From: an uncultured Gammaproteobacteria bacterium
Lineage (GTDB): Bacteria; Patescibacteriota; Patescibacteriia; UBA9934
Length of the DNA stretch: 64,000 nt
Direction of reading: 5' to 3'
NCBI GenBank assembly: GCA_964452565.1
Contig: CAYVLY010000001.1
Location: 291,009-355,008 of the forward strand
A model generated the notes under the pieces. That model was not told the origin of the DNA. It did no database searches and saw only the letters and a list, made by a program, of their open reading frames with translations. The translations under genes were made by a program, and so were the position numbers. Positions 1 to 64,000 of the stretch are shown in pieces (positions within the stretch are counted from its first letter, which is position 1; the number at the start of each line of letters is the position of its first letter).

Positions 1-2010
1 TAAGAACGCAATCGTACCTGTCGGAGCCAAAACCGAAATCTGAGCGTTGCGAAGTCCGTGTTTACGCGCACCGTCTACGACATTATCCCAAGACTTTCGA
101 GCTTCAAAAAGCAAATCGGCAGGAACTCCCTCTGGATCAATATCATATGCTGCAGTTCGATGCATTTGCATAACTTCAAGCGCTGACTCTTCATCTGATT
201 CATAGCCTTCAAATGCACCAACTTTCTCAGCGATCTTTGTTGACTGATAGTAGGTCTGTCCGCTCAAAAGAGACATAACAGCACCAGCAAGGTTTCGACC
301 CTCATCTGAGTCATATGGAAGCCCGCGGCTCATCAAAAGTGCTCCCAAGTTTGCAAATCCGATTCCCAATGGCCGATATCTATGTGAGTTGTGCTCAATC
401 GCTGGTGTTGGGTAGCTTGAGTTTCCTACAGCAATCTCCATTGCAGTAATAACAACCTCTGAAGCTTTCTTAAACGCCTCGGCATCAAACTCCATCACAC
501 CATTCTTCTCTTTTCTAAACGCCATTAAGTTAAGTGACGCCAGGTTGCAAGCAGAATCATCTAAGAACATGTACTCAGAGCATGGGTTTGATCCATTGAT
601 TCGTCCTGATGTCTTACATGTGTGCCACTTGTTGGTTGTTGTGTCGTACTGGATACCAGGATCTCCACAATCCCAACCAGCTTGTGCCATCTTTCTAAAC
701 AAATCACGCGCCTGATAACTTACAGAGTCATTTCCTGTTGTAACTTCCTTTGTCACCCAAGGGGCATCTGCCTCAACCGCTTCCATAAATGCATCTGTTA
801 CTCGCACTGAGTTATTTGCATTTTGGAAGAAGATCGACGCATAGGCATCACCATCCATTGACGGATCGTATCCCGCATCAATCAAAGCCCAAGCCTTTTG
901 CTCTTCCTTTACCTTACATTCGATAAACTCTTCAATATCTGGATGTTCAATATTCAAAATGACCATCTTTGCTGCACGCCGCGTTTTTCCACCTGACTTT
1001 ACAACTCCTGCAAAAGCATCAAATCCCTTCATAAATGACACTGGCCCTGATGACTTTCCATTAGATCCGCCTAAAAACTCTTTTGATGATCGGAGGCTAC
1101 TCAAGTTTGACCCAGTTCCAGAGCCTTGCTTGAAGAGCATGCTCTCAGTCGTTGCTAATTGCATGATTGAACGCATATCGTCCTCTACAGAGTTTATGAA
1201 ACACGCTGAGCACTGTGGGTGCGGATTTACGCCAACATTGAACCAAACAGGGCTATTGAAAGCAGCCTTTTGATTTATCAAAATCGATGTTAGCTCATCC
1301 TCAAACACCTGAGCATCCTGAGCAGAATAAAAATACCCATCCTGACGCCCCCAATTCGCCATAGTGGTAGCAACACGTCCGATGAGCTGCTTCATTGATG
1401 ATTCCCGCTCTGGAGTTCCTACCTTTCCGCGGAAATACTTTTGAGCAACAATGTTAGTCGCAGTTTGTGACCATTTCTTTGGAGCTTCAATATCGTGCTG
1501 TTCAAATAACACTTCTCCATTTGAATCTTTGATTGATGCAGTTCGCATCTCCCACTCAAGCTCATCATATGGGTGAATACCCTCCTTAGAAAAATATCGA
1601 GAGAACCGCAGACCATTTCCATAAAGCGGTGTCTTTGATCGTAGAGGTACCAAAGTTTGCTTGTGACGAATGTACTTCATTGCAACATGCATGAGGTTAT
1701 TGTCGATCAAAGTCATATTTACAACCTCACGGATATCACCTGAGTTTGGAACAGTGTGTCCATCATAAATTCGCTGCAGTCGAGAGATAACTTGAGTAAC
1801 AACCTTATCAAGTTTTGCTAGATCATCGATTCCAGCATCTCCAAGAGATTTTTGAATAGAAGAAAAAAGCTTCCTTGAATCAAAAGGCTGCTCCTGCCCA
1901 TCACGTTTACGTATGGCTTTAAGTGAAGTCATATATTGCCAAACAGCATCGCTAATTGTTGCTGTCTCTTCTTCCACGCGCTGCGTGAGTTGGGGTGTCT
2001 TGTGATCCAT
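1..2010 (-). CDS. nrdJ: Adenosylcobalamin-dependent (class II) ribonucleotide reductase with N-terminal ATP-cone; 3' end runs off the window
   Basis: Manual translation of the minus strand from the ATG (complement) at 2008-2010 gives MDHKTPQLTQRVEEE...QEQPFDSRKLFSSIQKSL (ATP cone), then ...NSPVWFNVGVNP...CSACFINS...GSGTGSNLSSLRS...NPCSEYMFLDDSACNLASLNL, all typical RNR catalytic-core motifs. The frame is open to position 1. It is absent from the ORF track only because it is partial. Confidence 0.88.
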   Translation of the reverse strand, partial: MDHKTPQLTQRVEEETATISDAVWQYMTSLKAIRKRDGQEQPFDSRKLFSSIQKSLGDAGIDDLAKLDKVVTQVISRLQRIYDGHTVPNSGDIREVVNMTLIDNNLMHVAMKYIRHKQTLVPLRSKTPLYGNGLRFSRYFSKEGIHPYDELEWEMRTASIKDSNGEVLFEQHDIEAPKKWSQTATNIVAQKYFRGKVGTPERESSMKQLIGRVATTMANWGRQDGYFYSAQDAQVFEDELTSILINQKAAFNSPVWFNVGVNPHPQCSACFINSVEDDMRSIMQLATTESMLFKQGSGTGSNLSSLRSSKEFLGGSNGKSSGPVSFMKGFDAFAGVVKSGGKTRRAAKMVILNIEHPDIEEFIECKVKEEQKAWALIDAGYDPSMDGDAYASIFFQNANNSVRVTDAFMEAVEADAPWVTKEVTTGNDSVSYQARDLFRKMAQAGWDCGDPGIQYDTTTNKWHTCKTSGRINGSNPCSEYMFLDDSACNLASLNLMAFRKEKNGVMEFDAEAFKKASEVVITAMEIAVGNSSYPTPAIEHNSHRYRPLGIGFANLGALLMSRGLPYDSDEGRNLAGAVMSLLSGQTYYQSTKIAEKVGAFEGYESDEESALEVMQMHRTAAYDIDPEGVPADLLFEARKSWDNVVDGARKHGLRNAQISVLAPTGTIAFL

Positions 2011-2315
2011 AGGGAAACAAAAATTAGGGGTTACTCAATCGACTATTAGCCTCACAATTTTAAGGCATAAATTAAAGGCCGTGAAGCTTGCCTGTATAAA
2101 ACTTCGGGAACGAGAGAATCCTCAGCAAAATATTCAAATTTGAGTGCAATGCTAGGAAGAATCAAGGCTTTGCTTGAGGCGTACTAGAGGGTACGACGAG
2201 AGCAAAACGCAGATTCTGACACCGCAGTGCGCCAAAGATGGATGTTTTGCGGGTAAATCAAAAATCCCAGTTGAGTGGGATTCCACTTCTCCCTCTTCGA
2301 AGTTACATTTTTGAC

Positions 2316-2367
2316 GAACACTATATCTTGTGCTGCCAATGAGAATTGTACCACTACATCTTGTGTT
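2316..2367. promoter_or_regulatory. Two NrdR-box-like imperfect palindromes (acactatatcttgtg and ccactacatcttgtg), about 34 bp apart, in the nrdJ / sigma-factor divergent intergenic region
   Basis: Resemblance to the NrdR box consensus acacTATATATAGTGt; tandem arrangement upstream of a ribonucleotide reductase gene. Confidence 0.3.
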
Positions 2368-2407
2368 TGCCAAAACCCAAAACTGTGGATAAAACACGTT
2401 AAAAAAC

Positions 2408-3307
2408 ATGATTTCACAACTACTTCTAATTTTGCTAAGCTTTTCACGTACCTTTCATGGAGATGAGACATTGGAAGAGATTATTCTCGTAGACAATGGG
2501 CTCATCATTAAGTGTGAGCTCTGCCCTGGCGGGCTTGTGTACCCTAACGGTAGTGAAAATCCCATTGCAGATAGCGTGGCCGGTAAGGACTACTGCCCAT
2601 CAGTAGACCTGATAGCACAAACGGTTCATGTTAGAGTCGGCCCAAGATGGCAAATATTCGAGTTTGACACACCTGACGCCTTTGGTAGATTCTGGACAGA
2701 AGAAAAGAAGAGTGCCATTCGCGCTGTAGCCCTCTGCGCTCAGCTGGGCAATCAACAAGCAATCCAGGAGCTTTACAAGGTCCTGAAGCCCTTCATGCTA
2801 AAAACAGTCCTTAGTCTACAGGTGAATACAGAGGATGCAGAGGACATTGTCCACACAGCATTTATGAGTGTGCTGAGAAGGCTACCGAGCATAGACGTAA
2901 CAAACATCTCGGCCTACGCAACTAGAGCAGCTCGTAACGCGACTTTCAACCTAAAGCGCAACAGAAAGCGTCGTACAGGCCTGCTGCAAGAGGATTTTGA
3001 GCGCAACCAGGGCTCACATAGAAGAAACGGAAATCCGATAAACGGTGCGGTGCGTGCGGATCCGACAGATCGCATCCTTGATGAGCAAAGAGCCGATGCT
3101 ATGGATCGACTGCTTGCACAGCTGACACACGATCACAGGCAGGTACTGATACTCCGGTACAGACAAGATCTGACATATGCAGAAGTCGCCGAAGCGCTCG
3201 GTGTAAAGCTTGGGACCGTAATGAGCCGGCTCAGTCGAGCACACGCCTCTCTTGCTAAAATCATCAGAGAGCGGGGGTCGGAAGAAACAGCACTTCGACT
3301 TACATAG
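2408..3307 (+). CDS. ECF-type RNA polymerase sigma factor (sigma-70 regions 2 and 4) with an N-terminal extension of about 130 aa that contains a CxxC motif
   Basis: C-terminal half has DAEDIVHTAFMSVLRRL (region 2) and LTYAEVAEALGVKLGTVMSRLSRA (region 4 HTH). An alternative start at MLKTVLS would give a canonical ECF sigma of about 170 aa. Confidence 0.75.
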   Translation: MISQLLLILLSFSRTFHGDETLEEIILVDNGLIIKCELCPGGLVYPNGSENPIADSVAGKDYCPSVDLIAQTVHVRVGPRWQIFEFDTPDAFGRFWTEEKKSAIRAVALCAQLGNQQAIQELYKVLKPFMLKTVLSLQVNTEDAEDIVHTAFMSVLRRLPSIDVTNISAYATRAARNATFNLKRNRKRRTGLLQEDFERNQGSHRRNGNPINGAVRADPTDRILDEQRADAMDRLLAQLTHDHRQVLILRYRQDLTYAEVAEALGVKLGTVMSRLSRAHASLAKIIRERGSEETALRLT

Positions 3308-3440
3308 GTACGCCATATACTCACTCCCCCGCGCTACTCGTGCGGGGATCATGCTTTAAAAACAAAATCCCGCCGGGGACGCCGCGCGGGACCGTGCCCT
3401 ACACCAACTGGTGTGGGGCTTCATGCTTTTTAATTAGACC

Positions 3441-3788
3441 CTATTCAATCTTACCCTTTATCTCCTCAGCCTGTGCTTTAGATACATCCTTTGAAACTTG
3501 CTCTTCAATGTCATCAACCTCTCGATCAACCTCTTCTATACCCTTTTCAAACTCAACCTTTGCGGCTTCAACATCATCAATCATCTTTTTGCGGGCAGCT
3601 TCGTACTCCTCGCCTTCAAACAATCCCGCCTCTTTCATCTTAGATTCGATGAGCCCATGATTCTCAACAAACAAATCATTAAGTAGGGTCTCAGTAACCC
3701 CTTCTTGATCAACACGACCTAGGAAGTGCTTTTTCCGATCTTCAGCGATTTGCAATTCGCCGATTAGTTTCGCAACTTTGTCTTTCAT
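3441..3788 (-). CDS. hypothetical acidic coiled-coil protein
   Basis: Complete ORF with coding-like composition; no recognisable domain. Confidence 0.5.
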   Translation of the reverse strand: MKDKVAKLIGELQIAEDRKKHFLGRVDQEGVTETLLNDLFVENHGLIESKMKEAGLFEGEEYEAARKKMIDDVEAAKVEFEKGIEEVDREVDDIEEQVSKDVSKAQAEEIKGKIE

Positions 3789-3798
3789 ATACTATGAA

Positions 3799-4761
3799 TT
3801 ATGCCTCAGCAGCTTTCATTTCACGGCTTCTTAAAACAAACTTATTTGACCTCGGATCCATTGCTTTATAAACCCCATGACTTATACCATTAACATTAAC
3901 GATAGTTACCTTGGGCCCCTCTATCAAATCATCCCTTTTACTTAAGCTATCTATATCATCAGGGTCTGAATCCTGGGCATCAATCGCAGCCCATAACAGA
4001 TCCCTGGAAAGGCTTTGTTCGTCACTATAACCCTCAGGACTCAAGCCTTCACCCAAACGAATAATCACTGCCTGTTCCAAACGCAATTTATCCTCTCGTC
4101 TACGTGATTCTGAAAGCTCATCTTGCAAATCATATATTCTTTGTTGCTGTTCAAGGCCGATTCTTATGGCTTCATAATCGACTGGCTCGACCTCTTTCAT
4201 CTTGGGACCTTGATCTATAGTTTCTGCAAAAGTTTTCCCAGCCTCTCGGACCGCTGACTCAAAATTCAAAGTTATTCTTTGAACTTTATCAAGTGTATTC
4301 CCTACTCTTGTAGCTACTGCCTCAACACCCATGATAGCGACATCTTTTAATGCGCCTCCAACAATTCCTGGTACATCAATGAGCCCTGGCTGGTCTTCGG
4401 TACCAAACACCAAATCACCTGTAGCTACTATACCCCTCTCTGCAAGCTTTGCTGCACCCACCACACCCTTTACTCCAACACCAAGTACTGAATAGCCACC
4501 GACAGCCTTAAATAATCGTCCAATTGTTGCACCGGCCGCTTTTCTACCAACACCCATTGCACCCTCCATTAACTGGTCACCGGCAGCTTCAAAGGTATCT
4601 TCTCTTTCAGGTTGAGCGCCTTCTGGGCCTGGTACCTCAATAGTTGGCTCATCGCCTACGTCCTCATCCGGCCTTGGCTTTTCAAATGATTTTACGCCAA
4701 GGTCTTCAACACCCCTCTTTGGAAGCTTAGCAGTAGTAGCTTTATTAACCATATGTTTCAT
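3799..4761 (-). CDS. hypothetical protein (Gly/Val-rich central region, acidic C-terminal half)
   Basis: Complete 320-aa ORF; no recognisable family. Confidence 0.5.
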   Translation of the reverse strand: MKHMVNKATTAKLPKRGVEDLGVKSFEKPRPDEDVGDEPTIEVPGPEGAQPEREDTFEAAGDQLMEGAMGVGRKAAGATIGRLFKAVGGYSVLGVGVKGVVGAAKLAERGIVATGDLVFGTEDQPGLIDVPGIVGGALKDVAIMGVEAVATRVGNTLDKVQRITLNFESAVREAGKTFAETIDQGPKMKEVEPVDYEAIRIGLEQQQRIYDLQDELSESRRREDKLRLEQAVIIRLGEGLSPEGYSDEQSLSRDLLWAAIDAQDSDPDDIDSLSKRDDLIEGPKVTIVNVNGISHGVYKAMDPRSNKFVLRSREMKAAEA

Positions 4762-4770
4762 TATCTGATC

Positions 4771-5352
4771 TTAAAACCCCATTGTCAAATTAAGTGCTGC
4801 TTTGTCTTCTGGAAAGTCAAAGTCGACTTTTACCATCTGTCGCTCCCCCATTCGGTCATCAAACAGGATATAGCCGTTCTTTTGACCGAATTCGAGCACC
4901 TCTTTAGTTACTTTAACGTCTTGCATACAGTAATCAATAATTTCCTGAACCTTACCCTCTTTCCACCAAGCAACAGCTTGAAGTCCATGAGCGCTCTTTT
5001 TAGTACCAAGTGTTGCAGCAGCAACATCATCAAGCTTTATTCGATACCCAAGACTCAAACGAATCTGCTCAAGCATGTCGAGCTGAGGAATCTTAAGAAG
5101 ATCACCAGGATAATATTTATTCAAGACTGGAACATCGAATCCGACGCTATTGTAGCCAATCAAACAATCAGCTGATTCAAGATCCTTGAGAAGTTCCTGC
5201 ATCTGATCATGTTTATACGACCTCCAAGAATCATCACCATAAAAATATGCACAAACAACAGATACATCTAACTTTTCAGGAAAATACCCCCCTACATCAT
5301 CAAATGTATTTTGCGTTTCTATATCAAAAACAACTGGATTTTTCATAACCAC
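4771..5352 (-). CDS. DEDD-family 3'-5' exonuclease (DnaQ / RNase T-like)
   Basis: Motifs FDIETQN (Exo I), YNSVGFDVPVL (Exo II), YCMQDV (Exo III). Confidence 0.75.
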   Translation of the reverse strand: MVMKNPVVFDIETQNTFDDVGGYFPEKLDVSVVCAYFYGDDSWRSYKHDQMQELLKDLESADCLIGYNSVGFDVPVLNKYYPGDLLKIPQLDMLEQIRLSLGYRIKLDDVAAATLGTKKSAHGLQAVAWWKEGKVQEIIDYCMQDVKVTKEVLEFGQKNGYILFDDRMGERQMVKVDFDFPEDKAALNLTMGF

Positions 5353-5437
5353 AACATTGTATCACATGCAGCGCCACACCGTTGACATAACACAAAAATT
5401 CTGCTAAGTTCGTTGAGAACCTTTCACGGAGGGACCT

Positions 5438-5959
5438 ATGCGGCCCATACTCATGCTTCTCTTGGCGAGTGGATGCTCGTCGTCAGTGGGAAAGCCGGTC
5501 AGCAGCGTTCCCCTTCCCATAGAGTGTTATATCGAGACTTGCAAACACAGCAGTGTTGAGACCTCGATCTACCTAGATAGCCTCATCCAGACTGAGTGTC
5601 CCCAGGGACATGTGTTGCTCGAGTTTGATGTACTGGATGGTCAGTTCTCTGGTGACAGAATCCGCTTCTTCTGCCTACAGCAAGATGAGGTGCAGTGCGA
5701 CATTATGGTAGATCCCGGCATATCATACTCGCTTCTGGTTGGAAACCAAGAAAACGAGCACAGCATCAACATCCAGGGATCAGGCAATGGGATGCTCGAA
5801 TGTGGAGATGGTATCTACCGACTCTGGCTACGACGACCACTCAGGGCCATTGATTCGTATTGCCATTTCACGTATATGACCAATGCAATCGCACCCGTTG
5901 GCACCTTCGCGAATCCACACCCGGAAGGCTGTGCATTCAGAATCAACTTCCGCTACTAA
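5438..5959 (+). CDS. hypothetical lipoprotein (signal peptide with lipobox LLASGC); locally elevated GC
   Basis: N-terminus MRPILMLLLASGCSS; followed by a GC-rich hairpin (gcgccaccc/gggtggcg) at about 5963-5990. Confidence 0.5.
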   Translation: MRPILMLLLASGCSSSVGKPVSSVPLPIECYIETCKHSSVETSIYLDSLIQTECPQGHVLLEFDVLDGQFSGDRIRFFCLQQDEVQCDIMVDPGISYSLLVGNQENEHSINIQGSGNGMLECGDGIYRLWLRRPLRAIDSYCHFTYMTNAIAPVGTFANPHPEGCAFRINFRY

Positions 5960-6008
5960 AAGCGCCACCCTCTCGGGGTGGCGTATCGTGCTTTAGTTAA
6001 ACTTATTC

Positions 6009-6031
6009 AGTTGAACTAAAATAGTTCAACT
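6009..6031. repeat. REP-like palindrome AGTTGAACTAAAATAGTTCAACT (copy 1, immediately 3' of RAYT); part of a roughly 45-nt conserved unit tagttaaactt..agttgaactaaaatagttcaact
   Basis: Perfect 9-bp arms AGTTGAACT/AGTTCAACT around AAAAT; same unit repeated at about 6692 and 15896. Confidence 0.8.
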
Positions 6032-6598
6032 GAAATCCAGCGGCACACCAAATCTAATCCAATCTTCTAGAAATCTTTGATATTCTGAATAATCTCTGAA
6101 CTCATCTTCTATAATAGAATTATCTATAATATCGGAATCTCTAAAAACCGACCTAAGACTCGACCATTTATAATCACGCACAAATCTAAGTGCATCTTCG
6201 ACATCTAAACCACCGCCTTTCCAATTATTTGAAATAAATTTTAGAGGATTCAAATGGATATAACGAAACAGATGCAATAAATAGCCATCACGGTCGACTA
6301 ATTTGCGCTTATATCGTGTCTCAAACAAACTACCGGAACGCTGATTTCGCTTATTGAAATATAATGTGTAAGTAGTCCCTATCTTATGCATAAATGTTGC
6401 AATCCCACCTTCAGACGATTCTTCCAACAAAAAATGGAAATGGTTGTCCATGAGGCAAAAAGCATGGAACCTTACTAACTTTTTACCGTCTTCATATGCA
6501 AAACGCCGCATCTGAGAAATAAACCTTTTGCGATCCTGGTCGTCGTCATAGACTGAACGTTTATCAACGCCACGATTATAAATATGATAATAAGACAT
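6026..6598 (-). CDS. REP-associated tyrosine transposase (RAYT), IS200/IS605-like Y1 transposase (TnpA_REP)
   Basis: HUH motif in ...FCLMDNHFHFLLEE... and catalytic Tyr region ...FETRYKRKLV...; flanked on both sides by the same palindromic repeat. Confidence 0.8.
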   Translation of the reverse strand: MSYYHIYNRGVDKRSVYDDDQDRKRFISQMRRFAYEDGKKLVRFHAFCLMDNHFHFLLEESSEGGIATFMHKIGTTYTLYFNKRNQRSGSLFETRYKRKLVDRDGYLLHLFRYIHLNPLKFISNNWKGGGLDVEDALRFVRDYKWSSLRSVFRDSDIIDNSIIEDEFRDYSEYQRFLEDWIRFGVPLDFS

Positions 6599-6691
6599 AA
6601 AACTCCCATTACGGGAGTGTTTATATACTCATCACATCATCTTCAAAAGCCTTAGTCAACCTTAGCTGTATATAACTTGTTAAACTTGGTT

Positions 6692-6714
6692 AGTTGAACT
6701 AAAATAGTTCAACT
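6692..6714. repeat. REP-like palindrome AGTTGAACTAAAATAGTTCAACT (copy 2, immediately 5' of RAYT)
   Basis: Identical palindrome in direct orientation to copy 1; preceded by the same gttaaacttggttagttgaact leader. Confidence 0.8.
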
Positions 6715-6718
6715 AAAA

Positions 6719-8122
6719 TCAGACAGCCGCGATTGCTTCGGAATACGTGGGAAATGCATGCAACATACTTTCGACCTTATCGAAGCTTACATTCAAATGC
6801 ATCGCAAGCGCCAGCTCGTGAATAACATCTCCAGCATGCTCGCCAACCATCTGCGCTCCCAAAATCCTTCCTGTTCGTTTTTCGATAATCACTTTTAGCA
6901 AACCTTTACGCTTATTCTCTGCGACTGCGCGTCCCAAGGCCCCAACTGGAAATGATCTACTTGCAGCCTTCAGTTTCTTGCCCTTAGCATCTTTCATTGT
7001 AATACCAACCGAGGCAACCTCTTGATGCGCAAATGTCACACATGGCACCACTCTATTATCAATCGACCTCATCTTTCCTGCAGTTGTACACATATTCCAT
7101 GCAACAACCTCCCCATCTCTATGCGCCGTGTGCGTCAACCGTAAAGCACCAGAAACATCTCCTGCTGCAAAAATATGCTTCTGCGAAGTCTGAAGCTTCT
7201 TATTCAAAACTAATTGCCCGCGATCACTTACCCTTACTTTTGCCTTTCCCAACTTCAAATCTTTGATGTTAGATCGCTTTCCTGCTGCAACGATCAGTTT
7301 ATCAACTACTATCCTATTACGAGCTTTTCGACCCTCCTGATACACTAACTCAACTTTTGATCCGATTTTCTTAACTGACAAAACCTTTGACTTAGTCAGG
7401 AGATTCACACTCCGCTTTTTCATATCAGCCTGCACAAGCATTGCTATCTCCTCATCTTCATATCCGAGAATATGAGGCGCTATCTCAAATAAATGCACCT
7501 TTGTACCAATCATGCTAAAGAAGGTCGTGAATTCTACACCAACAGGACCACCGCCTATAATCGCGACTGATCTTGGTTGACTCTTAAGCGATACAACCTG
7601 CTTGTAAGTCAAATACGGTACCTTATCGATTCCATCAACCGGCGGCACCCAATCAACTACTCCGGTTGCTATAACAATCTTCTTTGCCTTGTACTTCTTT
7701 TTACCGATCTTAATCGTATGTGGATCAACAAACTCTGCCGAACCTTTTACATATTCAACACCCTTGTCTAGTAATAACTTTTTCAGCCTTTGACCCTTGC
7801 CAGTCACCGTACTCACAACGGCCCGCTTATACTTCATTGCCTGGGAAAAGCTAAACCCAAGTTCACGTGCGGACACGCCATAAGTTGGAAACTCAAACTT
7901 AGCAGCATGATATGCCTTTGCTGATGTGATCATGGCCTTTGTGGGTATACATGCATAGTTTGAACACTCACCTCCAAGCTTGTCTTTCTCAACCAAAATA
8001 ACACTCTTGCCACGCTCGCGCGCACCCAAAGCAGCGCTCAATCCAGCTGAACCGCCGCCGATAACCAAAACATCAGTTACTATCGCCTTTGATCGAACTA
8101 ACTGTTTTTTCCTCCTTTTCAT
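6719..8122 (-). CDS. Class I pyridine nucleotide-disulfide oxidoreductase (dihydrolipoyl dehydrogenase / mercuric reductase-like flavoprotein)
   Basis: FAD-binding VLVIGGGSAGLSAALGA; redox-active disulfide GGECSNYACIPTK; NAD-binding IIGGGPVGVEF; C-terminal dimerisation HAFPTYSEA. Confidence 0.8.
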   Translation of the reverse strand: MKRRKKQLVRSKAIVTDVLVIGGGSAGLSAALGARERGKSVILVEKDKLGGECSNYACIPTKAMITSAKAYHAAKFEFPTYGVSARELGFSFSQAMKYKRAVVSTVTGKGQRLKKLLLDKGVEYVKGSAEFVDPHTIKIGKKKYKAKKIVIATGVVDWVPPVDGIDKVPYLTYKQVVSLKSQPRSVAIIGGGPVGVEFTTFFSMIGTKVHLFEIAPHILGYEDEEIAMLVQADMKKRSVNLLTKSKVLSVKKIGSKVELVYQEGRKARNRIVVDKLIVAAGKRSNIKDLKLGKAKVRVSDRGQLVLNKKLQTSQKHIFAAGDVSGALRLTHTAHRDGEVVAWNMCTTAGKMRSIDNRVVPCVTFAHQEVASVGITMKDAKGKKLKAASRSFPVGALGRAVAENKRKGLLKVIIEKRTGRILGAQMVGEHAGDVIHELALAMHLNVSFDKVESMLHAFPTYSEAIAAV

Positions 8123-8124
8123 AA

Positions 8125-9126
8125 TTATTCACAGAAACTCATTCCCTTATCCCATAGTCGCGACTCCCCCTGCTCTTTCATATAATACCACCATTCAACT
8201 CCCCACAAATAGATCTCATCTGCGCCAATCTGCTTTGCAAAGGCTAAGTTTGCCTCCATGTCCTCAACTGGAAATAATGCGTAAAGATCTTCTGTGGATT
8301 CATCAATATCCTCAATGTCTTCTGGAATCCATGGCTCCATCTGCAGCTCCGAAATAATCACCATATCCACAAATGGCTCTGAGAGAATCCTTTGAACTGT
8401 GTAAACCATTGGTGAATGTGGGAATACAAATGCTCCAAGTGTTTTATTCCAAACTTCACGATATAAACTCACGCCAAGCACATCAAGATTCCATGTTTTC
8501 AAAAACCATAGTGACTGCTCTCCACTTGTTGTCGATTGGATCTGATGTTCTGGATCAAGAAGACGCACAAACCTGACTGTTTGCTCAAATCTATCTACAT
8601 CAGGCGTTGGACAATCACCAAATGGAAAGAATGGTTCGTTTTCAACTTGCCAACGATCTAGAGCTGGGTGATCCCGATATCGTTCAACAACTGTCTCAAT
8701 CATTGAGAAAAAGCCAGCCTTATAGGTTGAATTATCCACCTTTCCAGCCCAATGTGGAATAAAGCATTCAGGCCATCTTGGTACCTTCATCCCCACAACA
8801 AGGGTGACATCGATGCCCTCCTCAGCTGCTCTATCCATCAAATAATCAATAGTATCGAGGTCGTATTCACCTCGATCCTGCTCAATCTCGTCCCAATATA
8901 CTGGGATTCTTAATCGCTCAAGCTGATCAAAGTCTTGCAAAAGCGCCTCATATGTCTCACTAACATCTAAGCCTAAGTACTCGGTATAGTGAGTCGAAAA
9001 CGAAGCGCCGATTCTTGGACTCCTTTCATGAGTCAAAAATCCAAACACTGTGCCAAGCATTACAATAACTAAAACAAAAACAGCCGTGATAGCAACTAAT
9101 CGCTTAAGCTGTTTTTTATCCTTCAT
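8125..9126 (-). CDS. membrane-anchored glycoside hydrolase, TIM-barrel (GH5/GH42-like)
   Basis: N-terminal TM helix after MKDKKQLKRL; NEPF catalytic motif (QVENEPFFP). The start is chosen at the internal Met to avoid overlap; the ORF-track start is 9192. Confidence 0.55.
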   Translation of the reverse strand: MKDKKQLKRLVAITAVFVLVIVMLGTVFGFLTHERSPRIGASFSTHYTEYLGLDVSETYEALLQDFDQLERLRIPVYWDEIEQDRGEYDLDTIDYLMDRAAEEGIDVTLVVGMKVPRWPECFIPHWAGKVDNSTYKAGFFSMIETVVERYRDHPALDRWQVENEPFFPFGDCPTPDVDRFEQTVRFVRLLDPEHQIQSTTSGEQSLWFLKTWNLDVLGVSLYREVWNKTLGAFVFPHSPMVYTVQRILSEPFVDMVIISELQMEPWIPEDIEDIDESTEDLYALFPVEDMEANLAFAKQIGADEIYLWGVEWWYYMKEQGESRLWDKGMSFCE

Positions 9127-9145
9127 ATCCTCCTCTGGCCTATTA

Positions 9146-10720
9146 TCAAATATCCTCCTTTTTCTCGCGGATGAATGCCAACCACTCCTCAATAAATCTC
9201 ACCGCAACCTTAAATGGCGACTCAATGATGAAGTCAAAGAAATAGATGAATACATTGATCTTCGATACTTTCAATGAGAGCCAGCGGCCAAAGTGAACAA
9301 TTGGCAGTACAATTATGTCGAAAAGTGATCCAAACACTCCGCGGCGTTGAGGTGATAAAACAATATCACGTGTTGAGCTTCTGATACGGATTCCAAAGAA
9401 TGTTACTAATGACAAGAAGAATAGGAATAGTCCGATTGAAAATGCATTGAAGTTGAGCTGATATAACATTGTCCCAATCGCAGTATAGACCAACACAAAC
9501 ACAAGAGCGTAAACTGAACTGAATATTGTAGACCATGTTCCAAATCGACTCTTTCCAATGCGCACATTCAAATAATCGTGATTAGATCCCACTACTAATG
9601 CGCGCACTGCGGCTTTATAATCTTCGGCATTACGCCGCTCTGCAACCACAACAGTCATTCCAATAAATGCTAGGAATAATGGGTGGAACAAAATGTTGAT
9701 CGCTAGTGGTATTGGGAATAACTCACCATGCATAAGTAAGTCGTACGGGACTTCGAGAATCACAGCTAAAGCCATCTTGGTTATAAACAAGAATAGTACT
9801 GCTCTGATTGTTGTCCTTCGAAGCCTTGTTCTAAATATCTTAGTGCGTTTCTTTAATGCTTTCCAGATTGAACGTCCAAGCAGATCTGGCTCAGATTCAA
9901 CAAATACCTGGAAGTCAGTCGGGTTGTCCTCAATTACATCTTTAATCACCCTAAAGACGCCAGCTTGACGCCTTAACTTTTGTGAAAGTTTTTCGATTAA
10001 TGGATGTTCAATCTGGCCATCAATTGATGCAATCACAGTATCAAGCTCCTCGGAAATCTCTGCAATACGCGATGGAGTAGATGCCCCTGGCCAATCTGGA
10101 TAATACAAGGCCAGCGTTCGATATCGAAGCGTAGCAAGATCTGATTTAAGAAGCGTCTTATGAACCGCAATGTAAAGAAGCAGATCTTTTTGCTCATCAG
10201 TAACTACAATGCTTGGATCCCACTCTGTTCTCGAACGCATCTGCTCATACATGTAGCCCACCATGAGCTCCTGGTTTTGATGAGACACAATCGCATAATC
10301 TAGCTCGGTCGAGATAACATCTAACAAAAACTGAAATGAAAACTCTGGCTTCCTTGTCTTATCAACTGCCTCTAGCAAAGGCCCATATTTAAGGAATACA
10401 GGTTGCAGTTCATTGATAAACTTTACTGGAATCTGCTTATTGGGAAGATACTTTGCCCACACTAGCTCGCGTAGTAAGTTCTCCGCCATGTCTTCAAGTG
10501 GCATGTCACTACCCAAAAATCGACGCAAGATGCGCGAGATAGCATTTCTTCTAAGTAAGTGATCTTCCTGATACTCAAGTGTTGTGCGGACTTTTTCATA
10601 AAGTGAAGCTGCAGTACTTGCCGGAACGCTAACCTCAATAGTCTCTGCACCTTCCTCAAATGGCAATGCACCTTTTGAAGATTGGATGGCTTGAGCAAGT
10701 TGTAACATTCTTTCAGACAT
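9146..10720 (-). CDS. hypothetical multi-pass membrane protein with a roughly 280-aa soluble N-terminal domain
   Basis: 524-aa ORF; C-terminal half strongly hydrophobic with several helices. Confidence 0.5.
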   Translation of the reverse strand: MSERMLQLAQAIQSSKGALPFEEGAETIEVSVPASTAASLYEKVRTTLEYQEDHLLRRNAISRILRRFLGSDMPLEDMAENLLRELVWAKYLPNKQIPVKFINELQPVFLKYGPLLEAVDKTRKPEFSFQFLLDVISTELDYAIVSHQNQELMVGYMYEQMRSRTEWDPSIVVTDEQKDLLLYIAVHKTLLKSDLATLRYRTLALYYPDWPGASTPSRIAEISEELDTVIASIDGQIEHPLIEKLSQKLRRQAGVFRVIKDVIEDNPTDFQVFVESEPDLLGRSIWKALKKRTKIFRTRLRRTTIRAVLFLFITKMALAVILEVPYDLLMHGELFPIPLAINILFHPLFLAFIGMTVVVAERRNAEDYKAAVRALVVGSNHDYLNVRIGKSRFGTWSTIFSSVYALVFVLVYTAIGTMLYQLNFNAFSIGLFLFFLSLVTFFGIRIRSSTRDIVLSPQRRGVFGSLFDIIVLPIVHFGRWLSLKVSKINVFIYFFDFIIESPFKVAVRFIEEWLAFIREKKEDI

Positions 10721-10729
10721 AGTTCGATA

Positions 10730-11458
10730 TTAGAAAAATGTTCGCTCCTTCGAGTCTTTAATCAAATCGTATGCCTCCTGTGCCGTGTCAACAACCTTAA
10801 AGATATCTAAATCTTCTACAGCAATGGTGCCATATGTATCTAGCTGCGTTGCTTTTACCCAACTCATAAGCCCTTGCCAATAATCCTTTCCAACCAGGAT
10901 AACTGGAATCTTTTCCGACTTTCCTGTCTGAATCAATGTCAAAATCTCGAACAGCTCATCCATTGTTCCAAATCCACCTGGGAAGTACACATATGCCTGT
11001 GCTGATGCAGCAAGAATAACCTTTCGAGTGAAGAAATAGTGAAACGCCCTGGATGACTTTACATATGGATTAATTCGCTGTTCCATTGGCAATTGAATGT
11101 TGATTCCAACAGACTCTCCCCCAGCTTCATAAGCACCTCGGTTAGCGGCCTCCATTATTCCTGGACCGCCACCAGTTACAACGGTAAAGTCACCATTTGC
11201 TAAAAGTGCACCAAGTTCGACAGCCTCCTGATACCACTTATTATCAGGCGTCAATCGGGTTGATCCAAAGATTGTAATCTCACGATTGGTCTCAGATAAA
11301 AACTGAAAGCCCTCCACAAACTCGGCCATAATACGGAATATCCTCCAGGTTATGTCGGACATTCTTGGAGCCTCACCTGCAAGCTTACACATCTCTGCCT
11401 CCTCATGTGTTAATGGAATTCTTGCGGTCTTTTTTGGTTCTTTTTTTCTTGCAATCAT
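10730..11458 (-). CDS. LOG-family protein (Rossmann-fold nucleotide-binding, TIGR00730 / cytokinin riboside 5'-monophosphate phosphoribohydrolase-like)
   Basis: VVTGGGPGIMEAANRGA ... PGGFGTMDELFE (PGGxGTxxE motif). Confidence 0.8.
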   Translation of the reverse strand: MIARKKEPKKTARIPLTHEEAEMCKLAGEAPRMSDITWRIFRIMAEFVEGFQFLSETNREITIFGSTRLTPDNKWYQEAVELGALLANGDFTVVTGGGPGIMEAANRGAYEAGGESVGINIQLPMEQRINPYVKSSRAFHYFFTRKVILAASAQAYVYFPGGFGTMDELFEILTLIQTGKSEKIPVILVGKDYWQGLMSWVKATQLDTYGTIAVEDLDIFKVVDTAQEAYDLIKDSKERTFF

Positions 11459-11504
11459 AAAAATCTCATTTGCTCTATTTTACCACGAATCCGCACATAT
11501 ACAT

Positions 11505-11535
11505 ACGGATTAATCCCGAGGTCCAACCTCCTGGA
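11505..11535. repeat. Tandem direct repeat GGAGGTCCAACCTC x2 in the LOG upstream region
   Basis: cgaggtccaacctcctggaggtccaacctcg seen directly. Confidence 0.6.
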
Positions 11536-11551
11536 GGTCCAACCTCGATAT

Positions 11552-11580
11552 TGACAATATGTGTTTTTTGATGTATGTTG
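11552..11580 (+). promoter_or_regulatory. sigma-70-like promoter TTGACA-17 bp-TATGTT on the plus strand
   Basis: Near-consensus -35/-10 with a 17-bp spacer, directly upstream of a GC-rich small ORF. Confidence 0.45.
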
Positions 11581-11610
11581 ATCGCCACCCTAAACGTCAT
11601 TGGAGGAGAC

Positions 11611-11763
11611 GTGGATATCCTACTACCGCCCGCGAGAAGCGCTTCGACAGATACGCCTGACCCGTTCCTGGTGCTTGGCGCACTGATCGTCGTGTTCGTG
11701 CCCATTAACTGGGCGTTCATCACTATCTGCGAGTACTTCGGCTGGGGCATCACGCCCACGTAG
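11611..11763 (+). CDS. small hydrophobic protein (about 50 aa from the GTG start; the ORF track gives 11575) in a locally GC-rich segment
   Basis: GGAGGA Shine-Dalgarno 4-5 nt before GTG; product ...PDPFLVLGALIVVFVPINWAFITICEYFGWGITPT; followed by a ccccgcac/gtgcaggg hairpin. Confidence 0.35.
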   Translation: MDILLPPARSASTDTPDPFLVLGALIVVFVPINWAFITICEYFGWGITPT

Positions 11764-11900
11764 CCCAGAAATGCTCTCGCAACTCGTAAACCCCGCACCT
11801 CGTGCAGGGTTTCAAGCATCTAAATTCTCAATTCTGCCACTACCCTTCGACTCGCCTGTGGCTCGCTCAGGATAATAGCCATTGCATTCTTCGCTGGCTA

Positions 11901-13601
11901 TTACCATGACCCCCCACCTCCCCCACCAAATCCGCCGCCAGAAAATCCACCTCCGCCAGAACCTGATGAACTAGGCATTGGTGTTGCTGCAGCAGACTGA
12001 ATAGAACTTGCGATAGAATCAAAGCCACCAGTCATTGCCAAAGCCATAAATGCAGTATCCCCTGCATACCAATCTGGCGCTGCTTGATGAACGTCTTTAA
12101 ATGTCTTTGCCCACTGATCAACATCATCGAATGCAATTGCATACGGCAAGTAATCCGCAAATATATGCTCTTTTTCATGCCATGCAGATCGATATCGTTC
12201 TGCTGTGTGCATGAAATCCTTGAACCCGAGCACTTTTCGACGCATCTCTACGCCCTCCTTTGTCAAAGCCGGCATCAAATATCCAAACACGATAATTGCG
12301 ATCCCTGAAGTTGTTCCAACGAATGAAGTAAACAACCCCAGCACTGCCCCCAACACCACACTAAAAGCAAAGACTGCGACCCCCAAAAAGATGAACAACA
12401 CCTGATAAACAAACGACCGCTTCACATAGTATCCATCACTAACTATCTTTTTGCGAAGTTCGGATTTCATCCTATTCATCTTCTGAGCCGGGATAGTGTT
12501 TTTCAACTTCTTGAGTGGTATCTCAGCCATCTTTCCTTTGAAAATCATTTTGTGAAATTGAGCATGAGCTTTATCAAGGCCCTGAGACCCCTTCAAAGGA
12601 ATCAATGTGACCAAAGGCTTGCGTCGATCTTTTCGATTTTTCTTTTTTGTTTCTGCTTTAATCTTTAAATACCCATCTACTGCCATCTGAATAATCATCG
12701 AGGTTAGATGGTCCCGCTTAAGCCGACCATGCACCAACATGCCAGCATAAACTGATTTGATGCCATTAGGTGGTTCATACTCAGCAATAACAGTCTTGTT
12801 CATCTTTGGATCTTTACCACGCGTGTACCACATCCAAAACGTAAATCCGAGGACTAACAACGGGATCAATGCATACCAATTATCAAACACTAACCAAACA
12901 AATCGATCCCACAGAGTTGGCTCGTAAATCTGACCCTTTGTAAACGCAACTGCAACTGTTAGAAAATCATTTGCTTCGAACTGGGCAACGTCACCCGCAT
13001 CATTTTTCGTACAATTCTGCGCAGTTGATCCGTAATAGCCTGTGTAGCAAGAAAACTGCTCAACCTGCGCCCCATCAGGCAAAATCACAGTGGCACTTGA
13101 GCGATCAATCGGAACCTCCCAATCAGTTCCTGTTACATTCCAATACAACTCATCGTACTCATCAAAGTACAAAAAAACTCGATCAACAGTGTAAGTGATC
13201 TCATAAGTATGCGTTCCTGAGATGTATCTATCTGGATCCCCAATACGTAGGCTTACATCGCTATATCCATACGAATAGTTCACCTGCGCGGGCTGTCCAT
13301 CCTGTTGGATATTCAAAACATCAAAATCAGTCTTAAAGCTATTGCCATACGTATCTGTGTATCGCACTGGTATCTCTCGATAGATCCCATGCTTTTGAAT
13401 ATCAAAAGTTACATCAATTGTCTCAGTAACAGTTATCGATGCATCCTCATGGATCTCGATAACTGAATCGAAAGAATCAATCGACCATGTATAAGCTTGA
13501 GCGTCCGATGTTAATCCAAAAGCGAAAAGTATCGCAAGGAATGCGATACTAATACATGTAATTTGCCTTGTTTGAAACATGCTCTTCAAAAGTTGTAGCA
13601 T
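11901..13601 (-). CDS. DUF2207-family membrane protein with a C-terminal Gly-rich tail
   Basis: Signal or TM helix, large extracytoplasmic domain, TM segments, and the C-terminus ...SSSGSGGGGFSGGGFGGGGGGSW typical of DUF2207. Confidence 0.7.
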   Translation of the reverse strand: MLQLLKSMFQTRQITCISIAFLAILFAFGLTSDAQAYTWSIDSFDSVIEIHEDASITVTETIDVTFDIQKHGIYREIPVRYTDTYGNSFKTDFDVLNIQQDGQPAQVNYSYGYSDVSLRIGDPDRYISGTHTYEITYTVDRVFLYFDEYDELYWNVTGTDWEVPIDRSSATVILPDGAQVEQFSCYTGYYGSTAQNCTKNDAGDVAQFEANDFLTVAVAFTKGQIYEPTLWDRFVWLVFDNWYALIPLLVLGFTFWMWYTRGKDPKMNKTVIAEYEPPNGIKSVYAGMLVHGRLKRDHLTSMIIQMAVDGYLKIKAETKKKNRKDRRKPLVTLIPLKGSQGLDKAHAQFHKMIFKGKMAEIPLKKLKNTIPAQKMNRMKSELRKKIVSDGYYVKRSFVYQVLFIFLGVAVFAFSVVLGAVLGLFTSFVGTTSGIAIIVFGYLMPALTKEGVEMRRKVLGFKDFMHTAERYRSAWHEKEHIFADYLPYAIAFDDVDQWAKTFKDVHQAAPDWYAGDTAFMALAMTGGFDSIASSIQSAAATPMPSSSGSGGGGFSGGGFGGGGGGSW

Positions 13602-14574
13602 ATATTGTCTCTCCGTCAGGAGTTGCTAAAAAGTAGTAGTAGCTGTTTGGTGTTGGTGAGATAACTGACTCAATTGCAGCAAGTCCTGGATTGGCAATTG
13701 GCCCAGGTGGTAGACCTGCATACATATAAGTATTATACGGTGAATCGATCTCTAGGTCTTCGGCCGACGCTGCTGGATCATCCTTACCTGTCACATAATT
13801 AATGGTTGAACAGGCCTGCAACGCCATACTTATCTCAAGGCGTTTTAGAAAGACGTCGGCAACAATCTTCATTTCTTCAGAAGACGGGACTTCTTTTTCG
13901 ATAATTGATGCTAGCGTCAGAAGCTCATGGATTGACTCAACGTATCGCACGTTTTCGATCCCCTCGATAAACTCAACATTTTCTTGCATCTCGTCGACGA
14001 GGGTCGTCACGATCGTCTCAGCAGTCGAGTCTGGATAAAAACGATACGTATCTGGGAAAAGATATCCCTCAAGGTCAACATCATCTGGCTTTCCGGCACT
14101 AATGATAAATGCGTGACTCTCTAACGGCGAGTTTATTCCAGTCCAATAGTCCCAATCTTCTGGCGTAATTTCGAATTGCGATATAACAACCTCTCCAATC
14201 TGATCAAGATTGTAACCTTCCGGAATAGTAATCGATATATCCTGACCAGCTGTGTACTCAGTCATCATGTCAATGAGATGAGCGTAGCTAATCCTTGGTT
14301 GCAACTGATAAACACCCGCACGGATCGATCCAGCAGAACCATTAAGCTTTGCATAGAACGTGAACCAAAAATCTGATGCAATAAAACCCTGTTCTTCAAG
14401 GTCATCAGCGACTTGTGAGAAACTAGCTCCCTGCTCTACAGTAAACAAAACTGGATCGATCTTGTCAGATGGATCCTGGATCCAAAACCGATACGATTGT
14501 GTGATTATCGTTATAAAGATAATCGCAACCAATACAGCTGCAGCAATCAAACATGCAATAAGTTTTTTTATCAT
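13549..14574 (-). CDS. mltG: endolytic murein transglycosylase MltG (YceG-like)
   Basis: N-terminal TM helix; hallmark YMYAGLPPGPIANPG motif. Confidence 0.85.
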   Translation of the reverse strand: MIKKLIACLIAAAVLVAIIFITIITQSYRFWIQDPSDKIDPVLFTVEQGASFSQVADDLEEQGFIASDFWFTFYAKLNGSAGSIRAGVYQLQPRISYAHLIDMMTEYTAGQDISITIPEGYNLDQIGEVVISQFEITPEDWDYWTGINSPLESHAFIISAGKPDDVDLEGYLFPDTYRFYPDSTAETIVTTLVDEMQENVEFIEGIENVRYVESIHELLTLASIIEKEVPSSEEMKIVADVFLKRLEISMALQACSTINYVTGKDDPAASAEDLEIDSPYNTYMYAGLPPGPIANPGLAAIESVISPTPNSYYYFLATPDGETIYATTFEEHVSNKANYMY

Positions 14575-14673
14575 ATATCAGATACCTCCATCCCGAGCAA
14601 AGTCGAGGGATCTCACGAATCTAGTTTCGAGAGATCTTTCGACTCGCTTTGCTCGCTCAAGATGGAAAAATAT

Positions 14674-15084
14674 TTAATCAATCTTAACTGGCTGCCACGA
14701 GTCATTAAGGGGCAACAGCTCGGAAAGTGTTTTAGTCTCTGTTTCTGAAATTAGAACTTCCGCATTTAGATTATCTTTACTGACATGCTTCATGAACTGC
14801 CTGCAGGCACCACAAGGTGAAACAACAAAAATCCCTCCCTTGTCATCTTTCCAAACAGCAACGATCTTACTTATCTTCTCCTCACCTGCTTTGATCATTT
14901 CCGCAATTGCAGCCTGCTCTGCGCACATGCCGAGCATTGCTGGTAGATCAATACAGACACCAGTGAAAACATTGCCTTGCTCAGTTTCTAAAGCGCAGCC
15001 AATATTACCGGCCTCACTTTCGCTTTCAAGCTTTCGATAATTAATGACGCTCGCTGCTTTTTTAATTAACTCAATGTCAGTCAT
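14674..15084 (-). CDS. cdd: cytidine deaminase (CDA family, zinc-dependent)
   Basis: CAEQAAI (H/C-A-E) and PCGACRQ zinc-binding motifs. Confidence 0.8.
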   Translation of the reverse strand: MTDIELIKKAASVINYRKLESESEAGNIGCALETEQGNVFTGVCIDLPAMLGMCAEQAAIAEMIKAGEEKISKIVAVWKDDKGGIFVVSPCGACRQFMKHVSKDNLNAEVLISETETKTLSELLPLNDSWQPVKID

Positions 15085-15086
15085 AT

Positions 15087-15839
15087 TTAATTATCTAATA
15101 AATTATCTTCAATATGCTTTGCAACACGATCAAGACGTGTGTGGGTTCCAGAGTCAAACCAAGACTCAGTAGCATGATAAAAGCCAAGATCGTGATTGCT
15201 CTTATCTAATAGCGGCCAGATGTCTGTCTCGTTTGAGATCGGTGACTGTTCAGGAATCAAATCTTTGACCTTTGGAGTCATAATATACCAACCAGATGAA
15301 ACAAAGATCGAATCTCTGTTTTTGACATGAGGTTCACATTCGCTTCGGTCAATATAATTTGTTAAACGCTCCTTTTCATCATCATGCAACAAAACTTCGT
15401 ATGCCGAATTCTTATCGACTGGAATCTGAATCGCCGCGATCGTTGCAGCGCCGTCGATATTTTTCTGACGGTTCATGAACTTATCAATATCAATCCAGAA
15501 GAGATTGTCGGCATTCGCTAGAATAAATTGATCATCAAGCTGATCCCAATCAACAAGCTGTGACCAACCACCTGTTCCCATTGGCTCAGGCTCTTCAAGA
15601 TAAGAAATGTTCATTCCAAAATCTGATCCATCGCCAAAATAATCCTTAATCTGATCACCCATGTGTGCAATCGACAAAGCCACGTTGGTTATCCCGTGTG
15701 CCTTAAGATGATCAAGGACGTATTCGATCATTGGCCGACCGTGAATCGGAACCATTGGCTTTGGGCAATTATCAGTCAAAGGCGCTAGCCTTGTCCCCCT
15801 TCCTCCTGCTAGCAAAATCGCTTGAATCTTGTCGTTCAT
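15087..15839 (-). CDS. sugar-phosphate nucleotidyltransferase (NDP-sugar pyrophosphorylase family)
   Basis: N-terminal LAGGRGTRLAPLT signature. Confidence 0.8.
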   Translation of the reverse strand: MNDKIQAILLAGGRGTRLAPLTDNCPKPMVPIHGRPMIEYVLDHLKAHGITNVALSIAHMGDQIKDYFGDGSDFGMNISYLEEPEPMGTGGWSQLVDWDQLDDQFILANADNLFWIDIDKFMNRQKNIDGAATIAAIQIPVDKNSAYEVLLHDDEKERLTNYIDRSECEPHVKNRDSIFVSSGWYIMTPKVKDLIPEQSPISNETDIWPLLDKSNHDLGFYHATESWFDSGTHTRLDRVAKHIEDNLLDN

Positions 15840-15881
15840 AATAGGAATATTGTATCGATTTGAGGGTATTCTGTCGAATTC

Positions 15882-15930
15882 TTAAGTTAGTTGAACTAAG
15901 TTAGTTGAACCAAAATAGTTCAACTAACTT
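15882..15930. repeat. REP-like element, dimeric copy (gttagttgaactaagttagttgaaccaaaatagttcaactaac)
   Basis: Same AGTTGAAC...AGTTCAACT palindrome family, 9 kb from the RAYT, between two convergent or tandem genes. Confidence 0.7.
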
Positions 15931-15963
15931 TTTAGGATCGATTTATTTCGAATACGGAATGCA

Positions 15964-15991
15964 AAAAACCCTGCACCAGACGGCACAGGGC
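15964..15991 (-). terminator. rho-independent terminator (ccctgcacc..ggcacaggg hairpin followed by a T-run on the minus strand)
   Basis: Plus strand reads aaaaaaccctgcaccagacggcacaggg; it lies directly 3' of the 16016..16351 ORF. Confidence 0.55.
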
Positions 15992-16015
15992 ACGAAACGA
16001 ATCCATCTTTGACTA

Positions 16016-16351
16016 CTACCCCCAAATAGCCCTTGCAACAAGTCGATTTTGATCAGTACGCTCTCTTCCCGCATCGGTACGTCTATATCGATTAACATTC
16101 CCACTTCTACCCTGCGGTGGCCACGAAGAAGATCTTCGACATGTCAGCAACCCCTCTTGAACCATTTTACGAGCCTCTCTTTGCAAGCTTGGCTTACTTG
16201 GGATGCTATTTTCGTCACAGCCCCTGTTCCTAAGTCTTGCAATTATCTGATCAATACTCAGCGAACTGCCCGTGGCAGCAAGCGCTCCGAGTATCAATGC
16301 ATCGGCCCGAATTATCACATTTGTTTTGCGAGCGCTCTTCTTCTTGGACAT
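16016..16351 (-). CDS. hypothetical small basic protein; GC-rich segment
   Basis: Complete ORF followed by a terminator hairpin; local GC well above the genomic background. Confidence 0.4.
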   Translation of the reverse strand: MSKKKSARKTNVIIRADALILGALAATGSSLSIDQIIARLRNRGCDENSIPSKPSLQREARKMVQEGLLTCRRSSSWPPQGRSGNVNRYRRTDAGRERTDQNRLVARAIWG

Positions 16352-16479
16352 CTCAAACCTCCTTGAACGATTCTAAAAATAGATAATCACACTTCTCTCT
16401 TTGAGTCAATGCAATAAGCCCTGCACCAGGTGGTACAGGGCGCAGACCGCTCTCCAAGGCCGTCGGTCGAATTGTTGAA

Positions 16480-16770
16480 TCATCCACAGCGGCTGGCGAG
16501 CAGGGCAAAGAGAAAGATGCCAGTGACGAAGCCCCATCCGGCCAGGTCGTAGCGACCACCCTTCTTGTAGAGCAATTCGGACCGCTTGTGGATCCCTTCG
16601 AGCTCAGGAGTGATCTTCTGCCCCTCTGCCTTTGCTGCACGATACGGTCGGTCCATGACGAGCGACCTGTCTTTCGCACGCCCGCCCAACCACACCATGA
16701 GCACGAAGCCGACAACGCAAGCACCAGTGAGTGCGGCCAACACAAGGAACATAACGCTCATTCTTTTCAC
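16480..16770 (-). CDS. hypothetical small membrane protein (2 TM); GC-rich segment
   Basis: MKRMSVMFLVLAALTGACVVGFVLMVWLGG ... GWGFVTGIFLFALLASRCG. Confidence 0.4.
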   Translation of the reverse strand: MKRMSVMFLVLAALTGACVVGFVLMVWLGGRAKDRSLVMDRPYRAAKAEGQKITPELEGIHKRSELLYKKGGRYDLAGWGFVTGIFLFALLASRCG

Positions 16771-16856
16771 CTCCCGCAGTTATGAGAATAAGTCGTTCAA
16801 ATTAAAGCAGATCGAAAACAAAAAATCAACCCTCACTTCTCAGGTTGATCATTAAA

Positions 16857-17357
16857 CTAACTCAAATAGAAAAATGCAACCGAAATCAGCACTCCTAGAA
16901 TTGATCCAGCGATAACGTCTACAAAGTAATGAACCCCCACCACGATTCTGGACCAGGCAATATACAAAGCTAGTAGATAAAATGCGATCACAAACGCCCA
17001 GGCATGCTCCAGACTAGACTGACAAAATGCGTATGACAATACTGTCGAGAACGAAAAACTCGCTGCTGCATGTGCTGATGGAAAAGAATATGTTTTGATC
17101 GCCAGATGATACACAGTGTTATGCTCTGGTGGTCTATGCCGCTTAACCAAAAATTGAAGTAAGAGCGTCAAACCAGTTGCAATGATCACGGGCGACAACC
17201 AATAAAATACCTTTGAGGTATCGTTAACCACAAACAAAAGTCCAATCATCACAAGGCCGTACAAATACAAACCAAGTTCTGAAATATGCGACCAGAACGA
17301 ATACTCAGGATGAAAAGCTTTTTGAATCTTTGCAGAAACTTTCTTATCCCACTTCAT
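16857..17357 (-). CDS. PAP2-family phosphatase (undecaprenyl-diphosphatase / BcrC-like)
   Basis: PAP2 motifs KRHRPPE (KxxxxxxRP), SFPSAH (PSGH), SRIVVGVHYFVDV (SRxxxxxHxxxD). Confidence 0.8.
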   Translation of the reverse strand: MKWDKKVSAKIQKAFHPEYSFWSHISELGLYLYGLVMIGLLFVVNDTSKVFYWLSPVIIATGLTLLLQFLVKRHRPPEHNTVYHLAIKTYSFPSAHAAASFSFSTVLSYAFCQSSLEHAWAFVIAFYLLALYIAWSRIVVGVHYFVDVIAGSILGVLISVAFFYLS

Positions 17358-17478
17358 AGAAAGTCAACTATAGCTCACTTTTTACTTCAAGGTTCAACCT
17401 CCGAGGTTTAACCTTAGAATTAATATGTAATAGTATAACAAAAAACCGCGCGATTAACCCGCACGGTTTTTAAATCAA

Positions 17479-18342
17479 CTATTCAACAGGAATATATTCA
17501 CGATCACAACTAAATTCAAACACATCAGAATCAAATTCCGAATATCCTGCGCAATGTTCAATTAGATCAGTTGCTCCGGAGTCAATATCAAGATAATAAC
17601 CACTCCAACCTAAATACCCCATGTCCCCATAACCTTTCACGAAAATCACGCCTAACTCTGGTGCATTAACAAGATTATAGCTGAAATCCATGACTTCACT
17701 GATCGGCTGATGAACCAACCAATGTACTTCGTCTTGATTCAAGTCGGTTGTGAGAACAAACATTTCATGAGTTCCGCTTGATCCCACCAGGTAAACAACT
17801 CCGTCATGAAAACAAAGCTCGCGATAGTAATCAATGTAATCTGTCATGATCTGGTTATCAAGTAAACCGATTAGCTCGTCCGAACCATCCACGCTATCCA
17901 TATAGTCATAGACTAGACCATGAAAACTATCAAGAAAAACAATTGAATCTTGAACTTCCTCAACTGTCAACAAAGTTTGACCGCCAACAGCAGTGTTAGC
18001 CATATCAGCAACCATCTGACATGACTCTATACCATCGTCATCAGCAGAATTAAGAGAATAGATATATGTCACCTGCGATAGATCTGATATTAATTCTGAT
18101 CCTGAAGTATTCTTTACTACAGGTATTCCAGCCGCACCCTCTGCTACAACAATTTCGCACTCCTCACACTTTTCGCACTCTTCATGATCGCATGGTGCGG
18201 GCCAGTAGAGATATCCTGCCACAGCGCCAGCTGCAACAACCAATAATAATACGATCGAGACAATCACCCATGGAAGTGATGATTTGTGGCACACGTGAGC
18301 CTCTGGCTGCACTTGCGGCTGCTCTGGAATTTGTTCAGGCAT
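17479..18342 (-). CDS. hypothetical membrane-anchored protein with a Cys-rich juxtamembrane stretch (CDHEECEKCEECE)
   Basis: Single N-terminal TM helix; no recognisable domain. Confidence 0.5.
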   Translation of the reverse strand: MPEQIPEQPQVQPEAHVCHKSSLPWVIVSIVLLLVVAAGAVAGYLYWPAPCDHEECEKCEECEIVVAEGAAGIPVVKNTSGSELISDLSQVTYIYSLNSADDDGIESCQMVADMANTAVGGQTLLTVEEVQDSIVFLDSFHGLVYDYMDSVDGSDELIGLLDNQIMTDYIDYYRELCFHDGVVYLVGSSGTHEMFVLTTDLNQDEVHWLVHQPISEVMDFSYNLVNAPELGVIFVKGYGDMGYLGWSGYYLDIDSGATDLIEHCAGYSEFDSDVFEFSCDREYIPVE

Positions 18343-18377
18343 AATAAATGTTTAAAATGTTTAAATTATTTTCTTTT

Positions 18378-18491
18378 TGTCATCCCGGCCCCTGAGCCGC
18401 CTGCCGGCAGGCAGGGGATCCATCGTTGCTGTCATCCTGAACGAAGTGAAAGATCTACTCGAGTAGATTCTTCGCTACGCCCAGAATGACA
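18378..18491. repeat. Structured multi-hairpin element, family TGTCATCC...GAATGACA (diverged, longer copy D)
   Basis: Shares the terminal inverted repeats tgtcatcccggcc...ggggatccatcg...gaatgaca with copies at 50289, 55439 and 58811. Confidence 0.6.
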
Positions 18492-18502
18492 AACAAGTAT
18501 AG

Positions 18503-20095
18503 CTATTCAACCAACACACTTCCGGTCATCTCATCTGGTGCATCAAGGCCCATCATTGATAAAAACGTTGGCGCTATATCTGCAAGCATTCCAACTGGAG
18601 GAACACGCGACAAATCCTTACTAGGGATATCACCCGTGACTCCTGACTTTCCTTCAAGCCGGTTTGCAACGACCCAAAGCGGAACTGGGTTTGTACTATG
18701 TTCCTTATCGATTCCTCCTGTTTGCAAGTTCTTTACTTCCTCTGCGTTACCATGATCTGATGTAATCATTACCATCCCATCTTTTTTCAAAACTTCTTTA
18801 ACGATCTTCCCGAGGCAATCATCAACAACTTCAACAGCTTGAATCGTAGCGTCTAGATTGCCAGTATGCGCAACCATGTCTGGATTTGCAAAATTAACAA
18901 AAATCGCATCATAGTTATCAGTTTTGACTTCTTTGATAATCCTATCAGTAAGTTGATATGCAGACATCTCTGGCTGCTGGTCATAACGCGGCACATGCGG
19001 CGACGGAATAATTATATGATCTTCCTGATCAAACGGCTGCTCCTGTTTACCATTCAAAAAATAAGTAACGTGTGCGTATTTTTCAGTCTCTGCAATGTGC
19101 AGCTGTACCAGCTTCTTTTTTGCAATAACTTCACACAAAGTGTTGCTAACCTTTTCTGGTGGAAATGCAACTTCAACTGGTAGCCCCTTTTCATACTCTG
19201 TCATGCAAACAAAATGCAAATTTTCAACATAGTCTCGATCAAACTTATGAAAGGTTGGTAAAGTAAATGCCTTTGTAAGTTGACGTGCACGATCTGACCG
19301 ATAGTTATAAAAAATCATTGCATCACCATCATTAACTTTTGCAACTGGCTCGCCACGTTTGGTTATTACAACAGGAACAAACTCCTCATCAAAAACTTCT
19401 TTAGCATAAGATGCTTTTAATGCCTCGAGCGGATCCTCAAATGTCTGAGTTGACGAACCGTCGACCATTGCTCGATACGTCTTTTCGGTCCTATCCCATC
19501 GATTATCACGGTCCATTGCGTAATAACGTCCAGATATGGTCGCGATCTGACCGATCCGGAAATCAGAGATCTTCTGCTGTAAAGCACCAACAAAATCAAT
19601 TCCAGAATTATAAAGTGAATCACAGCCATCCAAAAAAACATGGATTGCCAGGTTTTCAACTCCCCGCTGCTTAGCGAGCTCCATCAGTTCATAGCAATGC
19701 CGATTAAATCCATGCACTTTCCCAGCTGAGAGCACCCCCATCAGATGCAATGTTCCGCCAGTTTTTTTTACATGCTCTGCTGCTGATACTAACTTTTCAT
19801 TTTCAAAAAAACTCTTGTCTTCAATTGCATTGTCAATTCGCGGCAAGTCTTGATAATGAACTCTGCCAGCACCAATTGTTAAATGACCAACCTCAGAATT
19901 ACCCATCTCTCCCCAAGGCAGACCAACTGTCTCGCCAGCAGCACGCAGAATCATGGTTGGATAGCGCTGTGTTAGCATGTCGAGCGTTGGGGTTTTTGCT
20001 TTGGTAATAGCGTTTCCAGAAGCGTCGGGCGCAATACCAAAACCATCCAATACTATCAGTACAGCTGGCCGCGGGCGTTTTTTATTATCTGGCAT
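18503..20095 (-). CDS. gpmI: 2,3-bisphosphoglycerate-independent phosphoglycerate mutase
   Basis: N-terminal RPRPAVLIVLDGFG, metal-binding TSDHGN, overall length of about 530 aa. Confidence 0.85.
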   Translation of the reverse strand: MPDNKKRPRPAVLIVLDGFGIAPDASGNAITKAKTPTLDMLTQRYPTMILRAAGETVGLPWGEMGNSEVGHLTIGAGRVHYQDLPRIDNAIEDKSFFENEKLVSAAEHVKKTGGTLHLMGVLSAGKVHGFNRHCYELMELAKQRGVENLAIHVFLDGCDSLYNSGIDFVGALQQKISDFRIGQIATISGRYYAMDRDNRWDRTEKTYRAMVDGSSTQTFEDPLEALKASYAKEVFDEEFVPVVITKRGEPVAKVNDGDAMIFYNYRSDRARQLTKAFTLPTFHKFDRDYVENLHFVCMTEYEKGLPVEVAFPPEKVSNTLCEVIAKKKLVQLHIAETEKYAHVTYFLNGKQEQPFDQEDHIIIPSPHVPRYDQQPEMSAYQLTDRIIKEVKTDNYDAIFVNFANPDMVAHTGNLDATIQAVEVVDDCLGKIVKEVLKKDGMVMITSDHGNAEEVKNLQTGGIDKEHSTNPVPLWVVANRLEGKSGVTGDIPSKDLSRVPPVGMLADIAPTFLSMMGLDAPDEMTGSVLVE

Positions 20096-20238
20096 AGTGG
20101 ATTGATTATATCAAATGTAGGCGGTATGCAGTAGGCGGTATGCAGCAATAAAAAACCCGCCCCAGTTGGGACGAGCGCGCACAAAGAAATGTGCTGTATC
20201 CGCGATGTTTGGACCTACGTCAGTCCAATCGCGACTTG

Positions 20239-20700
20239 TTACCCGTTTTCGGGCGAGCGCCCCGGTGGTGTCCAATTTTTCACCACAATAAGATCCTTGA
20301 TAACCTTTTCCAGGTCATTTACACCATAAACCACAGTATGCCTCTCGTCCTTCTCGAGCTCTGGAGGCATGTCTGGACCGCGAACAATGCAAAGGCGTTC
20401 ATGTGTACAATTCTGCAACGCCTGATGGACCTGAGGGTTAGGAATGCCTTGCGCAATCTCACACCAGGTCAAAACGGCTGGCCAATCACTGACGCTAAGA
20501 ATGATCAGGTCAACCGGGCCATGCCTATACAGGCTATACGTAGCATAGAACAGGTAATTCCCACTTGTTGCAATGATCCATCTAAAGGACCCCTTGTGCT
20601 GCTCTGCGCAACTTGACACTTGCTGAATCTCTTCATGGCTCAGCGGCCCATCGTGCTCGATGAACATCACGTCAACGCCCTTGATCTTACCGCCGCTCAT
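20239..20700 (-). CDS. hypothetical protein, member D of a tandem paralog quartet
   Basis: Shares VRGPDMPxE...V..DL(E/V) block with member C. Confidence 0.5.
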   Translation of the reverse strand: MSGGKIKGVDVMFIEHDGPLSHEEIQQVSSCAEQHKGSFRWIIATSGNYLFYATYSLYRHGPVDLIILSVSDWPAVLTWCEIAQGIPNPQVHQALQNCTHERLCIVRGPDMPPELEKDERHTVVYGVNDLEKVIKDLIVVKNWTPPGRSPENG

Positions 20701-21257
20701 GAATCACCCCCTTGCTGCTGCTGGATCTTGGCGTAGTGTAGTTCAGTAAGGTGATGGACAAGATGATCATAGCCATCGACGATCGTGATGCGCTCTACCG
20801 CTCGAATCTCCTCCTCGGGCATGTCTGGACCACGTACAGCCACCAGCTGTGGGCTTTGTACCTCCCTTTTTCTACTAAGCCCACCGATGTCTGCGTCAGC
20901 CCTTCTGAATTCACGCCAAAAGTAGAAAACATTCTGCCATCTTGACACATCCAAGACAATCACATGAATAGTCCTCTCGGACTCATCAAGGCTACGACCC
21001 CTCTTCCACTTCCATGCCAAAACCTCATATGCGCGAGTAGCGTAACACGGAACGCGGCCGATGGTATATGGCATGAGGCTACCACCAATCTCAGACATGT
21101 GTGCCCCCAATGTCTCCCATTGCTGAACACTGAGCACGCCACCATCGAGAATCAAAAGAACGTTCAGTCCACTCATGGTTTTTCTCCTTTCATTCCACTC
21201 GTGGAGATTTAATGTACTAGCCATGGCCAATTTTGTCAAAAGCAAAGAGCCCTGCAC
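20697..21257 (-). CDS. hypothetical protein, paralog quartet member C (alternative start MASTLNLH at about 21224)
   Basis: N-terminus identical to member B through the 147-bp repeat; ORF-track start is a GTG inside the hairpin. Confidence 0.5.
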   Translation of the reverse strand: MQGSLLLTKLAMASTLNLHEWNERRKTMSGLNVLLILDGGVLSVQQWETLGAHMSEIGGSLMPYTIGRVPCYATRAYEVLAWKWKRGRSLDESERTIHVIVLDVSRWQNVFYFWREFRRADADIGGLSRKREVQSPQLVAVRGPDMPEEEIRAVERITIVDGYDHLVHHLTELHYAKIQQQQGGDS

Positions 21258-21347
21258 CTTATTGGCACAGGACCACGAATAGCATGGGCTATGAGACTAG
21301 CCAAGTTCTGGATCTGTGAGGATCTTGCTGAGTGCAGCCTCGAGCTC
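21201..21347. repeat. 147-bp direct repeat copy 1 (100% identical to 21788..21934). It spans the 3' end of one paralog, the intergenic hairpin and the 5' end of the next.
   Basis: Direct sequence comparison: gtggagatttaatgtactagccatggcc...gcagcctcgagctc is identical in both copies. Confidence 0.85.
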
Positions 21348-21833
21348 CTCAGTCGTATTGACCACAATCGCATCGCCATAGTCACCAGGGGGCGGATTAA
21401 CCAGGATAATTGGCATGGCTTGTACCTCGTCCCTGCCAATATAGCGACTCTGCGCGTTCGCTACAGCTTGGTCTGATTGATACCCCTTCATAAGATGCAT
21501 ACCCCTAGGTCCGAAATCAATCAGAATGGCTATCAGGGAACCACCTCCGCCAAGCTCCTTACGTCCAGCATGGCGGCATATTTCAATTTCTATCATCTCC
21601 CGCAGACATGCCTGTTTTGGGAGCTTGGGCTTCACCCAAAGCTGCACCTCGAGTCGATAGCCCACATCTACCAAATCTTCAGGAGCAAAGTAATAACCTC
21701 TCAGATTCGTTACCTTATCTTCAAGGTAAATCACAACGTATCTTTCCTGCATTTTGAACCCTTCCTTCTCATTACAGTGGAGATTTAATGTACTAGCCAT
21801 GGCCAATTTTGTCAAAAGCAAAGAGCCCTGCAC
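21297..21833 (-). CDS. hypothetical protein, paralog quartet member B
   Basis: N-terminus identical to C; C-terminus ...PPPGDYGDAIVVNTTEELEAALSKILTDPELG nearly identical to member A. Confidence 0.5.
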   Translation of the reverse strand: MQGSLLLTKLAMASTLNLHCNEKEGFKMQERYVVIYLEDKVTNLRGYYFAPEDLVDVGYRLEVQLWVKPKLPKQACLREMIEIEICRHAGRKELGGGGSLIAILIDFGPRGMHLMKGYQSDQAVANAQSRYIGRDEVQAMPIILVNPPPGDYGDAIVVNTTEELEAALSKILTDPELG

Positions 21834-21934
21834 CTTATTGGCACAGGACCACGAATAGCATGGGCTATGAGACTAGCCAAGTTCTGGATCTGTGAGGATC
21901 TTGCTGAGTGCAGCCTCGAGCTCTTCGGGCGTGT
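21788..21934. repeat. 147-bp direct repeat copy 2
   Basis: Identical to 21201..21347. Confidence 0.85.
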
Positions 21935-22385
21935 TGACCACGATTGCCTCGCCATACTCACCCGGCGGCGGGCAGATGAGGACGATCGGAATCGGTGACA
22001 GGATCAAGTCCAATGGCAGTTGCTGGAGCTGCGCTTCGAAAAACCTACCGGCAAGCCTCATGATGTCCTTGGCTTTTGGATAGCGCCTCAGAGACTCGCC
22101 GGCGCAAACCAGATCACCAAAGACCAGCAATGCCTTATAGCCTCGTCCACTCGCCGACCACTCCCAGATCGCATCGAGTGCGATCAACTGGATAGCGATA
22201 CTGACGGGACAAATAAGCCCATGATATGCGGGGCCTGGACAACCTTCAGGTGACCCAACAACCGCGAAGCTCGGCCCGACTGATCGCCTTAGAGAATAAC
22301 TCAGATCCTCAAGGGCCCGATACATCTCATTACGTCTGCTCCAGATCGAATAGTCGCATACAACATAAACGCTGGGAATCGGCAT
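21873..22385 (-). CDS. hypothetical protein, paralog quartet member A
   Basis: C-terminus ...PPPGEYGEAIVVNTPEELEAALSKILTDPELG shared with B. Confidence 0.5.
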   Translation of the reverse strand: MPIPSVYVVCDYSIWSRRNEMYRALEDLSYSLRRSVGPSFAVVGSPEGCPGPAYHGLICPVSIAIQLIALDAIWEWSASGRGYKALLVFGDLVCAGESLRRYPKAKDIMRLAGRFFEAQLQQLPLDLILSPIPIVLICPPPGEYGEAIVVNTPEELEAALSKILTDPELG

Positions 22386-22596
22386 CGAACCTCCTTCATC
22401 ACTTTCTGGTGGTGACTGAGATTAACAGAAGATTCAGATTCTGTCAATAACAAAACACCCCTTTGTCTTTCAAACAAAGAGGTGGTCAACCCTTTTGGTG
22501 ATTGTTTAATCGCTCGGGCTGGGCCCTCGCTTGTCCAAAATGTCTAAAATGTTTATTTCTAAATAAACAACTTGGACACTTTCAACATCTTAAACA

Positions 22597-22950
22597 TCAT
22601 CTATTAACTGCCATTGAATCATCTGGATTTATATATCGCACATCATCTACTTTCACAAGTCCGAGCATTTGCACACGTGTCATCACACTATCGATTGAAC
22701 GAAGGGATGAGACCTGTTGCTGCAATTGTTCGTTCTCGTGTTCAAGATCGGCAATCTCATGTTCCATATCCCGCACAGCATAGCCTTGAGTAGCTGACAT
22801 GTTTACTTGCCAGATATAGAGCGCTCCGACAACTGCCACACAGGCTAGTAAACAATATCCGAACCACTTTGTGGATGTAAAATTGAGAGTCATGGTTGTA
22901 ATAGACGGGATCGTCATAGTCCTCCGAGTCGGCTTCCCCAGTCGGCGCAT
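22597..22950 (-). CDS. FtsL-like cell-division protein (single TM plus coiled coil), downstream of rsmH
   Basis: Position in the mraZ-rsmH-ftsL order; TM helix WFGYCLLACVAVVGALYIW; heptad-like EHEIADLEHENEQLQQQV. Confidence 0.55.
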   Translation of the reverse strand: MRRLGKPTRRTMTIPSITTMTLNFTSTKWFGYCLLACVAVVGALYIWQVNMSATQGYAVRDMEHEIADLEHENEQLQQQVSSLRSIDSVMTRVQMLGLVKVDDVRYINPDDSMAVNR

Positions 22951-23060
22951 TACTGCGTCAGAAACTTCGTTTTGCCCTCATCGTACGTTTTAGTACGCCT
23001 CGGCCAAAGCCTTGTTTCTTCCTTGTATTGCATCCAACTGTGAAAACCTTTAGTTAATTC

Positions 23061-23912
23061 TTAAGTCTTTTGCGCGATGCGCAGTTTTGCGCTTCTTGCG
23101 CGCGGATTATCTTTTGTTTCTTCGAATTCTGGTTTAATTGGCTTTTTTGTGATGATCTCCAGATCCTCTCGGTCTTTGAAAAAGTTCTTCACAATTCGAT
23201 CTTCTAATGAATGGAAACAGATTACTACGAGTCGTCCTCCTGGTTTTAGAACTTTGACAGCGGCCTCAAGTCCTTTTTCAAACTCACCTAGTTCATCATT
23301 CACTGCTATACGAAGTGCCTGAAAGATCTTTGTTGCAGGATGATGCTTGCCAGTTCGTCGAACTGCGTTTGATACAACTTCTGCAAGTTCTGAGGTCCGG
23401 GTGATGCGATTCTTTCTGCGGGCATCGAATATTGCTTTTGCAATCTGTAGTGCGAATTGCTCTTCTCCCAGCTTTCGAAAGAGTTCTGCAAGTTCGTCTT
23501 TTGACCAACTGTTGACAATAACTTCGGCAGTTAACTCCTGCGACTGATCGTAGCGCATGTCCAGAGGTCCATCTTTCATGAATGAGAACCCTCTTTCAGG
23601 ATCATCAACATGTAGTGATGAAAATCCTATGTCGAACAATACGGCATCAATCGGCTCCTTAACGTGCGTTTCTATCGATGAGAATGAATCTTTAATGAAT
23701 TCGACTCGATCTGCAACATCTTTGAGCTGCTCTTTAGCTAACTCTAGGTTGCGATTGTCGCGATCAAAACCTATTACACGTCCGTTTGGAGCTGTTCGAT
23801 CAAGGATCTCACGAGTGTGCCCACCTAGTCCGAGCGTTGCGTCGATAATTACAGCGCCAGAATCTAGGGATAGCCCCTCCATGACCTCCTTGAGTAAAAC
23901 TGGTTTGTGCAT
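23061..23912 (-). CDS. rsmH: 16S rRNA (cytosine1402-N4)-methyltransferase RsmH (MraW)
   Basis: MHKPVLLKEVMEGL...DATLGLGGHT SAM-binding signature; adjacent to mraZ. Confidence 0.85.
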   Translation of the reverse strand: MHKPVLLKEVMEGLSLDSGAVIIDATLGLGGHTREILDRTAPNGRVIGFDRDNRNLELAKEQLKDVADRVEFIKDSFSSIETHVKEPIDAVLFDIGFSSLHVDDPERGFSFMKDGPLDMRYDQSQELTAEVIVNSWSKDELAELFRKLGEEQFALQIAKAIFDARRKNRITRTSELAEVVSNAVRRTGKHHPATKIFQALRIAVNDELGEFEKGLEAAVKVLKPGGRLVVICFHSLEDRIVKNFFKDREDLEIITKKPIKPEFEETKDNPRARSAKLRIAQKT

Positions 23913-23921
23913 ATGTTCTTT

Positions 23922-24353
23922 TTAAATTCCGAGCTCGCCAAGTTCTTCTGCAATGTCGACTGCGTTATTCTCAGTCTGCTCGCGGTAGGCATTCCACTTA
24001 TCCTCGTCCCAAATCTCGAGACGTGTATGGATTCCTACAATCACCACTTTCTTTCCCAACTCCGCGTATTTACGCAAGTAGTCAGGAAGGACAAACCGTC
24101 CCTGCTTATCAAGCTTCACATCCATGGCGCCCGCAAGCATGAGCCGGGCGAATGCACGTGACTTGGCCTGCCCCAGGGGTAAACTCGCCAACTTCTCGGA
24201 AAGCTTCCCCCACTCCTCCAAGGGGAGCAGGAACAACGAAGAATCAAGACCCCGCGTCACTACTGCGCCTTTTGCGAGATCTACTCTAAACTTCGTTGGT
24301 ACGGCAAGCCGTCCTTTTTCGTCGATTGAGTGATGATATTCCCCTATGAACAT
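23922..24353 (-). CDS. mraZ: transcriptional regulator MraZ
   Basis: MFIGEYHHSIDEKGRLAVPTKFR; duplicated SpoVT/AbrB-like halves; first gene of a dcw-type cluster. Confidence 0.85.
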   Translation of the reverse strand: MFIGEYHHSIDEKGRLAVPTKFRVDLAKGAVVTRGLDSSLFLLPLEEWGKLSEKLASLPLGQAKSRAFARLMLAGAMDVKLDKQGRFVLPDYLRKYAELGKKVVIVGIHTRLEIWDEDKWNAYREQTENNAVDIAEELGELGI

Positions 24354-24568
24354 ATGGAAATATTCAGAAGGTACAGGCAGTAGCGACCCAACATCACAAG
24401 CTATTCAAGACACACAAGCGCGATCTTGGATGAATTATGATGAGGGGAAGTTTCCTGAACCTTCTGGAAAGTTACCCGCCGTCGCTCCTGCGGAGCTATG
24501 TCGGGTGTTCAAAGCAGGTGCTTTGAACAAAAAACGAAGTGACATGCGAATTAGGCTCATCGCCTAAT

Positions 24569-24641
24569 TCCCCACTTCGTGCCATTACATCTCCACTTTA
24601 CCCCACCAATCACCTCTGGTCAACCTGAATTCCCCACTTTT
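24569..24641. promoter_or_regulatory. Four direct CCCCAC(T) repeats (GTGGGG on the coding strand), about 220-290 bp upstream of mraZ: candidate MraZ boxes
   Basis: tccccactt / ctccacttt / ccccacc / tccccactttt. MraZ is known to bind GTGGG direct repeats in its own promoter. Confidence 0.35.
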
Positions 24642-24804
24642 ATACACGGATTCAATACGCACTTTGCGCTTTATTTGCAACTCAAACTCGTGTTCGGTAT
24701 TTGTTCTTGTTAATAACATACAAACAAAATAACCAACACCTGGGGTTGGTAATTAATTATCCACATGATCAAATCTGATTAAAACAACGTATAATACAAA
24801 TACT

Positions 24805-25383
24805 ATGCTTCATAAAAAACGATCACAGAAAAAACGCGCTCTCAATATTCTTGTTTTAACAAACGCCCTGATACTTATCGCAGGTGCGATGATGGGTCCG
24901 ATCTATGCCCTGTTTGTTGAAGAGATCGGGGGCAGCCTACTTGATGCCAGCTTAACTGGTACAGTCTTTGCGCTTGCTGCAGGAATCACTGTACTTATTG
25001 TTGGCCGCATAACTGACAAAATCAAACAACAACGCTATGTTGTAATCTTCGGCTACCTGATGATGGCGCTTGGATTCTTCTTGTATCTTTTTGTAGACTC
25101 AATCTGGTTCTTATTTATCATCCAAATCATCATCGGATTTGGTGAAGCAATCTACTCCCCTGCTTTTGATGCTATCTACTCACGCCATACAACTGATCAT
25201 CATGAAGGAAGTGAATGGGCACTATGGGAATCAATGATGTATTTCACTACAGCAGCCGGAGCATTTGTTGGAGGATTGCTTGCTTATCGTTTTGGATTTG
25301 ATACAATCTTCGTAGTTATGACAGCACTTTGCCTCATCAGCGCCGCATATCTAGCACTAATCCCGAAAAAGATCTTGAAATAG
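24805..25383 (+). CDS. MFS-like half-size transporter (6 TM); possibly a truncated MFS gene
   Basis: Six predicted helices; motif-A-like GRITDKIKQQR between TM2 and TM3; only 192 aa. Confidence 0.5.
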   Translation: MLHKKRSQKKRALNILVLTNALILIAGAMMGPIYALFVEEIGGSLLDASLTGTVFALAAGITVLIVGRITDKIKQQRYVVIFGYLMMALGFFLYLFVDSIWFLFIIQIIIGFGEAIYSPAFDAIYSRHTTDHHEGSEWALWESMMYFTTAAGAFVGGLLAYRFGFDTIFVVMTALCLISAAYLALIPKKILK

Positions 25384-26078
25384 AAACCGAAACATAAAAA
25401 ATTTGTCGCATGCGATGTCCGATCGGACAACATATGCGACATTTTGATTTTATCGTGATCTTGTTGTAACCTTACAGCGAGCCCCTTGCTAAAAAGGAGA
25501 CAGATCGTTGTCAGATTCTTCTTCACCTTCAGCCGAAACTCTCACGCTAGATGCTGACACCCACAGGGAATCCAGTCAGTGGATCCTGACCATCGCTGTA
25601 GTCTGTGCTGGTAAGCGAATACACGAAGAGATCATGCCTACAAAGCCCGTGCCCTCTCTGCTGGCCCCTGAGGTCGCAGGCGTTCTGCGTGAATGGACCA
25701 ACAACGGAGCACCCAGACTCCACATCGACAAACAATCGGCTGAAACCATCAGAAGAACCTCTGGAATACATCTTCGACTCGACGGAAGACGGATCACCGG
25801 CATGCGTGATTCATTCCACGTTCCGTTCGAAGACCTCCAGTGATGATCAGCTCCCCCTCCCCGTACCCGCCCACCTCAGGGCGGGCTTCGCTTTTCAAAA
25901 GCACGAAACCCGCCGGCCCGATATGATCGAGGGCGGGTGCTAGGCGTTGCAAAACGCGATCAAATTGGCCGCAACCAGTGCGACAATGACCACGGTCCAT
26001 CTGAGAAGGTCTGATCCTCTCACGATAACCTCCAAGGAAAGGGCTTACTTCTAGATTATCGCGTTCTGATTCAATTGT

Positions 26079-26573
26079 CTATTCTGGGCTAAATTTGTTA
26101 TCTACTACTTCCATTGTTCCACCAGGAACTTTTTCGCGCCAGGTTTTATTACCTGACTCAATCATCCCCCGAATCTCTGTGCCATTAAATCCAGGAACTG
26201 GTGAAATATTCTGAATCTCAACATTGTGCTTTTCAAACAACGCCTTCATATCATCATCACCACTCCAAAGCTTTGGACTCTCAGGCGCGCCTGCAGCCTC
26301 CAAAATTTTATCAACCCACTCATCATCTGATTCACAATCAGAAACATCAACGATCGTCGCATCAGCTATATTCTCAGAAAGTAGCGACGCGCTAATCATC
26401 TCCCGCACTTCTTCAACAGAAAACAGATCGTCCTCACGGGCATTGCCGTGGCAAATAACTACTACTGGCTTTGCGCATGACTTTGCCATACCTTGAACAA
26501 CCATGAGCTGACCTGTGTGGAACGGCTGAAACCGTCCGGGAAAAATACATGTAGACATATTACATCTCCCCAA
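26079..26573 (-). CDS. cytidylyltransferase-like nucleotidyltransferase (NMNAT / archaeal NadM-like), with an atypical HxGQ in place of HxGH
   Basis: FPGRFQPFHTGQL near the N-terminus (alternative start MSTCIFPGRF at about 26558). Confidence 0.5.
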   Translation of the reverse strand: MGRCNMSTCIFPGRFQPFHTGQLMVVQGMAKSCAKPVVVICHGNAREDDLFSVEEVREMISASLLSENIADATIVDVSDCESDDEWVDKILEAAGAPESPKLWSGDDDMKALFEKHNVEIQNISPVPGFNGTEIRGMIESGNKTWREKVPGGTMEVVDNKFSPE

Positions 26574-26636
26574 CCCCGAGAAGCGAAGCGACGAGGGGTC
26601 TTCTTAAGAAGACTTCTCACTTAGTTCGAAGTGGGA

Positions 26637-27545
26637 TTAATTTATTATAAGTTTCTCATCTAAACCAAATGGTCTTTGCAATTGCTTTGTGAACTCTGCC
26701 ATCTGCATTGGAGGGACATTTATCTGACTCATCTCTATTGATCCAAGCCCTTCCTTATGACACATCTTCAAATATCCCATCTCTGATGGATCAAATCCGA
26801 TCAAAGTTGCAGCTACTGTATCAACTGCCACTGGATCAAACCCTGCAAGCACAACACCCATCTCCACAGCAGTACCTTGGACAGGGCCATCCCCTTGCAT
26901 TGCCATCATACCATCAACCACAGCAACATCGCACGGAACTTGTCGATAAAGCTCTACAACACTTTGATGATGTGCCTTCACACCCTCTTCCTCAAGCCAT
27001 GGCCAGCGCGCCCATACTCTTCCTGTAGCGCTTATTCTCGATGGAACGATCCATGTTCCAGTAGTCCACGAATAGATCGATGCTGATAAGCCAACTTCCT
27101 TATGAACCTTGAGAGGCGCGAGCGAGATCTTTAGCCCTGCTTGGGCTGCGACTTTTGATCGACGAATCGGATTCTTTGATCCATCTAATCGAACTGTCTC
27201 ACCATCAACAAAATCATCATCGTTCAGATCAACAAGTTCAACCTGGTGATACTCGTCAAGTAGTCTTTCATATCCGAAATGCTCAAACGCAACTTTTGTG
27301 CCACGATATGCTGCATCCCCAATCTTAACTGGAGTTTTTGAATAAGTCTGAATCACGTCGAGTAATCCACGCACAGCATCTACATGCGTACAGGCAAGCT
27401 GATATTGATTATCGATCAGATTAACATGCACGAAAATCTCATCCACCTCACGGCATTTGTGAATAAAATCATCCCCAAGATCCTCAATAACTTTGCGCAC
27501 TGCCAGCCTTCGATCATTGCCTGTTTGTAGCTTTACCTCAATCAT
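26637..27545 (-). CDS. DUF362 domain protein
   Basis: Length and the conserved ...VVDGMMAMQGDGP... block typical of DUF362. Confidence 0.55.
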   Translation of the reverse strand: MIEVKLQTGNDRRLAVRKVIEDLGDDFIHKCREVDEIFVHVNLIDNQYQLACTHVDAVRGLLDVIQTYSKTPVKIGDAAYRGTKVAFEHFGYERLLDEYHQVELVDLNDDDFVDGETVRLDGSKNPIRRSKVAAQAGLKISLAPLKVHKEVGLSASIYSWTTGTWIVPSRISATGRVWARWPWLEEEGVKAHHQSVVELYRQVPCDVAVVDGMMAMQGDGPVQGTAVEMGVVLAGFDPVAVDTVAATLIGFDPSEMGYLKMCHKEGLGSIEMSQINVPPMQMAEFTKQLQRPFGLDEKLIIN

Positions 27546-27633
27546 GCGATAAGTTTAGCATACCAGAACACAGAATGCAGAACCCAGAACTCAGACAAGC
27601 TGTGGATAGAGGTCGGACCTCTGTCTACAGGCG

Positions 27634-28695
27634 CTAACCTATCTTACGCGCTATATAAAATAATGACTCTCCTTTTTTGATACGGCTAGGTATAGATGGA
27701 AATACAATTCGGCCGTCTATTTCGGCAATCTCCCGTTCACCATTTTCATAACTCCCAACAACCTCCCCCTTTTTTACAGGCTGCCAGTTTAAAGCTTCTC
27801 CATTCTGATAACTGAATACGCCATGCTTAGCAATAACTTTCTTATCAAACGCATACACATCTTGATGATATTCTGCATCATCAACCTTCACATTAATGAC
27901 GCCAAGTAAAGCTTCACTGACAACGCCAATCTCTTTTAAAATACGGGATGCAACAACATATCCTTTTTGATGTACCGGTATGTCATCTTTGTTCATCGCT
28001 TCATAGATGATACCGATGCCACCATACAAACCTACATAGGCATCCATTGTTGGTGTTACTTTTAGGTCAAGCTTTGTAAGCCGCCGATCTGGATCTGTGA
28101 GGATAAATTCAGCTGGAACAAATTTACATAGCTCCCGACGCTGCTTATTATCGTCAACAGACATGCCAATATATGGCACAGTCTGGCTGCTAGTTGTGTG
28201 AATATCGATAAAGTAGTCAATCTTCCGAAGTAATGGCGCTAATTCCCTAGCGCGCTTCAAATCTTCAGAATCGTCATCTTTCGGCTTTGAATCGATAAGC
28301 TCAGGATACATTATCCGATTAAGATCATCTGCAACGCAACGTTTGTCTAATTCAATGGCCTTTGGATTTCCAAAACCAAGATACAAATTTCCAATAACAT
28401 CATCGCGTTCATAAACACCTGGTCGATCTGCGATACCCAACTTTTCCAAAAAGTATTTAATACTTTTGATCGCTGCTTTTTCATTTCCATGTACTGCGCC
28501 GAGAACCAAAACATTCGGACCGCTTTGATCAGATCCTTTCAAATGCCATATCTCACTCGGAAGAGCTTTATCGTTTGTCATAGTATTTAAATTCGGCAAC
28601 ACTCTATCATAATTATGGTCAAACAAAAAACCAAGGAGCTTCTTGGCCTTTTTTAGATAAAAAACTAAATATACCCGCCAGCCTGGATTGTCCAA
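27634..28695 (-). CDS. succinylglutamate desuccinylase / aspartoacylase (AstE/AspA) family zinc hydrolase
   Basis: LGAVHGNE zinc-binding motif; second His in FIDIHT; probable real start at MTNDKALPSEIW. Confidence 0.65.
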   Translation of the reverse strand: MDNPGWRVYLVFYLKKAKKLLGFLFDHNYDRVLPNLNTMTNDKALPSEIWHLKGSDQSGPNVLVLGAVHGNEKAAIKSIKYFLEKLGIADRPGVYERDDVIGNLYLGFGNPKAIELDKRCVADDLNRIMYPELIDSKPKDDDSEDLKRARELAPLLRKIDYFIDIHTTSSQTVPYIGMSVDDNKQRRELCKFVPAEFILTDPDRRLTKLDLKVTPTMDAYVGLYGGIGIIYEAMNKDDIPVHQKGYVVASRILKEIGVVSEALLGVINVKVDDAEYHQDVYAFDKKVIAKHGVFSYQNGEALNWQPVKKGEVVGSYENGEREIAEIDGRIVFPSIPSRIKKGESLFYIARKIG

Positions 28696-30449
28696 TACTC
28701 GCGATACAAGCCGCTCTTTTTAACTAGTTCCTCATGTGTACCTCGCGCTACAATGTTGCCTTTGTCCATTACGATTATCTGATCTGCCTCCATAACAGTT
28801 GAAAGTCGATGTGCGATAACCAAAGAAGTACGCCCTTTCATTGCTTCCTTGAGCGCCCTCTGAAGTGCATGCTCAGTCTTTGAATCAAGCGCACTAGTAG
28901 CCTCATCCAAAACAAGGATCGGTGGATCTTCCAAAAATATCCTTGCAAGCGCAACGCGCTGCTTTTCTCCACCTGATAACTTTACACCACGCTCTCCCAC
29001 GACTGATTTGTAACCACCAGGAAGCTTTTTGATGAAATTATGAGCCTGAGCTCTACGCGCAGCCTTCTCAACCTCCTTAATCGAGGCTGACGGCTTTGCA
29101 AGTCGAATGTTATTGATTATTGAATCATGAAAAAGCAGGTTCTCCTGCATAACAAACCCAACATTTCCACGTAAGCTCTTCAACTTCAAATTCCGAATAT
29201 CATGACCATCGATCGTTATGTTGCCTTTGTTTGGATCGTAATAACGCAAAAGCATTTGAGCCAAAGTCGACTTCCCTGCTCCAGACTCACCCACCAGCGC
29301 GTACATCTGCCCATCTGGAATAGTAAATGCAACCTTCTTAAGTACATTCTGGCCTTTAGTGTAACCAAATGTGACTTTATTAAATCCCACCCGACCTTCA
29401 ACATTCCGAAGTCCAGCAGCGTCTTTTTTCTCACGAATAAGCGGTACCTCATTCCAGTCTTTCAAAGTTCGATCTAATGAAACTAACGACTTCGATATGT
29501 TCGGCAGCGTACTCATAATCATCTGCACTGAACCAAACAGGAAGTTTGCAAACCCCAAGAACATAATCATAGTTCCTAGAGTTGTGTCGCCACTCAATAC
29601 AAACCAGGTACCAAAAGTAAAGATCAACAATCGACCTGTAATATAAATTGCGCCATATCCCGCCTCAGTCGCGGCCCAACGTCTATTCACCTTTCGTTGA
29701 TACTTCCAGCTACTTGCATATAGTTTTTTAAACTGCTTAGCAAGATTAGTCTCCTTTGAAAAACTCTTTACTGTTGCTATATTCGCATATGAATCCCCCA
29801 CAAGCCCAGTGACCCTTTCCCATATCTTATCGACCCCGTGCTGATTTTTAGCTGCTGCTTTCATTTGTATGGCACCAACTATAACTGTCACCGGGATTGG
29901 TACTAGCGCAACAATGGTCAAACGCCAATCAATATATAGACCAACGACAAGAGCTGCGCCAAATCTAGTAATCGCCTCTATGTATGTTTTGCTGAAGTTA
30001 TAAGAAACGTGCCACATGGCATTCCATACATTGTCAAATCTACGTAGCATCTCTCCAGATTTTTCACTCTTAAATTTCTCTACATCAAGATGCAAAACTC
30101 GCACAAAAAGATCTCGCAAGTAGCCCCCTAAAGCCCAATTACCAAAGTACCAGGAGATATACATGTACAGAGCTGTAAATGAGGTTTCAAAAATAACAAG
30201 CCCTCCCCAGATCAACAAGAATGGAATGATAATCCCAAAACCTTCTTCAACCGTTACTGACAAACCGACCATTTCCACAATAGAATCAACAATCGATCCG
30301 TAGATATATGGCTCCGCTACTGCCAAGATCGCCAACAGACTTGCGATAATCAAAAACACTGGCCAGAAATACCATCTAGCTTTCAGTGTTGGCCAAAGCA
30401 TCTTTACGATGTTCTTGAACCGAATTTTCCGCTTTTCCTCCTTAGACAT
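28665..30449 (-). CDS. ABC transporter, fused permease/ATP-binding exporter (MsbA-like)
   Basis: 6-TM N-terminal domain; Walker A GESGAGKST; signature LSGGEKQRVALAR; Walker B LVLDEATSALD. Confidence 0.9.
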   Translation of the reverse strand: MSKEEKRKIRFKNIVKMLWPTLKARWYFWPVFLIIASLLAILAVAEPYIYGSIVDSIVEMVGLSVTVEEGFGIIIPFLLIWGGLVIFETSFTALYMYISWYFGNWALGGYLRDLFVRVLHLDVEKFKSEKSGEMLRRFDNVWNAMWHVSYNFSKTYIEAITRFGAALVVGLYIDWRLTIVALVPIPVTVIVGAIQMKAAAKNQHGVDKIWERVTGLVGDSYANIATVKSFSKETNLAKQFKKLYASSWKYQRKVNRRWAATEAGYGAIYITGRLLIFTFGTWFVLSGDTTLGTMIMFLGFANFLFGSVQMIMSTLPNISKSLVSLDRTLKDWNEVPLIREKKDAAGLRNVEGRVGFNKVTFGYTKGQNVLKKVAFTIPDGQMYALVGESGAGKSTLAQMLLRYYDPNKGNITIDGHDIRNLKLKSLRGNVGFVMQENLLFHDSIINNIRLAKPSASIKEVEKAARRAQAHNFIKKLPGGYKSVVGERGVKLSGGEKQRVALARIFLEDPPILVLDEATSALDSKTEHALQRALKEAMKGRTSLVIAHRLSTVMEADQIIVMDKGNIVARGTHEELVKKSGLYREYWTIQAGGYI

Positions 30450-30486
30450 GGTGTGATTATATCATAATGAGATACAATCATTTTGT

Positions 30487-30990
30487 ATGAATATTATTGA
30501 AGAAGCTAAACGAATCTGGAATTGGCTGTTTGCCAAACGCAGTGAGTTAGCGCAGCTCGGATACAAGGATGCATTCATGGCGCACATCGTGATCGAGATT
30601 ATGCAGAAAAACAGAGGTCATGAGTTCAAGTATTGCCCACTGTATAGCCTTGATCCAATCCATCCAGTTGATAATCGTGAGAACGCTTTAAAGGCTACGA
30701 AGCAGCGTGCAGATGATATTCGGCCACACAAATCAAAGCTTCTAAAAATGGGAAGGCTTTCAAAAGAAGTCCTTGCAGAATATCTACCTTCAGCAACCTA
30801 TGCTCGAGTAGTACCGATGAGCGAAGATCGATTTGTAACATTTGAGGGTAACGGACGCGTGGCTGCGCTTAAAATGGTCTTTGCCCCTGAAGATAATATC
30901 GAAATCGAAGTTGATGTGTACTATCCAAAGCGTCCAAGAAGGATCAGACGAAAGATCAAAAAACTCCGTGCGATGCATGGGATGAAGTAA
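30487..30990 (+). CDS. hypothetical protein with a basic C-terminus
   Basis: Complete ORF; no recognisable motif. Confidence 0.45.
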   Translation: MNIIEEAKRIWNWLFAKRSELAQLGYKDAFMAHIVIEIMQKNRGHEFKYCPLYSLDPIHPVDNRENALKATKQRADDIRPHKSKLLKMGRLSKEVLAEYLPSATYARVVPMSEDRFVTFEGNGRVAALKMVFAPEDNIEIEVDVYYPKRPRRIRRKIKKLRAMHGMK

Positions 30991-31092
30991 CAAAAAACCG
31001 GTTAACATCTCCATCTCGAGCGACCGAAGGGAGTCGAGAGATCCCTCGGCTACGCTCGGGATGGAAAGGCTTGACCGGCTTTTTTTAATTTC

Positions 31093-33144
31093 CTAGAAAT
31101 TATCCTCAAGCGAACTTACCGAATCATACACATCATCAACATCATAGTCGCCTGCATCGTCAATATCGCTACCAAACGAATAGTTTGAGAAGAACGCATC
31201 AGAAATATCATCGATCTGTTGATTCCAATCGGATCCATACAGATCTTCAGCAATATCCTCCGAGGCAATCGCGCGCAATACTCCGCCCTGCTCTACAGCA
31301 TAAACCGTGTTAACAGTTTGGAACTTAACCATCTTAACTCCCGGTCGATAGGTCACGTTTGATCCAAGTGGCGCATCAGCCATTACAGTTGAATCTATAA
31401 TCACAATATCATCAAAACTTTCAAACCAGGTGAAATAAACTTTTGAGTTTGGAAATGCATGACGCTCACCACTGCTGTCATAGTAATACACGGCACGGCA
31501 TGGATCATTCACATCTGTTGAATCAATACATTGTGATTTGATTAATACCTCTGTATCCAGATCAGCAATATCAGTTATCACGCCTGATGGGTCATCACTG
31601 TAAGTAGTTTCGTCTGGTTCAGTGGGCTCAGTAGATTCGGACGCGACACCAACAGTAATCGAACTTGTTGATCCAGTTGTCGAATTGCCAACTTCATCCT
31701 CACAGACTACATATGCGGAATATGTTCCATCTGAACCAAATGTGTAGCCACTTGAGAATGTACCATCACCTAAATCAGACATTGCGCTATGCAATGTGCC
31801 ATTCAGATATAGGTAGCAGAGATCAATACTTGTCAATGCATCTGTAGCAGTAACAGTCAATGTAGTTGCTACTCCCTCTGTAGCTGATATTGGACTAACT
31901 GTCGAAACAGTCGGCCCTGTTTGATCAGAAACAACGGTCACCGAAGATGCCTCGCTAGAATTTCCAACAAGATCAACCGCCTTAACGCTCACCTCATGAG
32001 ACCCCTCTGTAACTGATAGTACATAACTTTCACTCGATCCAACATCTACATATCCATCTCCATCTTGGTCAACCTCATAATGATCAATTCCGGTATCATC
32101 TGTTGCCGCATCCCATGTTAGTTGGATTGATGAAGTTGCCGTGGGGGAGTTTGATGACAGATTACTTACCGCAGACGGCCCCTCTTCATCTTGTAAGTAT
32201 AAAAAGCCAACTCCCTCTGAGTTGAATCCGACTATCTTCAAAGGATCACTAGGAGAGATTTCAACGTCATAGATAAAGTACATAAGGCTCTCATCTGGCA
32301 GATCAACACTTGTCCAAGTAGCTCCCTGATCATCAGTCGTATAAACAGCACTTAAACCAACAGCTGCACCAAAATAGATTGAGTAGAAATCAAACGTACT
32401 TAGATTAGCTGACTCCAGACCACTAACATCTGACCAGTTTACTCCACTATTAGTCGTATAAAGGAGTCCATCGTCAGATGCGATGAATCCTCTGGCAGTA
32501 TTTATAAAATATACATCTGAAAAATCATCAGTGCCGCCAGGACTCTCATCAACCCAGGTCGAGCCACCATCGATAGTCATAATAAATGTTCCATTATCTC
32601 CAACAGCGTACCCGTAATTTGAGCTCAAGAAATAAGCACCATTAAGATCCTCTGTAACACCTGAGCCCTGCGGGGTCCATGAATCTCCACCATCACCAGT
32701 TACATATATGACTCCCGATTCTCCAACTATCCATCCATTATCTGAATCGTACATCTCTATTCTTCTAAAATCATAACTGCCAAGAATGGACGCTTTGCTC
32801 CATGAATCTCCAAAGTCATCTGTTTTATAAACTGCACCATTCTCACCAATAACAATCACTGTGTTCTCATCAATTATCTTAATGTCCCAAAGAACATCGG
32901 TTGTTGGAGCATGTTCAGTGGTGCTTTCCCAGCCGTCCTGTGTTAATAGCACATTTGAAAAAGCCATGGCTGGATCATCTACCACGACTGCACCAATATC
33001 ACTACTGTAGTGATCTAAGCCTATAACATAGCCATCTGATGACTCATATAAACCAGCCCAATCTGCTGCATGGGCGCTTGATACACCTACGGCGCAGAAT
33101 AATAGTGCTACAAACAGCACTGAAAAATACTTAAGTAATCTCAT
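31093..33144 (-). CDS. large secreted BNR/Asp-box repeat protein with a conserved roughly 170-aa C-terminal domain shared with 42459..44873
   Basis: Signal peptide MRLLKYFSVLFVALLFCAVGVSSAHA; repeated S/DxDxGxxW boxes (DFGDSWS, DGGDSWT, DGGSTWV, NSGVNWS, DQGATWT); Ser/Thr-rich linker; the C-terminal domain aligns with its paralog. Confidence 0.7.
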   Translation of the reverse strand: MRLLKYFSVLFVALLFCAVGVSSAHAADWAGLYESSDGYVIGLDHYSSDIGAVVVDDPAMAFSNVLLTQDGWESTTEHAPTTDVLWDIKIIDENTVIVIGENGAVYKTDDFGDSWSKASILGSYDFRRIEMYDSDNGWIVGESGVIYVTGDGGDSWTPQGSGVTEDLNGAYFLSSNYGYAVGDNGTFIMTIDGGSTWVDESPGGTDDFSDVYFINTARGFIASDDGLLYTTNSGVNWSDVSGLESANLSTFDFYSIYFGAAVGLSAVYTTDDQGATWTSVDLPDESLMYFIYDVEISPSDPLKIVGFNSEGVGFLYLQDEEGPSAVSNLSSNSPTATSSIQLTWDAATDDTGIDHYEVDQDGDGYVDVGSSESYVLSVTEGSHEVSVKAVDLVGNSSEASSVTVVSDQTGPTVSTVSPISATEGVATTLTVTATDALTSIDLCYLYLNGTLHSAMSDLGDGTFSSGYTFGSDGTYSAYVVCEDEVGNSTTGSTSSITVGVASESTEPTEPDETTYSDDPSGVITDIADLDTEVLIKSQCIDSTDVNDPCRAVYYYDSSGERHAFPNSKVYFTWFESFDDIVIIDSTVMADAPLGSNVTYRPGVKMVKFQTVNTVYAVEQGGVLRAIASEDIAEDLYGSDWNQQIDDISDAFFSNYSFGSDIDDAGDYDVDDVYDSVSSLEDNF

Positions 33145-33330
33145 AGAAATTTAATTTATTATTATTTTTAGTATAGAACACTTTTTCTTTTAACGAAACA
33201 ATAAATACCCCTAGCTGTTGCTAGCGGTATTTATTGGTTCCCCTGAAGTAGATGCTCTGCATCACTTCAGGAGTAAACCATGAAGTGTGATCTTACCACA
33301 AAGTAAAGATCCCACCATAGTGGTGAGATC

Positions 33331-33404
33331 TCTACTTCATGGTTCCCGGACAGGGATTCGAACCCCGATTTCCTGGACCAAAACCAGGCGTCCTGCCATT
33401 AGAC
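33331..33404 (-). tRNA. tRNA-Gln (anticodon TTG) with encoded CCA
   Basis: Manual fold: 7-bp acceptor tcccgga/tccggga, U8, D-stem gtct/ggac with a GG loop, anticodon stem cctgg/ccagg around loop ttTTGgt, 4-nt variable loop, T-arm cgggg-TTCGAAT-ccctg, discriminator A then CCA. Confidence 0.8.
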
Positions 33405-33518
33405 GATCCGGGAGTGTAGCGAGTGGACTGAAAATCTACTTGTATATTTTTCAGTCCCGAGCGCAACGATACGGATACCAAAGTATCCGGGAGTGATCGC
33501 GCGAGGATAATACCGAAT

Positions 33519-34064
33519 TTATTGGATTTTGTCAATGTATGAACATAGCTTCTGGGCCTCTCTACGGGAGCTTATATGAACAACCTTTGACGAATGTTGC
33601 TCGAGTATTTCCTCCCAGGTCTTTTTGCCTCGCTGATACCCAATACCGTAGCGCTTGTAGATCGAATGTAATACTAATTTGCACAGCTCCGCAAACGTAC
33701 TCTCTCGCTTTTTCAGGTGTCTCCAAACAAGGTGAGTGACCTGACCGATAACAGTTCGATGTTGGAAATGATAAATGACATGAGCCCGGTCAAAACCATA
33801 CTCTGCTAAATATCGCGTCGTGCCTTCAATGATCCAGGCATCACCCGATACAATGTCTTTTATCTTACCAATCGCCGCAGGTCGATTCTCAATCTCAGAA
33901 TACTTCTCTTTCCAAAGGATGTCATCTAAAGAATACATCGGTATCCCAAACTCATCAGATGCATATTGCGCAAATGTGGTCTTCCCTCTCCCAGCATCAC
34001 CAATAATCACAATGCGGCTGGCATTGATGTTCTCGATCGACGATTTCATAAGATCTTCTTGCAT
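33519..34064 (-). CDS. P-loop NTPase (AAA / topology-modulation-protein-like kinase fold)
   Basis: Walker A IIGDAGRGKTTFA close to the N-terminus. Confidence 0.55.
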   Translation of the reverse strand: MQEDLMKSSIENINASRIVIIGDAGRGKTTFAQYASDEFGIPMYSLDDILWKEKYSEIENRPAAIGKIKDIVSGDAWIIEGTTRYLAEYGFDRAHVIYHFQHRTVIGQVTHLVWRHLKKRESTFAELCKLVLHSIYKRYGIGYQRGKKTWEEILEQHSSKVVHISSRREAQKLCSYIDKIQ

Positions 34065-34081
34065 GTTATTCTATACGCGTT

Positions 34082-34783
34082 ATGCAGATTATTCAAACTA
34101 TTCAAAAAGAGCTGAAAAAGCACATTGACCTTGAATACAAGAAAGGAGCCAACAACTTTTTCAAAGAGCCTATTGAGCTTTACGGAATTCGTACCCCTGA
34201 AGTGCGGCGTATATCACGAGAGCTTTATCGTGAAGTCGAGGACTTATCGAAAACCGAGTTATTCATGCTCTGCGAGCAACTTATGAAATCCGGAATGCAA
34301 GAAGAATTCCTAATCGGATCAGCCTGGGCATTTCGGCGACGCAAGGAATTAGATAAATCAGATTTCGATATCTTCGAACGCTGGGTTAATAAATACATAT
34401 CAAACTGGGCAACATGTGATGACTTTTGTACCAAGTCGCTTGGGTATTTGATTTACGACTTCCCCGAGCTTGTACCCAAAATCAAAACATGGACAAAATC
34501 TGAAAATCAATGGGTTCGTCGAGCCTGTGCAGTTAGCCTTATTATTCCAGTTCGACGAGAGAAGTATCTTAAGGATATATTCGATGTGGCACTCGATCTG
34601 CTCGAGCACCCTGAGGATATGGTTCAAAAAGGATATGGCTGGATGCTTAAGGAAGCCGCTAACATCTACCTACAAGAAGTCTTTGACTTTGTGATAAGAC
34701 ACAAAACCAAAATGCCACGCACAGCACTACGATACGCTATTGAAAAGATGCCGCCAGCAAAGAAAAAGCAAGCCATGAGCTAA
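34082..34783 (+). CDS. DNA alkylation repair enzyme (AlkD/AlkC-like HEAT-repeat glycosylase family)
   Basis: Characteristic ...WVNKYISNWATCDDFC...WVRRACAVSLIIPV...GYGWMLKEAA pattern of the DNA_alkylation family. Confidence 0.65.
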   Translation: MQIIQTIQKELKKHIDLEYKKGANNFFKEPIELYGIRTPEVRRISRELYREVEDLSKTELFMLCEQLMKSGMQEEFLIGSAWAFRRRKELDKSDFDIFERWVNKYISNWATCDDFCTKSLGYLIYDFPELVPKIKTWTKSENQWVRRACAVSLIIPVRREKYLKDIFDVALDLLEHPEDMVQKGYGWMLKEAANIYLQEVFDFVIRHKTKMPRTALRYAIEKMPPAKKKQAMS

Positions 34784-34809
34784 AGAACCAGCACTAAGCT
34801 GGTTCTTTA

Positions 34810-35082
34810 TCACTCCAAAGCTTCATCACTCCACTCACCCAATTCATCCAAAACCCGACTAAAATCCTCAGCGCTCCATCCGGGGTACTTTTTTGCTACT
34901 TCCTCACGTAGCTCACCTCCTGCCATTGCAGCAAAGTCTTCGATTAGCGTCTGATACATTGGTGTATCTCTGTACTGTTCGAAAGCAGCAACAGCACTTT
35001 CCAAGTCCTGTTGACTTGGTCGTGTTTTAGCCTTGTCCTCCCCCCTACCAGCGCTTGATAGCGCCGGACTTTTAGCAGACAT
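34810..35082 (-). CDS. small hypothetical protein, paralog of 35123..35533
   Basis: Shared ...KYPGWSAEDFSRVLDELGE / ...MYPGWTDEEFAALYKDGEE block. Confidence 0.45.
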   Translation of the reverse strand: MSAKSPALSSAGRGEDKAKTRPSQQDLESAVAAFEQYRDTPMYQTLIEDFAAMAGGELREEVAKKYPGWSAEDFSRVLDELGEWSDEALE

Positions 35083-35122
35083 AAGCCTTTTGTTATGTGA
35101 CCATTAATGTTGGTCTTTGTTT

Positions 35123-35533
35123 CTATTCAAAAATATCATCTAAATACTTCTGTTCCGTAACCTTTCCGCGAATCAACTCTTCTCCATCTTTATACAAAGC
35201 AGCGAATTCTTCATCAGTCCAACCAGGATACATTTCACGTAGGTTGTCAGGATTACCACCCTTGGCCAATTCCCCCAGTTGCAGCATGATATCTCTTGCT
35301 CTTCTATAAGCTGAAAAACTAAAACGCTTAGGATCGTTACCTGTTGCTTCTTTTATATTCAACTCACTTGTGGCGTCATCAAGCCAAAAATCGATATTTT
35401 CTAAGACTTGCTTATGATGCCCTTCTTTGGTGTATTCTTGCTCTTCAGCTTGAAAATCTCTTTCTGGTCCTTTATATCCCTCAAACGCCCCTCCCGGGGG
35501 TCCTTCAGAACCGATCTTAATTTTTGCTCCCAT
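35123..35533 (-). CDS. small hypothetical protein, paralog of 34810..35082
   Basis: See above. Confidence 0.45.
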   Translation of the reverse strand: MGAKIKIGSEGPPGGAFEGYKGPERDFQAEEQEYTKEGHHKQVLENIDFWLDDATSELNIKEATGNDPKRFSFSAYRRARDIMLQLGELAKGGNPDNLREMYPGWTDEEFAALYKDGEELIRGKVTEQKYLDDIFE

Positions 35534-35543
35534 ATTTTTCTTA

Positions 35544-36230
35544 TTAATTATCTTTTTTAGAACTTAAATCTTTAGATAGTTGATCCAGAATCCTTGCTGC
35601 ATAAGATCGGCCGCCAAGTCCAAAAGCCAGACCTCCAGCAAGTGCAATCATTGCAACAAACCCAGTAAATAGAACTTGAATCAATGCTTCCGCAATCCCA
35701 AGTTGCACAAGGGCTGCCATAAAACTGAACACGATAATAGCCCAACGTGCGACCCCTGCTAAAAAGCAGGCGCTATGCATCTTTGCAGCCTCAAGCCCTG
35801 TCTTGATGATCTCTTGAACAAAGTTTGCAAGAATCATTCCAACAAGCAGTATTATCACAGCGATCAACACATTTGGAATATATTCAACAATCGTTGTAAG
35901 GAAAAAAGTGACTTGATCCCACTCAAGGATGTCGGCTGCTGCGATCAATGCGAAAATAATAATAAACCACTTCACAAGCCAGCCAAGAGCCTTTCCAAGA
36001 TCAAGCTTAAGTCCTGCTCGTCTAAACATGTCGTCCAGCTCTAGCTTTTTCATCAGCTCGTCAATGTGCAGAACCTTTGCAAGTCGGATTACGACCTTGT
36101 TCAGAACGCCGGCGATTATCAATCCAAGAATAAAAATGATTACTGCAAAAAGCAGCTTGGGAACAAATAGCACCATTCCTGCCCATAAATCAACAAAGGC
36201 AGAACGTAGTACTTCTATATATTCAGGCAT
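35544..36230 (-). CDS. membrane protein with conserved TM-helix repeats (MscS-N-terminal-like)
   Basis: Four or more hydrophobic helices; repeated KxxxxL(A/I)xxxxD... pattern. Confidence 0.45.
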   Translation of the reverse strand: MPEYIEVLRSAFVDLWAGMVLFVPKLLFAVIIFILGLIIAGVLNKVVIRLAKVLHIDELMKKLELDDMFRRAGLKLDLGKALGWLVKWFIIIFALIAAADILEWDQVTFFLTTIVEYIPNVLIAVIILLVGMILANFVQEIIKTGLEAAKMHSACFLAGVARWAIIVFSFMAALVQLGIAEALIQVLFTGFVAMIALAGGLAFGLGGRSYAARILDQLSKDLSSKKDN

Positions 36231-36331
36231 AGTAAAAAGGTTATAGAGGTGATCAAAAGTGATCAGAGGTGGTTGTCACCTTTCATCACTTCTAATCACT
36301 TTTAAAACCTTTCACTGCCTTTATTGTACCG

Positions 36332-36763
36332 CTATTCCACCTTTCGTCTCAATGCATCCTTTGTGGACACAGTGATTCGCGGTTTGTGCTCATATTTCGG
36401 CATGAGCACATTTTTTACATCAAAACTGGACAATCCCTGTTCAATCAACTTTTTGGTTGTATCAATATCTTGTTCATCCTTTTCCTTTTCAACACCGACG
36501 AGATCAATAGCCTTTGAATATCCCAGTATATTAATAATTGCAAGCGAACTACGCAATGCAGTTGCAGAACCTGGCCCGATCACTGCGAATATTTTTTCGA
36601 TCTCATCAAGTTCGCTATCAGCTTTATCTAAAAAATCACGGAAGGCTTTCAAATAGCCTTCCGGTCCTGTTTCTTCTATAACAATATCTCTGTCCTCAAT
36701 TCCCTCCTGAAGATTTGCAAAAATGATTTTATGTATGTCTTGGCCGTTTATATAAACGATCAT
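36332..36763 (-). CDS. TsaB (YeaZ)-like, inactive Kae1/TsaD homolog N-terminal domain
   Basis: ...FAVIGPGSATALRSSLAIINILG... resembles the TsaB GPGSFTGLRIG motif; short length of 143 aa. Confidence 0.5.
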   Translation of the reverse strand: MIVYINGQDIHKIIFANLQEGIEDRDIVIEETGPEGYLKAFRDFLDKADSELDEIEKIFAVIGPGSATALRSSLAIINILGYSKAIDLVGVEKEKDEQDIDTTKKLIEQGLSSFDVKNVLMPKYEHKPRITVSTKDALRRKVE

Positions 36764-37461
36764 ACTGTTAGTTGAACATTGTTAACAAGTACCACCTTAT
36801 CTGACTGAAGAAGTGACATAAGGAATCGATCTTTCACCTCATAGCGATAGGTGTACTCATCCTTTGGCATAAATGTATAATTGATCTCACGCGCCAACTT
36901 GGTCTCTAGAGCTTCCATGGCCTTTGATAGCTTTTTCTCACTTATGTCACCCACAATCAGCACATCTGATGCAACGTCGTTATTATCAATGAATCGTCCA
37001 GTTAAGAGTAGGAGGTGTAATGCTCCAGCATCTTGAAGCTCTGCAACGAGCGACTGATTCATAAGAATTGCCATCTTCTTCATCATCCCACGAAGCTCGT
37101 CAAAAAATGGACACTCCTTATTTGCTGTGTAATACTTTTTCTTATCTTTTGTTTTCTTTTTTGGAGCATCATTCTCTGTTGCAATAATCTTGCCCTCCAC
37201 CTCTTTTAGCACTTTTAGCTCGATAAGGTTCTGGAGCTCGCGACGAACAGAGTTAAGCTGTGCGTCTACCTTGCGCGTGATCTCACGGACATAAAAAGGT
37301 CTATCTGGATGCTCCAGAAATAGATTTAGAAGGCGAACTCGAGTCTTTGATCCAAACAAACTCTCTGGTGTAAAAAGCTCGATTACATCGCTTTCAACCT
37401 TAGGATCTGTCTTTTTCGAAACTTTCTGAGGCATAAAATATGTATTCAATGTGTATATCAC
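36760..37461 (-). CDS. winged-helix transcriptional regulator-like protein
   Basis: ...PFYVREITRKVDAQLNSVRRELQNLIELKVL... HTH pattern; overlaps the start of the downstream gene by 4 bp (operonic). Confidence 0.5.
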   Translation of the reverse strand: MIYTLNTYFMPQKVSKKTDPKVESDVIELFTPESLFGSKTRVRLLNLFLEHPDRPFYVREITRKVDAQLNSVRRELQNLIELKVLKEVEGKIIATENDAPKKKTKDKKKYYTANKECPFFDELRGMMKKMAILMNQSLVAELQDAGALHLLLLTGRFIDNNDVASDVLIVGDISEKKLSKAMEALETKLAREINYTFMPKDEYTYRYEVKDRFLMSLLQSDKVVLVNNVQLTV

Positions 37462-37527
37462 CTCCTTCCACTCTTTATATTCATATAGTAAACTGAATGG
37501 CAGGAGGTGTAAAGGACACCTATTTAT

Positions 37528-39693
37528 ATGCTCTCAATCAAATCTTCTACAGAAATCCTAAATCCTAAATCAGAAAAGGCTCATATTTCGAGCACACTGA
37601 TTCCTCTTCCAGATAAAAAAGGCTCTATCTTTGGCCTTATTCGGTTTTTAGGCAAGACAGACCCAACAAGAGAACTTATTTCAGAGGCCATTCATGAACG
37701 ACTGGTGCGATTTAAAGATACTCTTGAGGGAGATGTGCACATAGCTCGCCGTTTCGAACAACTATTGCAAGCACTCAACGAGGACATTGCACACATTATT
37801 TCTGAACAAAAAAGGCTGCCGCTTTCTGATGCCCACATTGTCATAGGTGTTGTTTTCGAAAATAAGGTTTTCATTAGTGGCCTTGGAAATCTTTCAGCAC
37901 TCTTCATGCATCGCACCGCGCAACAGCGCTATGTGATCTATGAACTATCTGACCAGTTCAAAGACAAGGATGAACAAACCTGGAATAAGGTTTTTGCTAC
38001 TGTGTTGGACGGCGAGCTACACCCTGGCGATATCTTCTATGTTGCGACAAGAGTATCAGCCCGAGAAATAACTCTAGCCGAACTTCAGGACATACTCACA
38101 ACTCTTCCAGCTTCTGGATCACTCAAACGCATACAACAATACCTAAATCGAGACACAGTCTATGGTGGCATCTGTTTTCAAATATCAGATAGACCAGAAC
38201 AAGGGCCTCCGAAAAAGGTCAACCCAATGCATTCAATGGAGCATCTTGATGAAACTCATGACAAGACATCAACACTACTTGGAGACCAAGCCCCAGATGT
38301 AGGTGGCTTTGTATCAAAACTAACAGCACCTCTCATCAAAAAGCTATCAGCGCCTGGAACGCGTGGGTACAAGAGCCTAGCTAAAAGAGTTGCAAAGGTT
38401 ATCCTGCAAATATTGACTATTCTGATTGCTTGGTTCATAAGAATCATTGGCTTTATCCTTAAATATGCAATCATCGGGCTACACAAGCTACCTTCCCTCA
38501 TTCGCAGAGGGAAACATGTTGTGAAAGAGCAGCCTCATCCAAAAGAAAGGATTAATGCTGGAATAGATTGGTTTAATAAACTCCCAGCATTTACAAAATA
38601 TGCAGGTCTAACAATAGCTGTACTGGTGATTATCTTTGTAACAACTATAACCATATCAAATCGACATCAAGCTAAACAGGAACAGGAAGAAACATTCAAT
38701 ACGATTGTCTCTCATATTGAAGAAAAGGTGAGTGCCTCGCAAGCAAGCTTAATATATGACGATGAGGAGCAAGCACGCCTTCACTTGCAAGAAGCAACAG
38801 CGCTTCTTGAAACACTTGATGCAAGTAGTCGGTCACAAGAAAGTACAACAGATGAACTTCGCGAGCGACTACAGGAAGTGCTTTATGGCATACAAAAAAT
38901 AACTCCTGTCGAACTTACAACAATGGCGGTGATTGAGGATACTGACATGGTCAGTTCAACTCAGGTTGGTGATACAATGTATTCGATAGATTCGGAAAAC
39001 AATCTTTATAGACTGAATTCACTTGAATCAAGTTGGCAGTTAATTGAAACTAGTTCGGGAACGATTGGAAGTATTGAACACATAACTTATACAGAAGATG
39101 GGGATATACTTTTTGTTGATTCTGATCAGCAGCTTGGTCGACTCTCTATCGATAGCTCAACCCTAAATCCTATTGTAAGCGGTATCAATGAACTATTAAG
39201 TGTTGAGGATCTTATTGAATACAATGAGAGCATTTATGTACTTTCAGCTTCTGGTGAGCAAATCATCAAGATGCGCGAACGTGGAGATGGGTATGAGGCT
39301 GGAACACCATGGATAAGCTCAACAGACGCAGACACTGATCTAAGCAATGCAAGAGCTATCGCGATTGATGGAAATGTATATATACTGGCAGACAACAATA
39401 TCCTAAGTTTCCTTTCTGGAAGGCAGCAAGGCTTTGAACTTGATTCAATCTCGCCAGTACTAAATGATCCGATCGACATCTGGACTCATCCAGATGGAGA
39501 ATACATATATATTCTTGAACCAGCAGAATCCCGTATTATTGTAGTTGATAAAGAAGGGGCCCTTGTTTCGCAATACACAAACAGCTTAATTGAAACAGCG
39601 CACTCAATGATTGTGCAGGAGGAAAATAACTCGATTATCATAGTATCAGGCAATGCCGCCTATACCTTTGCAGCTGAGCACTTGCTGCAATAA
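37528..39693 (+). CDS. large hypothetical protein with a central TM segment and a C-terminal beta-rich (propeller-like) domain
   Basis: 721-aa ORF; TM helices around residues 290-370. Confidence 0.5.
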   Translation: MLSIKSSTEILNPKSEKAHISSTLIPLPDKKGSIFGLIRFLGKTDPTRELISEAIHERLVRFKDTLEGDVHIARRFEQLLQALNEDIAHIISEQKRLPLSDAHIVIGVVFENKVFISGLGNLSALFMHRTAQQRYVIYELSDQFKDKDEQTWNKVFATVLDGELHPGDIFYVATRVSAREITLAELQDILTTLPASGSLKRIQQYLNRDTVYGGICFQISDRPEQGPPKKVNPMHSMEHLDETHDKTSTLLGDQAPDVGGFVSKLTAPLIKKLSAPGTRGYKSLAKRVAKVILQILTILIAWFIRIIGFILKYAIIGLHKLPSLIRRGKHVVKEQPHPKERINAGIDWFNKLPAFTKYAGLTIAVLVIIFVTTITISNRHQAKQEQEETFNTIVSHIEEKVSASQASLIYDDEEQARLHLQEATALLETLDASSRSQESTTDELRERLQEVLYGIQKITPVELTTMAVIEDTDMVSSTQVGDTMYSIDSENNLYRLNSLESSWQLIETSSGTIGSIEHITYTEDGDILFVDSDQQLGRLSIDSSTLNPIVSGINELLSVEDLIEYNESIYVLSASGEQIIKMRERGDGYEAGTPWISSTDADTDLSNARAIAIDGNVYILADNNILSFLSGRQQGFELDSISPVLNDPIDIWTHPDGEYIYILEPAESRIIVVDKEGALVSQYTNSLIETAHSMIVQEENNSIIIVSGNAAYTFAAEHLLQ

Positions 39694-39918
39694 CTCCCCC
39701 GGTTCTATCCATCCTGAGCGAAGTGAGCTATAAGCGAACGAAGTCGAAGGATCTCTTAAAGCTTACTTCTTGAGATCCCTCGGCTCACCTCAGGGCTCAC
39801 TCGGGATAGAATGGTGAATAATGAAACAAAATCGTTGTAATAGCGTATAATGAAGTAGTAAGCATAATACGCGCTTATACCAAAACTAACTGACGCAGAG
39901 CTTGTTGAACGTGCTCTT

Positions 39919-40446
39919 GTGTACCCATATTACTTTGGAAACATAATGCGTCGCTATGAGGCAAAACTCAAGCGATATATTTTGCGTTTGTCTAACGTTT
40001 CCCCAGAAACTGCTGATGATATTCTTCAAGAGGTTTTCATTAAGACCTACACGAATTTACAAAGCTTTGATCCGTACTTGAGCTTCAACTCCTGGGTCTA
40101 TCGAATAACACGCAATGAGGTAATCAGCCACTATAGAAAACAAAAACGCCGCCCACAAGGTCATACGATTGACATTGAACAACGCATACTTGAAAACATT
40201 CGATCAGAACTCAACGTCGAGTCTGAGATCGACGTATCACTGCAGGCCGATCAGGTCGCTGAGGTAATCAACACTCTTCCGGATAAATACCGCGAGGCTA
40301 TGATTCTACGATTCCTTGAAGAAAAAAGTTATAAAGAAATTTCTGATATTTTACGAAAACCAGTAGGAACAGTATCTACTCTTCTAAATCGCGCCAAGAA
40401 AAAATGTTTAGAGAACATTGAACAAAGCTATGAAAAAGCAAAGTAA
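39919..40446 (+). CDS. ECF RNA polymerase sigma factor
   Basis: Region 2 DDILQEVFIKTYTNLQSFDP...SWVYRITRNEVISHYRK and region 4 ...KEISDILRKPVGTVSTLLNRAKKK. Confidence 0.85.
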   Translation: MYPYYFGNIMRRYEAKLKRYILRLSNVSPETADDILQEVFIKTYTNLQSFDPYLSFNSWVYRITRNEVISHYRKQKRRPQGHTIDIEQRILENIRSELNVESEIDVSLQADQVAEVINTLPDKYREAMILRFLEEKSYKEISDILRKPVGTVSTLLNRAKKKCLENIEQSYEKAK

Positions 40447-41137
40447 GCCAACTCAAGAGGTTCTTGAGCAAATCAAGAAAAAAGAGCTGCAGGTTAAACC
40501 AAGGTGGCACTTCACACTCAAGCGAATACTTCGTTGGAGTCTTATTGCGCTTCTCTCCATTTTTGCAGCATTAAACTTCTCAATCGCATACTTCTTCTTC
40601 ACATCTGAATCAATGCCAATGTTTAAGGAGCTGGACATCGGAACGTGGAAGTACTTATTGCTTATAATGCCAACGATCTGGCTCATAATCTTTGCAGTAC
40701 TTATCGTAGTGGCCTATAAACAGTTCCATGCAACAAAGCATGGTTATCGATATCAATTCTGGGCTGTGATTGCGGTTCTTTTCTTCCTAACATTGATTCC
40801 TGGAATTGGACTCAGCCGTGCGGGCTTTGCCTTCAAGACATACGACTTTGCACGAGAGCATATCCCAGGATATGAAAGTATTGATATGCATGGCCTGTTC
40901 TGGGACAGACCGGATAGTGGATTCTTAACCGGACGCATAGCAACACTAGAGGATCAGACTCGATTCGAGCTACGCTATCATGGTGAGAGTTGGCAGATTA
41001 ATGCATCGAACGCAGAACTTATCGAAACCGATAAATTGCTGGAGGGTGACCATGTGCGTCTACATGGTGAGCTTCAAGGTGATGATCATTTTATTGCAGA
41101 CGCTATTCTATTGCTGAACCCACGATTTGCTCGTTAG
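40418..41137 (+). CDS. putative anti-sigma factor (membrane protein), co-transcribed with and overlapping the ECF sigma gene
   Basis: Overlaps the sigma gene by 29 bp; cytoplasmic N-terminus, 3-4 TM helices, extracytoplasmic C-terminal domain. Confidence 0.5.
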   Translation: MNKAMKKQSKPTQEVLEQIKKKELQVKPRWHFTLKRILRWSLIALLSIFAALNFSIAYFFFTSESMPMFKELDIGTWKYLLLIMPTIWLIIFAVLIVVAYKQFHATKHGYRYQFWAVIAVLFFLTLIPGIGLSRAGFAFKTYDFAREHIPGYESIDMHGLFWDRPDSGFLTGRIATLEDQTRFELRYHGESWQINASNAELIETDKLLEGDHVRLHGELQGDDHFIADAILLLNPRFAR

Positions 41138-41203
41138 TGAAACAAAGATTGGTTGGGCGGCGTATAAATATACAGAAGCGCTTCCTTACTAATAAAACAC
41201 ACT

Positions 41204-41650
41204 ATGACAAAGGGTAAAGCAAAGAAAAACAAACTAAGTAAAGCAGTGATGATTCCTCTTCTAGGAGCTGTTGGGCTAGTTGGCGCAGTGTCAATTGCAT
41301 ACGCATGTGATGATGCAGAAGCAACACAGGCTGCAAACCAGGAAGATCAGTCAAAGGCTCATGAGCACGAAGGTGAGAGAGAGGCTAATCAGGCTAACCG
41401 AATGCGACAAGGTGAAAACAGTCAGCGTCGTGAGCCTGCAGCAGGTCATCGAGCACTATTTGAAGGTCACGCTAATGAGATGAAGGCTATAATGGAAAGT
41501 GGAGACTTTGATGCGTTTATCGCACTAATCTCTGAGAACCTTCCAGAAGATGTTGAGCTAACTGATGAGCGACTTGAGCGAATGGAATCACATTTCTCTG
41601 ACATGTCAGAACGATTCCAAAGCGGAGAGTTCTCAAAGTCAAAGAAATAA
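41204..41650 (+). CDS. small secreted hypothetical protein
   Basis: Signal peptide MIPLLGAVGLVGAVSIAYACDD. Confidence 0.5.
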   Translation: MTKGKAKKNKLSKAVMIPLLGAVGLVGAVSIAYACDDAEATQAANQEDQSKAHEHEGEREANQANRMRQGENSQRREPAAGHRALFEGHANEMKAIMESGDFDAFIALISENLPEDVELTDERLERMESHFSDMSERFQSGEFSKSKK

Positions 41651-41678
41651 AAGGCCAAACAAACTGCCATAGAAAAAA

Positions 41679-41716
41679 CCACCCTGAGCGTAGTCGAAGG
41701 GTGGTTTTTATTTTTA
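41679..41716 (+). terminator. rho-independent terminator (accaccct...agggtggt hairpin plus T-run)
   Basis: accaccctgagcgtagtcgaagggtggtttttatttttat. Confidence 0.7.
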
Positions 41717-41720
41717 TCAA

Positions 41721-42335
41721 TTATGAAATCTCGCGGTATGCCTTTGTTGTTGCGATCATTGCTGCTGGAACAGAGAACAGTGCTCCAACATACAAACAGA
41801 TAAATCCAAGGAAACTTACAACACCAGTTGTAAGGTGTAGCCCCAGAACATCCCACTTCAAGCCCATTGTCATTTCAGAACTCTTCTTCATCGCCTCAAT
41901 TGGCCCCATCTTTTTATCTACCACTAACATTGGAGCAAAGTAGTACTTAAGCATCCAAATCACTCCAGGAAAAACCAAAAGCATAAATCCGACATACACT
42001 ACTATTCCGTATATGATCATAACTGCTAAGTACTTGAAGAACACGTCCCACTCTGTGAACAGTGTTGCAAGTGACGGTCTCTTGCCATCTGTTGCATCAA
42101 GCATAATTTTAATAAACCCAATACCCATAATTGTCCCAAGGGCAATGTATATCAAAAATATCAATAAACTCAGATACCAATAATCTTGAGGTATAAAAGC
42201 AGCCAAGATTGCAGGAACAATACTAGCGCCAATCATGACTAGGAACATGAGGACAAAGAACCCCATGTGCTCCTTCATCTTTTCCCAACCAAAATGGATG
42301 ACAGCGCCATCACTAAAAGTCTTTTTACTTAACAT
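41721..42335 (-). CDS. hypothetical integral membrane protein (5-6 TM)
   Basis: Hydrophobic throughout. Confidence 0.5.
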   Translation of the reverse strand: MLSKKTFSDGAVIHFGWEKMKEHMGFFVLMFLVMIGASIVPAILAAFIPQDYWYLSLLIFLIYIALGTIMGIGFIKIMLDATDGKRPSLATLFTEWDVFFKYLAVMIIYGIVVYVGFMLLVFPGVIWMLKYYFAPMLVVDKKMGPIEAMKKSSEMTMGLKWDVLGLHLTTGVVSFLGFICLYVGALFSVPAAMIATTKAYREIS

Positions 42336-42458
42336 AATCTAAGTGATTAAAGGTTATTAAAAGTGATTAGAGGTGGTTAGAGGTGATAAGAAATAATTCA
42401 AAGACTACTTAAACCCTTTTATCACTTCTCATAACCTCTTTTACCTTTATCACCTCCA

Positions 42459-44873
42459 TTATAACGAATCATCAACAGATTCTGCAGAGCTCTTGTGGAC
42501 GTCAATATCATAGTCATCTGCGTCATTGATATCTGATCCAAGGGTATAGTTTGAATAGAACGCATCAGATATGTCATCGATCTTGGTATTCCAGTCCTCA
42601 CCATAAAGCTCCGCCGCAATCTCCTCAGTTGCAATTGCATGCAGCACCCCACCCAAGCTTACAGCATAAACAGTATCAACGGTCTGGAACTTCACCATCT
42701 TCTGTCCCGGTCGGTATGTAATATTTGACCCAAGACTTATCTCTGACATCACCTGTGTTGTTACAAATGCAATATCATCAAAGTCATCAAACCATGTGAA
42801 GTATACTTTTTCATTTGGAAACGCGTGTCTGACCCCATCTTCGCTATAGTAGTAAACAGCACGACACGGAGCGTTTATATCTACTTCTGAGTCCCCGCAT
42901 GAAGTTTTAATCAAGATGCTGGTATCAAGATCGTCAATATTAGATACGATCGTAGCCCCAGTCTCAGGCGCGATTGTTGGCTCATCGGTTACTGTAACCG
43001 GCGTTGGCGTCTCTTCAGATGATGTAGAAGTAACGGTTATAGTGAATTCCCCACTGGATCCAGTATTTCCTGCAATATCTGTACATCGAATCTCTGCAGT
43101 ATAAGTACCTGCTTGAGAATACGTCTTTGAATATGTCGCAGTCCCATCTGCCGCCCCCCAGCCTGCCGAAATAGTTGTTGGTGCAACAAATTCACCATCC
43201 TCATAAAATCGGCACTGCGCTACGTAACCCTCGTCATAATATGAAACCTCCATGGAAACCTCGGTTCCCTCTGTAACTGATATATCTCCAAGAGATCCAA
43301 CTGTTGGCGATGTTATATCACCCGGCCCCTCACCCTCATAACTGATTGTTAACTCAATTGTTTCTCCTGTTGTTGAATTACCTGCCCTGTCCTCGCATGT
43401 TGCATAAAGGTACAATGTATCGCCCCACATTGTAATCATGTCTTTTGAAAAGTATGTGCCATTGTCAGTCATCTCCATGTCAGATGTTGTTTCATAAGTC
43501 GGGTCATAAACATACATTGTGCACGTTTCAACCTCATTATTGTCTGACACGTACGTCTTGTATTCATTTGCCCCACTTTCAACACTTGTTGGAGAGATCT
43601 CAGAGACAACTGGCGCCTCTGTATCAATAACAAAAACAAGCGACGACACTTCACTCACGTTTCCCTCCGAATCAACAGCTCGAAGATATGCGGTGTGAGA
43701 TTCTTCAGAAAGATCTGATTCAACTGTGTACGATGTGACATTTCCGATGTTTGTGTAATCGTCATCATCAATCTTAATCTCGTAATAACTCACATCGTCA
43801 TCTGAATCAACTGCTGCATCCCAGCCAAGTTCTGGGGTTAGATCACTTGTTGCCTCACGACCGCTGCTGAGCGCCAAGTTCGCAGGTGCCTCTGGATTCT
43901 CATTTGAATCACTCATGAGCTTTATTGATCCAGCTGATCCAACAAGAAAAGCAGCTTCAGTTGATGGATAGTACACGCCATAATATGTCTCCAAAGCATC
44001 AACTCCAGCATCTTCCCAGGTCTCACCTCCATCCTCAGTAATCAAAACCTCCAAAAAGAATGTTGTTAAAATCCCATTATCCTCATCTGCAAATGAGATG
44101 TCACTAATAATGTCTGCTGGATCAATCAAATCAGTCACGCCAATATCCTCCCAGTTTGTACCGCCATCCTCGGTCCGTAAAAGTGTAGCGTTGTCTCCAC
44201 CAGCCCATGCAATATCAGTGTTATCCTCAATCACATGAACTGTATAGAGATATTCTGATGTGCCTGAAGTTTGGATTTCCCACTCTTCTCCACCAACATC
44301 TGTATACAGAATCACACCAGAAGCACCCACAGCCCAACCAGTCAATGACTGTACTATATCGATTGAATGCAGCGTTGTGCTTACTCCACTTTCTTGCTCA
44401 TCCCAAAACTCGCCATCGCTATCTGAGTATTCGATAATACCGCCAGTTCCTACAACCCAACCAAACGTCCCAGTGCTCTCATCAAAATCAATATCATAAT
44501 AAGTTGTCGCGGTGCCAGGTGAATAGTCTAGCCAGGAATCACCATAGTCCTCTGTCCAAATAATAGTTGAATCTTCACCACAAACAAATGTGCCGCCATT
44601 TGTCACAGAAACTCCATGATAGTCTATTGAGCTTTCTGTGACGTTAAACCAGTTCTGGCCGTAATCCGATGAGTATGTGACTGCTCCGTTCTGACCTACT
44701 GCAAAGATTACTTCATCATTGATACCATCAACAGCGTTTAAGTCTTCAGTCATCACAGAATCTGCATCTTCCCAAGTTATTGTTCTGGCGATAACAAAAA
44801 ACGGCGCAAAGGCTACAAAGAATATAAAAGCAAAAATTGTTAATGTATGAAACACTCTTTTTGTCATAGGCAT
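42459..44873 (-). CDS. large secreted BNR/Asp-box-type repeat protein, paralog of 31093..33144 with the same conserved C-terminal domain
   Basis: N-terminal signal/TM; repeated xxDxGxxW boxes (DYGQNWF, DYGDSWL, TEDGGTNWE, EDGGETWE); C-terminal roughly 170 aa about 65% identical to the paralog. Confidence 0.7.
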   Translation of the reverse strand: MPMTKRVFHTLTIFAFIFFVAFAPFFVIARTITWEDADSVMTEDLNAVDGINDEVIFAVGQNGAVTYSSDYGQNWFNVTESSIDYHGVSVTNGGTFVCGEDSTIIWTEDYGDSWLDYSPGTATTYYDIDFDESTGTFGWVVGTGGIIEYSDSDGEFWDEQESGVSTTLHSIDIVQSLTGWAVGASGVILYTDVGGEEWEIQTSGTSEYLYTVHVIEDNTDIAWAGGDNATLLRTEDGGTNWEDIGVTDLIDPADIISDISFADEDNGILTTFFLEVLITEDGGETWEDAGVDALETYYGVYYPSTEAAFLVGSAGSIKLMSDSNENPEAPANLALSSGREATSDLTPELGWDAAVDSDDDVSYYEIKIDDDDYTNIGNVTSYTVESDLSEESHTAYLRAVDSEGNVSEVSSLVFVIDTEAPVVSEISPTSVESGANEYKTYVSDNNEVETCTMYVYDPTYETTSDMEMTDNGTYFSKDMITMWGDTLYLYATCEDRAGNSTTGETIELTISYEGEGPGDITSPTVGSLGDISVTEGTEVSMEVSYYDEGYVAQCRFYEDGEFVAPTTISAGWGAADGTATYSKTYSQAGTYTAEIRCTDIAGNTGSSGEFTITVTSTSSEETPTPVTVTDEPTIAPETGATIVSNIDDLDTSILIKTSCGDSEVDINAPCRAVYYYSEDGVRHAFPNEKVYFTWFDDFDDIAFVTTQVMSEISLGSNITYRPGQKMVKFQTVDTVYAVSLGGVLHAIATEEIAAELYGEDWNTKIDDISDAFYSNYTLGSDINDADDYDIDVHKSSAESVDDSL

Positions 44874-45613
44874 AGATTTTTATAAGTATAACTCAAAATG
44901 CACAAAGAAAAACCAAAACTGTGTATGCCCCCATCAGAAAACACTTGGAATCGAGGTCAGTTTGGACGCATGGGAAGGTGGCGCCGGAGCCGTACTAGAA
45001 TGTACGGTGACTAGCCAGCAGGGACCCATAAGTTCAAAATGGTCCGATTCCAAATGTTTTCATCAAAACAAAAACCTGTGCACTCTTGGATACACAGATC
45101 TTCATTGGGATCACGAGAGGAAAAGATCGGGCTTGCAATGAATCGCACACCGTTGCCAAGAGACAGCCGCGGACTCTCACCGCGTTCCAGAACTCATCCC
45201 GTCAAACGGGACTCGTGACAACGGTATTTACTCATAGTTCGATCAAATTGTCAACAGCAGCAAGCTCTCACCCACACCACGGATGCTTAAACTTGAATTC
45301 GGTCCCCAGCCAATTTTTCCCAGCTAATCTTTACCTCGGGCCTGTCACGAGCACATTCATGCTTACCCCCGGGCAGAAAGATGGAATAGCATTTTGATAT
45401 CCAATTTCTCCTTAGATAAAAATTGGATCTCCAAAATGCCCGTTCGTATGCCTGAGGTATACCTGGACGAGCGCAGTATGGGCCAACACCCTTTCTTTCC
45501 CCGGTTTCTTTGGGTGAACAAAGAAACCGGGTCTGGGGGTCCAGGGGGACGAAGTGCCCCCGGGTGCAACCTGGCTTCGAGAGATCCCTCGGCTACGCTC
45601 GGGATGGATAAGG
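44874..45613. other. 740-bp gene-free region with elevated GC and many local hairpins: candidate structured RNA (identity unresolved) plus a terminal long palindromic repeat
   Basis: No ORF with coding character; GC clearly above the neighbouring genes. A gaaaagatcgggcttgc stretch loosely resembles the RNase P P4 strand, but the other RNase P motifs are not found. Confidence 0.3.
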
Positions 45614-46042
45614 CTACTTGGGCACCCACCAGTATCTCAACATTTTCTTACATTCTTTTTCGAACTTGTCAGGATCTAAACCAAACTCCTTAGCCACTGC
45701 ATGTAACTTATGCTTTTTTCTTGGATTACGCACAATGCGAACATCACTAGCTGGATCAACTTTTTTAGCTACCCGGCGGAAAAACAGCCAACGCACTGTG
45801 TACTTCACGAACATATAAATTGAGCCCCAAACAAACTTCCACATCGAATAAGGAAACGCAATTTTATACCCAGACCACTTTGCCCGTGTGCATGTATAGA
45901 CTACATCTGAGAGCTCGGCCCACAGATCAAAAAATCCACTTGCTTCTTCATACTCTTTTACTTCGTCAGCAAGGTCTTGCAGATGCCATTGAAGGTCGTA
46001 TTTTGGCATTCCCAACCAAGAATGCCACCATTTTATAATCAT
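45614..46042 (-). CDS. hypothetical protein (Trp-rich)
   Basis: ORF; start chosen at the internal MIIKWW to avoid overlap; no recognisable family. Confidence 0.4.
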   Translation of the reverse strand: MIIKWWHSWLGMPKYDLQWHLQDLADEVKEYEEASGFFDLWAELSDVVYTCTRAKWSGYKIAFPYSMWKFVWGSIYMFVKYTVRWLFFRRVAKKVDPASDVRIVRNPRKKHKLHAVAKEFGLDPDKFEKECKKMLRYWWVPK

Positions 46043-46827
46043 AATAATTTTGTTTGAATACCAGCGCGTTTTTGAAGCTCTTGACCCGCTGACTGACGAT
46101 ACACGCAATAATCGCAATCTGAATCAGCATCTGGAATCCCATCATTATCTAGACAATCCTTAGCGCTCAACAGAGTCGGCTCAACCCATCCATCATCACC
46201 CTTATAATCAAACACCTCAACATCAAACTCTAACTTGCCATCAAAGGCTGCACGATCGGTCCGCCCATTGCAATACACAAAATAACCAACATCACTTACC
46301 TTGAATCCATTTCGTCGAAGCAACCATTGATAAACCTCCATCTGCCGCTTGTATGATATCTGCCATGGTGCACTGATTCCGACACCGGATTCTTTTGCTG
46401 TTGCTTTGTAGTCAACCACGATCAACTCTTCTTCCGGATTGACCCAAATATCATCTACTGCTCCTGTTACGATAAAGTTAGACGACTCGTGATGGAACTG
46501 CACACCTTTAAAGTTCTCGCGCCATTCATCCATCATCTCATGTCTGTATGGCACAGCATCAATCTTATACTGCTTCATTAAAGGATGTGTTGCCTGATCT
46601 GCACGGTGCATATCAAACTCTTTTTTCAAAAGTGTATCAACTGCCGTGTTGAGATTAAATGGAAATCCAGGTGGTCGCCCAACGCCTAAGCGGCGATCTA
46701 AATAAAAACACCGCGGACAGGCAAAGAAAAGATCAATCTTTGATCGACTTAACCTAAACGGTGTCTTTGACTTTGGATTATATAAATTCCGTGTTCGTTT
46801 GGGGTTGTACCATTGGCTCATACTCAC
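46039..46827 (-). CDS. PD-(D/E)XK nuclease with N- and C-terminal Cys clusters (Cas4-like / RecB-family fold), standalone
   Basis: N-terminal CPRC, core ...LIVVDYKAT... (D-x-K), C-terminal C-x12-C-x2-C (CLDNDGIPDADSDCDYC). No CRISPR array or cas genes nearby. Confidence 0.5.
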   Translation of the reverse strand: MSMSQWYNPKRTRNLYNPKSKTPFRLSRSKIDLFFACPRCFYLDRRLGVGRPPGFPFNLNTAVDTLLKKEFDMHRADQATHPLMKQYKIDAVPYRHEMMDEWRENFKGVQFHHESSNFIVTGAVDDIWVNPEEELIVVDYKATAKESGVGISAPWQISYKRQMEVYQWLLRRNGFKVSDVGYFVYCNGRTDRAAFDGKLEFDVEVFDYKGDDGWVEPTLLSAKDCLDNDGIPDADSDCDYCVYRQSAGQELQKRAGIQTKLL

Positions 46828-47279
46828 CGTATTCTATCATACCTCCCCATTAACACAGATTCTTCGATGATATGATCACGCATTGCGTCTTCGACTTCAG
46901 TTTTCGATACTCCGGCCGGTAGATCAAGCTCAGCATCAAGCGCGTAAAGCTTGAAATAATATCTGTGTTCACGGTCTGGTGGGCACGGGCCTTGATAAAC
47001 CGGTTCACCGCTTGTATTCACTCCTTGAACACTCTGAGGAACTGATCCTTCGAGAATGTCTGTTGTACTTATCTGAACATTGAAAAGCACCCAATGGTCC
47101 CACATACCATCTGGTCTGATGTGCTTTGGAACGTCTGGGTCATCCATAAGAAGAACAAGGCTCTGAGCTCCTTCAGGCACGTCTTCGATATGCAACGGTG
47201 GGCTTATATTTTGACCATCACAAGTATACTTTGATGGAATTGCGCCTTCATGCTCAAAGGCCGGACTAGTTAGTTTCAT
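46824..47279 (-). CDS. YbhB/YbcL-family PEBP (Raf kinase inhibitor-like) protein
   Basis: Hallmark ...HRYYFKLYALD... and DPD.P motifs. Confidence 0.8.
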   Translation of the reverse strand: MKLTSPAFEHEGAIPSKYTCDGQNISPPLHIEDVPEGAQSLVLLMDDPDVPKHIRPDGMWDHWVLFNVQISTTDILEGSVPQSVQGVNTSGEPVYQGPCPPDREHRYYFKLYALDAELDLPAGVSKTEVEDAMRDHIIEESVLMGRYDRIR

Positions 47280-47526
47280 ACCCTTCTTGTTTTAATATTC
47301 GATACTTTTGATCCTTGCTGCGGTTGTAGCCGCCAAGCTTACCATCTGATCGGATCACACGGTGGCATGGGATCGCGGGATCATAGTTCTTATTCAAAAT
47401 ATTCCCTACTGCTCGCGCCGCCTTGGGTCGTCCAGCTTTGATCGCAACCTGCTTATATGTCATCACATCACCCTTGGGAATCTTTCGAACTATGTCGTAG
47501 ACCTTCTGAGCAAAGTTAGAGGACAT
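47266..47526 (-). CDS. methylated-DNA-protein-cysteine methyltransferase, DNA-binding domain (MGMT/Ogt)
   Basis: Active site PCHRVI; helix-turn-helix YKQVAIKAGRPKAARAVGN; start chosen at MSSNF (ORF-track start 47571). Confidence 0.75.
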   Translation of the reverse strand: MSSNFAQKVYDIVRKIPKGDVMTYKQVAIKAGRPKAARAVGNILNKNYDPAIPCHRVIRSDGKLGGYNRSKDQKYRILKQEGYETN

Positions 47527-47527
47527 A

Positions 47528-48415
47528 CTACTTAATAACACCCTCAAGCGTCTTACGTGCATCAGCTCCATCCTTGAATATCCCCTTCACAGCCATTAAG
47601 AATGGTAAGTCTGATGCATCACCTAGGCGGCCGATGATGTTGTCGATGTTTTTGATGCCTTCGACCGTCTTCCCCTCTTCAACATCCCCGGTGGCAAACC
47701 CAAGCCCATAAGAATAGTTTCGAGACGATGAACTGTATCCTGTTGCAAGAAAATCTCCCATCCCAGCTGGCGTTTGCATTGTTTCGCGATGTGCGCCAAG
47801 GCGATGGATAATTTCTTTCATTTCGATCTCTGCCCTCTGGACTAAACTAGCTTTGAAGTCTGCTCCCATCTTAAGCCCATCTGACAAGCCAAGCGCCAAC
47901 ACATAAACATTTTTCAAAACTCCCAAAAGCGCAGTGCCGATCATGTCATCGCTTTCCTTAAGAGATACCTGCGTGCCTTCAAACAATGCCTTGAGCCTTT
48001 TAATTGAATCACTAGAGTCTGATGCGATTGTAGCGGTTGTTGGCAGACCTTCATTTAGCTCATCTGCAAGCATTGGGCCTGATAGAACTGCGATCTTGTT
48101 ATTCGAAAAATGATCTTGAAGAACCTCAAACGGTAGCTTATTTGTTTCTGGGTCCATGCCCTTTGTGCCTGTCACAAGAATCGCGGATTCAGGAATTCCC
48201 TCAATCTTGCTGACACATTGAACAAAAAACTGACTCGGCACAGCAAAGAAAATCACCTCCGCGTCCTTGATTGCGTCTGATACCTTGTCCACCTGACACT
48301 CTTTACCTGTGTCTTGAACGTCCCAAGCTTTTATATCAATCCCCTCCTTTTTTTCTAGAACTCCAGCCAAGGCCTGACCAAACGCCCCAAAGCCGATAAA
48401 TGTGATGTTTTTCAT
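47528..48415 (-). CDS. gpsA: NAD(P)H-dependent glycerol-3-phosphate dehydrogenase
   Basis: ITFIGFGAFGQALA dinucleotide-binding motif; ...GMGDFLATGYSSSSRNYSYG... matches the GpsA substrate loop; likely start MKNITFIG. Confidence 0.75.
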   Translation of the reverse strand: MKNITFIGFGAFGQALAGVLEKKEGIDIKAWDVQDTGKECQVDKVSDAIKDAEVIFFAVPSQFFVQCVSKIEGIPESAILVTGTKGMDPETNKLPFEVLQDHFSNNKIAVLSGPMLADELNEGLPTTATIASDSSDSIKRLKALFEGTQVSLKESDDMIGTALLGVLKNVYVLALGLSDGLKMGADFKASLVQRAEIEMKEIIHRLGAHRETMQTPAGMGDFLATGYSSSSRNYSYGLGFATGDVEEGKTVEGIKNIDNIIGRLGDASDLPFLMAVKGIFKDGADARKTLEGVIK

Positions 48416-48785
48416 AGTGGATTGATTATATCGCAGAACACAGAACCCAGACAACAGAACCCAGGCTCAGCAAGTTTGCTACGAGCAAACACGGGTGTGT
48501 CCCCAGGTAAGAAAACCGGATAAAGAGAAGACCGCCACGAAGACGATCTTCGCGGCGGGAGCCGTGCACTAAGAGTGAGGACGTCGGTTCGCTCTTACCG
48601 TACCCAGGAGCCGAGCAAACGGCCACCAAAAGTCGGGAATAACCTCGTATTTCTACTTGGTTAGCATTTTTTCGCCATTGCCCAAACCGGTTGTGCACAT
48701 TGAAATATGCCACAAATTCCAATTCTTGTCAACCCAAAACAAAACAACGCCTCTTTTGAGACGCTGCTTTGATCGAATGAATCGA

Positions 48786-49214
48786 TTACTTCAAGTTTAC
48801 AGTTGCTCCTGCATCCTCAAGCGTAGTCTTCATAGCCTCAGCTTCGTCCTTTGCAAGCTTCTCCTTGATCACTGTAGGTACTCCATCGACCATATCCTTA
48901 GCCTCCTTTAGGCCTTGACCCGTGATCTCTCGAACAGCTTTGATCACATTGATCTTGCTGTCTCCTGCAGCAACAAGCTCGACATCGAACTCAGTCTGCT
49001 CTTCTGCTGCAGCCTCACCTCCTGCTGGAGCTGCTGCTACGGCAACTGGTGCTGCAGCTGAAACTCCAAACTTATCTTCAAGAATCTTTACCAAGTCTGC
49101 TAGGTCAATAACAGACATTTGTTCAATCTGCTCTACAAGAGCCTTGAACTTTTCAGGAACTTCAACAGTCTTTTCCTCAACTGCCTCATCCTGAGTTTTC
49201 TTTTCATCACTCAT
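48786..49214 (-). CDS. rplL: 50S ribosomal protein L7/L12
   Basis: ...[51 protein letters not shown]...; start at MSDEKK. Confidence 0.9.
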
Positions 49215-49239
49215 ATTATGAAAGTTAATCAAATGAATC

Positions 49240-49770
49240 TTATGCGGCTGGCTTCTGCTCTTTGATTGCATCAAGAACCGTTACAAGTCCGCGTAGGTTA
49301 CCGGCAAGAACGTTAACAAATCCTGAGACTGGCGCATTAAGCGAACCAACCATCTTGGATAGCAACTCTTCCTTGCTTGGAAGTGACGCCAAATGGGTTA
49401 CTTCCTCTGCTGTAAGTCCCTTTCCTTCAAGAACACCAGCAGCAAAGACAAACTCTTCATTCTCCTCAGAGAAATCCTTGAGTACCTTTGCGGCAGACAC
49501 CTCGTCGTCATAGGACACGGCAGTTAGGATAGATCCTTCGAACGATTGTGGATCAACATCCTCAAGTCCGGCTTCTTTGGCAGCAATTGCTAGAAGTGTC
49601 TTCTTTGTAATAAAGATTTCAACTCCCTGCTCTTTTGCACGCTTTCGAAGCTCATCGGCTTGAGCCATGGTGAATCCAGAAATCGATGTGAAGGCTGCAG
49701 ACTTCATGGTCTTGAACTTATCAGCGACCGAAGCTACAATATCCTTTTTTTGCAATCTGGACTTTGCCAT
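49240..49770 (-). CDS. rplJ: 50S ribosomal protein L10
   Basis: [20 protein letters not shown]...; directly upstream of rplL. Confidence 0.9.
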
Positions 49771-50262
49771 ATGTGAATGAGTTAGTCCCGTGGGGTTTAA
49801 AAAACCACGGCCTTAACGCCGTGAAACAATGAGATCTGATCAAAAGTTCGATCAAATAGCCTCGATAGGACTTACGCTCTTGCAAGCAACCTATTGTCTT
49901 TAGCATTAAGTTGTCAGAAGTATAGAATATTGGCCAAATTATGTCAAGAAGCAGAACGCTCGCCCTTTCGGACGAGCAGTACGTGTACGTGTGGCGCTGA
50001 GGCTACTCAGAGCAGTACTAGCTTTTGATGCCAAACAGCTCAGTGATGATGCCGACAGCCTCTACCTTGGCCCGTTCCAGGTCCCCATGCAGTGTATACT
50101 GCTCCCAGAAAAGCCGCATCAACAAGCAACGCAAGCACATATTTTCATGACCACAAGCCATGTCTCTTTCCTTTCCCTGTGACAAGTAACACTAGAGGTG
50201 GCAATTAAAATAGCACCTATCCCCTTTCTTGTCAATTATCTGAGGTCTAAGTGCTTATCAAT

Positions 50263-50390
50263 CCGACCAAAGGCTTCGACTTTCCTCTTGTCATCCCTGG
50301 CTACGACCAGGGATCCATCGATTATCGAACTCTATAGTTGATGGATTCCCGCTTTTGCGGGAATGACAATAGATCAAAAACTTTGGTCAG
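50263..50390. repeat. Island hairpin repeat, long form (the structured element at 50289..50368 is inserted in the repeat loop)
   Basis: atccgaccaaaggcttcgactttc[ctcttgtcatcc...gaatgaca]atagatcaaaaactttggtcag. Confidence 0.7.
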
Positions 50391-50467
50391 AGCGGCGCGT
50401 TTTCCTTGCGCCGCACGTGACTATTCTCGCGCGGGAGGGAGAATAGTGTCGCTAGGCCTCTTGGGGC

Positions 50468-51652
50468 CTAGAAGAAGACTGTTGGTCCAACCATCTCATC
50501 GTGCGCGATCATATGGTAGTCAACGCCATCATCGGAAACCATGATCGAGTCTTCCGGAACCGTGACAGTCACTCGATCATCACCACTCGCAGCAGTCGCT
50601 CCAGTGCCGTCCACCGAGAACGTGACTCCGAGGATATCTTCGGCATCTACATTGATCGGCGCGTACGAAACGCCATCAAAGCTTGCGGTATGCGTACAGA
50701 TCGTTAGGATGCAAGTATCGCCGGGATAGCACGGGCCATAGCCATCCTCCATACATGCACCGCTTTCTACCGCTGCCTCACCAAGCAAGGCGCCGGAGTC
50801 GGTGTCGTACATGTACACAGAGCTCAGCCCTGCACACCATCCAGTGTCATCGTAGCTCCAGCAATCGACAAACACGGATGTGGGACTGATCTGGAGGTCA
50901 GAGCATTCATGCAGAGTGCTGAAGTTCGTATTGAGCGCATCGACGATTCCGGGAGTGGTTGAGGTATCGATCGTATACACATCGTCGACGACCAGCTCAT
51001 TGCTCATCTCGACCTCGGTCCCATCAGCCAATTCGACATCCCACCGGCAGGTGTTGTCCACATAGTTCATGAAGTCCGGGCTTTCACCGCCGTTGTTGGC
51101 CAGGATCACGACTCTGTCTGCAGTTGAGACGATATCGGATGGATCCAGGATGTCGAATGCGAATCCGACTTCGACACGGATGAACTCTGTGACGTCCTCA
51201 GAGATGTCGCACACCAGGTTGAGTGCTGTGGCGCGACGTCCAACGTTGAACCCACTATCAAGCAACAGGTGCTCATCAAGGATTATCTCAGTTGGCGGCT
51301 CGACAGTGCTGCCAGTCATGGCGTTGGACAGACGACAGCGCTGAACATACTGACTCAGATCAGTGAAGCCACGGTCGACTCCATCCATGCCGTAGTCGAT
51401 CAGTGCCGTTGGGCTCACGCTGAACACGTGGATGGGCCTTGGGTCTCCTGACCCAACCTCTGCTCCACGTTCTTCAACCTGCCGCAAGGTCAATGTACCG
51501 AAGTACACATTCTCCTGACCGGGCTGCACCTCTACCAATCCAGACCCCGGGCCCTCGAACTTGACCTTGAGGATCGAAGCATGCGAGCTGTGTGGCAAGA
51601 GATAGCCCATGAGGGCAACGATGAGAACAAACAGAATATTTGCGAAACGCAT
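50468..51652 (-). CDS. secreted Cys-rich hypothetical protein (island cassette)
   Basis: Signal peptide MRFANILFVLIVALMGYLLPHSSHA; 394 aa with diverse composition. Confidence 0.55.
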   Translation of the reverse strand: MRFANILFVLIVALMGYLLPHSSHASILKVKFEGPGSGLVEVQPGQENVYFGTLTLRQVEERGAEVGSGDPRPIHVFSVSPTALIDYGMDGVDRGFTDLSQYVQRCRLSNAMTGSTVEPPTEIILDEHLLLDSGFNVGRRATALNLVCDISEDVTEFIRVEVGFAFDILDPSDIVSTADRVVILANNGGESPDFMNYVDNTCRWDVELADGTEVEMSNELVVDDVYTIDTSTTPGIVDALNTNFSTLHECSDLQISPTSVFVDCWSYDDTGWCAGLSSVYMYDTDSGALLGEAAVESGACMEDGYGPCYPGDTCILTICTHTASFDGVSYAPINVDAEDILGVTFSVDGTGATAASGDDRVTVTVPEDSIMVSDDGVDYHMIAHDEMVGPTVFF

Positions 51653-52014
51653 AGCGTTTCCTTCCGGCCTTAGCGGCCTTGCATAGTACGGAATGCACTA
51701 CATCGGACGCGATGTCCGATCAAAGAGTTCGATGATAGTTGAAATGTCTAATCGTTCGGCCAAAGGCCTCACTTGTTGAAATTGTTGACGTTGCTTATCG
51801 CACCGTAAACATCTTCAACAACTTAAACAGTTTAAACATTCCTATCAAACACTTAAATCAGACCCCCTGCACTGGAGAGAGACCGGTGCAGGGATTCTGT
51901 AGTACTAGATAATTAGTACGTCCAAAAGACTCGAAATTATTCAAATACTTTGGATGAACCCCCTGCCGACGAAATTCGGCAGGGGCCAGGACTTGGGTTT
52001 CACGGATTTGGAAT

Positions 52015-52054
52015 CCGACCGAAGGGTTCAAGTTTGCTTAAACACTTTGGTCGG
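52015..52054. repeat. Island hairpin repeat CCGACCGAAGGGTTCAAGTTTGCTTAAACACTTTGGTCGG
   Basis: 10-bp stem CCGACCGAAG/CTTTGGTCGG (one G-U pair if RNA); loop carries the T-loop-like GGTTCRA. Confidence 0.75.
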
Positions 52055-52101
52055 ACGATGCGCTCAGATGAACGCACCGTAGAACGGTGTGAGTAGTCGG
52101 C

Positions 52102-52293
52102 CTAGCCGTCTGCGAACACCAGGCACCTGTCCTTGGTGGCGTCGGGGTTGAGGTGCTTCCGCAGCGCGGGATCGAAGGCCACATTCTCGCAACCTTCCGG
52201 GATCTCGTACTCGCCCAGGCTGACACCGGTGCACCCCGTCGCGGAGAAGCATGCGATGAAGGCCAGGGCCAGGCTGATGATGGTCTTACGCAT
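52102..52293 (-). CDS. small lipoprotein, 4 Cys (island cassette)
   Basis: MRKTIISLALAFIACFSATGC lipobox. Confidence 0.5.
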   Translation of the reverse strand: MRKTIISLALAFIACFSATGCTGVSLGEYEIPEGCENVAFDPALRKHLNPDATKDRCLVFADG

Positions 52294-52349
52294 GATGAAC
52301 TCCGTGGAGGCGCGGCAAAGCCGCTAGGGTTGAAGGTATCACTCTCGAA

Positions 52350-52389
52350 CCGACCGAAGGGTTCGAATTACTTCAAACACTTTGGTTGA
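52350..52389. repeat. Island hairpin repeat (ccgaccgaagggttcgaattacttcaaacactttggttg)
   Basis: Same family. Confidence 0.75.
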
Positions 52390-52454
52390 CCCCCTGCCGC
52401 GTATGTTGGCAGGGGCGCTCACGCGAGTCGCGTGGCGTCGTAGTAGTTGTGGGC

Positions 52455-52886
52455 CTACCAGCCCTGGAGCTGCTTGATCGTGAGAGCGGTTTCCTGTGCG
52501 CACACCAGATGAGGGTGCGTGATGAACGAAGCGGTACTCTGGTCCATGATCCTCATGAGCGCCGCCAGCAGATCGCACGGCCTGCCACCGAAGTGCAGAC
52601 CCACAGGACTCACGGCAGCCAGGAACATGCCCAGCAGCCACACCTCGCCGTCAGCGGTGCTGGCACTGTAGGTGATGGTCCAGGAACGTGGATCGTCCAG
52701 GTGTCTCACCACCCGGAGGCGTGATTCACCGGAACCTAGGTACGTCCTCCGGTCACTGGATCCTGACCAGGTGTCCCGCCCCATCAGCTCGCTGAGCCTG
52801 GCGATGTCTTTGGACAACACCACCGTGCTTATCTCGATCTGGCGGGCAAGGAATCCCCCGAAGAGCCTCTCAAAGATACCGAACAT
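52455..52886 (-). CDS. hypothetical cytoplasmic protein (island cassette); start at MFGIFERLFGG
   Basis: ORF between two repeat copies; ORF-track start 52931. Confidence 0.45.
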   Translation of the reverse strand: MFGIFERLFGGFLARQIEISTVVLSKDIARLSELMGRDTWSGSSDRRTYLGSGESRLRVVRHLDDPRSWTITYSASTADGEVWLLGMFLAAVSPVGLHFGGRPCDLLAALMRIMDQSTASFITHPHLVCAQETALTIKQLQGW

Positions 52887-52942
52887 GGCATCTCCTCTCA
52901 CCTGGCTCTGGGGCCAGGGCTCTGGTTTCACGGATTTGGAAT

Positions 52943-52982
52943 CCGACCGAAGGGTTCGATATTCATCAAACGCTTTGGTCGG
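52943..52982. repeat. Island hairpin repeat (ccgaccgaagggttcgatattcatcaaacgctttggtcgg)
   Basis: Same family. Confidence 0.75.
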
Positions 52983-53197
52983 TCCCGCCCAGACATTATG
53001 CGGGAGACGAAGAAAAGGGACTACAGGCCAAGCAATCTACAGATACACTCGACGATGACCAACCCAACCAGTATACCAAGGCCCAGGCAAACCAGATCTC
53101 TGTAGAAATTGGTACGGGTGCGACTATCAAACAAAGATACCTACTTCCACCTGGCGTCAACCAGGAGTTATGGGGTTTCAAGAATGGACACAGCGGC

Positions 53198-53374
53198 CTA
53201 CTTGGGCTTCCATTCTCCAGGACAGACACCCTGACGCTCGTACAAGGTGATTGCAGTGCTGCAGTACTCCGCCAACTCCTCCTTATTCATCATGATCGGA
53301 GGCTTGGGAAGGTACCACAACGCAAACACCGCCAGCGCCAACAGCGCACATCCAGCCAGCAGTTCTCTCGACAT
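53198..53374 (-). CDS. small secreted protein of about 58 aa (island cassette; below the ORF-track size cutoff)
   Basis: Manual translation MSRELLAGCALLALAVFALWYLPKPPIMMNKEELAEYCSTAITLYERQGVCPGEWKPK. Confidence 0.4.
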   Translation of the reverse strand: MSRELLAGCALLALAVFALWYLPKPPIMMNKEELAEYCSTAITLYERQGVCPGEWKPK

Positions 53375-53448
53375 TCCAACTCTCTTTCACCTAGTAAAAA
53401 CCGGGGTCAGAGGTGAGGGTTCGGATTTGCGATCCTATTTGACGCATA

Positions 53449-53488
53449 CCGACCAAAGGCTTCGAATTGTTTCAAAAACTTTGGTCAG
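53449..53488. repeat. Island hairpin repeat (ccgaccaaaggcttcgaattgtttcaaaaactttggtcag), followed by a shared roughly 45-nt module gtaggtgaggcttgtcgtcaattcgacactacctc
   Basis: Same family; the extra module is also present after the 54067 copy. Confidence 0.7.
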
Positions 53489-53541
53489 ACCCCCCGCCCA
53501 GACATTATGCGGGGGACGTAAGACGTAGGTGAGGCTTGTCG

Positions 53542-54012
53542 TCAATTCGACACTACCTCGAGGGTGGGATCTTCGGATTCGTGTTCTTCTCCATGGCGTG
53601 GCATGATCGCCATACCCAGGAGAATCCACGCGATCCACGGGAAGAGCCACTCGAACGGCCAGAGCACCCAATCCGCCAGGAACTGACGAAAAGGAGTCCG
53701 ACTCGGACAGCCCTGAGTGAACCACTCGATGGCGAAGAACCGAGGTTCCGTATCCCGATTCATCTTGCCCTGATAGTGAGAATCAGCCCATCCGCATTGC
53801 CACCACACACCACCACGATCACGTTCTAGGCGGCAGCTGGCGTAGCGGTCGTAACCAAGCATGAGCGAGGTTATGGTAGCTGCGTTCTTCTCGCCATCAC
53901 CATCGATGTCGAGGATAGTCCTATCCACACAGCCAACTGCACACGACCCAAGGGACAATCCAAGGGCGATGAAGAAAGCTACATTGAAGATGATTCCTCT
54001 GAGTCGCTCCAT
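53542..54012 (-). CDS. lipoprotein with a C-terminal TM helix (island cassette); start at MERLRG
   Basis: MERLRGIIFNVAFFIALGLSLGSC lipobox; Trp-rich C-terminal helix. Confidence 0.5.
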   Translation of the reverse strand: MERLRGIIFNVAFFIALGLSLGSCAVGCVDRTILDIDGDGEKNAATITSLMLGYDRYASCRLERDRGGVWWQCGWADSHYQGKMNRDTEPRFFAIEWFTQGCPSRTPFRQFLADWVLWPFEWLFPWIAWILLGMAIMPRHGEEHESEDPTLEVVSN

Positions 54013-54066
54013 AGCAACTCCTTCCACCAGATTTCTCTGGGTTGAAGATTGGAGTTCGGATTGGAT

Positions 54067-54107
54067 CCGACCGGAGACTTTGAAATACTTTCAAAATCTT
54101 TGGTCAG
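54067..54107. repeat. Island hairpin repeat (ccgaccggagactttgaaatactttcaaaatctttggtcag)
   Basis: Same family, diverged loop. Confidence 0.7.
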
Positions 54108-54175
54108 ACCCCCCACCCGAAAACAATGTGGGGGTCAAAGACGTGGGTGAGGCTTGTCGTCAATTCGACACTACC

Positions 54176-54643
54176 TCAGGGGCTGGTGCTGGTCCTGCAC
54201 TGCATCGAATAGACGATGAAGGTGAACAGCGCTGATACCAAGACGCAGACCTGGCAGGTCCTGCCCAGGAAAGTCTCAAACGGCATCGTGCTTGGAACGT
54301 AGATCACGAGGCCAGGGTAGATGGCTACCACCAAGCACGTGAAGATGCCAAGTGCCATCACAGTAGTGTACATGGCGCAGAACATACACATCACGTTGCT
54401 GGTGAAGGACTTGCGTACGCCATCCACGAACAGCAAGCCTGTTCCGAGAAGGCAAAGCACGACGCCAACAAGGAACGATACGAAGTACACGAGATACATC
54501 GGTATATCTTCCACCTGGCTGTAGCCAGGAGTTAAGGGTTCAAGCTCGGATTCATGATCCGACCAAGAACCTCGAGAGAGTTCAAGATTCTTGGTCGGCG
54601 GCGGCCTGTCGAGAGTATCGACTTCCGCCTTGTACGTACTCAT
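54176..54643 (-). CDS. 4-TM membrane protein (island cassette)
   Basis: Four hydrophobic helices; Cys-rich. Confidence 0.5.
   Translation of the reverse strand: MSTYKAEVDTLDRPPPTKNLELSRGSWSDHESELEPLTPGYSQVEDIPMYLVYFVSFLVGVVLCLLGTGLLFVDGVRKSFTSNVMCMFCAMYTTVMALGIFTCLVVAIYPGLVIYVPSTMPFETFLGRTCQVCVLVSALFTFIVYSMQCRTSTSP
54559..54598. repeat. Island hairpin repeat, diverged copy lying inside the 5' end of the 54176..54643 ORF (ccgaccaagaacctcgagagagttcaagattcttggtcgg)
   Basis: Same stem; loop variant. Confidence 0.5.
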
Positions 54644-54649
54644 ACGTAG

Positions 54650-54757
54650 TCAACAGCCCTGCAGGAAAAGCAAGGGGAAAATCATGGCGACTATCACCAC
54701 GCCCATCATAATCAGTGCCCAGCTCACCTCATCCATTCCACTTTTTTGGGAGTCCAT
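54650..54757 (-). CDS. putative 35-aa membrane peptide (island)
   Basis: Manual translation MDSQKSGMDEVSWALIMMGVVIVAMIFPLLFLQGC. Confidence 0.25.
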   Translation of the reverse strand: MDSQKSGMDEVSWALIMMGVVIVAMIFPLLFLQGC

Positions 54758-54828
54758 AGGACTCCTTTCCCCGGCTTATTGCCGGATGCGTCTCTAGGAC
54801 GCCTTCTGAATTGACTCTTTTACTATAA

Positions 54829-54869
54829 CCAACCGAAGGGTTCGATTATTCATCAAACACTTTGGTCGG
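54829..54869. repeat. Island hairpin repeat (ccaaccgaagggttcgattattcatcaaacactttggtcgg)
   Basis: Same family. Confidence 0.75.
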
Positions 54870-54915
54870 ACGATGCACCCGGGTGGTGCATCGTACGGGA
54901 CGAGGGGGTTGTTGG

Positions 54916-55362
54916 CTACCAGTGCATGAAGTCGTGGATGCTCTGGGCCCCTGTGCGAACGTGTGTGAACAGCTGCAGGAGATCGCCATTCTCACAGCGC
55001 ATCCAGCCCGAGATCAAGCTCCTGAGCCTGGACATACGCTGACTAGACATATTCGTGGGCTTGGTGTCTCCCAGGGCGTTGAGCAGCACGGGCAGCACGG
55101 GCGCTTCATATACAGTCGGCTGGCCCCACAGGAAGTACTCTAGCTTCCAGGTGCCATCGGGCTGCTGCTTGGCCTCGAGGAACTCGAATCCCTGCGGCCA
55201 CGCGAACCTGAGCGCCTCCTGGCCGTCTTCCTGCTCAGACTCGATGGTCATGCGGCGCTTGGCGCTCTCATGGGCTCGGGCCATGGCCTCAGCCGAGACG
55301 GTCGCCTCCACTTGAACTGACCGACTCTTCCGCTTCGCGCTTGGACGAGTAATCACACTCAT
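54916..55362 (-). CDS. hypothetical protein (island cassette)
   Basis: ORF between repeat copies. Confidence 0.45.
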   Translation of the reverse strand: MSVITRPSAKRKSRSVQVEATVSAEAMARAHESAKRRMTIESEQEDGQEALRFAWPQGFEFLEAKQQPDGTWKLEYFLWGQPTVYEAPVLPVLLNALGDTKPTNMSSQRMSRLRSLISGWMRCENGDLLQLFTHVRTGAQSIHDFMHW

Positions 55363-55413
55363 CTCCTCTCACCTGGCTCTGGGGCCAGGACTCTGGTTGA
55401 ACGGATTTAGAAT

Positions 55414-55537
55414 CCGACCGAAGGGTTCAACTTTCTCTTGTCATCCCAGCCGTAGAGCCGGGATCCATCGTTTATCGAACTCGATAGTTGATGGATTCCT
55501 GCCTACGCAGGAATGACATATTAAACACTTTGGTCGG
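55414..55537. repeat. Island hairpin repeat, long form (the structured element at 55439..55518 is inserted at the same loop position as in 50263..50390)
   Basis: ccgaccgaagggttcaactttct[cttgtcatccc...ggaatgaca]tattaaacactttggtcgg. Confidence 0.75.
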
Positions 55538-55582
55538 ACGATGCACCCGGGTGGTGCATCGTACGGGAACGGGGAGTTGGGG

Positions 55583-55906
55583 CTACCGCTGGGCCTTGGC
55601 GTGGGCCTTGCGGTCGGCGCCCTGGCGCGGCTGCTGGCCGGACTTGCCGGGCTGGCGATCGGGGCTCTGGGCCTTGCGACCCTTGGGCTGGTTGCCCTGC
55701 CTCGGCGCCTGTGCCCTGGTCTTCGGCTCGGGCTTCTGCACCTCAACCTCCACCTCGACCCGGTCCGTGATGGACTCGGGCTCGGTGAGCTGGTCGACGA
55801 TGCCGTAGACCACGAGGCCGGTGATCGAGGTGATGCCGAGGCCGATGGCCAGCAGGATGCCAGCCACGATGGCTATGGCAGATGCGGTTCTCTGGTTCCT
55901 GGTCAT
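55583..55906 (-). CDS. small membrane-anchored protein with a basic Gln/Pro/Lys-rich tail (island cassette)
   Basis: TM helix AIAIVAGILLAIGLGITSITGLVVYGIV. Confidence 0.45.
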   Translation of the reverse strand: MTRNQRTASAIAIVAGILLAIGLGITSITGLVVYGIVDQLTEPESITDRVEVEVEVQKPEPKTRAQAPRQGNQPKGRKAQSPDRQPGKSGQQPRQGADRKAHAKAQR

Positions 55907-56043
55907 TTGAGTTCCTTTCTCTTGACCGGGTTGTACTCGCTCGAGAATCTCGATACTGGATCAAGAGTCTTGAGCGAGCGGCACATTCGATGCACCACAC
56001 GGAAGTTGGTTGTGAAGAAGGGACGGAGGAGGTTGATGTGGGG

Positions 56044-56823
56044 CTAGTCGATGAAGAACAAACGCTGACCCGGGGTGGGCAGGCCATCCACGGTGAGGCC
56101 ATCGAGGAGCTGGCCCTCTGCGGTCTCCCAGTGGAACTCGGCCGGCCAGCTGATGCTGGTGACCGTGTCGTCCTGGCAGTCCTCGGAGGTACAGGGGCTC
56201 GGAGCCGCCTCATAGGCCATGCGGAACCACTTGGTCTCACCGGCCACGAGCTCCACATCGATCTCGGCAACTGCCTGCTCGACGTCCAGGTTGGGACCGT
56301 AGCTGCAGTCCACCCACTCGGCCTCATCGTCGTCGATGGTGTAGAAGTCCCAGTTGGCTTCCAGCGTCATCCACTGGTCGTAGCCGTCCTGGTCCTCACC
56401 CATGTACTCGTAGAAGCCGAAGTAGAGGGAATCGCCCTGGTTGGAGCAGGAGTTCCAGTCCGTGTAGCCATAGTCCGTGGTGCCCATGCGGAACGGCACC
56501 TGGGTGAGGTAGGCATCCACGTTGGCAGTGAGGCTGAACTCGATGACCGGGACCCTGTGGCCCAGTGCGAAGTACTCGCCCTCGACCTCGATGTAGTCGA
56601 GCTCGATGCGAGGCGAGACCTCCTCTTCTTCGACACCCTCTGTCTCCTGGCTCTCCTCTTCACTGCTGCCGATGTCGTCGACGTCCTCGTCGTACTCGTA
56701 GACGTTGGCATCGTTGTCCTCGATCTGTTCTTCCTGGCTCTCGACTTCCGGGCACTCGCAGGGAGCGCCGCAGGCGATGGAGAGGAACAGGGGGGCGAGG
56801 ACGGAGGGGGTGGAAAAACGCAT
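56044..56823 (-). CDS. acidic lipoprotein (island cassette); start at MRFSTPSV
   Basis: MRFSTPSVLAPLFLSIACGAPC lipobox; long Glu/Asp-rich linker; aromatic-rich C-terminal domain. Confidence 0.5.
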   Translation of the reverse strand: MRFSTPSVLAPLFLSIACGAPCECPEVESQEEQIEDNDANVYEYDEDVDDIGSSEEESQETEGVEEEEVSPRIELDYIEVEGEYFALGHRVPVIEFSLTANVDAYLTQVPFRMGTTDYGYTDWNSCSNQGDSLYFGFYEYMGEDQDGYDQWMTLEANWDFYTIDDDEAEWVDCSYGPNLDVEQAVAEIDVELVAGETKWFRMAYEAAPSPCTSEDCQDDTVTSISWPAEFHWETAEGQLLDGLTVDGLPTPGQRLFFID

Positions 56824-56887
56824 TACGCGCTCCTTCTTGCTTGGGAAATGCGGATGAGCCGCTTGGGAAAGGTAGTTTCTATCGTAT

Positions 56888-56927
56888 CCGACCGAAGGGT
56901 TCAAGTTTACTTAAACGCTTTGGTCGG
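56888..56927. repeat. Island hairpin repeat (ccgaccgaagggttcaagtttacttaaacgctttggtcgg)
   Basis: Same family. Confidence 0.75.
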
Positions 56928-56972
56928 GCGGCACATCAGAGACGTACCGCGTAGACGAAGGGGGTTGAAGGT

Positions 56973-57131
56973 TCACTGTACCCTCTCGAACCGGGTGGTC
57001 GAGTGGGTGATGTCGTTCACGACTGCATCGATCGCTGCACTTGCCCTGCTCACGCCCTTGAGGGCGCAGATCAGAAGCACCGCGATGAATGCAAGACGGA
57101 AAAATGGAACTTCGACGATATTTTCGAACAT
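56973..57131 (-). CDS. putative 52-aa membrane peptide (island)
   Basis: Manual translation MFENIVEVPFFRLAFIAVLLICALKGVSRASAAIDAVVNDITHSTTRFERVQ. Confidence 0.3.
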   Translation of the reverse strand: MFENIVEVPFFRLAFIAVLLICALKGVSRASAAIDAVVNDITHSTTRFERVQ

Positions 57132-57265
57132 GGGACTCTCCGGTTGGTGGGTTGTTCTCTTCCCAGACCTTTACAAAGTTCTTGAACTAATGTTCCAGGT
57201 CTTTGCTAAGGTGCGGCGCGTCGATCAGATCAACGCGCCGCAACGAGGATGAAGGGACGGTATCG

Positions 57266-57727
57266 CTACAGCCCCATCTCCTTCAGCTCCCGCTGGTACT
57301 CGCGGCACTGGCGACGCTGGGCCTTCTTCTCGAAGTCGCGACAGCTGAGCTGCGCGAGCTCCGTAGTCCAGGCGCTGAGCTCCTCCTCGAGGGTGGGTTC
57401 GGGCTGGGCCAGGGTCTCGGGGCCGATGCTGTCGGTGCGGTACACGCCGACGGCCTCGATCTCCTTGGCCAGCTGCGCATCCTTCCAGGCCTGCCAGGCC
57501 TGGATCTCGGCGGCCGTGGGGCCCTCCTCCTTCTGCACCTCGACCTCGACGGTCTCGGCGGGCAGGAAGTCGGAGAGGGTGGCCAGCGGGGCTTCGACCA
57601 GCTCGGGCGCTGCCTCGGCCTTGCCACCGTGCACCAGGTGCATGACACCCAGACCGGCGGTGAAGCCGATGGTGAGCAGGACGAGCAGGGCGGCGAGCAG
57701 GGCGGCGGCGATGGCGATATACTTCAT
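57266..57727 (-). CDS. secreted hypothetical protein (first island cassette at the right border)
   Basis: Signal peptide MKYIAIAAALLAALLVLLTIGFTAG; alternative overlapping minus-frame ORFs are Arg/Pro-rich GC artefacts. Confidence 0.5.
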   Translation of the reverse strand: MKYIAIAAALLAALLVLLTIGFTAGLGVMHLVHGGKAEAAPELVEAPLATLSDFLPAETVEVEVQKEEGPTAAEIQAWQAWKDAQLAKEIEAVGVYRTDSIGPETLAQPEPTLEEELSAWTTELAQLSCRDFEKKAQRRQCREYQRELKEMGL

Positions 57728-57961
57728 GATGTACTCCAGGATTCTCGAATTGGGGTTGGGGACTTGGTAGACGAGATCTGAACACTTTTTATATTCAGGT
57801 CTCGTCTACCAAATGTAGCTTGTTAAAGAAAACCGGCTATCTTTCTTGATTTAAGAGAGATAACCGGTTTTCCACCACAGATCACCATATAACAGGATCA
57901 CTGTGATAATGCTTCTTAACCCAGAAGCTGGGGCTCTCTCTGATTGTGAAGTTCCTTGATC

Positions 57962-58050
57962 TTTACATGTAGTACTATAGCACAAAATCGACCTTTTGTC
58001 AAGGCCTAAGGCCGGATTTTAGGCTAATTTTAGTCTATTTTAAAAGGCTG
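57962..58050. repeat. AT-rich conserved motif actatagcacaaaatcgaccttttgtcaagg... at the right edge of the GC-rich island (paralogous copy at 63822..63900)
   Basis: About 27/31 identical core with the copy at the window end, plus shared ttttagGCTAattttag blocks. Confidence 0.55.
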
Positions 58051-58088
58051 CCAAATGACAGCCAATCATCAATTTTTCATCAAAATCA

Positions 58089-58799
58089 CTAGCTCAAAAC
58101 GGTCCCCTTAAACCCCTTATTTTGAACTAATTTCCCTATATTCCCAAAATCTTTACCATTAACAATAGCCACCTGCATCTTATCACGCTGACAAAGCCTT
58201 GAAGCCACTGGATCAAATGGTGCAGATTTGCCTGGATGCCAGTCATCTCCCACCATTTTTCGATAATCGCCCCAAGAAAGCTCATCTAAAGGCTTTGCCT
58301 TTGGATTCTTGCGTGGATCCTCAGTATATACATAATCAATATCTGAAGCATTGATCACGCTTTTAACCCCCAATCTCTTTGCCATTCGGCACGCGACATA
58401 GTCTGTGCTCCACCCAGGCTTCCAGCCAGCTCCGATCAGCACTTTACCCTTCCACCTCTTTGGCAACCTGGTCGGATCCTTGATGACCACTGGGTGTGCC
58501 ACTTCTCGAAAAATAGTTCGAAGCAAGTGTGCATTAAGCCGTGTTCCATGAATACCAAGCCAGTCAAGGTCCTCTGCTTCTATTGATTTTCGAACTCCGC
58601 GTGCTGCATCAATATAGTGCCTAGCAGTCTTCCCTCCTCCTGTCACAATCAACAGCTTTCGACTCTTCTTAACCTGCGAATCTACAAATCTCTTTAACTT
58701 TTTTAAAAACTCAACATCTGGTCCTCCATTAGGAACTATCAGCGATCCACCAACCGAAATTATGATTGGTTTGTTGTTTTGGAGTGTGAGTTTGGGCAT
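58089..58799 (-). CDS. pyrH: UMP kinase (amino-acid kinase family)
   Basis: ...IIISVGGSLIV... and ...LLIVTGGGKTARHYIDAAR...; start at MPKLTLQ. The ORF-track start at 58898 would read through the repeat element. Confidence 0.75.
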   Translation of the reverse strand: MPKLTLQNNKPIIISVGGSLIVPNGGPDVEFLKKLKRFVDSQVKKSRKLLIVTGGGKTARHYIDAARGVRKSIEAEDLDWLGIHGTRLNAHLLRTIFREVAHPVVIKDPTRLPKRWKGKVLIGAGWKPGWSTDYVACRMAKRLGVKSVINASDIDYVYTEDPRKNPKAKPLDELSWGDYRKMVGDDWHPGKSAPFDPVASRLCQRDKMQVAIVNGKDFGNIGKLVQNKGFKGTVLS

Positions 58800-58810
58800 A
58801 TTCACTTTCT

Positions 58811-58893
58811 TATCATCCCGGCCATAGAGCCGGGATCCATCGTCATACCAAATTCGATAGTTGATGGACCCCCGATTGGGGTCGGGGTGACAG
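58811..58893. repeat. Structured multi-hairpin element, TGTCATCC...GAATGACA family, copy C, immediately upstream of pyrH
   Basis: tatcatcccggccatagagccgggatccatcg...cgatagttgatgga...ggggtgaca. Confidence 0.65.
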
Positions 58894-58906
58894 AGCAACG
58901 AGCCAA

Positions 58907-59266
58907 TCAGGCTCGCTTTTTTGGTTTAATTGTTTTCAACAGGTAATTCGTGATTACAGATACTGCCCAGAGCACCACTGCTGCAGCCAGGGCCGTCCAG
59001 AATCCTTCGATCTCCACACCTTTCACCATTGTTCCCATCAGCAAAATCATTAAAGCATTTATCACAAACGTGAACAATCCAAGCGTCAGAATATTAACTG
59101 GCAAAGTTAGTATCAAAAGCACTGGTCGTATTATCGCGTTGATCAACCCAAGTATCAAAGCGGCGATCAAGGCATGATAGAACGTATCTACACTAAAACC
59201 TACGAGTAACTCTGTTACAAGTAGTAATGCTAAGGCATTGATAAGCCATCGAAGTAGTAGTTTCAT
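58907..59266 (-). CDS. 4-TM small membrane protein (DUF360 / phage-holin-4-like)
   Basis: MKLLLRWLINALALLLVTELLVGFSVD... pattern typical of that family. Confidence 0.45.
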   Translation of the reverse strand: MKLLLRWLINALALLLVTELLVGFSVDTFYHALIAALILGLINAIIRPVLLILTLPVNILTLGLFTFVINALMILLMGTMVKGVEIEGFWTALAAAVVLWAVSVITNYLLKTIKPKKRA

Positions 59267-59269
59267 AAG

Positions 59270-59731
59270 CTAAGCAAGAAAATAATATGGTTGATAATAT
59301 TGAATAAGCATCCACAACAAAGCACTTTCCACTCCCAGTGCAACAAGAGTTTCAAACCATGCAGTCTTCTCTTCTTTCCAGCCCATAAATCCAAAGCCAA
59401 CCAATGGGAAGATTACTAGGTTCAAAAACAACCAGAACAAAGCTGCCACAATAATCATCGACAGTATCGAATACGGTGAATGCGTGATGATCAACCAATC
59501 CTGTTTTACAAATAAAACATAAATCGCTCCATAGGCAGCGCTGGTAATCAAATGAATCAAAAGCCCTACAACAAAAACCTCCCTTTCGTTTAGCTTATAA
59601 CCACGCCAGATATGAACATCTAAAAGTAATGGCAGGTTTTTAACTCGGTGAGAAGTCTCTAAAATAATCGCTGGAAGCGCGATTAAAAAACCAACTAAAG
59701 TTCCAAGTGTAGCTGCTAGTAGGTAGTCCAT
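59270..59731 (-). CDS. hypothetical membrane protein (4 TM)
   Basis: Hydrophobic ORF. Confidence 0.45.
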   Translation of the reverse strand: MDYLLAATLGTLVGFLIALPAIILETSHRVKNLPLLLDVHIWRGYKLNEREVFVVGLLIHLITSAAYGAIYVLFVKQDWLIITHSPYSILSMIIVAALFWLFLNLVIFPLVGFGFMGWKEEKTAWFETLVALGVESALLWMLIQYYQPYYFLA

Positions 59732-59733
59732 AT

Positions 59734-60594
59734 TTATCTAATTGGCTCAACGAAAATAACTACTTTTGCCCCGTTTGCAGGATTGCCATTATTCCAGTCT
59801 CCCATTGCGTTCATTATAACATCAATTTCATACACATACCCTTGTCCATTGCGAGTTCCGGGATCATTGGTAATCCACATGTCATCTGTATACCCACGCA
59901 AGACCAGCATGTGATAAAGCGGCCCTTGTCCTGTAAAATTCGGATTTCCCAACTCACGTCCTGCTGCGGGAACTACGACTGGATACCCTGCTGCGATCTG
60001 ATCTTTAATCTGATCAACTGTTGGGTATTCAACAACATAGGCATCAAGCCCGTAAAATCCCTCGATAAAATCAACTGTTTCTTGTGCAGTAGTATCTAGA
60101 TAATCTCCCAATGTTTTATTTTGATAATCTATGACCTCTAACAAGGCTATATCTGCGACTTCAGCATCAACCAAGCCAGATGCATAACCTTCAAAGTAAA
60201 GCCAAACCATGTAAGCTGAGGCCTCCTCGCAAGCTTCCTGATATGGCAAATCCCAATTCGCATGTGGAGCCTGAGGAGTAAAAGGCACTGCCAGGTTGAT
60301 CTGATCTGGAGTTAGATCCTCAGATTCGATCGAATCCTCGATCATCTCGACGTTAGGAGGGATCTCGGACGACTCTTGGTCGTCCGGCGTCTCAGCCTCA
60401 GCAGATCCTTCGACTCGTCCTTCGGACTCGCTCAGGATGACGGCTTCTGGAACGCTACTATCCCCTGCCGTAACCTCCTCAAAACTAACCTCCTCAACTT
60501 CAACTACTGGTTGCTTATCAAAATCAAGAACAATAAAAGCGCCAACCACCAAAAAGATGATTATAAAAACTCCGACTAAAAGTCTATTACGCAT
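59734..60594 (-). CDS. membrane-anchored C39-like cysteine peptidase domain protein (Peptidase_C39_2-like)
   Basis: N-terminal TM; ...VPFTPQAPHANWDLPYQEACEEASAYMV... resembles the C39_2 catalytic Gln/Cys region. Confidence 0.45.
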   Translation of the reverse strand: MRNRLLVGVFIIIFLVVGAFIVLDFDKQPVVEVEEVSFEEVTAGDSSVPEAVILSESEGRVEGSAEAETPDDQESSEIPPNVEMIEDSIESEDLTPDQINLAVPFTPQAPHANWDLPYQEACEEASAYMVWLYFEGYASGLVDAEVADIALLEVIDYQNKTLGDYLDTTAQETVDFIEGFYGLDAYVVEYPTVDQIKDQIAAGYPVVVPAAGRELGNPNFTGQGPLYHMLVLRGYTDDMWITNDPGTRNGQGYVYEIDVIMNAMGDWNNGNPANGAKVVIFVEPIR

Positions 60595-60944
60595 ACGCCA
60601 GTATCTTCAATATATTCATCACAATGATGGTCATGTGGGCACTCTCCATCATGTGTGCAATAACAATACTCAGTGCAGAGCTCCATACATGCGGTGTCAG
60701 GATCTATAGCCTCGTTTTCCCGACAAGCTGATCCGCACGGCTCCCACTCACCACCTGAGTCATCACACATGGCTTCAGTTAGGCTCTCACTTTGATCAAT
60801 GAACTCTTGGAATTCTTGCGGCCCCTCTTGATTCATCTGATCAATCTTTTGAACAATGCCAAGTACAATAGCAACAAACAACACAGCCAAGACTAATGTC
60901 ATTCGCCAAGGCTTGTATTCGATCTCTTTTCGAAGGTATTTCAT
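60576..60944 (-). CDS. small membrane-anchored Cys-rich protein
   Basis: TM helix, then 13 Cys in about 60 aa. Confidence 0.4.
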   Translation of the reverse strand: MKYLRKEIEYKPWRMTLVLAVLFVAIVLGIVQKIDQMNQEGPQEFQEFIDQSESLTEAMCDDSGGEWEPCGSACRENEAIDPDTACMELCTEYCYCTHDGECPHDHHCDEYIEDTGVCVIDF

Positions 60945-60945
60945 A

Positions 60946-62328
60946 TTATTGTTCGCGTGCCCACTTGATCATATGCCAAGTTGCAAGCACGTCATCTTCA
61001 TTATAATCCATTATCTTTTGTAATTCTGCTCTATCCTCTGAAGCCTGATAGTCATGGAACCATAAAACAGAATTAAGTCCAGATGCATCAGCAGTACGCC
61101 ACTCAAATCCTAAGTGCTTTGCAATGTCTTTGAGGGAATAAAACGGAAGCGGGAATATAACCGACTCCCGGAAAGCTGGCAGAATATCAAACATCTTATT
61201 TGTTAGCTGCTCACGAACTGAATCAGGTGCCTCAAACTCATCCATCATCCTTCGAAATACATCAGTTTCATACCATCCATAGTGATAGATCGGTGATTCT
61301 GGATATTTTTGAACAAAGCTTATAAAGTCATGCCACATCCCTTCTACTTCTGATTCATCTTTTGCAAAAAAACTATGATATGTCTCTTCGCCATCTGCAA
61401 TTTTTAAAACTCCGATTAGATAATGCAAATCTCGCAACGGGTCACTTTCGATATCAATAACAAGTTCAACGTCTTGAGGTTCTGGAAGTTCGACTGGATG
61501 TAATTTAATCACCCTTTCCTCTTTCATGGCCTTAGCTTGCTGCTGTAAAAAGTGAAGTCGATCTGACGTTAGGCCTGAGACTGATGAGATCTGCTGATCG
61601 CTTGCCATTGCTAGAGTTGATAAAGTCGAAAGTCCAGCCTCTTTTAGTGAGTCTGCCTCGCTTCTCCATAAACGATTCAAAAGTGATAGATTGTCACATC
61701 CACGTGCTTGAGCTTCGCATTCTGAAAAGTATGGTGATTGTTTACAGGCAGATGTAAGAAACACTGGCGGCTCATGGCCTTCAAGAATATTCTCAATCTG
61801 ATCAAGCGTTAGTCGAAAGTCTGCCAAAATATCATCAATCAAATAACCCTCAATCTCACCGTTCGTGTGGAGCACATATCCTTGAACTGGACGAATGCCC
61901 TGGATCCTTTCAAGGATCTCAGCATAAAACGCACCCTGGAATCTATACTCATCTTTCAGATGCGATGATCGCTTAACATCGCATGCCACATAGTACCAGC
62001 CTCCCAATTCTGACTTGCCCTCAACGCGTTCAAGAATATCAGGCCGTCCAACCCAGTGGCCGTGGATTAGCGCGCCGCGATAGATAGTCTGAATCCCCTG
62101 TCCCATGAGCTCAAGTGTGCGCTGAGCTGCCTCATCTACATCATCAAAATCAACTTCTACATAATCACGATCCTTTAGAAGCTCAAGTTCACGTTCGCGC
62201 AAAAGCCCCTCATCCTGAAGTTTACGCATTAAAGGCTCGCGAACATCCTCACCATCACGAAGCTCATGCATTATCCAATGCGGGCATTTGAGATACTTAT
62301 AAAATGTTTGTTCAGTGATCTTATTCAT
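60946..62328 (-). CDS. RecB-family (PD-(D/E)XK) nuclease, TM0106-like, with a C-terminal RNase-H-like domain
   Basis: N-terminal YKYLKCPHW...; ...YYVACDVKRSSHLKDEY...; C-terminal ...LVIDIESDP... DEDD-like block. Confidence 0.5.
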   Translation of the reverse strand: MNKITEQTFYKYLKCPHWIMHELRDGEDVREPLMRKLQDEGLLRERELELLKDRDYVEVDFDDVDEAAQRTLELMGQGIQTIYRGALIHGHWVGRPDILERVEGKSELGGWYYVACDVKRSSHLKDEYRFQGAFYAEILERIQGIRPVQGYVLHTNGEIEGYLIDDILADFRLTLDQIENILEGHEPPVFLTSACKQSPYFSECEAQARGCDNLSLLNRLWRSEADSLKEAGLSTLSTLAMASDQQISSVSGLTSDRLHFLQQQAKAMKEERVIKLHPVELPEPQDVELVIDIESDPLRDLHYLIGVLKIADGEETYHSFFAKDESEVEGMWHDFISFVQKYPESPIYHYGWYETDVFRRMMDEFEAPDSVREQLTNKMFDILPAFRESVIFPLPFYSLKDIAKHLGFEWRTADASGLNSVLWFHDYQASEDRAELQKIMDYNEDDVLATWHMIKWAREQ

Positions 62329-62426
62329 ACATGCTGATAGTATAGCAAAATTGATGGAATTAAGGGGGAAGCATGAAGCCCGCGACCAGATGGATCGCGG
62401 ACTGACGGATGAGACGAACGGTTGAG

Positions 62427-63026
62427 CTAGAAGCTCAGGGCGAACACGCCACGCATGGCGTGCAAGTAGTCATCGCCCTCGAAGTCCATGTAGTACTGAA
62501 GTTCGAGGTGGAACGGACCCTGTGTGAAGCCGATGTGCGGGCCGTAGTCGATGTCGGAGTTGACCTGCTCAGCCTGGGCCCCGAAGTTCATGCATGGCTG
62601 TTCGGAGTTGTAGTCAGCGGCATAGTAGCCGTAGACCACTTGACCAGCGTCACCCTCTCCAGCCACGAAATCACCCTCGAGGAACAGGCTCAATGACTCG
62701 TACCCGAGCACCATCCACAGCGAGCCGCCAAAGGCATCTGCCTCCTCGAACCAGTCGAGGAACACTGCAGCCTGGGGGGAGATCCAGAGGCTCACATCAC
62801 CGAGCTGAGCAGTGAACGTCGGCCCCACATAGATGACCGTGGGCGAGAACTGAGCCTTCGGGATGTCGAACAGGTGCAGACTTGCACGCGCCCCAGAACC
62901 GTCTACCGTGGGCAACTCACCACCGATGATGGCAACCGCCTGCGTGCCAGTCCAAGTCCCGGCGCGAGCGGCAGTTGGAAGGCCCAGAATGGACAGGAAG
63001 AGGATCAAAACGATCGGATTCCGCAT
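62427..63026 (-). CDS. secreted hypothetical protein in a second GC-rich segment
   Basis: Strong RBS aaggaggtg 8 nt before ATG; signal peptide MRNPIVLILFLSILGLPTAARA; roughly 60% GC. Confidence 0.5.
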   Translation of the reverse strand: MRNPIVLILFLSILGLPTAARAGTWTGTQAVAIIGGELPTVDGSGARASLHLFDIPKAQFSPTVIYVGPTFTAQLGDVSLWISPQAAVFLDWFEEADAFGGSLWMVLGYESLSLFLEGDFVAGEGDAGQVVYGYYAADYNSEQPCMNFGAQAEQVNSDIDYGPHIGFTQGPFHLELQYYMDFEGDDYLHAMRGVFALSF

Positions 63027-63151
63027 GACAAACACCTCCTTGTTGGGGTCAGTACGGATAAGGAACTTAGCATGGATCAACACCTTGGTCAATCATGCAT
63101 TCACCGAATTCTGACAAAAATCCCCTCATCTCTTTTTGATCTTTTCTATAC

Positions 63152-63189
63152 AAAAAAAGCACCCCCGCAACGAGATGCTGGCGGGGGGC
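63152..63189 (-). terminator. rho-independent terminator on the minus strand (gccccccgc...gcgggggtgc hairpin plus T-run)
   Basis: Plus strand reads caaaaaaagcacccccgcaacgagatgctggcggggggc. Confidence 0.55.
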
Positions 63190-63821
63190 AAGATGTTGTG
63201 GCGCCCCCGGCCGATCGGCGCTTGATGGCCGTATGCGGGGGTGCCCTCGTATTTCGCTGCTAGGGATTGGGAAAGCCCATGATTACAGCTAGTACTCAGT
63301 GCCGACGAATCAGCACTGGAGAGTGAGGGGTCCAACGGTCGAACCCAGCGACTCACTCCACGTATTTAATCGGTTTAGAGAACTTATACCATCCCTCCTT
63401 CTTGTCTCGAATCTTGGTATAAGTCGGTCCATTATGACCTATATTACGTTCCCTTCTCCCTCTAACGTTCGATTCGTCGGGAGCGCGCGGCCGCGATGGG
63501 CCAATTCCGCATTTCAGGTGCCTTTCGATATCTACTCGGCTGTCTGCAGGTTGGGATCTCCGGATTGGCATCCGAAGTCCTGCATCCTTATTTCCACCGC
63601 GGACCCGGTGGAACCTGTGTCATCTTTCACTCATTACAGCCCTATGTTTTTGGGACCAACCTTTTGGGGTTGATTAACGATGACTCTCAACTGCGTGCTA
63701 GTAGCTACGCAGCCTGGGCCGGGCCTGGGTGACGCCGCGCGGGCTACCACTCTTGGGGTCACACTCAGTAACCGCCTGGTAACCGGCCGCGTCGACGTTG
63801 AACGCCTCGGCACTTCAGGAC

Positions 63822-63900
63822 TGAAACTATAACACAAAATCGAACTCTTGTCAAGTGCTTGCTTGACTTTTTAAACTAAAATTAGCCTATTTTTAGCCTT
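63822..63900. repeat. Second copy of the AT-rich conserved motif (actataacacaaaatcgaactcttgtcaagtg...) at the right edge of the second GC-rich segment
   Basis: See 57962..58050. Confidence 0.55.
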
Positions 63901-64000
63901 AACTACCAACGTGTAACGTTGGTAGTTTTACAAAAAATCAGCCGCCTCTCAGCGTCTGATTTTCGTTTTATCTTGTTTTTAAAGGCTATTCTGTGCTCTC

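Follow-up and report, generated by a model that had tools for sequence, protein, structure and literature searches.

The closest described relatives of the locus reported here appear in the literature under three names. TIRYT/TIRtron (Di Nocera et al. 2013, PMC3733652), TnpA-Y1 subclass 2.1 (Quentin et al. 2018, PMC6006769) and RAYT group 1 (Bertels et al. 2017, PMC5581495) are the same group. Most of the TIRs published for TIRYT in the examples of PMC3733652 carry the motif GGGGWSAS and some are self-complementary; for subclass 2.1, PMC6006769 reports that no REP-like sequence was found. A further comparison is with TnpA-REP of E. coli, a RAYT of subclass 2.2 (Ton-Hoang et al. 2012; Messing et al. 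2012, PDB 4er8), whose gene is single-copy with cognate palindromes at its flanks and elsewhere in the genome, as we find here. Here we describe a 725-bp unit at positions 5996-6720 of the window, by which we mean the whole 64,000-nucleotide stretch of DNA analysed, from an uncultured member of the CPR/Patescibacteria, a group that is not named in the relevant sections of those surveys. The unit is probably a REPtron/TIRtron-like locus, that is, a chromosomally fixed, vertically inherited class-2 Y1 HUH gene bracketed by cognate hairpin repeats (Table 1).

Table 1. Features of the Y1 locus and of its dispersed repeat, in window coordinates
Feature	Position	Strand	Description or basis
Y1 HUH endonuclease gene, 190 aa, class 2 TnpA-Y1, RAYT/TIRYT-like	6026..6598	-	Pfam, NCBIfam, invariant residues, AF2, Foldseek
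5'-flank module	6679..6720	-	GATTTT-AGTTGAACT-ATTTT-AGTTCAACT-AACCA-AGTTTAAC; units 1 and 2 form the hairpin
3'-flank module	5996..6037	-	Direct copy (38/42) of the 5' module
Solo three-unit module	15876..15931	-	AGTTGAACT-ATTTT-GGTTCAACT-AACTT-AGTTCAACT; units at 15889, 15903 and 15917
Small hairpin	6602..6618	-	ACTCCC-GTAAT-GGGAGT; 3 nt ahead of the ATG; pairs the Shine-Dalgarno-like GGGAG; DNA fold z = -4.2
Promoter-like sequence	6631..6659	-	TTGACT-N17-TGTGAT; read from sequence
GC-rich terminator-like hairpin	5963..5983		8 pairs, 7 of them G-C, then CTTTTAGTAG on the - strand

An earlier note on this DNA had described a 190-aa protein with an HUH motif in DNHFHFLLEE, and the open reading frame bears this out, with H53-F-H55 as the HUH motif. 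The product matches Pfam Y1_Tnp (PF01797), the search proposed in that note, at 40 bits against a cut-off of 23 and over residues 3-115, and so do all 30 of the 30 aligned relatives. The only NCBIfam match at E<=1 is REP_Tyr_transpos (NF047646), at 45 bits, below its equivalog cut-off of 80. The alignment of relatives shows no variation at H53, H55, Y113 or N117, and at least 90% of the sequences have H115. The catalytic Tyr had been placed in ETRYKRK; that residue, Y96, sits in a column that varies between Y and F, and the invariant Tyr is instead Y113, within Y113-I-H-L-N117-P118, a motif of the class-2 Y---NP type. A phmmer search of the PDB with the single protein returned no relevant match, and the alignment profile reached 4er8 at E=0.15 only, so a structure search was needed to link the protein with 4er8. 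With the AF2 model (pLDDT 95.6) as the query, Foldseek places 4er8_A (TnpA-REP) first at E=2.2e-6, with 4er8, 2vjv and 2xma at E 2e-6 to 8e-5. In the profile alignment, Y113 (RYIHLNP) pairs with the Tyr of DYIYINP, the YI-x-x-NP Tyr of the E. coli enzyme. These lines of evidence agree on the identity of the protein. They place this Y1 HUH enzyme with the RAYTs within the IS200/RAYT superfamily and apart from IS200 TnpA. In the model the predicted fold is TnpA-REP-like with the HUH/Tyr active site intact, the single catalytic Tyr being on the helix that follows the metal-binding HUH motif.

Within class 2, the residues N52-H-F-H55, F92-E93 (F-E/Q in the family consensus), Y113-IHLNP and W144-S-S146, the last being the tail motif, fit the signature NH[YF]H, F[QE], Y[IV]HLNP and tail SS tabulated for subclass 2.1 (PMC6006769, Table 1, second motif set), an assignment by comparison of signatures. 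Modelled separately, residues 121-190 reach a pLDDT of 72 with no recognisable fold, and a Foldseek search of that model against the PDB gave no match; none of the Pfam families Bac_DnaA_C, HTH_23 and HTH_28 is matched in the 30 members, even at E<=5. A DnaA-domain-IV-like HTH, which we had considered for this region, is therefore unsupported. This C-terminal domain is unlike that of E. coli TnpA-REP and also differs from the distal HTH-like domain of those families attributed to TIRYT in the published account. By its motifs the protein is thus of the subclass 2.1 / TIRYT type, with the distal HTH tail missing. It is set apart from canonical RAYTs (NF047646; subclasses 2.2, 2.4 and 2.5) by its sub-threshold equivalog score and by the absence of a GT[AG]G foot, though it has the class-2 Tyr motif in common with them.

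The two direct palindromic repeats that had been reported on either side of the gene are present as 42-nt modules, 90% identical to one another. There are two perfect matches to the 23-mer palindrome AGTTGAACTAAAATAGTTCAACT, at 6009-6031 and 6692-6714, and a third match at 15903-15925 that differs at one position, against 0 expected from 100 dinucleotide shuffles. Each flanking repeat consists of three AGTT-S-AACT 9-mer units at a 14-nt spacing, of which units 1 and 2 pair as a hairpin of 9-12 bp. The stems are perfect and each arm is itself a palindrome; such self-palindromy is not a requirement of hairpin recognition. The 5' module has its start within the stop codon of an oxidoreductase gene upstream, and 81 nt separate its end from the ATG; the stop codon of the Y1 gene (6026-6028) falls inside unit 1 of the 3' module, with the last three codons (D-F-S) also within the repeat. 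This overlap of stop codon and repeat is found as well in L007, the relative at 75% identity, which has the same module with small changes. Folded as single-stranded DNA, the 5' and 3' modules are predicted at -9.3 kcal/mol (z = -3.6) and -11.6 kcal/mol (z = -5.6), respectively.

A third copy near 15.9 kb had been described as dimeric; the copy is there, but like those at the flanks it is built of three units 14 nt apart. Its units 1 and 3, with their flanks, are able to pair as a 15-bp stem, and its predicted fold reaches -13.7 kcal/mol (z = -4.8), so that the modules as modelled all form stable hairpins on single-stranded DNA. It is intergenic, with the T-tract terminator of the 16016-16351 gene on one side and the start of an NTP-transferase gene (15839) on the other. 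A fourth module lies 2.1 kb to the left of the window. There are, then, two solo copies in the 74.6 kb of genome examined, both intergenic, in addition to the two flanking copies, and the palindrome is not unique to the locus. The proliferation of REPs suggested by the earlier note is modest at best. In the window the 9-mer AGTT[GC]AACT occurs 7 times against 0.6 expected, and 6 of the 7 fall within the three modules; in 185,579 species genomes, GTTGAACNAAAATAGTTCAAC gave 5 single matches, all unrelated.

The arrangement of a repeat just before the start codon and another at or over the stop codon is that of TIRYT, as in the R. rubrum and P. aeruginosa plasmid examples, and the low copy number of the gene and the small number of dispersed repeats also resemble TIRYT as described in the published examples. 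In contrast to the TIRs reported there, GGGGWSAS is absent from all four modules, which take the form of self-palindromic 14-nt-spaced triplets, paired directly around the gene. The 5' GTAG guide of E. coli TnpA-REP is absent from this locus: neither GTAG nor GTGG occurs on either strand of the modules, whose feet read GATTTT, GATTTC, AAAGTT and AAATCT, and no conserved guide or cleavage motif is obvious at the hairpin foot across the four. The E. coli enzyme needs a mismatched, bulged stem, whereas the stems here are perfect; its repeats form inverted BIME pairs, whereas the flanks here are direct; and its genome holds hundreds of copies, compared with the handful of this type seen in 74.6 kb. 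The locus is accordingly not the classic RAYT/REP arrangement that had been proposed. Of the suggested RAYT with cognate repeats, the RAYT-side Y1 enzyme and the cognate pairing (below) stand, and the canonical RAYT gives way to subclass 2.1 motifs. We note that the NCBIfam score of 45 versus 80, the lack of GT[AG]G, the perfect stems with self-palindromic arms, the C-terminal 70 residues that match no fold and the apparently low copy number also count against a REPtron/TIRtron-like reading.

The sequence around the gene holds further signals. IS200 elements have a small hairpin over the ribosome-binding site, and a hairpin in the same place here (Table 1) may by analogy damp translation. Its counterpart in L007 is GCTCCC-TTAAT-GGGAGC, in which both sides of a base pair have changed. 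RNAalifold on the 5' leader of 6 relatives gives 6 pairs, 4 of them with double changes, on a poor alignment that lends weak support, and the compensatory evidence is taken from the window/L007 pair only. Between the 5' module and the gene is a putative promoter, and the pattern TTGACy-N17-TGnnAT with a conserved spacer tail is also present in L007 and L104. A consensus scanner called no sigma-70 promoter between module and gene because the second hexamer has no A at position 2. Downstream, the GC-rich hairpin sits between the convergent Y1 and lipoprotein genes, and with it present the AT-rich repeat module is not the sole candidate terminator of the Y1 gene.

These features bear on whether the repeats serve mainly in expression, as RNA or DNA hairpins that insulate, stabilise or autoregulate the Y1 mRNA, with the solo copies being similar regulatory hairpins and not products of mobilisation. 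In most relatives only 0-30 nt separate the upstream hairpin from the ATG, and the downstream hairpin touches or overlaps the stop codon, so that both would be transcribed. REPs are known, in the literature consulted, to influence mRNA stability, and the low copy number fits as well. However, no T-tract follows the modules on either strand, and the Y1 gene and the 15.9-kb solo copy each have nearby a separate terminator-like hairpin that is GC-rich and has a T-tract; for these reasons we rejected the modules as intrinsic terminators. No Rfam family is matched at the hairpins, and a generic terminator or stabiliser needs no identical sequence on both sides of a gene that differs from locus to locus and from paralogue to paralogue. 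We consider a main role in expression unlikely. Autoregulation by the Y1 protein acting on its own hairpins would be compatible with the REPtron/TIRtron-like explanation.

A second alternative is a minimal autonomous IS200-type insertion sequence of ~725 bp with tnpA only, in which the direct modules are the left and right ends and movement is by single-strand peel-and-paste. The locus does resemble IS200/IS608 (subclass 1.1) in being a unit of ~0.7 kb with a subterminal hairpin near each end on one strand, in direct orientation, in the hairpin that occludes the ribosome-binding site ahead of the ATG, and in the HUH/Y1 fold common to the TnpA of IS608 and ISDra2. In addition, in the 48%-identity relative the gene lies one gene away, between PBP and Mur ligase genes, which means that it has moved at least once. 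Against this, the Tyr motif is Y---NP and not the Y---Q of subclass 1.1, and the 190-aa protein has a 70-aa tail that is missing from the core-only IS200 TnpA of ~150 aa. The gene is single-copy in the window and in the 74.6 kb, with no TnpB partner in that stretch; the ordinary IS200/IS605 TnpA with a TnpB, which the earlier note had named as the contrary outcome, is not what is found. The chromosomal position is orthologous, with the neighbourhood retained in relatives at 75%, 54% and 48% identity; L007 and L097, and approximately L101, retain the Y1-RNase_H_2 or Pyr_redox-Y1 adjacency. In L007 the Y1 proteins are 75.3% identical, compared with 73.8-86.6% for adjoining genes, so that divergence is in line with that of the neighbours. 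Across the family the flanking hairpins form an inverted pair at 15 loci and a direct pair at 12, about equally often, and excision of a single strand defined by its ends would not tolerate this. Paralogues that share a contig have 37-50% identity and are in no case nearly identical. Among 2.9 M viral contigs no relative was found, and the plasmid relatives, on 22 of 72,556 plasmids, are all distant. An insertion sequence of this kind is in our judgment distinctly unlikely. Copy number, kept adjacency, neighbour-like divergence and the lack of viral or close plasmid relatives instead support a domesticated, resident single-copy gene.

The plasmid relatives (30-39% identity) carry NH[IV]H, W[QE], YIELNP and WSS, the first motif set of subclass 2.1, and reach 40-50 residues further at the C-terminus in the alignment. 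In two of them, L112 and L113, one TIR with GGGGWSAS lies 37 nt ahead of the ATG and the other 4 nt beyond the stop codon, with the same geometry as at the window locus. Homologues are otherwise found in genomes named Patescibacteria, Uhrbacteria, Woesebacteria and Curtissbacteria, and at E<=1e-30 they fall into 2,553 clusters at 50% identity; the view that such a gene would be unusual in CPR does not hold.

Examination of ~80 homologous loci shows that most genes have a private hairpin, one copy preceding the start codon and another at the stop codon. Of 80 loci compared with shuffles, 57 have an upstream hairpin above the 95th percentile, 51 a downstream one and 41 both. Among 62 loci whose best word shared up- and downstream was at least 17 nt, 61 yielded the repeat again on either side of the gene, a result that the design of the search makes nearly inevitable. 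In L008 (47% identity) the 14-nt spacing recurs with four units of another self-palindromic 9-mer, GGCT-W-AGCC, and paralogues on one contig have a hairpin of their own each. Solo copies are also found at other loci (10 in 275 kb). This co-variation across ~80 loci supports reading gene and flanking repeat as a cognate pair. Unit 3 is AGTTTAAC in both window flanks, but GTTCAAC in both solo copies and in L007, and unit 1 is AGTTGAAT in both L007 flanks; to judge from these shared variants, the two flanking copies evidently evolve in concert. Most CPR members thus have clear hairpins, in contrast to the absence of a REP-like partner in the published account of subclass 2.1 (PMC6006769).

The same comparison bears on a further alternative, that the units are double-stranded operator sites, 9-mer palindromes at 14-15 bp for a dimeric binder, possibly the Y1 C-terminal domain. 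Consistent with this, self-palindromic units of differing sequence recur in the close subclade (AGTT-S-AACT, GGCT-W-AGCC, GATC-S-GATC and GGTT-S-AACC), their number varies from 2 to 6 between contigs that are otherwise identical, and perfect DnaA-box 9-mers are 18-fold enriched beside the hairpins of related loci. However, palindromes in the wider family are 17-40 nt long with locus-specific stems and 1-5-nt centres, far longer than a pair of operator half-sites; the 14-nt spacing equals stem plus loop exactly; no HTH or other DNA-binding domain is detectable; and the window locus has no DnaA box, nor is the box enriched in the window as a whole. Operator sites are very improbable as the explanation.

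For the REPtron/TIRtron-like locus that we favour, a mechanism can be proposed by analogy with E. coli TnpA-REP, for which binding and cleavage of single-stranded hairpins are the presumed mechanism, and with IS608 TnpA. The Y1 protein would bind the hairpin where the DNA is single-stranded, such as at a replication fork, and cut beside it through a 5'-phosphotyrosine link at Y113, with a metal held by H53/H55 during cleavage. Rejoining of strands may then occasionally seed or remove solo copies, and the gene itself presumably no longer transposes.

The locus belongs to a known, poorly understood class of domesticated transposase that is common in CPR, and the usual annotation as 'transposase' or 'IS200-like' overstates the mobile-element load of CPR genomes. 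Together with its ~80 relatives, it indicates that in this phylum cognate hairpins do accompany RAYT-like genes of subclass 2.1 / group 1, contrary to what the published account of the subclass reports. The set provides comparative data on how Y1 enzymes read hairpins and on what domesticated ones do, and protein-DNA tagging could draw on it for new HUH-hairpin pairs; the general understanding of RAYT/TIRYT systems is unchanged. In part of the CPR clade the foot of the hairpin is a perfect DnaA box (TGTGGATAA-footed hairpins, at loci such as L072 and L086). A bolder reading, which we regard as rather doubtful, is that the clade, with its 2,553 clusters, comprises Y1 nucleases in very large number, all inherited vertically and each tied to a hairpin of its own at either end of the gene, with the DnaA-box-footed part tied to replication. 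If true, there would be thousands of natural orthogonal pairs of protein and single-stranded hairpin with a recognition code readable from co-variation, and the DnaA-box feet would link these enzymes to replication initiation or fork events and not to the spreading of repeats.

The 190-residue protein with the motif DNHFHFLLEE, described in the earlier note, is encoded on the minus strand of the window and gives a match to the Pfam Y1_Tnp profile (PF01797), the check proposed there, at 40 bits against a cut-off of 23. Its sole NCBIfam match, REP-associated tyrosine transposase, reaches 45 bits, below the cut-off of 80. In an alignment of 30 relatives, H53, H55, and Y113 are among the invariant residues. 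Y113 lies within RYIHLNP and, by alignment, is the counterpart of the Tyr in the DYIYINP motif of E. coli TnpA-REP. The catalytic Tyr had been placed in ETRYKRK, which is wrong, as the Y96 column of that motif varies between Y and F. The AlphaFold model is confident (pLDDT 95.6), and its top PDB match is 4er8, TnpA-REP with a REP hairpin (E = 2.2e-6); the transposases of IS608 and ISDra2 rank next. When set against the TnpA-Y1 superfamily signatures in Table 1 of Quentin et al. 2018 (PMC6006769), the Tyr motif is the class-2 Y---NP and not the IS200-type Y---Q, and the protein carries the second motif set of subclass 2.1, namely, NH[YF]H, F-Q/E, Y[IV]HLNP, and a tail "SS". As described, this subclass equals group 1 of Bertels (PMC5581495), and most of the "TIRYT" proteins described by Di Nocera et al. 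2013 (PMC3733652) belong to it. The distal HTH-like tail described for the subclass is missing from the window protein, and no recognisable fold was found in its 70-residue C-terminal part.

Both flanks of the gene contain the palindromic 23-mer AGTTGAACTAAAATAGTTCAACT, which is exact at 6009-6031 and 6692-6714, as the earlier note had it, and recurs at 15903-15925 with a single mismatch; by chance, no occurrence would be expected. The 23-mers lie within direct flanking copies, likewise as proposed. In the gene direction, a module reads GATTTY-AGTTGAACT-ATTTT-AGTTCAACT-N5-AGTTTAAC and comprises three units at 14-nt spacing, each a self-palindromic 9-mer with a G/C centre; AGTT[GC]AACT occurs 7 times in the window vs 0.6 expected. 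Pairing of unit 1 with unit 2 forms a stem of 9-12 bp, and the modules have folding energies of -9.3 to -13.7 kcal/mol (z-scores of -3.6 to -5.6). A related copy does exist near 15.9 kb, but because it has the same three units, it is not simply the dimer that had been claimed. Contigs of the same organism lengthened the sequence by 7.6 kb on the left and 3.0 kb on the right, to 74.6 kb in total, in which there are four modules, every one intergenic. The two solo modules show that the palindrome is not unique to the Y1 locus, a finding that the earlier note had named as one that would count against it if reversed. No conserved foot motif usable for cleavage-site prediction was found at the modules. 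Terminator function is not likely, given that the modules are without a T-tract and that separate GC-rich terminator-like hairpins exist.

Coordinates of the Y1 gene, the repeat modules, and the tRNA gene (window positions unless a contig is named)
Feature	Position	Strand or orientation	Basis or remark
ORF with DNHFHFLLEE, 190 residues	6026..6598	minus	translated reading frame
Flanking repeats	5996-6037 and 6679-6720	direct	42 nt each, 90% identical
Solo module	15876-15931		three units
Fourth module (solo)	L110 5455-5490, 2.1 kb left of window		same-organism contig extension
tRNA gene	33343-33413		minus strand; sole Rfam match in window

Across relatives, the repeat changes with the gene. The closest relative (L007, 75% identity) carries the window's three-unit module, altered at a few positions, on either side of its gene, and in an Uhrbacteria locus (L008, 47% identity) both flanks consist of four GGCT-W-AGCC units at 14-nt spacing, a self-palindromic 9-mer different from the window unit; other close relatives use GATC-S-GATC or GGTT-S-AACC. 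We surveyed 80 loci, drawn from a metagenome scan that retained the best 80 of at least 564 confirmed relatives and from protein look-ups, and counted hairpins whose strength exceeds the 95th percentile for shuffled flanks. Of these 80 loci, 57 have such a hairpin upstream and 51 downstream, and 41 have one on each side. In 62 loci, the flanks share at least 17 nt, with a repeat sequence that varies by locus. Four contigs (L025, L035, L044, and L078) carry two Y1 paralogues within 10 kb, 37-50% identical, each with its own, different hairpin wherever the flanks are readable. Derived unit 3 (AGTTTAAC) is common to both window flanks, with GTTCAAC in both solo copies and in L007, and a derived unit 1 is common to both L007 flanks, which indicates that the two flanks evolve in concert. 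The arrays also change unit number quickly, since CTGCTGGAGGTCGGA, a 15-nt unit upstream of the P0003 homologue gene, is present in 2 copies in L097/L100 and 6 in L098/L099, contigs otherwise 99.9-100% identical. The co-variation of gene and repeat and the concerted change of the flanks are what recognition of a private repeat by each protein would produce, and RAYT-REP pairs are described as having been defined on such a pattern.

The Y1 gene appears to be a resident gene. It occurs once in the window and not in the extensions, without a TnpB-like neighbour in either. Its Y---NP motif sets it apart from an ordinary IS200 TnpA, the alternative that the earlier note had named against itself. 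The gene order GH-like, Pyr_redox, Y1, RNase_H_2 is the same in L007, apart from a lipoprotein-like gene in the window (5438-5959, plus strand, 173 aa, signal MRPILMLLLASGC, no Pfam match), which together with a GC-rich hairpin (5963-5983) separates the Y1 3' module from the RNase_H_2 gene. As this gene directly follows the module in L007, the segment is either an insertion in the window or a deletion in L007. At L097 (54% identity), Y1 again precedes RNase_H_2. L101 (48% identity) shares the run LDcluster4, 524-aa, GH, Pyr_redox, but its Y1 gene is displaced by one gene and has PBP and Mur ligase as neighbours; in the window's genome, these two are adjacent to each other about 10 kb away. Y1 identity tracks that of its neighbours (75.3% vs 73.8-86.6%). 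No Y1 relatives were found in 2.9 million viral contigs, and 22 of 72,556 plasmids carry relatives, all distant. The two flanking hairpins are direct in 12 loci of the family and inverted in 15, which is hard to square with the left and right ends of an IS200-type element. Together, these results portray a vertically inherited gene that on rare occasions relocates locally; Bertels et al. (PMC5581495) describe RAYTs as a whole in matching terms and find that group 1 has few flanking repeats, as at the window locus.

Perfect DnaA-box 9-mers (TTATCCACA / TGTGGATAA) were observed at or beside Y1-flanking hairpins in L035, L056, L072, L086, L097, L101, and others; up to 200 nt from the gene, their density is 0.71 per kb, vs 0.04 per kb elsewhere in the related loci (odds ratio 17.9, p = 2e-16). 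At L072, the hairpin stem has these boxes as its base; the Y1 locus of the window has none. The palindrome CAAGGTTTAACCTC-C-GAGGTTGAACCTTG (L110 6183-6211), which lies in the same genome about 1.4 kb beyond the left end of the window, closely resembles AAGGTTGAACCTCTAGAGGTTCAACCTT, the cognate hairpin of another Y1 homologue (P0008, L104). It may represent a relic, or else belong as repeat to a second Y1 gene at another site of this genome. A dense repeat family unrelated to the modules occupies 50200-57000, with nine copies of ∼45-nt hairpins CCGACCGAAGGGTTC...AAACACTTTGGTCGG (stem 11 bp, loop ∼20 nt) and several further repeats (families D1, D4, D6-D9, D11, and D14); the long ORFs there have no Pfam match. 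Two long direct-repeat pairs inside ORFs, 21201-21416 / 21777-21992 (216 nt, 91% identity) and 31136-31516 / 42502-42882 (233 and 113 nt, 71-73% identity), are probably paralogous genes.

At this locus, the HUH/Tyr site is intact within a fold like that of TnpA-REP, the hairpins are stable, and gene and repeat co-vary; the mode of action we infer from E. coli TnpA-REP and IS608 TnpA. The former is a monomer that binds the REP hairpin and guide bases and cuts ssDNA with Mn2+. By analogy, the Y1 protein would bind the module in its single-stranded state, use Y113 to cut next to it, and on occasion rejoin the strands; cutting with occasional rejoining would explain the few solo copies. The segment from the 5' module to the gene contains a conserved TTGACy-N17-TGnnAT stretch and a small hairpin whose stem takes up the GGGAG ribosome-binding sequence and shows a compensatory change in L007. 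This hairpin recalls the translation-damping hairpin of IS200. The flanking hairpins may also mediate autoregulation, which would fit the main explanation.

The two best plasmid relatives, from Rhodospirillum rubrum and Pseudomonas aeruginosa (230-235 aa), have the first subclass 2.1 motif set. On both sides of their genes stand inverted repeats, perfect or nearly so, with GGGGTCAG or GGGGACAG, which correspond to GGGGWSAS, given as the TIRYT motif in Di Nocera et al. 2013 (PMC3733652). These repeats lie 37 nt ahead of the start codon and 4 nt past the stop, and the R. rubrum repeat is a small hairpin in itself. The layout is like that of the CPR locus, whereas the repeat is different. On the shared signatures and repeat layout, the window locus is best filed as a REPtron/TIRtron-like unit of subclass 2.1 type; identity as the classic GTAG-REP/RAYT system, or as IS200, was rejected.

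Our literature search found no published link of RAYT/TIRYT systems with CPR. The locus had been supposed to be unusual for its host, which it is not, because it belongs to a large family that typifies CPR: the first homologue search gave 349 matches, naming Patescibacteria, Uhrbacteria, Woesebacteria, and Curtissbacteria, and the family comprises 2,553 clusters of 50% identity at E<=1e-30. Since the subclass 2.1 account of Quentin et al. 2018 (PMC6006769) reports that a REP-like partner was not found, the clear hairpins that accompany subclass 2.1 genes here are a useful extension, yet of an already known kind of system.

Follow-up and report, generated by a model that had tools for sequence, protein, structure and literature searches.

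A repeated junction module in an islet of orphan genes between ftsL and gpmI of a Candidatus Uhrbacteria genome

The window analysed here, a stretch of 64,000 nucleotides, contains what is best read as an accessory and lineage-specific islet of ~2.3 kb located between the cell-division gene ftsL and gpmI, in an uncultured Candidatus Uhrbacteria (CPR/Patescibacteria) genome. The left edge of this variable islet is an intrinsic terminator 3' of ftsL (22456-22484, minus strand) and the right edge is the conserved gpmI promoter region (20058-20145), which follows a second intrinsic terminator 3' of the last islet gene, D (20155-20176, minus strand); both terminators were returned by the terminator scan. 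Between these edges lie four minus-strand genes, A to D, which are best explained as three transcription units, A, B and C-D, encoding small cytoplasmic orphan proteins. The adjoining genes are housekeeping in nature, and the open reading frames within ~10 kb include those for FtsL, RsmH, MraZ, an MFS transporter fragment, GpmI and PAP2, together with an NTP transferase, a deaminase, YceG, DUF2207, DUF362 and similar proteins; no toxin, secretion or recombinase gene was found over this distance. The base composition of the islet looks foreign, its GC content being 50-55% where the flanks have 41-45%, and its GC3 0.49-0.60 where they have 0.42. Elsewhere in the window there is another GC-rich island, in which junction palindromes are repeated.

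Gene A (21873-22385) encodes an orphan protein of 170 amino acids from an ATG that has the Shine-Dalgarno sequence AAGGAGG 4 nt in front of it. A putative promoter can be read from the sequence at 22419-22447 (minus strand), with TTGACA at 22447-22442, a 17-nt spacer and TAATCT at 22424-22419, and part of it coincides with the T-tract of the ftsL terminator. Its -10 box matches at 3/6 positions, which places it below the scan threshold, and for this reason the promoter is inferred. Gene B (21297-21752), likewise an orphan, specifies 151 amino acids from a Shine-Dalgarno-preceded ATG at 21752 (MQERY...), within a maximal open reading frame that extends to 21833. Gene C (20697-21176) encodes 159 amino acids from an ATG at 21176 (MSGLN...), which is also where the recorded protein begins, and gene D (20239-20700) encodes 153 amino acids. 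The start of D overlaps the stop of C (ATGA), and hence the two genes are probably co-transcribed. An earlier note on this DNA had described B and C as sharing the N-terminus MASTLNLH. This peptide occurs only in the maximal open reading frames, where it is a translation of repeated terminator and promoter DNA lying upstream of the Shine-Dalgarno starts; for annotation purposes B and C should be given the downstream ATGs as their starts, and MASTLNLH is no part of either protein.

C and D are orphans with respect to everything except each other. They are paralogs over their full length (26% identity over 141 amino acids, E 2e-7, z = 11.8 vs shuffles), and the VRGPDMP block that had been noticed in both is one part of this wider relationship. 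A toxin-antitoxin reading of the overlapping pair was ruled out on the ground of this mutual paralogy. The AlphaFold2 model of C, which is of moderate quality (pLDDT 63.5), displays an alternating beta-alpha, flavodoxin-like arrangement. A flavodoxin-like alpha/beta fold is probable for both C and D. A Foldseek search with the C model against PDB and BFVD gave nothing significant. The proteins differ from CheY-like receiver domains (REC, PF00072) in that neither matches the profile. In the same pLDDT 63.5 model an Asp ends both beta-1 and beta-3 of C, whereas the aligned beta-3 residue of D is a Ser (VLDVS in C, LSVSD in D). There is no Lys-Pro after beta-5 in the model, nor is a conserved Thr/Ser or Lys visible at the receiver positions.

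The resemblance between A and B is of a different kind and is confined to their C-termini, where 42 amino acids are common at 76% identity and the final 16 are identical, much as the earlier note had observed. Outside this tail the core of B is unique, and no detectable similarity links the A and B cores either to one another or to C and D (hhalign probability 0.1; local-alignment z -1.6 to 1.5). The description of A-D as a paralogous quartet is consequently not supported beyond the C-D pair. When all four were aligned, the result proved too divergent to serve as the seed of a genome scan, and structure prediction of A yielded no usable model (pLDDT 35).

Orphan status extends to very large collections. 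A-D found no family match in Pfam, NCBIfam, PADLOC or PHROGs; in Pfam at E <=10 the sole match was an irrelevant one for B, with no Response_reg match in A-D. Searches seeded with k-mers across 5.8 billion proteins returned nothing but the query proteins, and an exhaustive search with a C+D HMMER profile over 1.84 billion representatives recovered only its own proteins; one extra match, a 28-amino-acid stretch at E 4e-4 in a 1657-amino-acid protein, was regarded as spurious. Overall, A-D are singletons among ~15 billion proteins. No match came from a PDB sequence search with both profiles, no confirmed relative from tail-peptide scans of JGI metagenomes and IMG/VR, and no record when A and B in their NCBI versions were looked up as exact proteins. 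By eye, no signal peptide or membrane segment was seen in A-D.

Such isolation invites the view that A-D are not genes at all, that they are non-coding DNA or decaying pseudogenes, and that the repeat associated with them is a dispersed terminator element. Apart from the lack of homologs, this view can draw on the coding score of A, which at +0.12 is under the training minimum of 0.13 (GC3 0.60), and on the recurrence of the terminator stem GGTGCAGGG in the genome, with 5 copies against 0.34 expected. However, the coding score of every one of A-D is positive in its annotated frame only and strongly negative in each of the remaining five (B reaches +0.26), each has a well-placed Shine-Dalgarno site, the tail common to A and B has a dN/dS of ~0.13, and C and D retain both their full-length similarity and their conserved motifs. 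A non-genic origin is barely credible in the face of this, and A-D are presumably functional proteins.

The A-B and B-C boundaries are formed by a direct repeat of 147 bp, 100% identical, which has two occurrences in the 64-kb window, at 21201-21347 and 21777-21923, with a spacing of 576 bp. The earlier note was right about the reality and exactness of the repeat and misplaced only the second copy, which it put at 21788-21934, a shift of 11 nt that leaves the segment non-identical to the first. Beyond the perfect tract the 3' coding ends of A and B are similar for ~70 nt more at 70% identity (21/70 differences), after which there is no similarity; at the other edge the similarity falls to random immediately. 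The older repeat therefore measures ~217 nt per copy (also rounded to ~220 bp). Its first copy, a junction module between A and B (21777-21993, minus strand), contains in its perfect tract the last 16 codons of A with their TAG, a terminator hairpin (21824-21850) and a predicted promoter with a -35 box at 21815-21810 and a -10 box at 21792-21787. The second copy, between B and C (21201-21417, minus strand), has the corresponding arrangement, with the last 16 codons of B and TAG, a terminator hairpin at 21248-21274 and predicted -35 and -10 boxes at 21239-21234 and 21216-21211. The hairpins and promoters, all on the minus strand, were located by the terminator and promoter scans, respectively. 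In both copies the promoter is sigma-70-like (TTGACA-17-TACATT), and the perfect tract ends near the predicted transcription start. Since the promoter scan gave 3 sites in the region against 2.9 in shuffles, which is no excess, the promoter call depends on where the site lies and on a -35 box and spacing that are kept in 3/4 copies. The module would thus have promoter and terminator activity, as inferred from its sequence.

The divergence just outside the perfect tract gives a measure of the age of the repeat. Over the 26 codons of the adjacent tail pS is 0.69 and pN 0.21, and the resulting dN/dS of ~0.13 indicates that the shared A/B tail is under purifying selection. Given this divergence, 0/147 differences has a probability of ~1e-20. 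Perfect identity that runs through non-coding DNA, inside an older repeat with a pS of 0.69, bears out the earlier suggestion of a recent event, here taken to be homologous recombination, and the repeat is a real recombination footprint.

The full module, for which GAGCTCGAGGCTGCACT...GGTGCAGGGCTCTTTGCTTTTGACA serves as an example of a search sequence, is absent elsewhere in the window, in viral contigs and in 80 related loci, with the exception of one sister species that has a variant form. A degenerate DNA pattern retrieved a single matching contig from JGI metagenomes, and this belongs to that same sister species. The module was also considered as a mobile element (MITE), a reading that was rejected because it is only its terminator(-promoter) part that turns up again in the window, in the manner of a house-style terminator, and never the module in full. 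Rfam, applied to the locus and the whole window, found one tRNA only, outside the locus.

Comparison of gene neighbourhoods places the islet in a wider context. The ftsL-gpmI interval is 66-350 bp in ~22 relatives and expands to 1.6-2.5 kb, filled with unrelated genes, in the window and in four others (L002, L004, L010 and L013), which shows the site, beside the division/cell-wall cluster, to be an insertion hot spot. One of these, L002, is the closest species (gpmI 82% at the amino-acid level) and the one that carries the module, in two copies 601 bp apart at the same ftsL-gpmI site. The JGI contig, L082, is from the same species, and the two-copy layout, with copies that are distinguishable at 87-93% identity, has thus been assembled twice. 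Homology between the window and L002 is limited to the ftsL end, the modules and the gpmI promoter, with flanks that are 82-86% identical, and it stops just past the ftsL terminator (blastn, window 22649-22452 = L002 8381-8576, 86% identity). The gene cores between and around the modules are all non-homologous. Within the modules, 29 sites group the copies by genome (window A with window B, and the two L002 copies with each other) against 2+2 for the alternatives, and identity is 94-100% and 78-93% within genomes and 66-73% between them. As judged from these sequences, the module copies evolve in concert in two species, and the earlier description of constant junctions with variable cores holds when the window is compared with L002. 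As only two genomes carry the module, the case for cassette exchange rests on this single comparison. Moreover, of the two module copies in L002 one is out of frame and preceded by a membrane-protein gene, and the second comes after an in-frame TAG, so the locus may be decaying rather than functioning.

A perfect repeat of about short-read length in a metagenome-assembled genome raises the question of whether strain variants or a mis-join have duplicated a junction that is single-copy in the true genome, a concern that the earlier note had itself voiced. Contigs of independent assemblies all end within the repeat and none spans it. In the Logan assemblies (k=31) of runs SRR8146440 and SRR8146441 they stop or start exactly 30 nt (k-1) inside the repeat, from both sides; from the A side L084 breaks at window position 21894, and from the C side L083/L001 break at 21230, with 0 mismatches to the window. 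The A-B-C order is not provable from de Bruijn graphs, but a graph that branches at both edges in two runs means two left and two right contexts. The A and B tails upstream of the tract, moreover, differ (21/70) and both run into the repeat, and the sister species has a matching layout with copies that can be told apart. An assembly artefact is very unlikely as a result.

The sister species also bears on whether A-D could be the products of an old tandem duplication, that is, four paralogs of a single flavodoxin-like ancestor which have diverged to an extreme degree, with the junction alone maintained by conversion. C and D are indeed paralogs, the A/B tail is under selection, C models as flavodoxin-like, and by eye all four proteins follow one pattern, in which a beta strand with an acidic end is succeeded by a second beta strand, a Pro-rich loop, a third beta strand and a helix. 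Against this, neither the A and B cores nor A/B and C/D have any statistical similarity, and the cores of the sister species are unrelated despite flanks at 82-86%. Vertical divergence cannot explain unrelated cores because even a pseudogene would keep ~80% identity, and an all-paralog origin is for these reasons very unlikely.

The islet is probably one whose junction module undergoes homologous recombination, such that cores are replaced whilst the module is homogenised. In the module, 42 codons of protein tail and a stop are followed by an intrinsic terminator and then a promoter of sigma-70 type. The module would close and insulate the upstream gene and supply the downstream gene with a promoter of its own. 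Being directly repeated, it would also be a substrate for RecA-type homologous recombination, and the perfect 147-bp tract would be what a recent event has left behind on an older repeat. This may have come about either through gene conversion between the copies or through integration of a circular [B + module] cassette by a single crossover, two routes that are indistinguishable here. Over longer periods, module-flanked cores would be swapped for non-homologous sequence with the module evolving in concert.

A stronger proposal is that of a dedicated cassette-exchange or variation system, in which the module is a selected recombination junction at which variable genes, drawn from a pool spanning the population, are shuffled, inserted and excised; these could be such genes as orphans conferring immunity to polymorphic toxins. 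The constant junctions and unrelated cores in two species would be expected of such a system, as would a geometry compatible with B entering or popping out by a Campbell-type event. Small, cytoplasmic, homolog-less and atypical in GC, the cores each have their own (predicted) promoter, and we take them to resemble orphan immunity gene arrays; the GC-rich island elsewhere in the window, with its repeated junction palindromes, can be added in support. However, there are just two junction copies per genome, the module is missing from the remainder of the window, the related loci other than L002 and the viral contigs, with L082 alone in JGI, and no toxin, secretion, recombinase or defence match is found. 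The L002 copies, in addition, are in a pseudogenised or out-of-frame context. The proposal is rather unlikely. More speculative still, and quite improbable, is an integrase-free, homology-driven CPR cassette system, in which the module acts as a universal junction for the capture, circle excision and strain-to-strain swapping of unrelated small genes at a fixed hot spot. The genes might then be immunity or host-interaction factors with a common C-terminal beta-beta-alpha tail, and the system might function like an integron through RecA, possibly with natural transformation.

Homologous recombination of the module has parallels in bacteria, where concerted evolution by gene conversion is found, for example, in duplicated tuf genes and rRNA operons. 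The islet shares with such repeats a sharp-edged identity tract inside an older, diverged repeat and copies that group by genome and not by position. In contrast to tuf and rRNA, the homogenised unit is not a gene but a gene tail, terminator and promoter that join unrelated genes. A literature search on Uhrbacteria with gene conversion, or on the run accession, found nothing.

Polymorphic toxin systems (CDI, Rhs, rAID islands) have arrays of orphan toxin and immunity genes with fast turnover and short conserved junction homologies. The islet is reminiscent of these in its small low-homology genes, recombination-permitting junctions, atypical composition and strain-to-strain replacement. It differs in having no toxin domain, secretion system, recombinase or defence-model match, and in that the constant part is the 3' tail of a gene rather than the 5' constant region of a toxin. 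The marks of contingency or antigenic variation are also missing, with no surface signal in A-D, no tandem simple repeats and only two repeat copies. The earlier note's link to contingency, antigenic-variation or effector/immunity loci accordingly finds no surface, toxin, secretion, recombinase or defence signal.

Integrons, and the integrase-free clusters of attC sites known as CALIN, offer an architectural likeness, namely tandem, co-oriented and mostly homolog-less small ORFs separated by a hairpin-bearing junction repeat of ~100-150 bp. Within one integron array the junction repeats resemble one another more than they do those of other arrays, and excision of a circular ORF plus junction is possible in principle (PMC4889954); the islet junctions are likewise closer within an array, and the same circular excision would be possible in principle. 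An attC site folds into an imperfect hairpin of single-stranded DNA along its whole length. It is recognised by R''/R' boxes and AAC/GTT triplets, as RYYYAAC ... GTTRRRY on one strand (PMC4889954). Neither RYYYAAC nor GTTRRRY is present on either strand of the two module copies and ~20-30 nt of flank per side, and single-stranded folding of the 99-nt non-coding part is no better than in shuffles (z = -0.21 and -0.01), with only the terminator stem of 8-11 bp. An attC/integron reading was ruled out on these two counts. No integron integrase (IntI) was found among the ORFs examined within ~10 kb, an enzyme that is needed for a complete integron only. Integron cassettes rarely contain promoters (PMC4889954); they are typically expressed from one Pc promoter. 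The islet junction, in contrast, includes a coding tail and a predicted promoter and is present in only two copies, and recombination here would be homology-dependent (RecA-type), whereas that of integrons is site-specific.

Taken as a whole, the locus holds no major surprise and the repeat is a modest curiosity. It documents a regulatory junction whose concerted evolution is cleanly seen, together with four families of proteins without relatives and an insertion hot spot. If the module truly mediates gene exchange, it would show how ultra-small, recombination-dependent CPR genomes renew their accessory genes without the enzymes of mobile elements, and its sequence would provide a handle for retrieving the accessory gene pool of Uhrbacteria.

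A, B, C and D are four consecutive minus-strand ORFs lying between ftsL (22597–22950) and gpmI (18503–20095), within which an exact direct repeat of 147 bp is found in two copies and no more in the window, at 21201–21347 and 21777–21923, with a spacing of 576 bp. An earlier note on this DNA had reported the repeat with its second copy at 21788–21934, which is off by 11 nt. Beyond the perfect tract the coding 3' ends of A and B stay homologous for a further ~70 nt, with 21 differences in 70 nt, and at the opposite edge homology ends abruptly. At the divergence of the adjacent tail, an unbroken stretch of 147 matches would arise with a probability of ~1e-20, and the perfect tract is therefore a recent event nested within an older repeat of ~217 bp. 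Recent recombination, which the note had proposed from the perfect identity through non-coding DNA, is thus upheld.

Read on the coding (minus) strand, the repeat opens with the end of the preceding gene, its final 16 codons (ELEAALSKILTDPELG) and TAG. Next comes an intrinsic-terminator-like hairpin, GGTCCTGTGCC-AATAA-GGTGCAGGGCT, then CTTTGCTTTT, and a sigma-70-like promoter, TTGACA-17 nt-TACATT, which matches 10/12 positions and overlaps the terminator T-tract. The repeat ends ~10 nt past the -10 box, close to the expected transcription start, and the Shine-Dalgarno sites and start codons of B (GGAAGGG-6 nt-ATG, 21752) and C (AAGGAG-7 nt-ATG, 21176) sit in unique sequence beyond it. No Shine-Dalgarno site accompanies the peptide MASTLNLH, previously read as a shared N-terminus of B and C, and the predicted -10 box is downstream of it; since a Shine-Dalgarno site and ATG follow in unique sequence, the peptide is promoter DNA read in frame by maximal-ORF extension, and the database protein record for C begins MSGLN. 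The same layout precedes A, where the ftsL terminator is followed by TTGACA-17-TAATCT, a putative promoter scoring below the scan threshold, then AAGGAGG and ATG. The start of D and the stop of C overlap in an ATGA, and D has its own terminator downstream. This arrangement predicts A and B as separate transcription units and C-D as a third. A promoter scan of the region returned 3 sites against 2.9 expected, which is not significant by itself, and the putative promoter is called from its position and its conservation across module copies: the TTGACA box and 17-nt spacing are retained in the three copies that precede a gene, in the window and in the nearest species' locus (L002), and the sole copy without a downstream cassette reads TTGATA.

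A ‘house-style’ terminator family, with a near-constant stem CCCTGTRCC-loop-GGTGCAGGG and a T-rich tail, occurs at 3385–3432 (+), 15955–16002 (-), 16405–16452 (-), 21248–21274 (-) and 21824–21850 (-). The window holds 5 occurrences of GGTGCAGGG against 0.34 expected, and the L002 variant is GGTGTGGGGCTTTTGGCTTTTGA. A TTGACT promoter-like box follows the terminator at 16440, as in the module. Two GC-rich stretches at 15960–16850 (-), of up to 56% GC, both end in such a terminator and have no convincing ORFs (a 130-aa ORF at 16353–16745 has a negative coding score). They could be unannotated small RNAs; Rfam at gathering thresholds returned nothing for them.

The repeat is probably not an assembly artefact, the objection that the earlier note had raised against itself. 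The NCBI source contig is 709,517 bp. The same organism turns up in the Logan assemblies (k=31) of two runs, where its contigs show 0 mismatches to the window. One contig (L084, SRR8146440) runs from the upstream genes through ftsL into A and stops at 21894, exactly 30 nt inside copy 1, and two others (L083, SRR8146440; L001, SRR8146441) begin at 21230, the final 30 nt of copy 2, and extend through C, D and gpmI. A genuine repeat flanked by two contexts on either side is expected to break assemblies in this way, at k-1 from both edges. The most economical path through the graph gives the linear order A-B-C, which the graph does not prove. L001 ends at 18384, in the intergenic region downstream of gpmI, a position past which L083 runs on; this hints at a further short repeat there, or at a break in coverage or between strains.

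The four proteins, described before as a paralogous quartet, appear to form two pairs, and a quartet is not demonstrable. A (170 aa) and B (151 aa) have in common only their last 42 residues, which at 76% identity bear out the near-identical C-terminus noticed earlier; the two cores show no relationship, either with each other (z = -0.97) or with C and D (z from -0.5 to 0.4; hhalign probability 0.1). The second pair, C (159 aa) and D (153 aa), are paralogous over their full length (26% identity, E 2e-7, z = 11.8). By eye, all four C-termini follow a pattern of beta strand, Pro-rich loop, beta strand and helix (ICPPPGEYGEAIVVNTPEELEAAL in A and B; VRGPDMPEEEIRAVERITIVDGYDHLVHHL in C), and the proteins may have a common fold, albeit without statistical support. 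For each of the four ORFs, codon usage scores positive in the annotated frame alone (0.12–0.26 bits/codon, compared with 0.315 ± 0.09 for host genes), with a GC3 of 0.49–0.60 vs 0.42 for the host and an islet GC of 50–55% vs 41–45% in the flanks. Outside the identical tract pS is 0.69, pN 0.21 and dN/dS ~0.13, so the A/B tail is a peptide that is translated and under selection, and its duplication is old. There were no matches to Pfam, NCBIfam, PADLOC or PHROGs, nor to the PDB by sequence, and each protein is a singleton cluster among ~15 billion proteins; they are true orphans.

Other GC-rich regions occur in the window. A short patch at 25500–26000 (51–57% GC) carries an orphan 111-aa ORF, 25508–25843 (+), with no Pfam match. 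A second, larger island at 50000–58000 (52–63% GC vs ~45%) contains small minus-strand ORFs of atypical codon usage (52455–52931, 53542–54027, 54176–54643 and 54916–55362), punctuated by a palindromic junction repeat of 40–55 nt, CCGACCGAAGGGTTC...AAACNCTTTGGTCGG, in at least 7 copies (near 52000, 52335, 52928, 53434, 54826, 55399 and 56873). It also has a 60-nt repeat at 54852/55520 that is 92% identical. Its sequences are unrelated to the 147-bp module, with a similar cassette-like layout.

The best relatives of the window's gpmI protein are in Candidatus Uhrbacteria / Patescibacteria MAGs, the closest (82% identical) being that of L002 (JABHCP010000019). The order mraZ-rsmH-ftsL-gpmI is kept in ~27 of the loci fetched, and in ~22 of these just 66–350 bp separate ftsL from gpmI. 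The distance reaches 2.5 kb in the window (20095–22597), 1.6 kb in L002 and 1.8–1.9 kb in three other relatives (L004, L010 and L013, at about 8000–10000 in their loci), whose unrelated insert genes encode membrane or secreted proteins, or a HAD hydrolase with a cyclopropane-fatty-acid-synthase-like gene. Among the five lineages with 1.6–2.5 kb inserts only the module, in the window and L002, is common, and the other insert genes are unrelated. Because the gap is short in most relatives and large with unrelated genes in five lineages, the region is an insertion hot spot in Uhrbacteria.

L002 has two module copies 601 bp apart, of which the tail parts (9105–9184 and 9706–9785) are 90% identical and the terminator/-35 parts (9258–9310 and 9822–9874) 87%. 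A four-way alignment has 29 sites that place the copies of one genome together, as against 2+2 that favour the alternatives; this is concerted evolution of the module in both lineages. Homology between L002 and the window is confined to three kinds of block: the end of ftsL and its terminator (86%), the modules (82–84%) and the gpmI promoter (83%). L002 has no counterparts of A, B, C or D; in their place are a gene for a 157-aa membrane protein and another, different one of ~130 codons. As the neutral flanks are still 82–86% identical, vertical divergence cannot have erased all similarity of the cores, which were therefore replaced non-orthologously while the junctions persisted, in agreement with the constant junctions and variable cores first suggested. 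The first L002 copy follows the membrane-protein gene in another reading frame and the second comes after an in-frame TAG; both features are seen again in L082, a JGI contig from a second assembly of this species that terminates at the second copy, and the L002 locus may be decaying. These features map to 9374–9768 and 8643–9172 of L002 and to 2381–2692 of L082, with the TAG at 9632–9634 in the tail-carrying gene. The copy behind the membrane-protein gene is one frame off, and in its alternative frame, ...LTPIPAKTPEELEVALRKILAEVEA, it resembles an A-type tail that has lost an internal part.

The geometry, [A tail / 147 / B 5'UTR - B core - B tail / 147 / C 5'UTR], could be produced by gene conversion between two old module copies or, equally, by one crossover that joined a circular [B + module] molecule to a module already in place. 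It is probable, though well short of certain, that homologous recombination at the tail-terminator-promoter junction of an accessory islet is the best explanation. The perfect repeat would be predicted to allow RecA-dependent pop-out or duplication of B, which would be harmless to A, because the other copy restores its tail, and to the C-D promoter.

A dedicated cassette system, variants included, is rather unlikely; that reading has a single inter-species comparison behind it, and the usual accessory machinery is absent. The closest parallel is offered by integron or CALIN arrays, in which co-oriented ORFan cassettes alternate with homogenised junction repeats and are excised as circles (PMC4889954). 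Here, in contrast, the promoter is carried in the junction, the module has no attC R boxes (AAC/GTT), its single-stranded DNA folds no better than shuffles and no IntI gene was found in the ~10 kb neighbourhood, so an integron/attC identity was rejected. A toxin-immunity or antigenic system, also envisaged earlier, does not fit: genes for toxins, secretion, recombinases or defence are absent from the surrounding ~10 kb, and the locus lacks the defining features of toxin/immunity and contingency loci. Membership of the proteins in a receiver domain family was not supported. The module does show both defining features of concerted evolution by gene conversion, and recombination with constant junctions is a variant of a known phenomenon, which here carries four orphan proteins.

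Follow-up and report, generated by a model that had tools for sequence, protein, structure and literature searches.

How is the GC-rich block of small genes between rplJ and pyrH built, and is it, as the first-pass annotation proposed, an integron-like cassette array? In the 64-kb stretch of DNA analysed here (the window), the block occupies positions 50260–57760 (about 7.5 kb) and has 56.9% GC, compared with 44.1% for the remaining window, where 7.5-kb windows range from 41.2 to 47.2% (sd 1.4). The contrast had been given as about 60% against 38–40%, which is right in direction and somewhat exaggerated in its figures. The neighbours named in that annotation were borne out: rplJ-rplL flank the island on the left (Pfam annotation of contig L001, L10 leader), and pyrH, an AA_kinase match, lies on the right. 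Array ORFs show GC3 values of 0.61–0.93 vs. 0.38–0.43 for rplJ, rplL, pyrH and their neighbours, with clear codon periodicity (GC1 about 0.6, GC2 about 0.4, GC3 up to 0.93).

The only strong promoter of the island lies at 58002–57974; none comparable was found within it, and no U-tract terminator occurs inside the array before 49978. This promoter matches the consensus at 11 of 12 positions and is conserved in the related contigs L009/L013, an identical sequence heading the L009 arrays. The 150-nt leader segment is missing from the L009/L013 arrays. The control elements and edges of the block are as follows:

57974–58002, minus strand: promoter of the array, shortly after pyrH (TTGACA-17-TATAGT, TG-extended)
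57822–57972, minus strand: structured leader or sRNA-like segment, 150 nt, with a long terminator-like stem at its end (MFE −49.6 kcal/mol, z −4.31)
57764–57812: inverted repeat of 19 nt (95% complementary), bordering the GC-rich block on its pyrH side
49957–49978, minus strand: terminator-like hairpin at which the array ends, ahead of the rplJ promoter
49919–49947: rplJ promoter
49790–49921: L10 leader

The array holds 12 ORFs, all on the minus strand, 35–394 aa long and with RBS-like sequence ahead of the ATG, in agreement with the earlier count of about 12 small genes. The statement that most carry a signal peptide, a lipobox or a TM segment also held, since by eye such an N-terminus was seen in 10/12, the exceptions being the 143-aa and 148-aa products. 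No family in Pfam, PADLOC or PHROG was matched by the cassettes, and collection scans, protein searches and exhaustive HMMER found neither a GC-rich donor nor a cassette homologue. GC3 tended to be highest in promoter-proximal cassettes (Spearman −0.51, p 0.07). From the promoter onwards, the genes are:

57266–57727, minus strand: cassette ORF 1, 153 aa, N-terminal TM segment, GC3 0.93; also called as a gene by Logan in L002; without a match in Pfam, PADLOC or PHROG
56973–57131, minus strand: cassette ORF 2, 52 aa, TM or signal-like
56044–56823, minus strand: cassette ORF 3, orphan 259-aa lipoprotein (lipobox LSIAC), GC3 0.87; nothing but its self-match among 5.8 billion proteins
55583–55906, minus strand: cassette ORF 4, 107 aa, TM anchor, GC3 0.92
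54916–55362, minus strand: cassette ORF 5, orphan, 148 aa, no signal peptide; self-match only, AF2 pLDDT 64.5, no fold match
54650–54757, minus strand: cassette ORF 6, 35 aa, TM
54176–54499, minus strand: cassette ORF 7, 107 aa, multi-TM; start taken as the ATG downstream of the hairpin at 54559–54598
53542–54012, minus strand: cassette ORF 8, 156-aa lipoprotein (LGSC); final codons within the conserved 3′ module
53198–53374, minus strand: cassette ORF 9, 58 aa, TM or signal-like
52455–52886, minus strand: cassette ORF 10, 143 aa, no signal peptide
52102–52293, minus strand: cassette ORF 11, 63-aa lipoprotein (ATGC), GC3 0.88
50468–51652, minus strand: cassette ORF 12, 394 aa, signal peptide, GC3 0.63; four weak relatives by exhaustive HMMER, AF2 model unusable
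50018–50161, minus strand: 47-aa ORF, GC3 0.65, with its own promoter-like site (50207–50235); the final hairpin and the terminator lie on either side of it, and its membership in the array is uncertain

A conserved hairpin of about 40 nt had been reported 3′ of each ORF, in at least 10 copies. The repeat pattern given for it matched four times at up to 3 mismatches (0 expected), and looser searches together with a covariance model raised the number to 13 copies of an imperfect hairpin that we call B: nine short, one diverged short and three long with loop inserts of 83–105 nt. Two intergenic spaces (57268 to 57129 and 56046 to 55904) are without a typical copy; the placement after each ORF therefore applies to most ORFs, not all. 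The copies are:

56888–56927, minus strand: short, preceded by a GC-rich hairpin A, 65.5 bits
55933–55981, minus strand: diverged, with a different outer stem, 27.8 bits, E 2.6e-5 (outside the training set of the model)
55414–55537, minus strand: long, 83-nt MITE (55436–55518) in the loop
54829–54869, minus strand: short, 59.9 bits
54559–54598, minus strand: short, fully paired variant with compensatory changes, 50.2 bits
54067–54107, minus strand: short, 55.7 bits
53449–53488, minus strand: short, 63.7 bits
52943–52982, minus strand: short, 70.6 bits
52350–52389, minus strand: short, 63.2 bits
52015–52054, minus strand: short, 67.8 bits, first of three successive modules not separated by ORFs
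51914–51961, minus strand: degenerate, in an ORF-less unit, 57.3 bits
51716–51861, minus strand: long, second-type insert of about 100 nt (about 51741–51841)
50263–50390, minus strand: final array module, long, its loop carrying an 83-nt MITE (50286–50368)

Hairpin B pairs within a single strand. In the alignment 90.6% of the cells were paired (slid controls reached at most 60%), compensatory changes were present in 8 of 18 pairs, and the observed score was reached by none of 500 shuffles. The sequence is conserved, with fixed, symmetric internal mismatches and a loop of 4–6 nt that varies in sequence from copy to copy; no U-tract follows. All copies share one orientation: with the covariance model the minus strand scored 50–71 bits and the plus strand never above 31. 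A search of the 64 kb with filters off gave nothing below E 0.29 beyond the island and nothing below E 0.1 beyond 51914–57205, and in a whole-collection scan B was matched, in a GTDB Uhrbacteria MAG, at the array locus alone.

A second hairpin, A, which is GC-rich, variable in sequence and constant in structure, lies directly against B in 22/22 copies, although its sequences are unrelated. Both fold better on the coding strand. For B the MFE was −18.2 (sense) vs. −15.1 kcal/mol (antisense), the sense strand being better in 12/16 cases (p 0.009), with 35 vs. 12 G·U pairs; for A the sense strand was better in 17/22 (p 0.002), with 28 vs. 8 G·U pairs. As judged from this strand asymmetry, A and B would work single-stranded on the coding strand, likeliest in mRNA. 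The GC skew of the plus strand is negative, suggesting that the coding strand may also be the lagging-strand template. If so, the asymmetry would fit a single-stranded DNA hairpin too.

Nested insertions of two types occur in three of the 13 B loops. The 83-nt MITE found in two of them is also present outside the island (58808–58892), and the species of L005/L010 has it in a B loop as well. The second-type insert is related to L005 1259–1345 (78% over 87 nt) and to a palindrome at 22532–22587. Such insertions could indicate extrusion of the hairpins at the DNA level. Around the copy at 55414, the upstream flank resembles that of 54829 (38/50 positions) and the downstream flank that of 52943 (42/50), so that flanking modules reassort at B. 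The ORF-less units resemble microhomology deletions.

The order pyrH, array, rplJ recurs in two further species of Candidatus Uhrbacteria (L005 and L009/L013–15), and a related species shows pyrH, promoter, array and rplJ contiguously in four independent assemblies. Arrays of the three species share no cassette at DNA or protein level. In L013 the array genes have GC3 0.73–0.80 vs. 0.22–0.39 for the genes of that host, and three tandem paralogous cassettes are present, one more than in L009. An identical gene order across strains had been named in the first-pass annotation as evidence against a cassette array. Within a species this is nearly what is seen, arrays being 100% identical across 2–4 samples save for that one tandem-copy difference, while between species turnover is complete. 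The sequence of B is kept across species whose rplJ is just 80–90% identical; this conservation and its occurrence in the array only suggest a dedicated protein partner, possibly a recombinase.

The array resembles an integron cassette array yet fails every integron hallmark testable here. As in integron arrays and CALINs, small, mostly orphan ORFs lie promoterless and co-oriented behind a single promoter, a structured imperfect palindrome follows each, some units lack an ORF, the sites are homogeneous and the composition is deviant. The architecture described earlier, a compositionally deviant block of such ORFs with imperfect hairpins at a conserved locus, stands, and it recurs with different genes. 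CALINs are attC clusters without an integrase nearby, and attC sites have a variable terminal structure of 20–100 nt (PMC4889954). The array too lacks a nearby integrase, but its B loop has only 4–6 nt. Membership in integrons or CALINs did not hold in other respects either. The stem base of B is without the conserved AAC/GTT triplet, and RYYYAAC/GTTRRRY cores are absent, as the annotation had said; the R box, spacer and L box layout and extrahelical bases are missing, mismatches being symmetric. Unlike integrons, the array has an obligatory second hairpin and shows no cassette mobility. No PF00589-type recombinase, IntI included, was detected in some 50 ORFs of the window beyond the island, which make up nearly all of those with at least 110 aa; the annotation had stated the same for tyrosine recombinases in the window. 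Neither PF00589 nor IntI-type enzymes were found at distances of up to 10 kb from the L013, L014 and L015 arrays. The rAID-1 clusters of Bacteroidales (recombinase-associated acquired interbacterial defence) differ as well: at their head stands a conserved tyrosine recombinase of the XerD family, and homologues of immunity genes can be recognised in them, whereas the array has no adjacent recombinase and its cassettes match none of the families searched.

A non-canonical integron-like system, in which B, together with A, would represent the novel recombination-site family already raised in the first-pass annotation, folding as a single strand and served by a recombinase whose gene lies at another place in the genome, and cassettes from a GC-rich pool would be inserted behind the fixed promoter, seems unlikely to us. 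It would suit the layout of promoterless, co-oriented orphan ORFs behind one promoter with a structured site after each, the ORF-less units, the independent assortment of the two flanks of B, the tolerance of loop inserts, the deviant GC3 with its promoter-proximal tendency and the wholly different content at one locus in three species; sites conserved within and between arrays recall the attC sites of sedentary integrons, and replication probably uses the coding strand as its lagging-strand template, on which hairpins are able to form. However, besides the missing recombinase and attC features, the near-identity of arrays within species speaks against it, no cassette was found in two contexts, and loop sequences vary among copies. 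The attC site recombines via its bottom strand, opposite to the better-folding coding strand here.

Quite improbable, in our judgement, is a local recombination and gene-conversion hot spot, at which GC-biased conversion would raise GC3 in place, the small ORFs would evolve or arise too fast for homology to persist, and the recombination would either leave the hairpins as by-products or be initiated by them. GC3 is indeed raised in all three hosts regardless of host GC, donors and homologues were not found, and module mosaicism and tandem paralogues point to frequent local recombination. Strong three-base periodicity and lipoboxes, however, indicate long-standing coding constraint, and identity across samples of a species argues against fast ongoing change. 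We know of no demonstration of GC-biased conversion in these bacteria.

Still less credence can be given to B as a REP/BIME-type or IS200/IS605-like element end, handled as ssDNA by a Y1 protein and accumulated in the operon. An IS200-like Y1 (HUH) transposase/RAYT-like gene, overlooked in the first reading, does lie at 6026–6598 (PF01797, 40 bits, cutoff 23), with a REP-associated tyrosine transposase as its best NCBIfam match; that score, however, is 45, under the RAYT cutoff of 80. B shares with REPs its size (about 35–40 nt), an imperfectly palindromic sequence, a place between the cistrons of a single transcript and the lack of U-tracts, and small MITEs are active in the genome, landing in B loops. 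But the hairpin on either side of the Y1 gene, AGTTGAACTATTTTAGTTCAACT (positions 6009 and 6692, with a solo copy at 15903), is not B, and B is always paired with A. REPs occur genome-wide in hundreds of copies and both orientations, whereas B occupies one operon in one orientation, is missing from the other 56 kb and is found in the collection scans at the array locus only; it is therefore not dispersed as REPs are, and the suggested REP/BIME-like colonisation did not survive these searches. REP stabilisers protect mRNA 3′ ends, and a like role for B is plausible.

An assembly chimera, with contaminating GC-rich DNA fused into an AT-rich contig, is barely conceivable: the pyrH-side junction is unbridged by independent assembly for the source genome because the Logan contigs of two runs both end at 57959 and resume at 57982, but contig L001 covers cassette 12 to rplJ at 100% identity and so bridges the rplJ side, four contiguous assemblies of a relative and the GTDB MAG (upstream of rplJ) hold the array, and host MITEs occur within and beyond the island, which effectively refutes the misassembly that had been flagged for checking.

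We tentatively favour, as a reading that may well prove wrong, a genuine, chromosomally fixed, lineage-specific cassette-like operon of Candidatus Uhrbacteria, with hairpins as RNA punctuation and modules as homology for turnover. A single strong sigma-70-type promoter just past pyrH would drive transcription over about 7.5 kb of orphan genes, GC3-rich and without promoters of their own, up to the terminator ahead of the rplJ promoter. Units run from the stop codon through hairpin A stacked on B (at nearly every gene) to a semi-conserved 5′ UTR and the next RBS. An RNA role leaves the complete gene turnover and the 20–40-point GC3 excess in three AT-rich hosts unexplained. In the mRNA, the A/B hairpins would serve as intercistronic punctuation, acting perhaps as blocks to 3′ exonucleases or as binding or cleavage sites of a dedicated factor, and would control each cistron's stability and dosage. 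The repeated modules of 100–150 nt may provide portable homology at which neighbours recombine or gene-convert, so that genes would be duplicated, deleted or replaced, and content would therefore be stable within a species and wholly different between species.

The block between pyrH and rplJ (50260–57760) has a GC content of 56.9% vs. 44.1% in the remaining window, and the highest value of any other 7.5-kb window was 47.2%. By rplJ, the best relatives of this genome are named Candidatus Uhrbacteria (Patescibacteria/CPR); CPR bacteria have tiny genomes. The block is occupied by 12 ORFs of 35–394 aa, all on the minus strand, which we call cassettes and number from the pyrH side. Their GC3 is 0.61–0.93 at a GC2 of about 0.4, whereas rplJ, rplL, pyrH and other neighbours have a GC3 of 0.38–0.43. 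At the level of codon positions, this is the composition of real genes that have evolved under a GC-rich regime. An N-terminal signal peptide, lipobox or TM segment was recognised by eye in 10/12 ORFs. No family above threshold was assigned to the 10 cassettes examined with Pfam, PADLOC and PHROG. Homologue searches covered three cassettes: for two, a search of 5.8 billion proteins returned self matches and no relative, and for the largest, ORF 12 (394 aa), exhaustive HMMER searching yielded just four relatives, all weak. AlphaFold2 models from single sequences were unusable for the 394-aa protein (pLDDT 34.6) and reached a pLDDT of 64.5 for the 148-aa product of ORF 5, with no fold match in PDB (best E 0.13, TM <0.3). 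Comparison of the island with PLSDB plasmids and INPHARED phages by blastn returned no match.

Array ORFs frequently end in TAG (9/13 in the window, 5/5 in the L013 contig and 3/5 in the L005 MAG of related species); the excess is modest, as background genes also use this codon often (about 22/59). Since TAG at array stops is often followed by (G/C)CC, the stop may belong to a conserved 3′ module. Elsewhere in the window, four consecutive ORFs of 153–186 aa on the minus strand (20239–22385) have no Pfam match and a mildly raised GC3 (0.50–0.60); two of them have a 216-nt stretch in common (91% identity) and may thus belong to a small family of paralogues.

The hairpin that the first-pass annotation had described behind the island ORFs is real. 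The quoted pattern matched four times, with zero matches expected. This imperfect repeat of about 40 nt (hairpin B) occurs as nine short copies, one diverged copy (55933–55981) and three long copies with 83–105 nt inserted in the loop. From stop to start, the inter-ORF module reads: stop codon, a GC-rich hairpin A, B, a small GGATTnnnnATCC hairpin, often a CCTGGC...GCCAGG hairpin, RBS and ATG. Hairpin A lies 0–2 nt before B in 22/22 copies from three species; its sequence varies from copy to copy, and the stem is present in all 22. A covariance model of B, built from 16 short copies of the three species and run on all 64 kb with filters off, found nothing better than E = 0.29 outside the island. 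All copies have one orientation, with scores of 50–71 bits on the minus and ≤31 on the plus strand.

Hairpin B folds into one continuous, bulge-free stem of 17–18 bp that contains two symmetric mismatches and is closed by a 4–6-nt loop. Across the 16 short copies 90.6% of positions are paired, and compensatory double changes occur in 8/18 pairs; the observed covariation score was matched by 0/500 shuffles and collapsed in slid controls. One mismatch position is conserved (unpaired in 14/16 copies), as is one U.G on the coding strand (15/16). The covariation argues for intrastrand pairing. A role of B as a double-stranded palindromic protein-binding site was rejected, as the two arms change in a compensatory way, which speaks for base pairing. 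On the coding strand, A and B both fold better than on the opposite strand. For B, G.U pairs number 35 on the sense vs. 12 on the antisense strand and the mean MFE is −18.2 vs. −15.1 kcal/mol, the sense strand being better in 12/16 copies (p 0.009, indicative only, as the copies are related); for A, the sense strand is better in 17/22 copies (p 0.002, with the same reservation), with 28 vs. 8 G.U pairs. Rfam searches of the island region at E up to 1, and of the whole window at the gathering score, yielded nothing but the L10 leader and one tRNA; the hairpins match no family.

The sole strong promoter found, TTGACA-17-TATAGT (11/12 consensus), lies beside pyrH at 58002–57974, and no comparable promoter was found inside the island. 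On the minus strand none of the A and B hairpins was called terminator-like and none has a U-tract; the sequence 3′ of B is GGATTCC..., without a T run, and one weak terminator call (51881–51863) overlaps the 3′ arm of a hairpin A. A terminator-like hairpin at 49978–49957 precedes the rplJ promoter and L10 leader. Given the single strong promoter, the missing U-tracts and the terminator before rplJ, the array genes would be promoterless cistrons of one long operon. Two further structured elements were noted:

49790–49921, minus strand: L10 leader (Rfam, 36.4 bits, under the gathering score of 44, still recognisable)
57822–57972, minus strand: structured segment of 150 nt located between the array promoter and cassette 1 (z −4.31)

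The latter segment, whose terminal stem is about 20 bp long and has a weak U-tract, is missing in the related contigs L009 and L013, where the promoter abuts the array; it may represent an sRNA or a leader/attenuator.

At 63826–63854 on the minus strand a second promoter, TTGACAagagttcGATTTTGTGtTATAGT, is almost the same as that of the array; behind it come about 670 nt of GC-rich, non-coding sequence and then an intrinsic terminator (63152–63188). The RNA of this unit (63152–63854, minus strand) has an MFE of −265.9 kcal/mol (z −4.36) and no match in Rfam or to tmRNA. Contig L013 carries a comparable GC-rich promoter-to-terminator unit (about 1990–2900) with an internal tandem duplication of about 150 nt, in the same position between PPIase and RNase_H_2-like genes; the two units gave no blastn alignment. 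They are a candidate for a large, undescribed non-coding RNA. Adjoining the unit in the window is a 199-aa ORF (62427–63026, minus strand) with a signal peptide, a TAG stop and no hairpin B, the sole gene outside the array with a GC3 >0.7 (0.76).

The possibility that the block is an assembly chimera, which the first-pass annotation had left to be checked, did not hold up. An independent Logan contig is 100% identical from cassette 12 to past rplJ; the ends of other Logan contigs fall precisely on B copies (52025 and 55539). The pyrH-side junction of the window genome is unbridged: in two sequencing runs Logan contigs reach only to 57959, and another begins at 57982, within the array promoter region, where no repeat accounts for the break. 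In a related species (L009 and L013–15), pyrH, promoter, array and rplJ are contiguous in four assemblies. Small elements were found both in and outside the island:

50286–50368, 55436–55518 and 58808–58892: MITE-like element of 83–85 nt, TGTCAYYCC...GGGATGAYAAGA, with three small hairpins
51741–51841, and L005 1259–1345: second small palindromic element, …ATGTTTA..TAAACA…TTTCAACA, inserted in the loop of B in two species

Two copies of the MITE sit in B loops and the third (58808–58892) lies outside the island, upstream of pyrH; a related copy occupies a B loop in the species of L005 and L010 (L010 near 1757–1802). A palindrome related to the second insert type is found elsewhere in the window (22532–22587). 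With the bridging contig, the contiguous relatives and copies or relatives of both insert types outside the island, the block is a long-term resident of the genome.

Degenerate-pattern scans for the hairpin returned one locus in GTDB genomes, seven in JGI metagenomes and none in viral contigs. Three of the JGI matches (L007, L008 and L012) were discarded as chance (covariance-model E 0.74), and B was found in only two further species in the GTDB and JGI collections. The first is represented by a Candidatus Uhrbacteria MAG (L005) and by L006, L010 and L011 from other samples, with rplJ 90% identical; the L005 array, directly upstream of rplJ-rplL-gpsA, has at least seven hairpins and at least five small TM-protein ORFs. 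In the second (L009 and L013–15, about 35% GC, rplJ 80%), the array promoter of the window recurs behind the pyrH stop, and after it come 4–5 hairpins with 4–5 small ORFs and then the L10 leader. The GC3 of array vs. host genes is 0.58–0.79 vs. 0.37–0.45 in the first species and 0.73–0.80 vs. 0.22–0.39 in the second.

The first-pass annotation had proposed to look for cassette gain, loss or reordering among relatives. Within species little of it was seen: arrays are 100% identical across samples, with the one exception of a 316-nt tandem cassette copy in L013–15 that is missing from L009. Between species the contents differ throughout, as no cassette is common to any of the three at DNA or protein level. 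Neither B hairpins nor a hairpin-punctuated array was found in the more distant Uhrbacteria L016/17, which have no pyrH at this position, or in L019, L021 and L027, in which pyrH and rplJ are separated by one to five small, ordinary genes. The 394-aa gene was considered as a conserved rplJ neighbour and rejected, being unrelated to the 438-aa gene in the same position in L016. Contigs of closer rplJ relatives (L023–L026) end 250–440 nt upstream of rplJ, and in L026 a tRNA-like sequence (by eye) stands there in place of the array. In view of the sampled Uhrbacteria that lack B, the array seems to be one sub-lineage's elaboration of an intergenic slot that is variable.

Upstream and downstream of B, the 50-nt flanks combine independently of each other. 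The upstream flank of copy 55414 resembles that of 54829 (38/50) and its downstream flank that of 52943 (42/50), while the upstream flank of copy 52943 resembles that of 53449 (26/50); shuffled flanks reach at most 10. Near-identical 5′ or 3′ modules thus accompany ORFs that are unrelated. Three consecutive modules have no ORF between them, and one remnant ORF is present. All these features are compatible both with site-specific exchange at B and with homologous exchange/gene conversion anchored on the repeated modules.

The reading we prefer, tentatively and at somewhat less than an even chance, is a lineage-specific cassette-like operon in which A and B act on the coding strand, most simply in mRNA, and the modules give homology. 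A and B would then serve as intercistronic punctuation, as a block to 3′-exonucleases or a recognition site for a dedicated factor, and the repeated modules would supply homology for gene duplication, deletion and replacement. The main rival, rather unlikely in our view, is that B is a new hairpin-based recombination site whose enzyme is encoded elsewhere. The strand asymmetry is compatible also with a hairpin in ssDNA, because the coding strand is likely to be the lagging-strand template too, as suggested by the negative GC skew of the plus strand. Recombination at B leaves the source of the GC3-rich genes unexplained, and the operon model does likewise: collection scans and homologue searches found no GC-rich donor, no cassette homologue and no GC-rich genome with B, and the puzzle is a GC3 of up to 0.8–0.9 inside genomes whose own GC3 is 0.25–0.45, with no detectable donor. 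In its fullest form, which we regard as unlikely, the locus would be a gene-capture platform of some Candidatus Uhrbacteria (genomes of about 0.7 Mb), analogous to integrons and unrelated to them, with a bipartite A+B site folded on the lagging-strand template, a recombinase elsewhere, and GC-rich orphan surface or secreted genes loaded behind a fixed promoter by the ribosomal-protein genes. A third possibility, GC-biased conversion at a recombination hot spot, seems less likely still.

The first-pass annotation had likened the island to an integron cassette array or CALIN, and only the architecture bears this out. As in integrons, where promoterless co-oriented cassettes share a common head promoter, the array has one promoter and one orientation of ORFs and of B. 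A complete integron has its integrase gene, for a tyrosine recombinase (PF00589) with an IntI-specific insertion, next to the array. The first-pass annotation had also seen no tyrosine recombinase in the window and no canonical attC cores in the repeat. Both observations stand: Pfam found no PF00589 protein among about 50 ORFs from the rest of the window (nearly all of those ≥110 aa), a rule-based scan found 0 attC candidates in the island, and no short B copy has RYYYAAC or GTTRRRY within 15 nt. Likewise, no recombinase family was found in the 10 kb flanking arrays L013, L014 and L015. An attC site has an R box, unpaired central spacers, an L box with extrahelical bases and a variable terminal structure of 20–100 nt (PMC4889954), in contrast to the bulge-free B with its 4–6-nt loop; the GTT...AAC of B is located in the inner stem, in the opposite order to the attC cores, whose conserved AAC/GTT triplets form the stem base. 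The array differs from integrons also in that the favoured hairpin strand is the coding strand. The likeness to integrons, as read from sequence features, is thus seemingly architectural only. Clusters of rAID-1 in Bacteroidales combine skewed GC and repetitive intergenic sequences with a XerD-like recombinase at the head (bioRxiv 10.1101/471110); they hold homologues of immunity genes, whereas the array has no recombinase found and 10 cassettes without Pfam, PADLOC or PHROG assignment.

The alternative of a REP/BIME-like element, also raised in the first-pass annotation, fails on distribution. REP/BIME repeats are dispersed genome-wide in extragenic space, whereas B has no copies in the other 56 kb of the window and, in collection scans, was found only at this locus in MAG and metagenome contigs. 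The window does contain one gene of interest in this respect:

6026–6598: Y1 transposase/RAYT-like gene, IS200-like, 190 aa (PF01797 at 40 bits)

It scores 45 bits against the NCBIfam REP-associated tyrosine transposase (cutoff 80). RAYT genes are flanked by their own REP family, whereas this gene is bracketed on both sides (whole unit 6009–6714) by a 23-nt hairpin other than B, AGTTGAACTATTTTAGTTCAACT, with a solo copy at 15903–15925. By its distribution in the window and in the collections scanned, B is not a REP.

Our literature search found no paper on this element or on a cassette platform in CPR bacteria; the nearest described systems are integron/CALIN arrays, the rAID-1 clusters of Bacteroidales and REP/BIME intercistronic hairpins. 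We rate the locus as a repeat-punctuated variable gene array; were the recombination reading correct, it would stand as a new category. It is a fixed chromosomal slot that each species fills with a different set of orphan genes for exported proteins. The host-foreign codon composition together with the shared structured element suggests either an RNA-level way of organising and dosing variable surface or secreted proteins, or a new hairpin-based form of gene capture. Either reading bears on how Uhrbacteria diversify the proteins that they expose to their surroundings.
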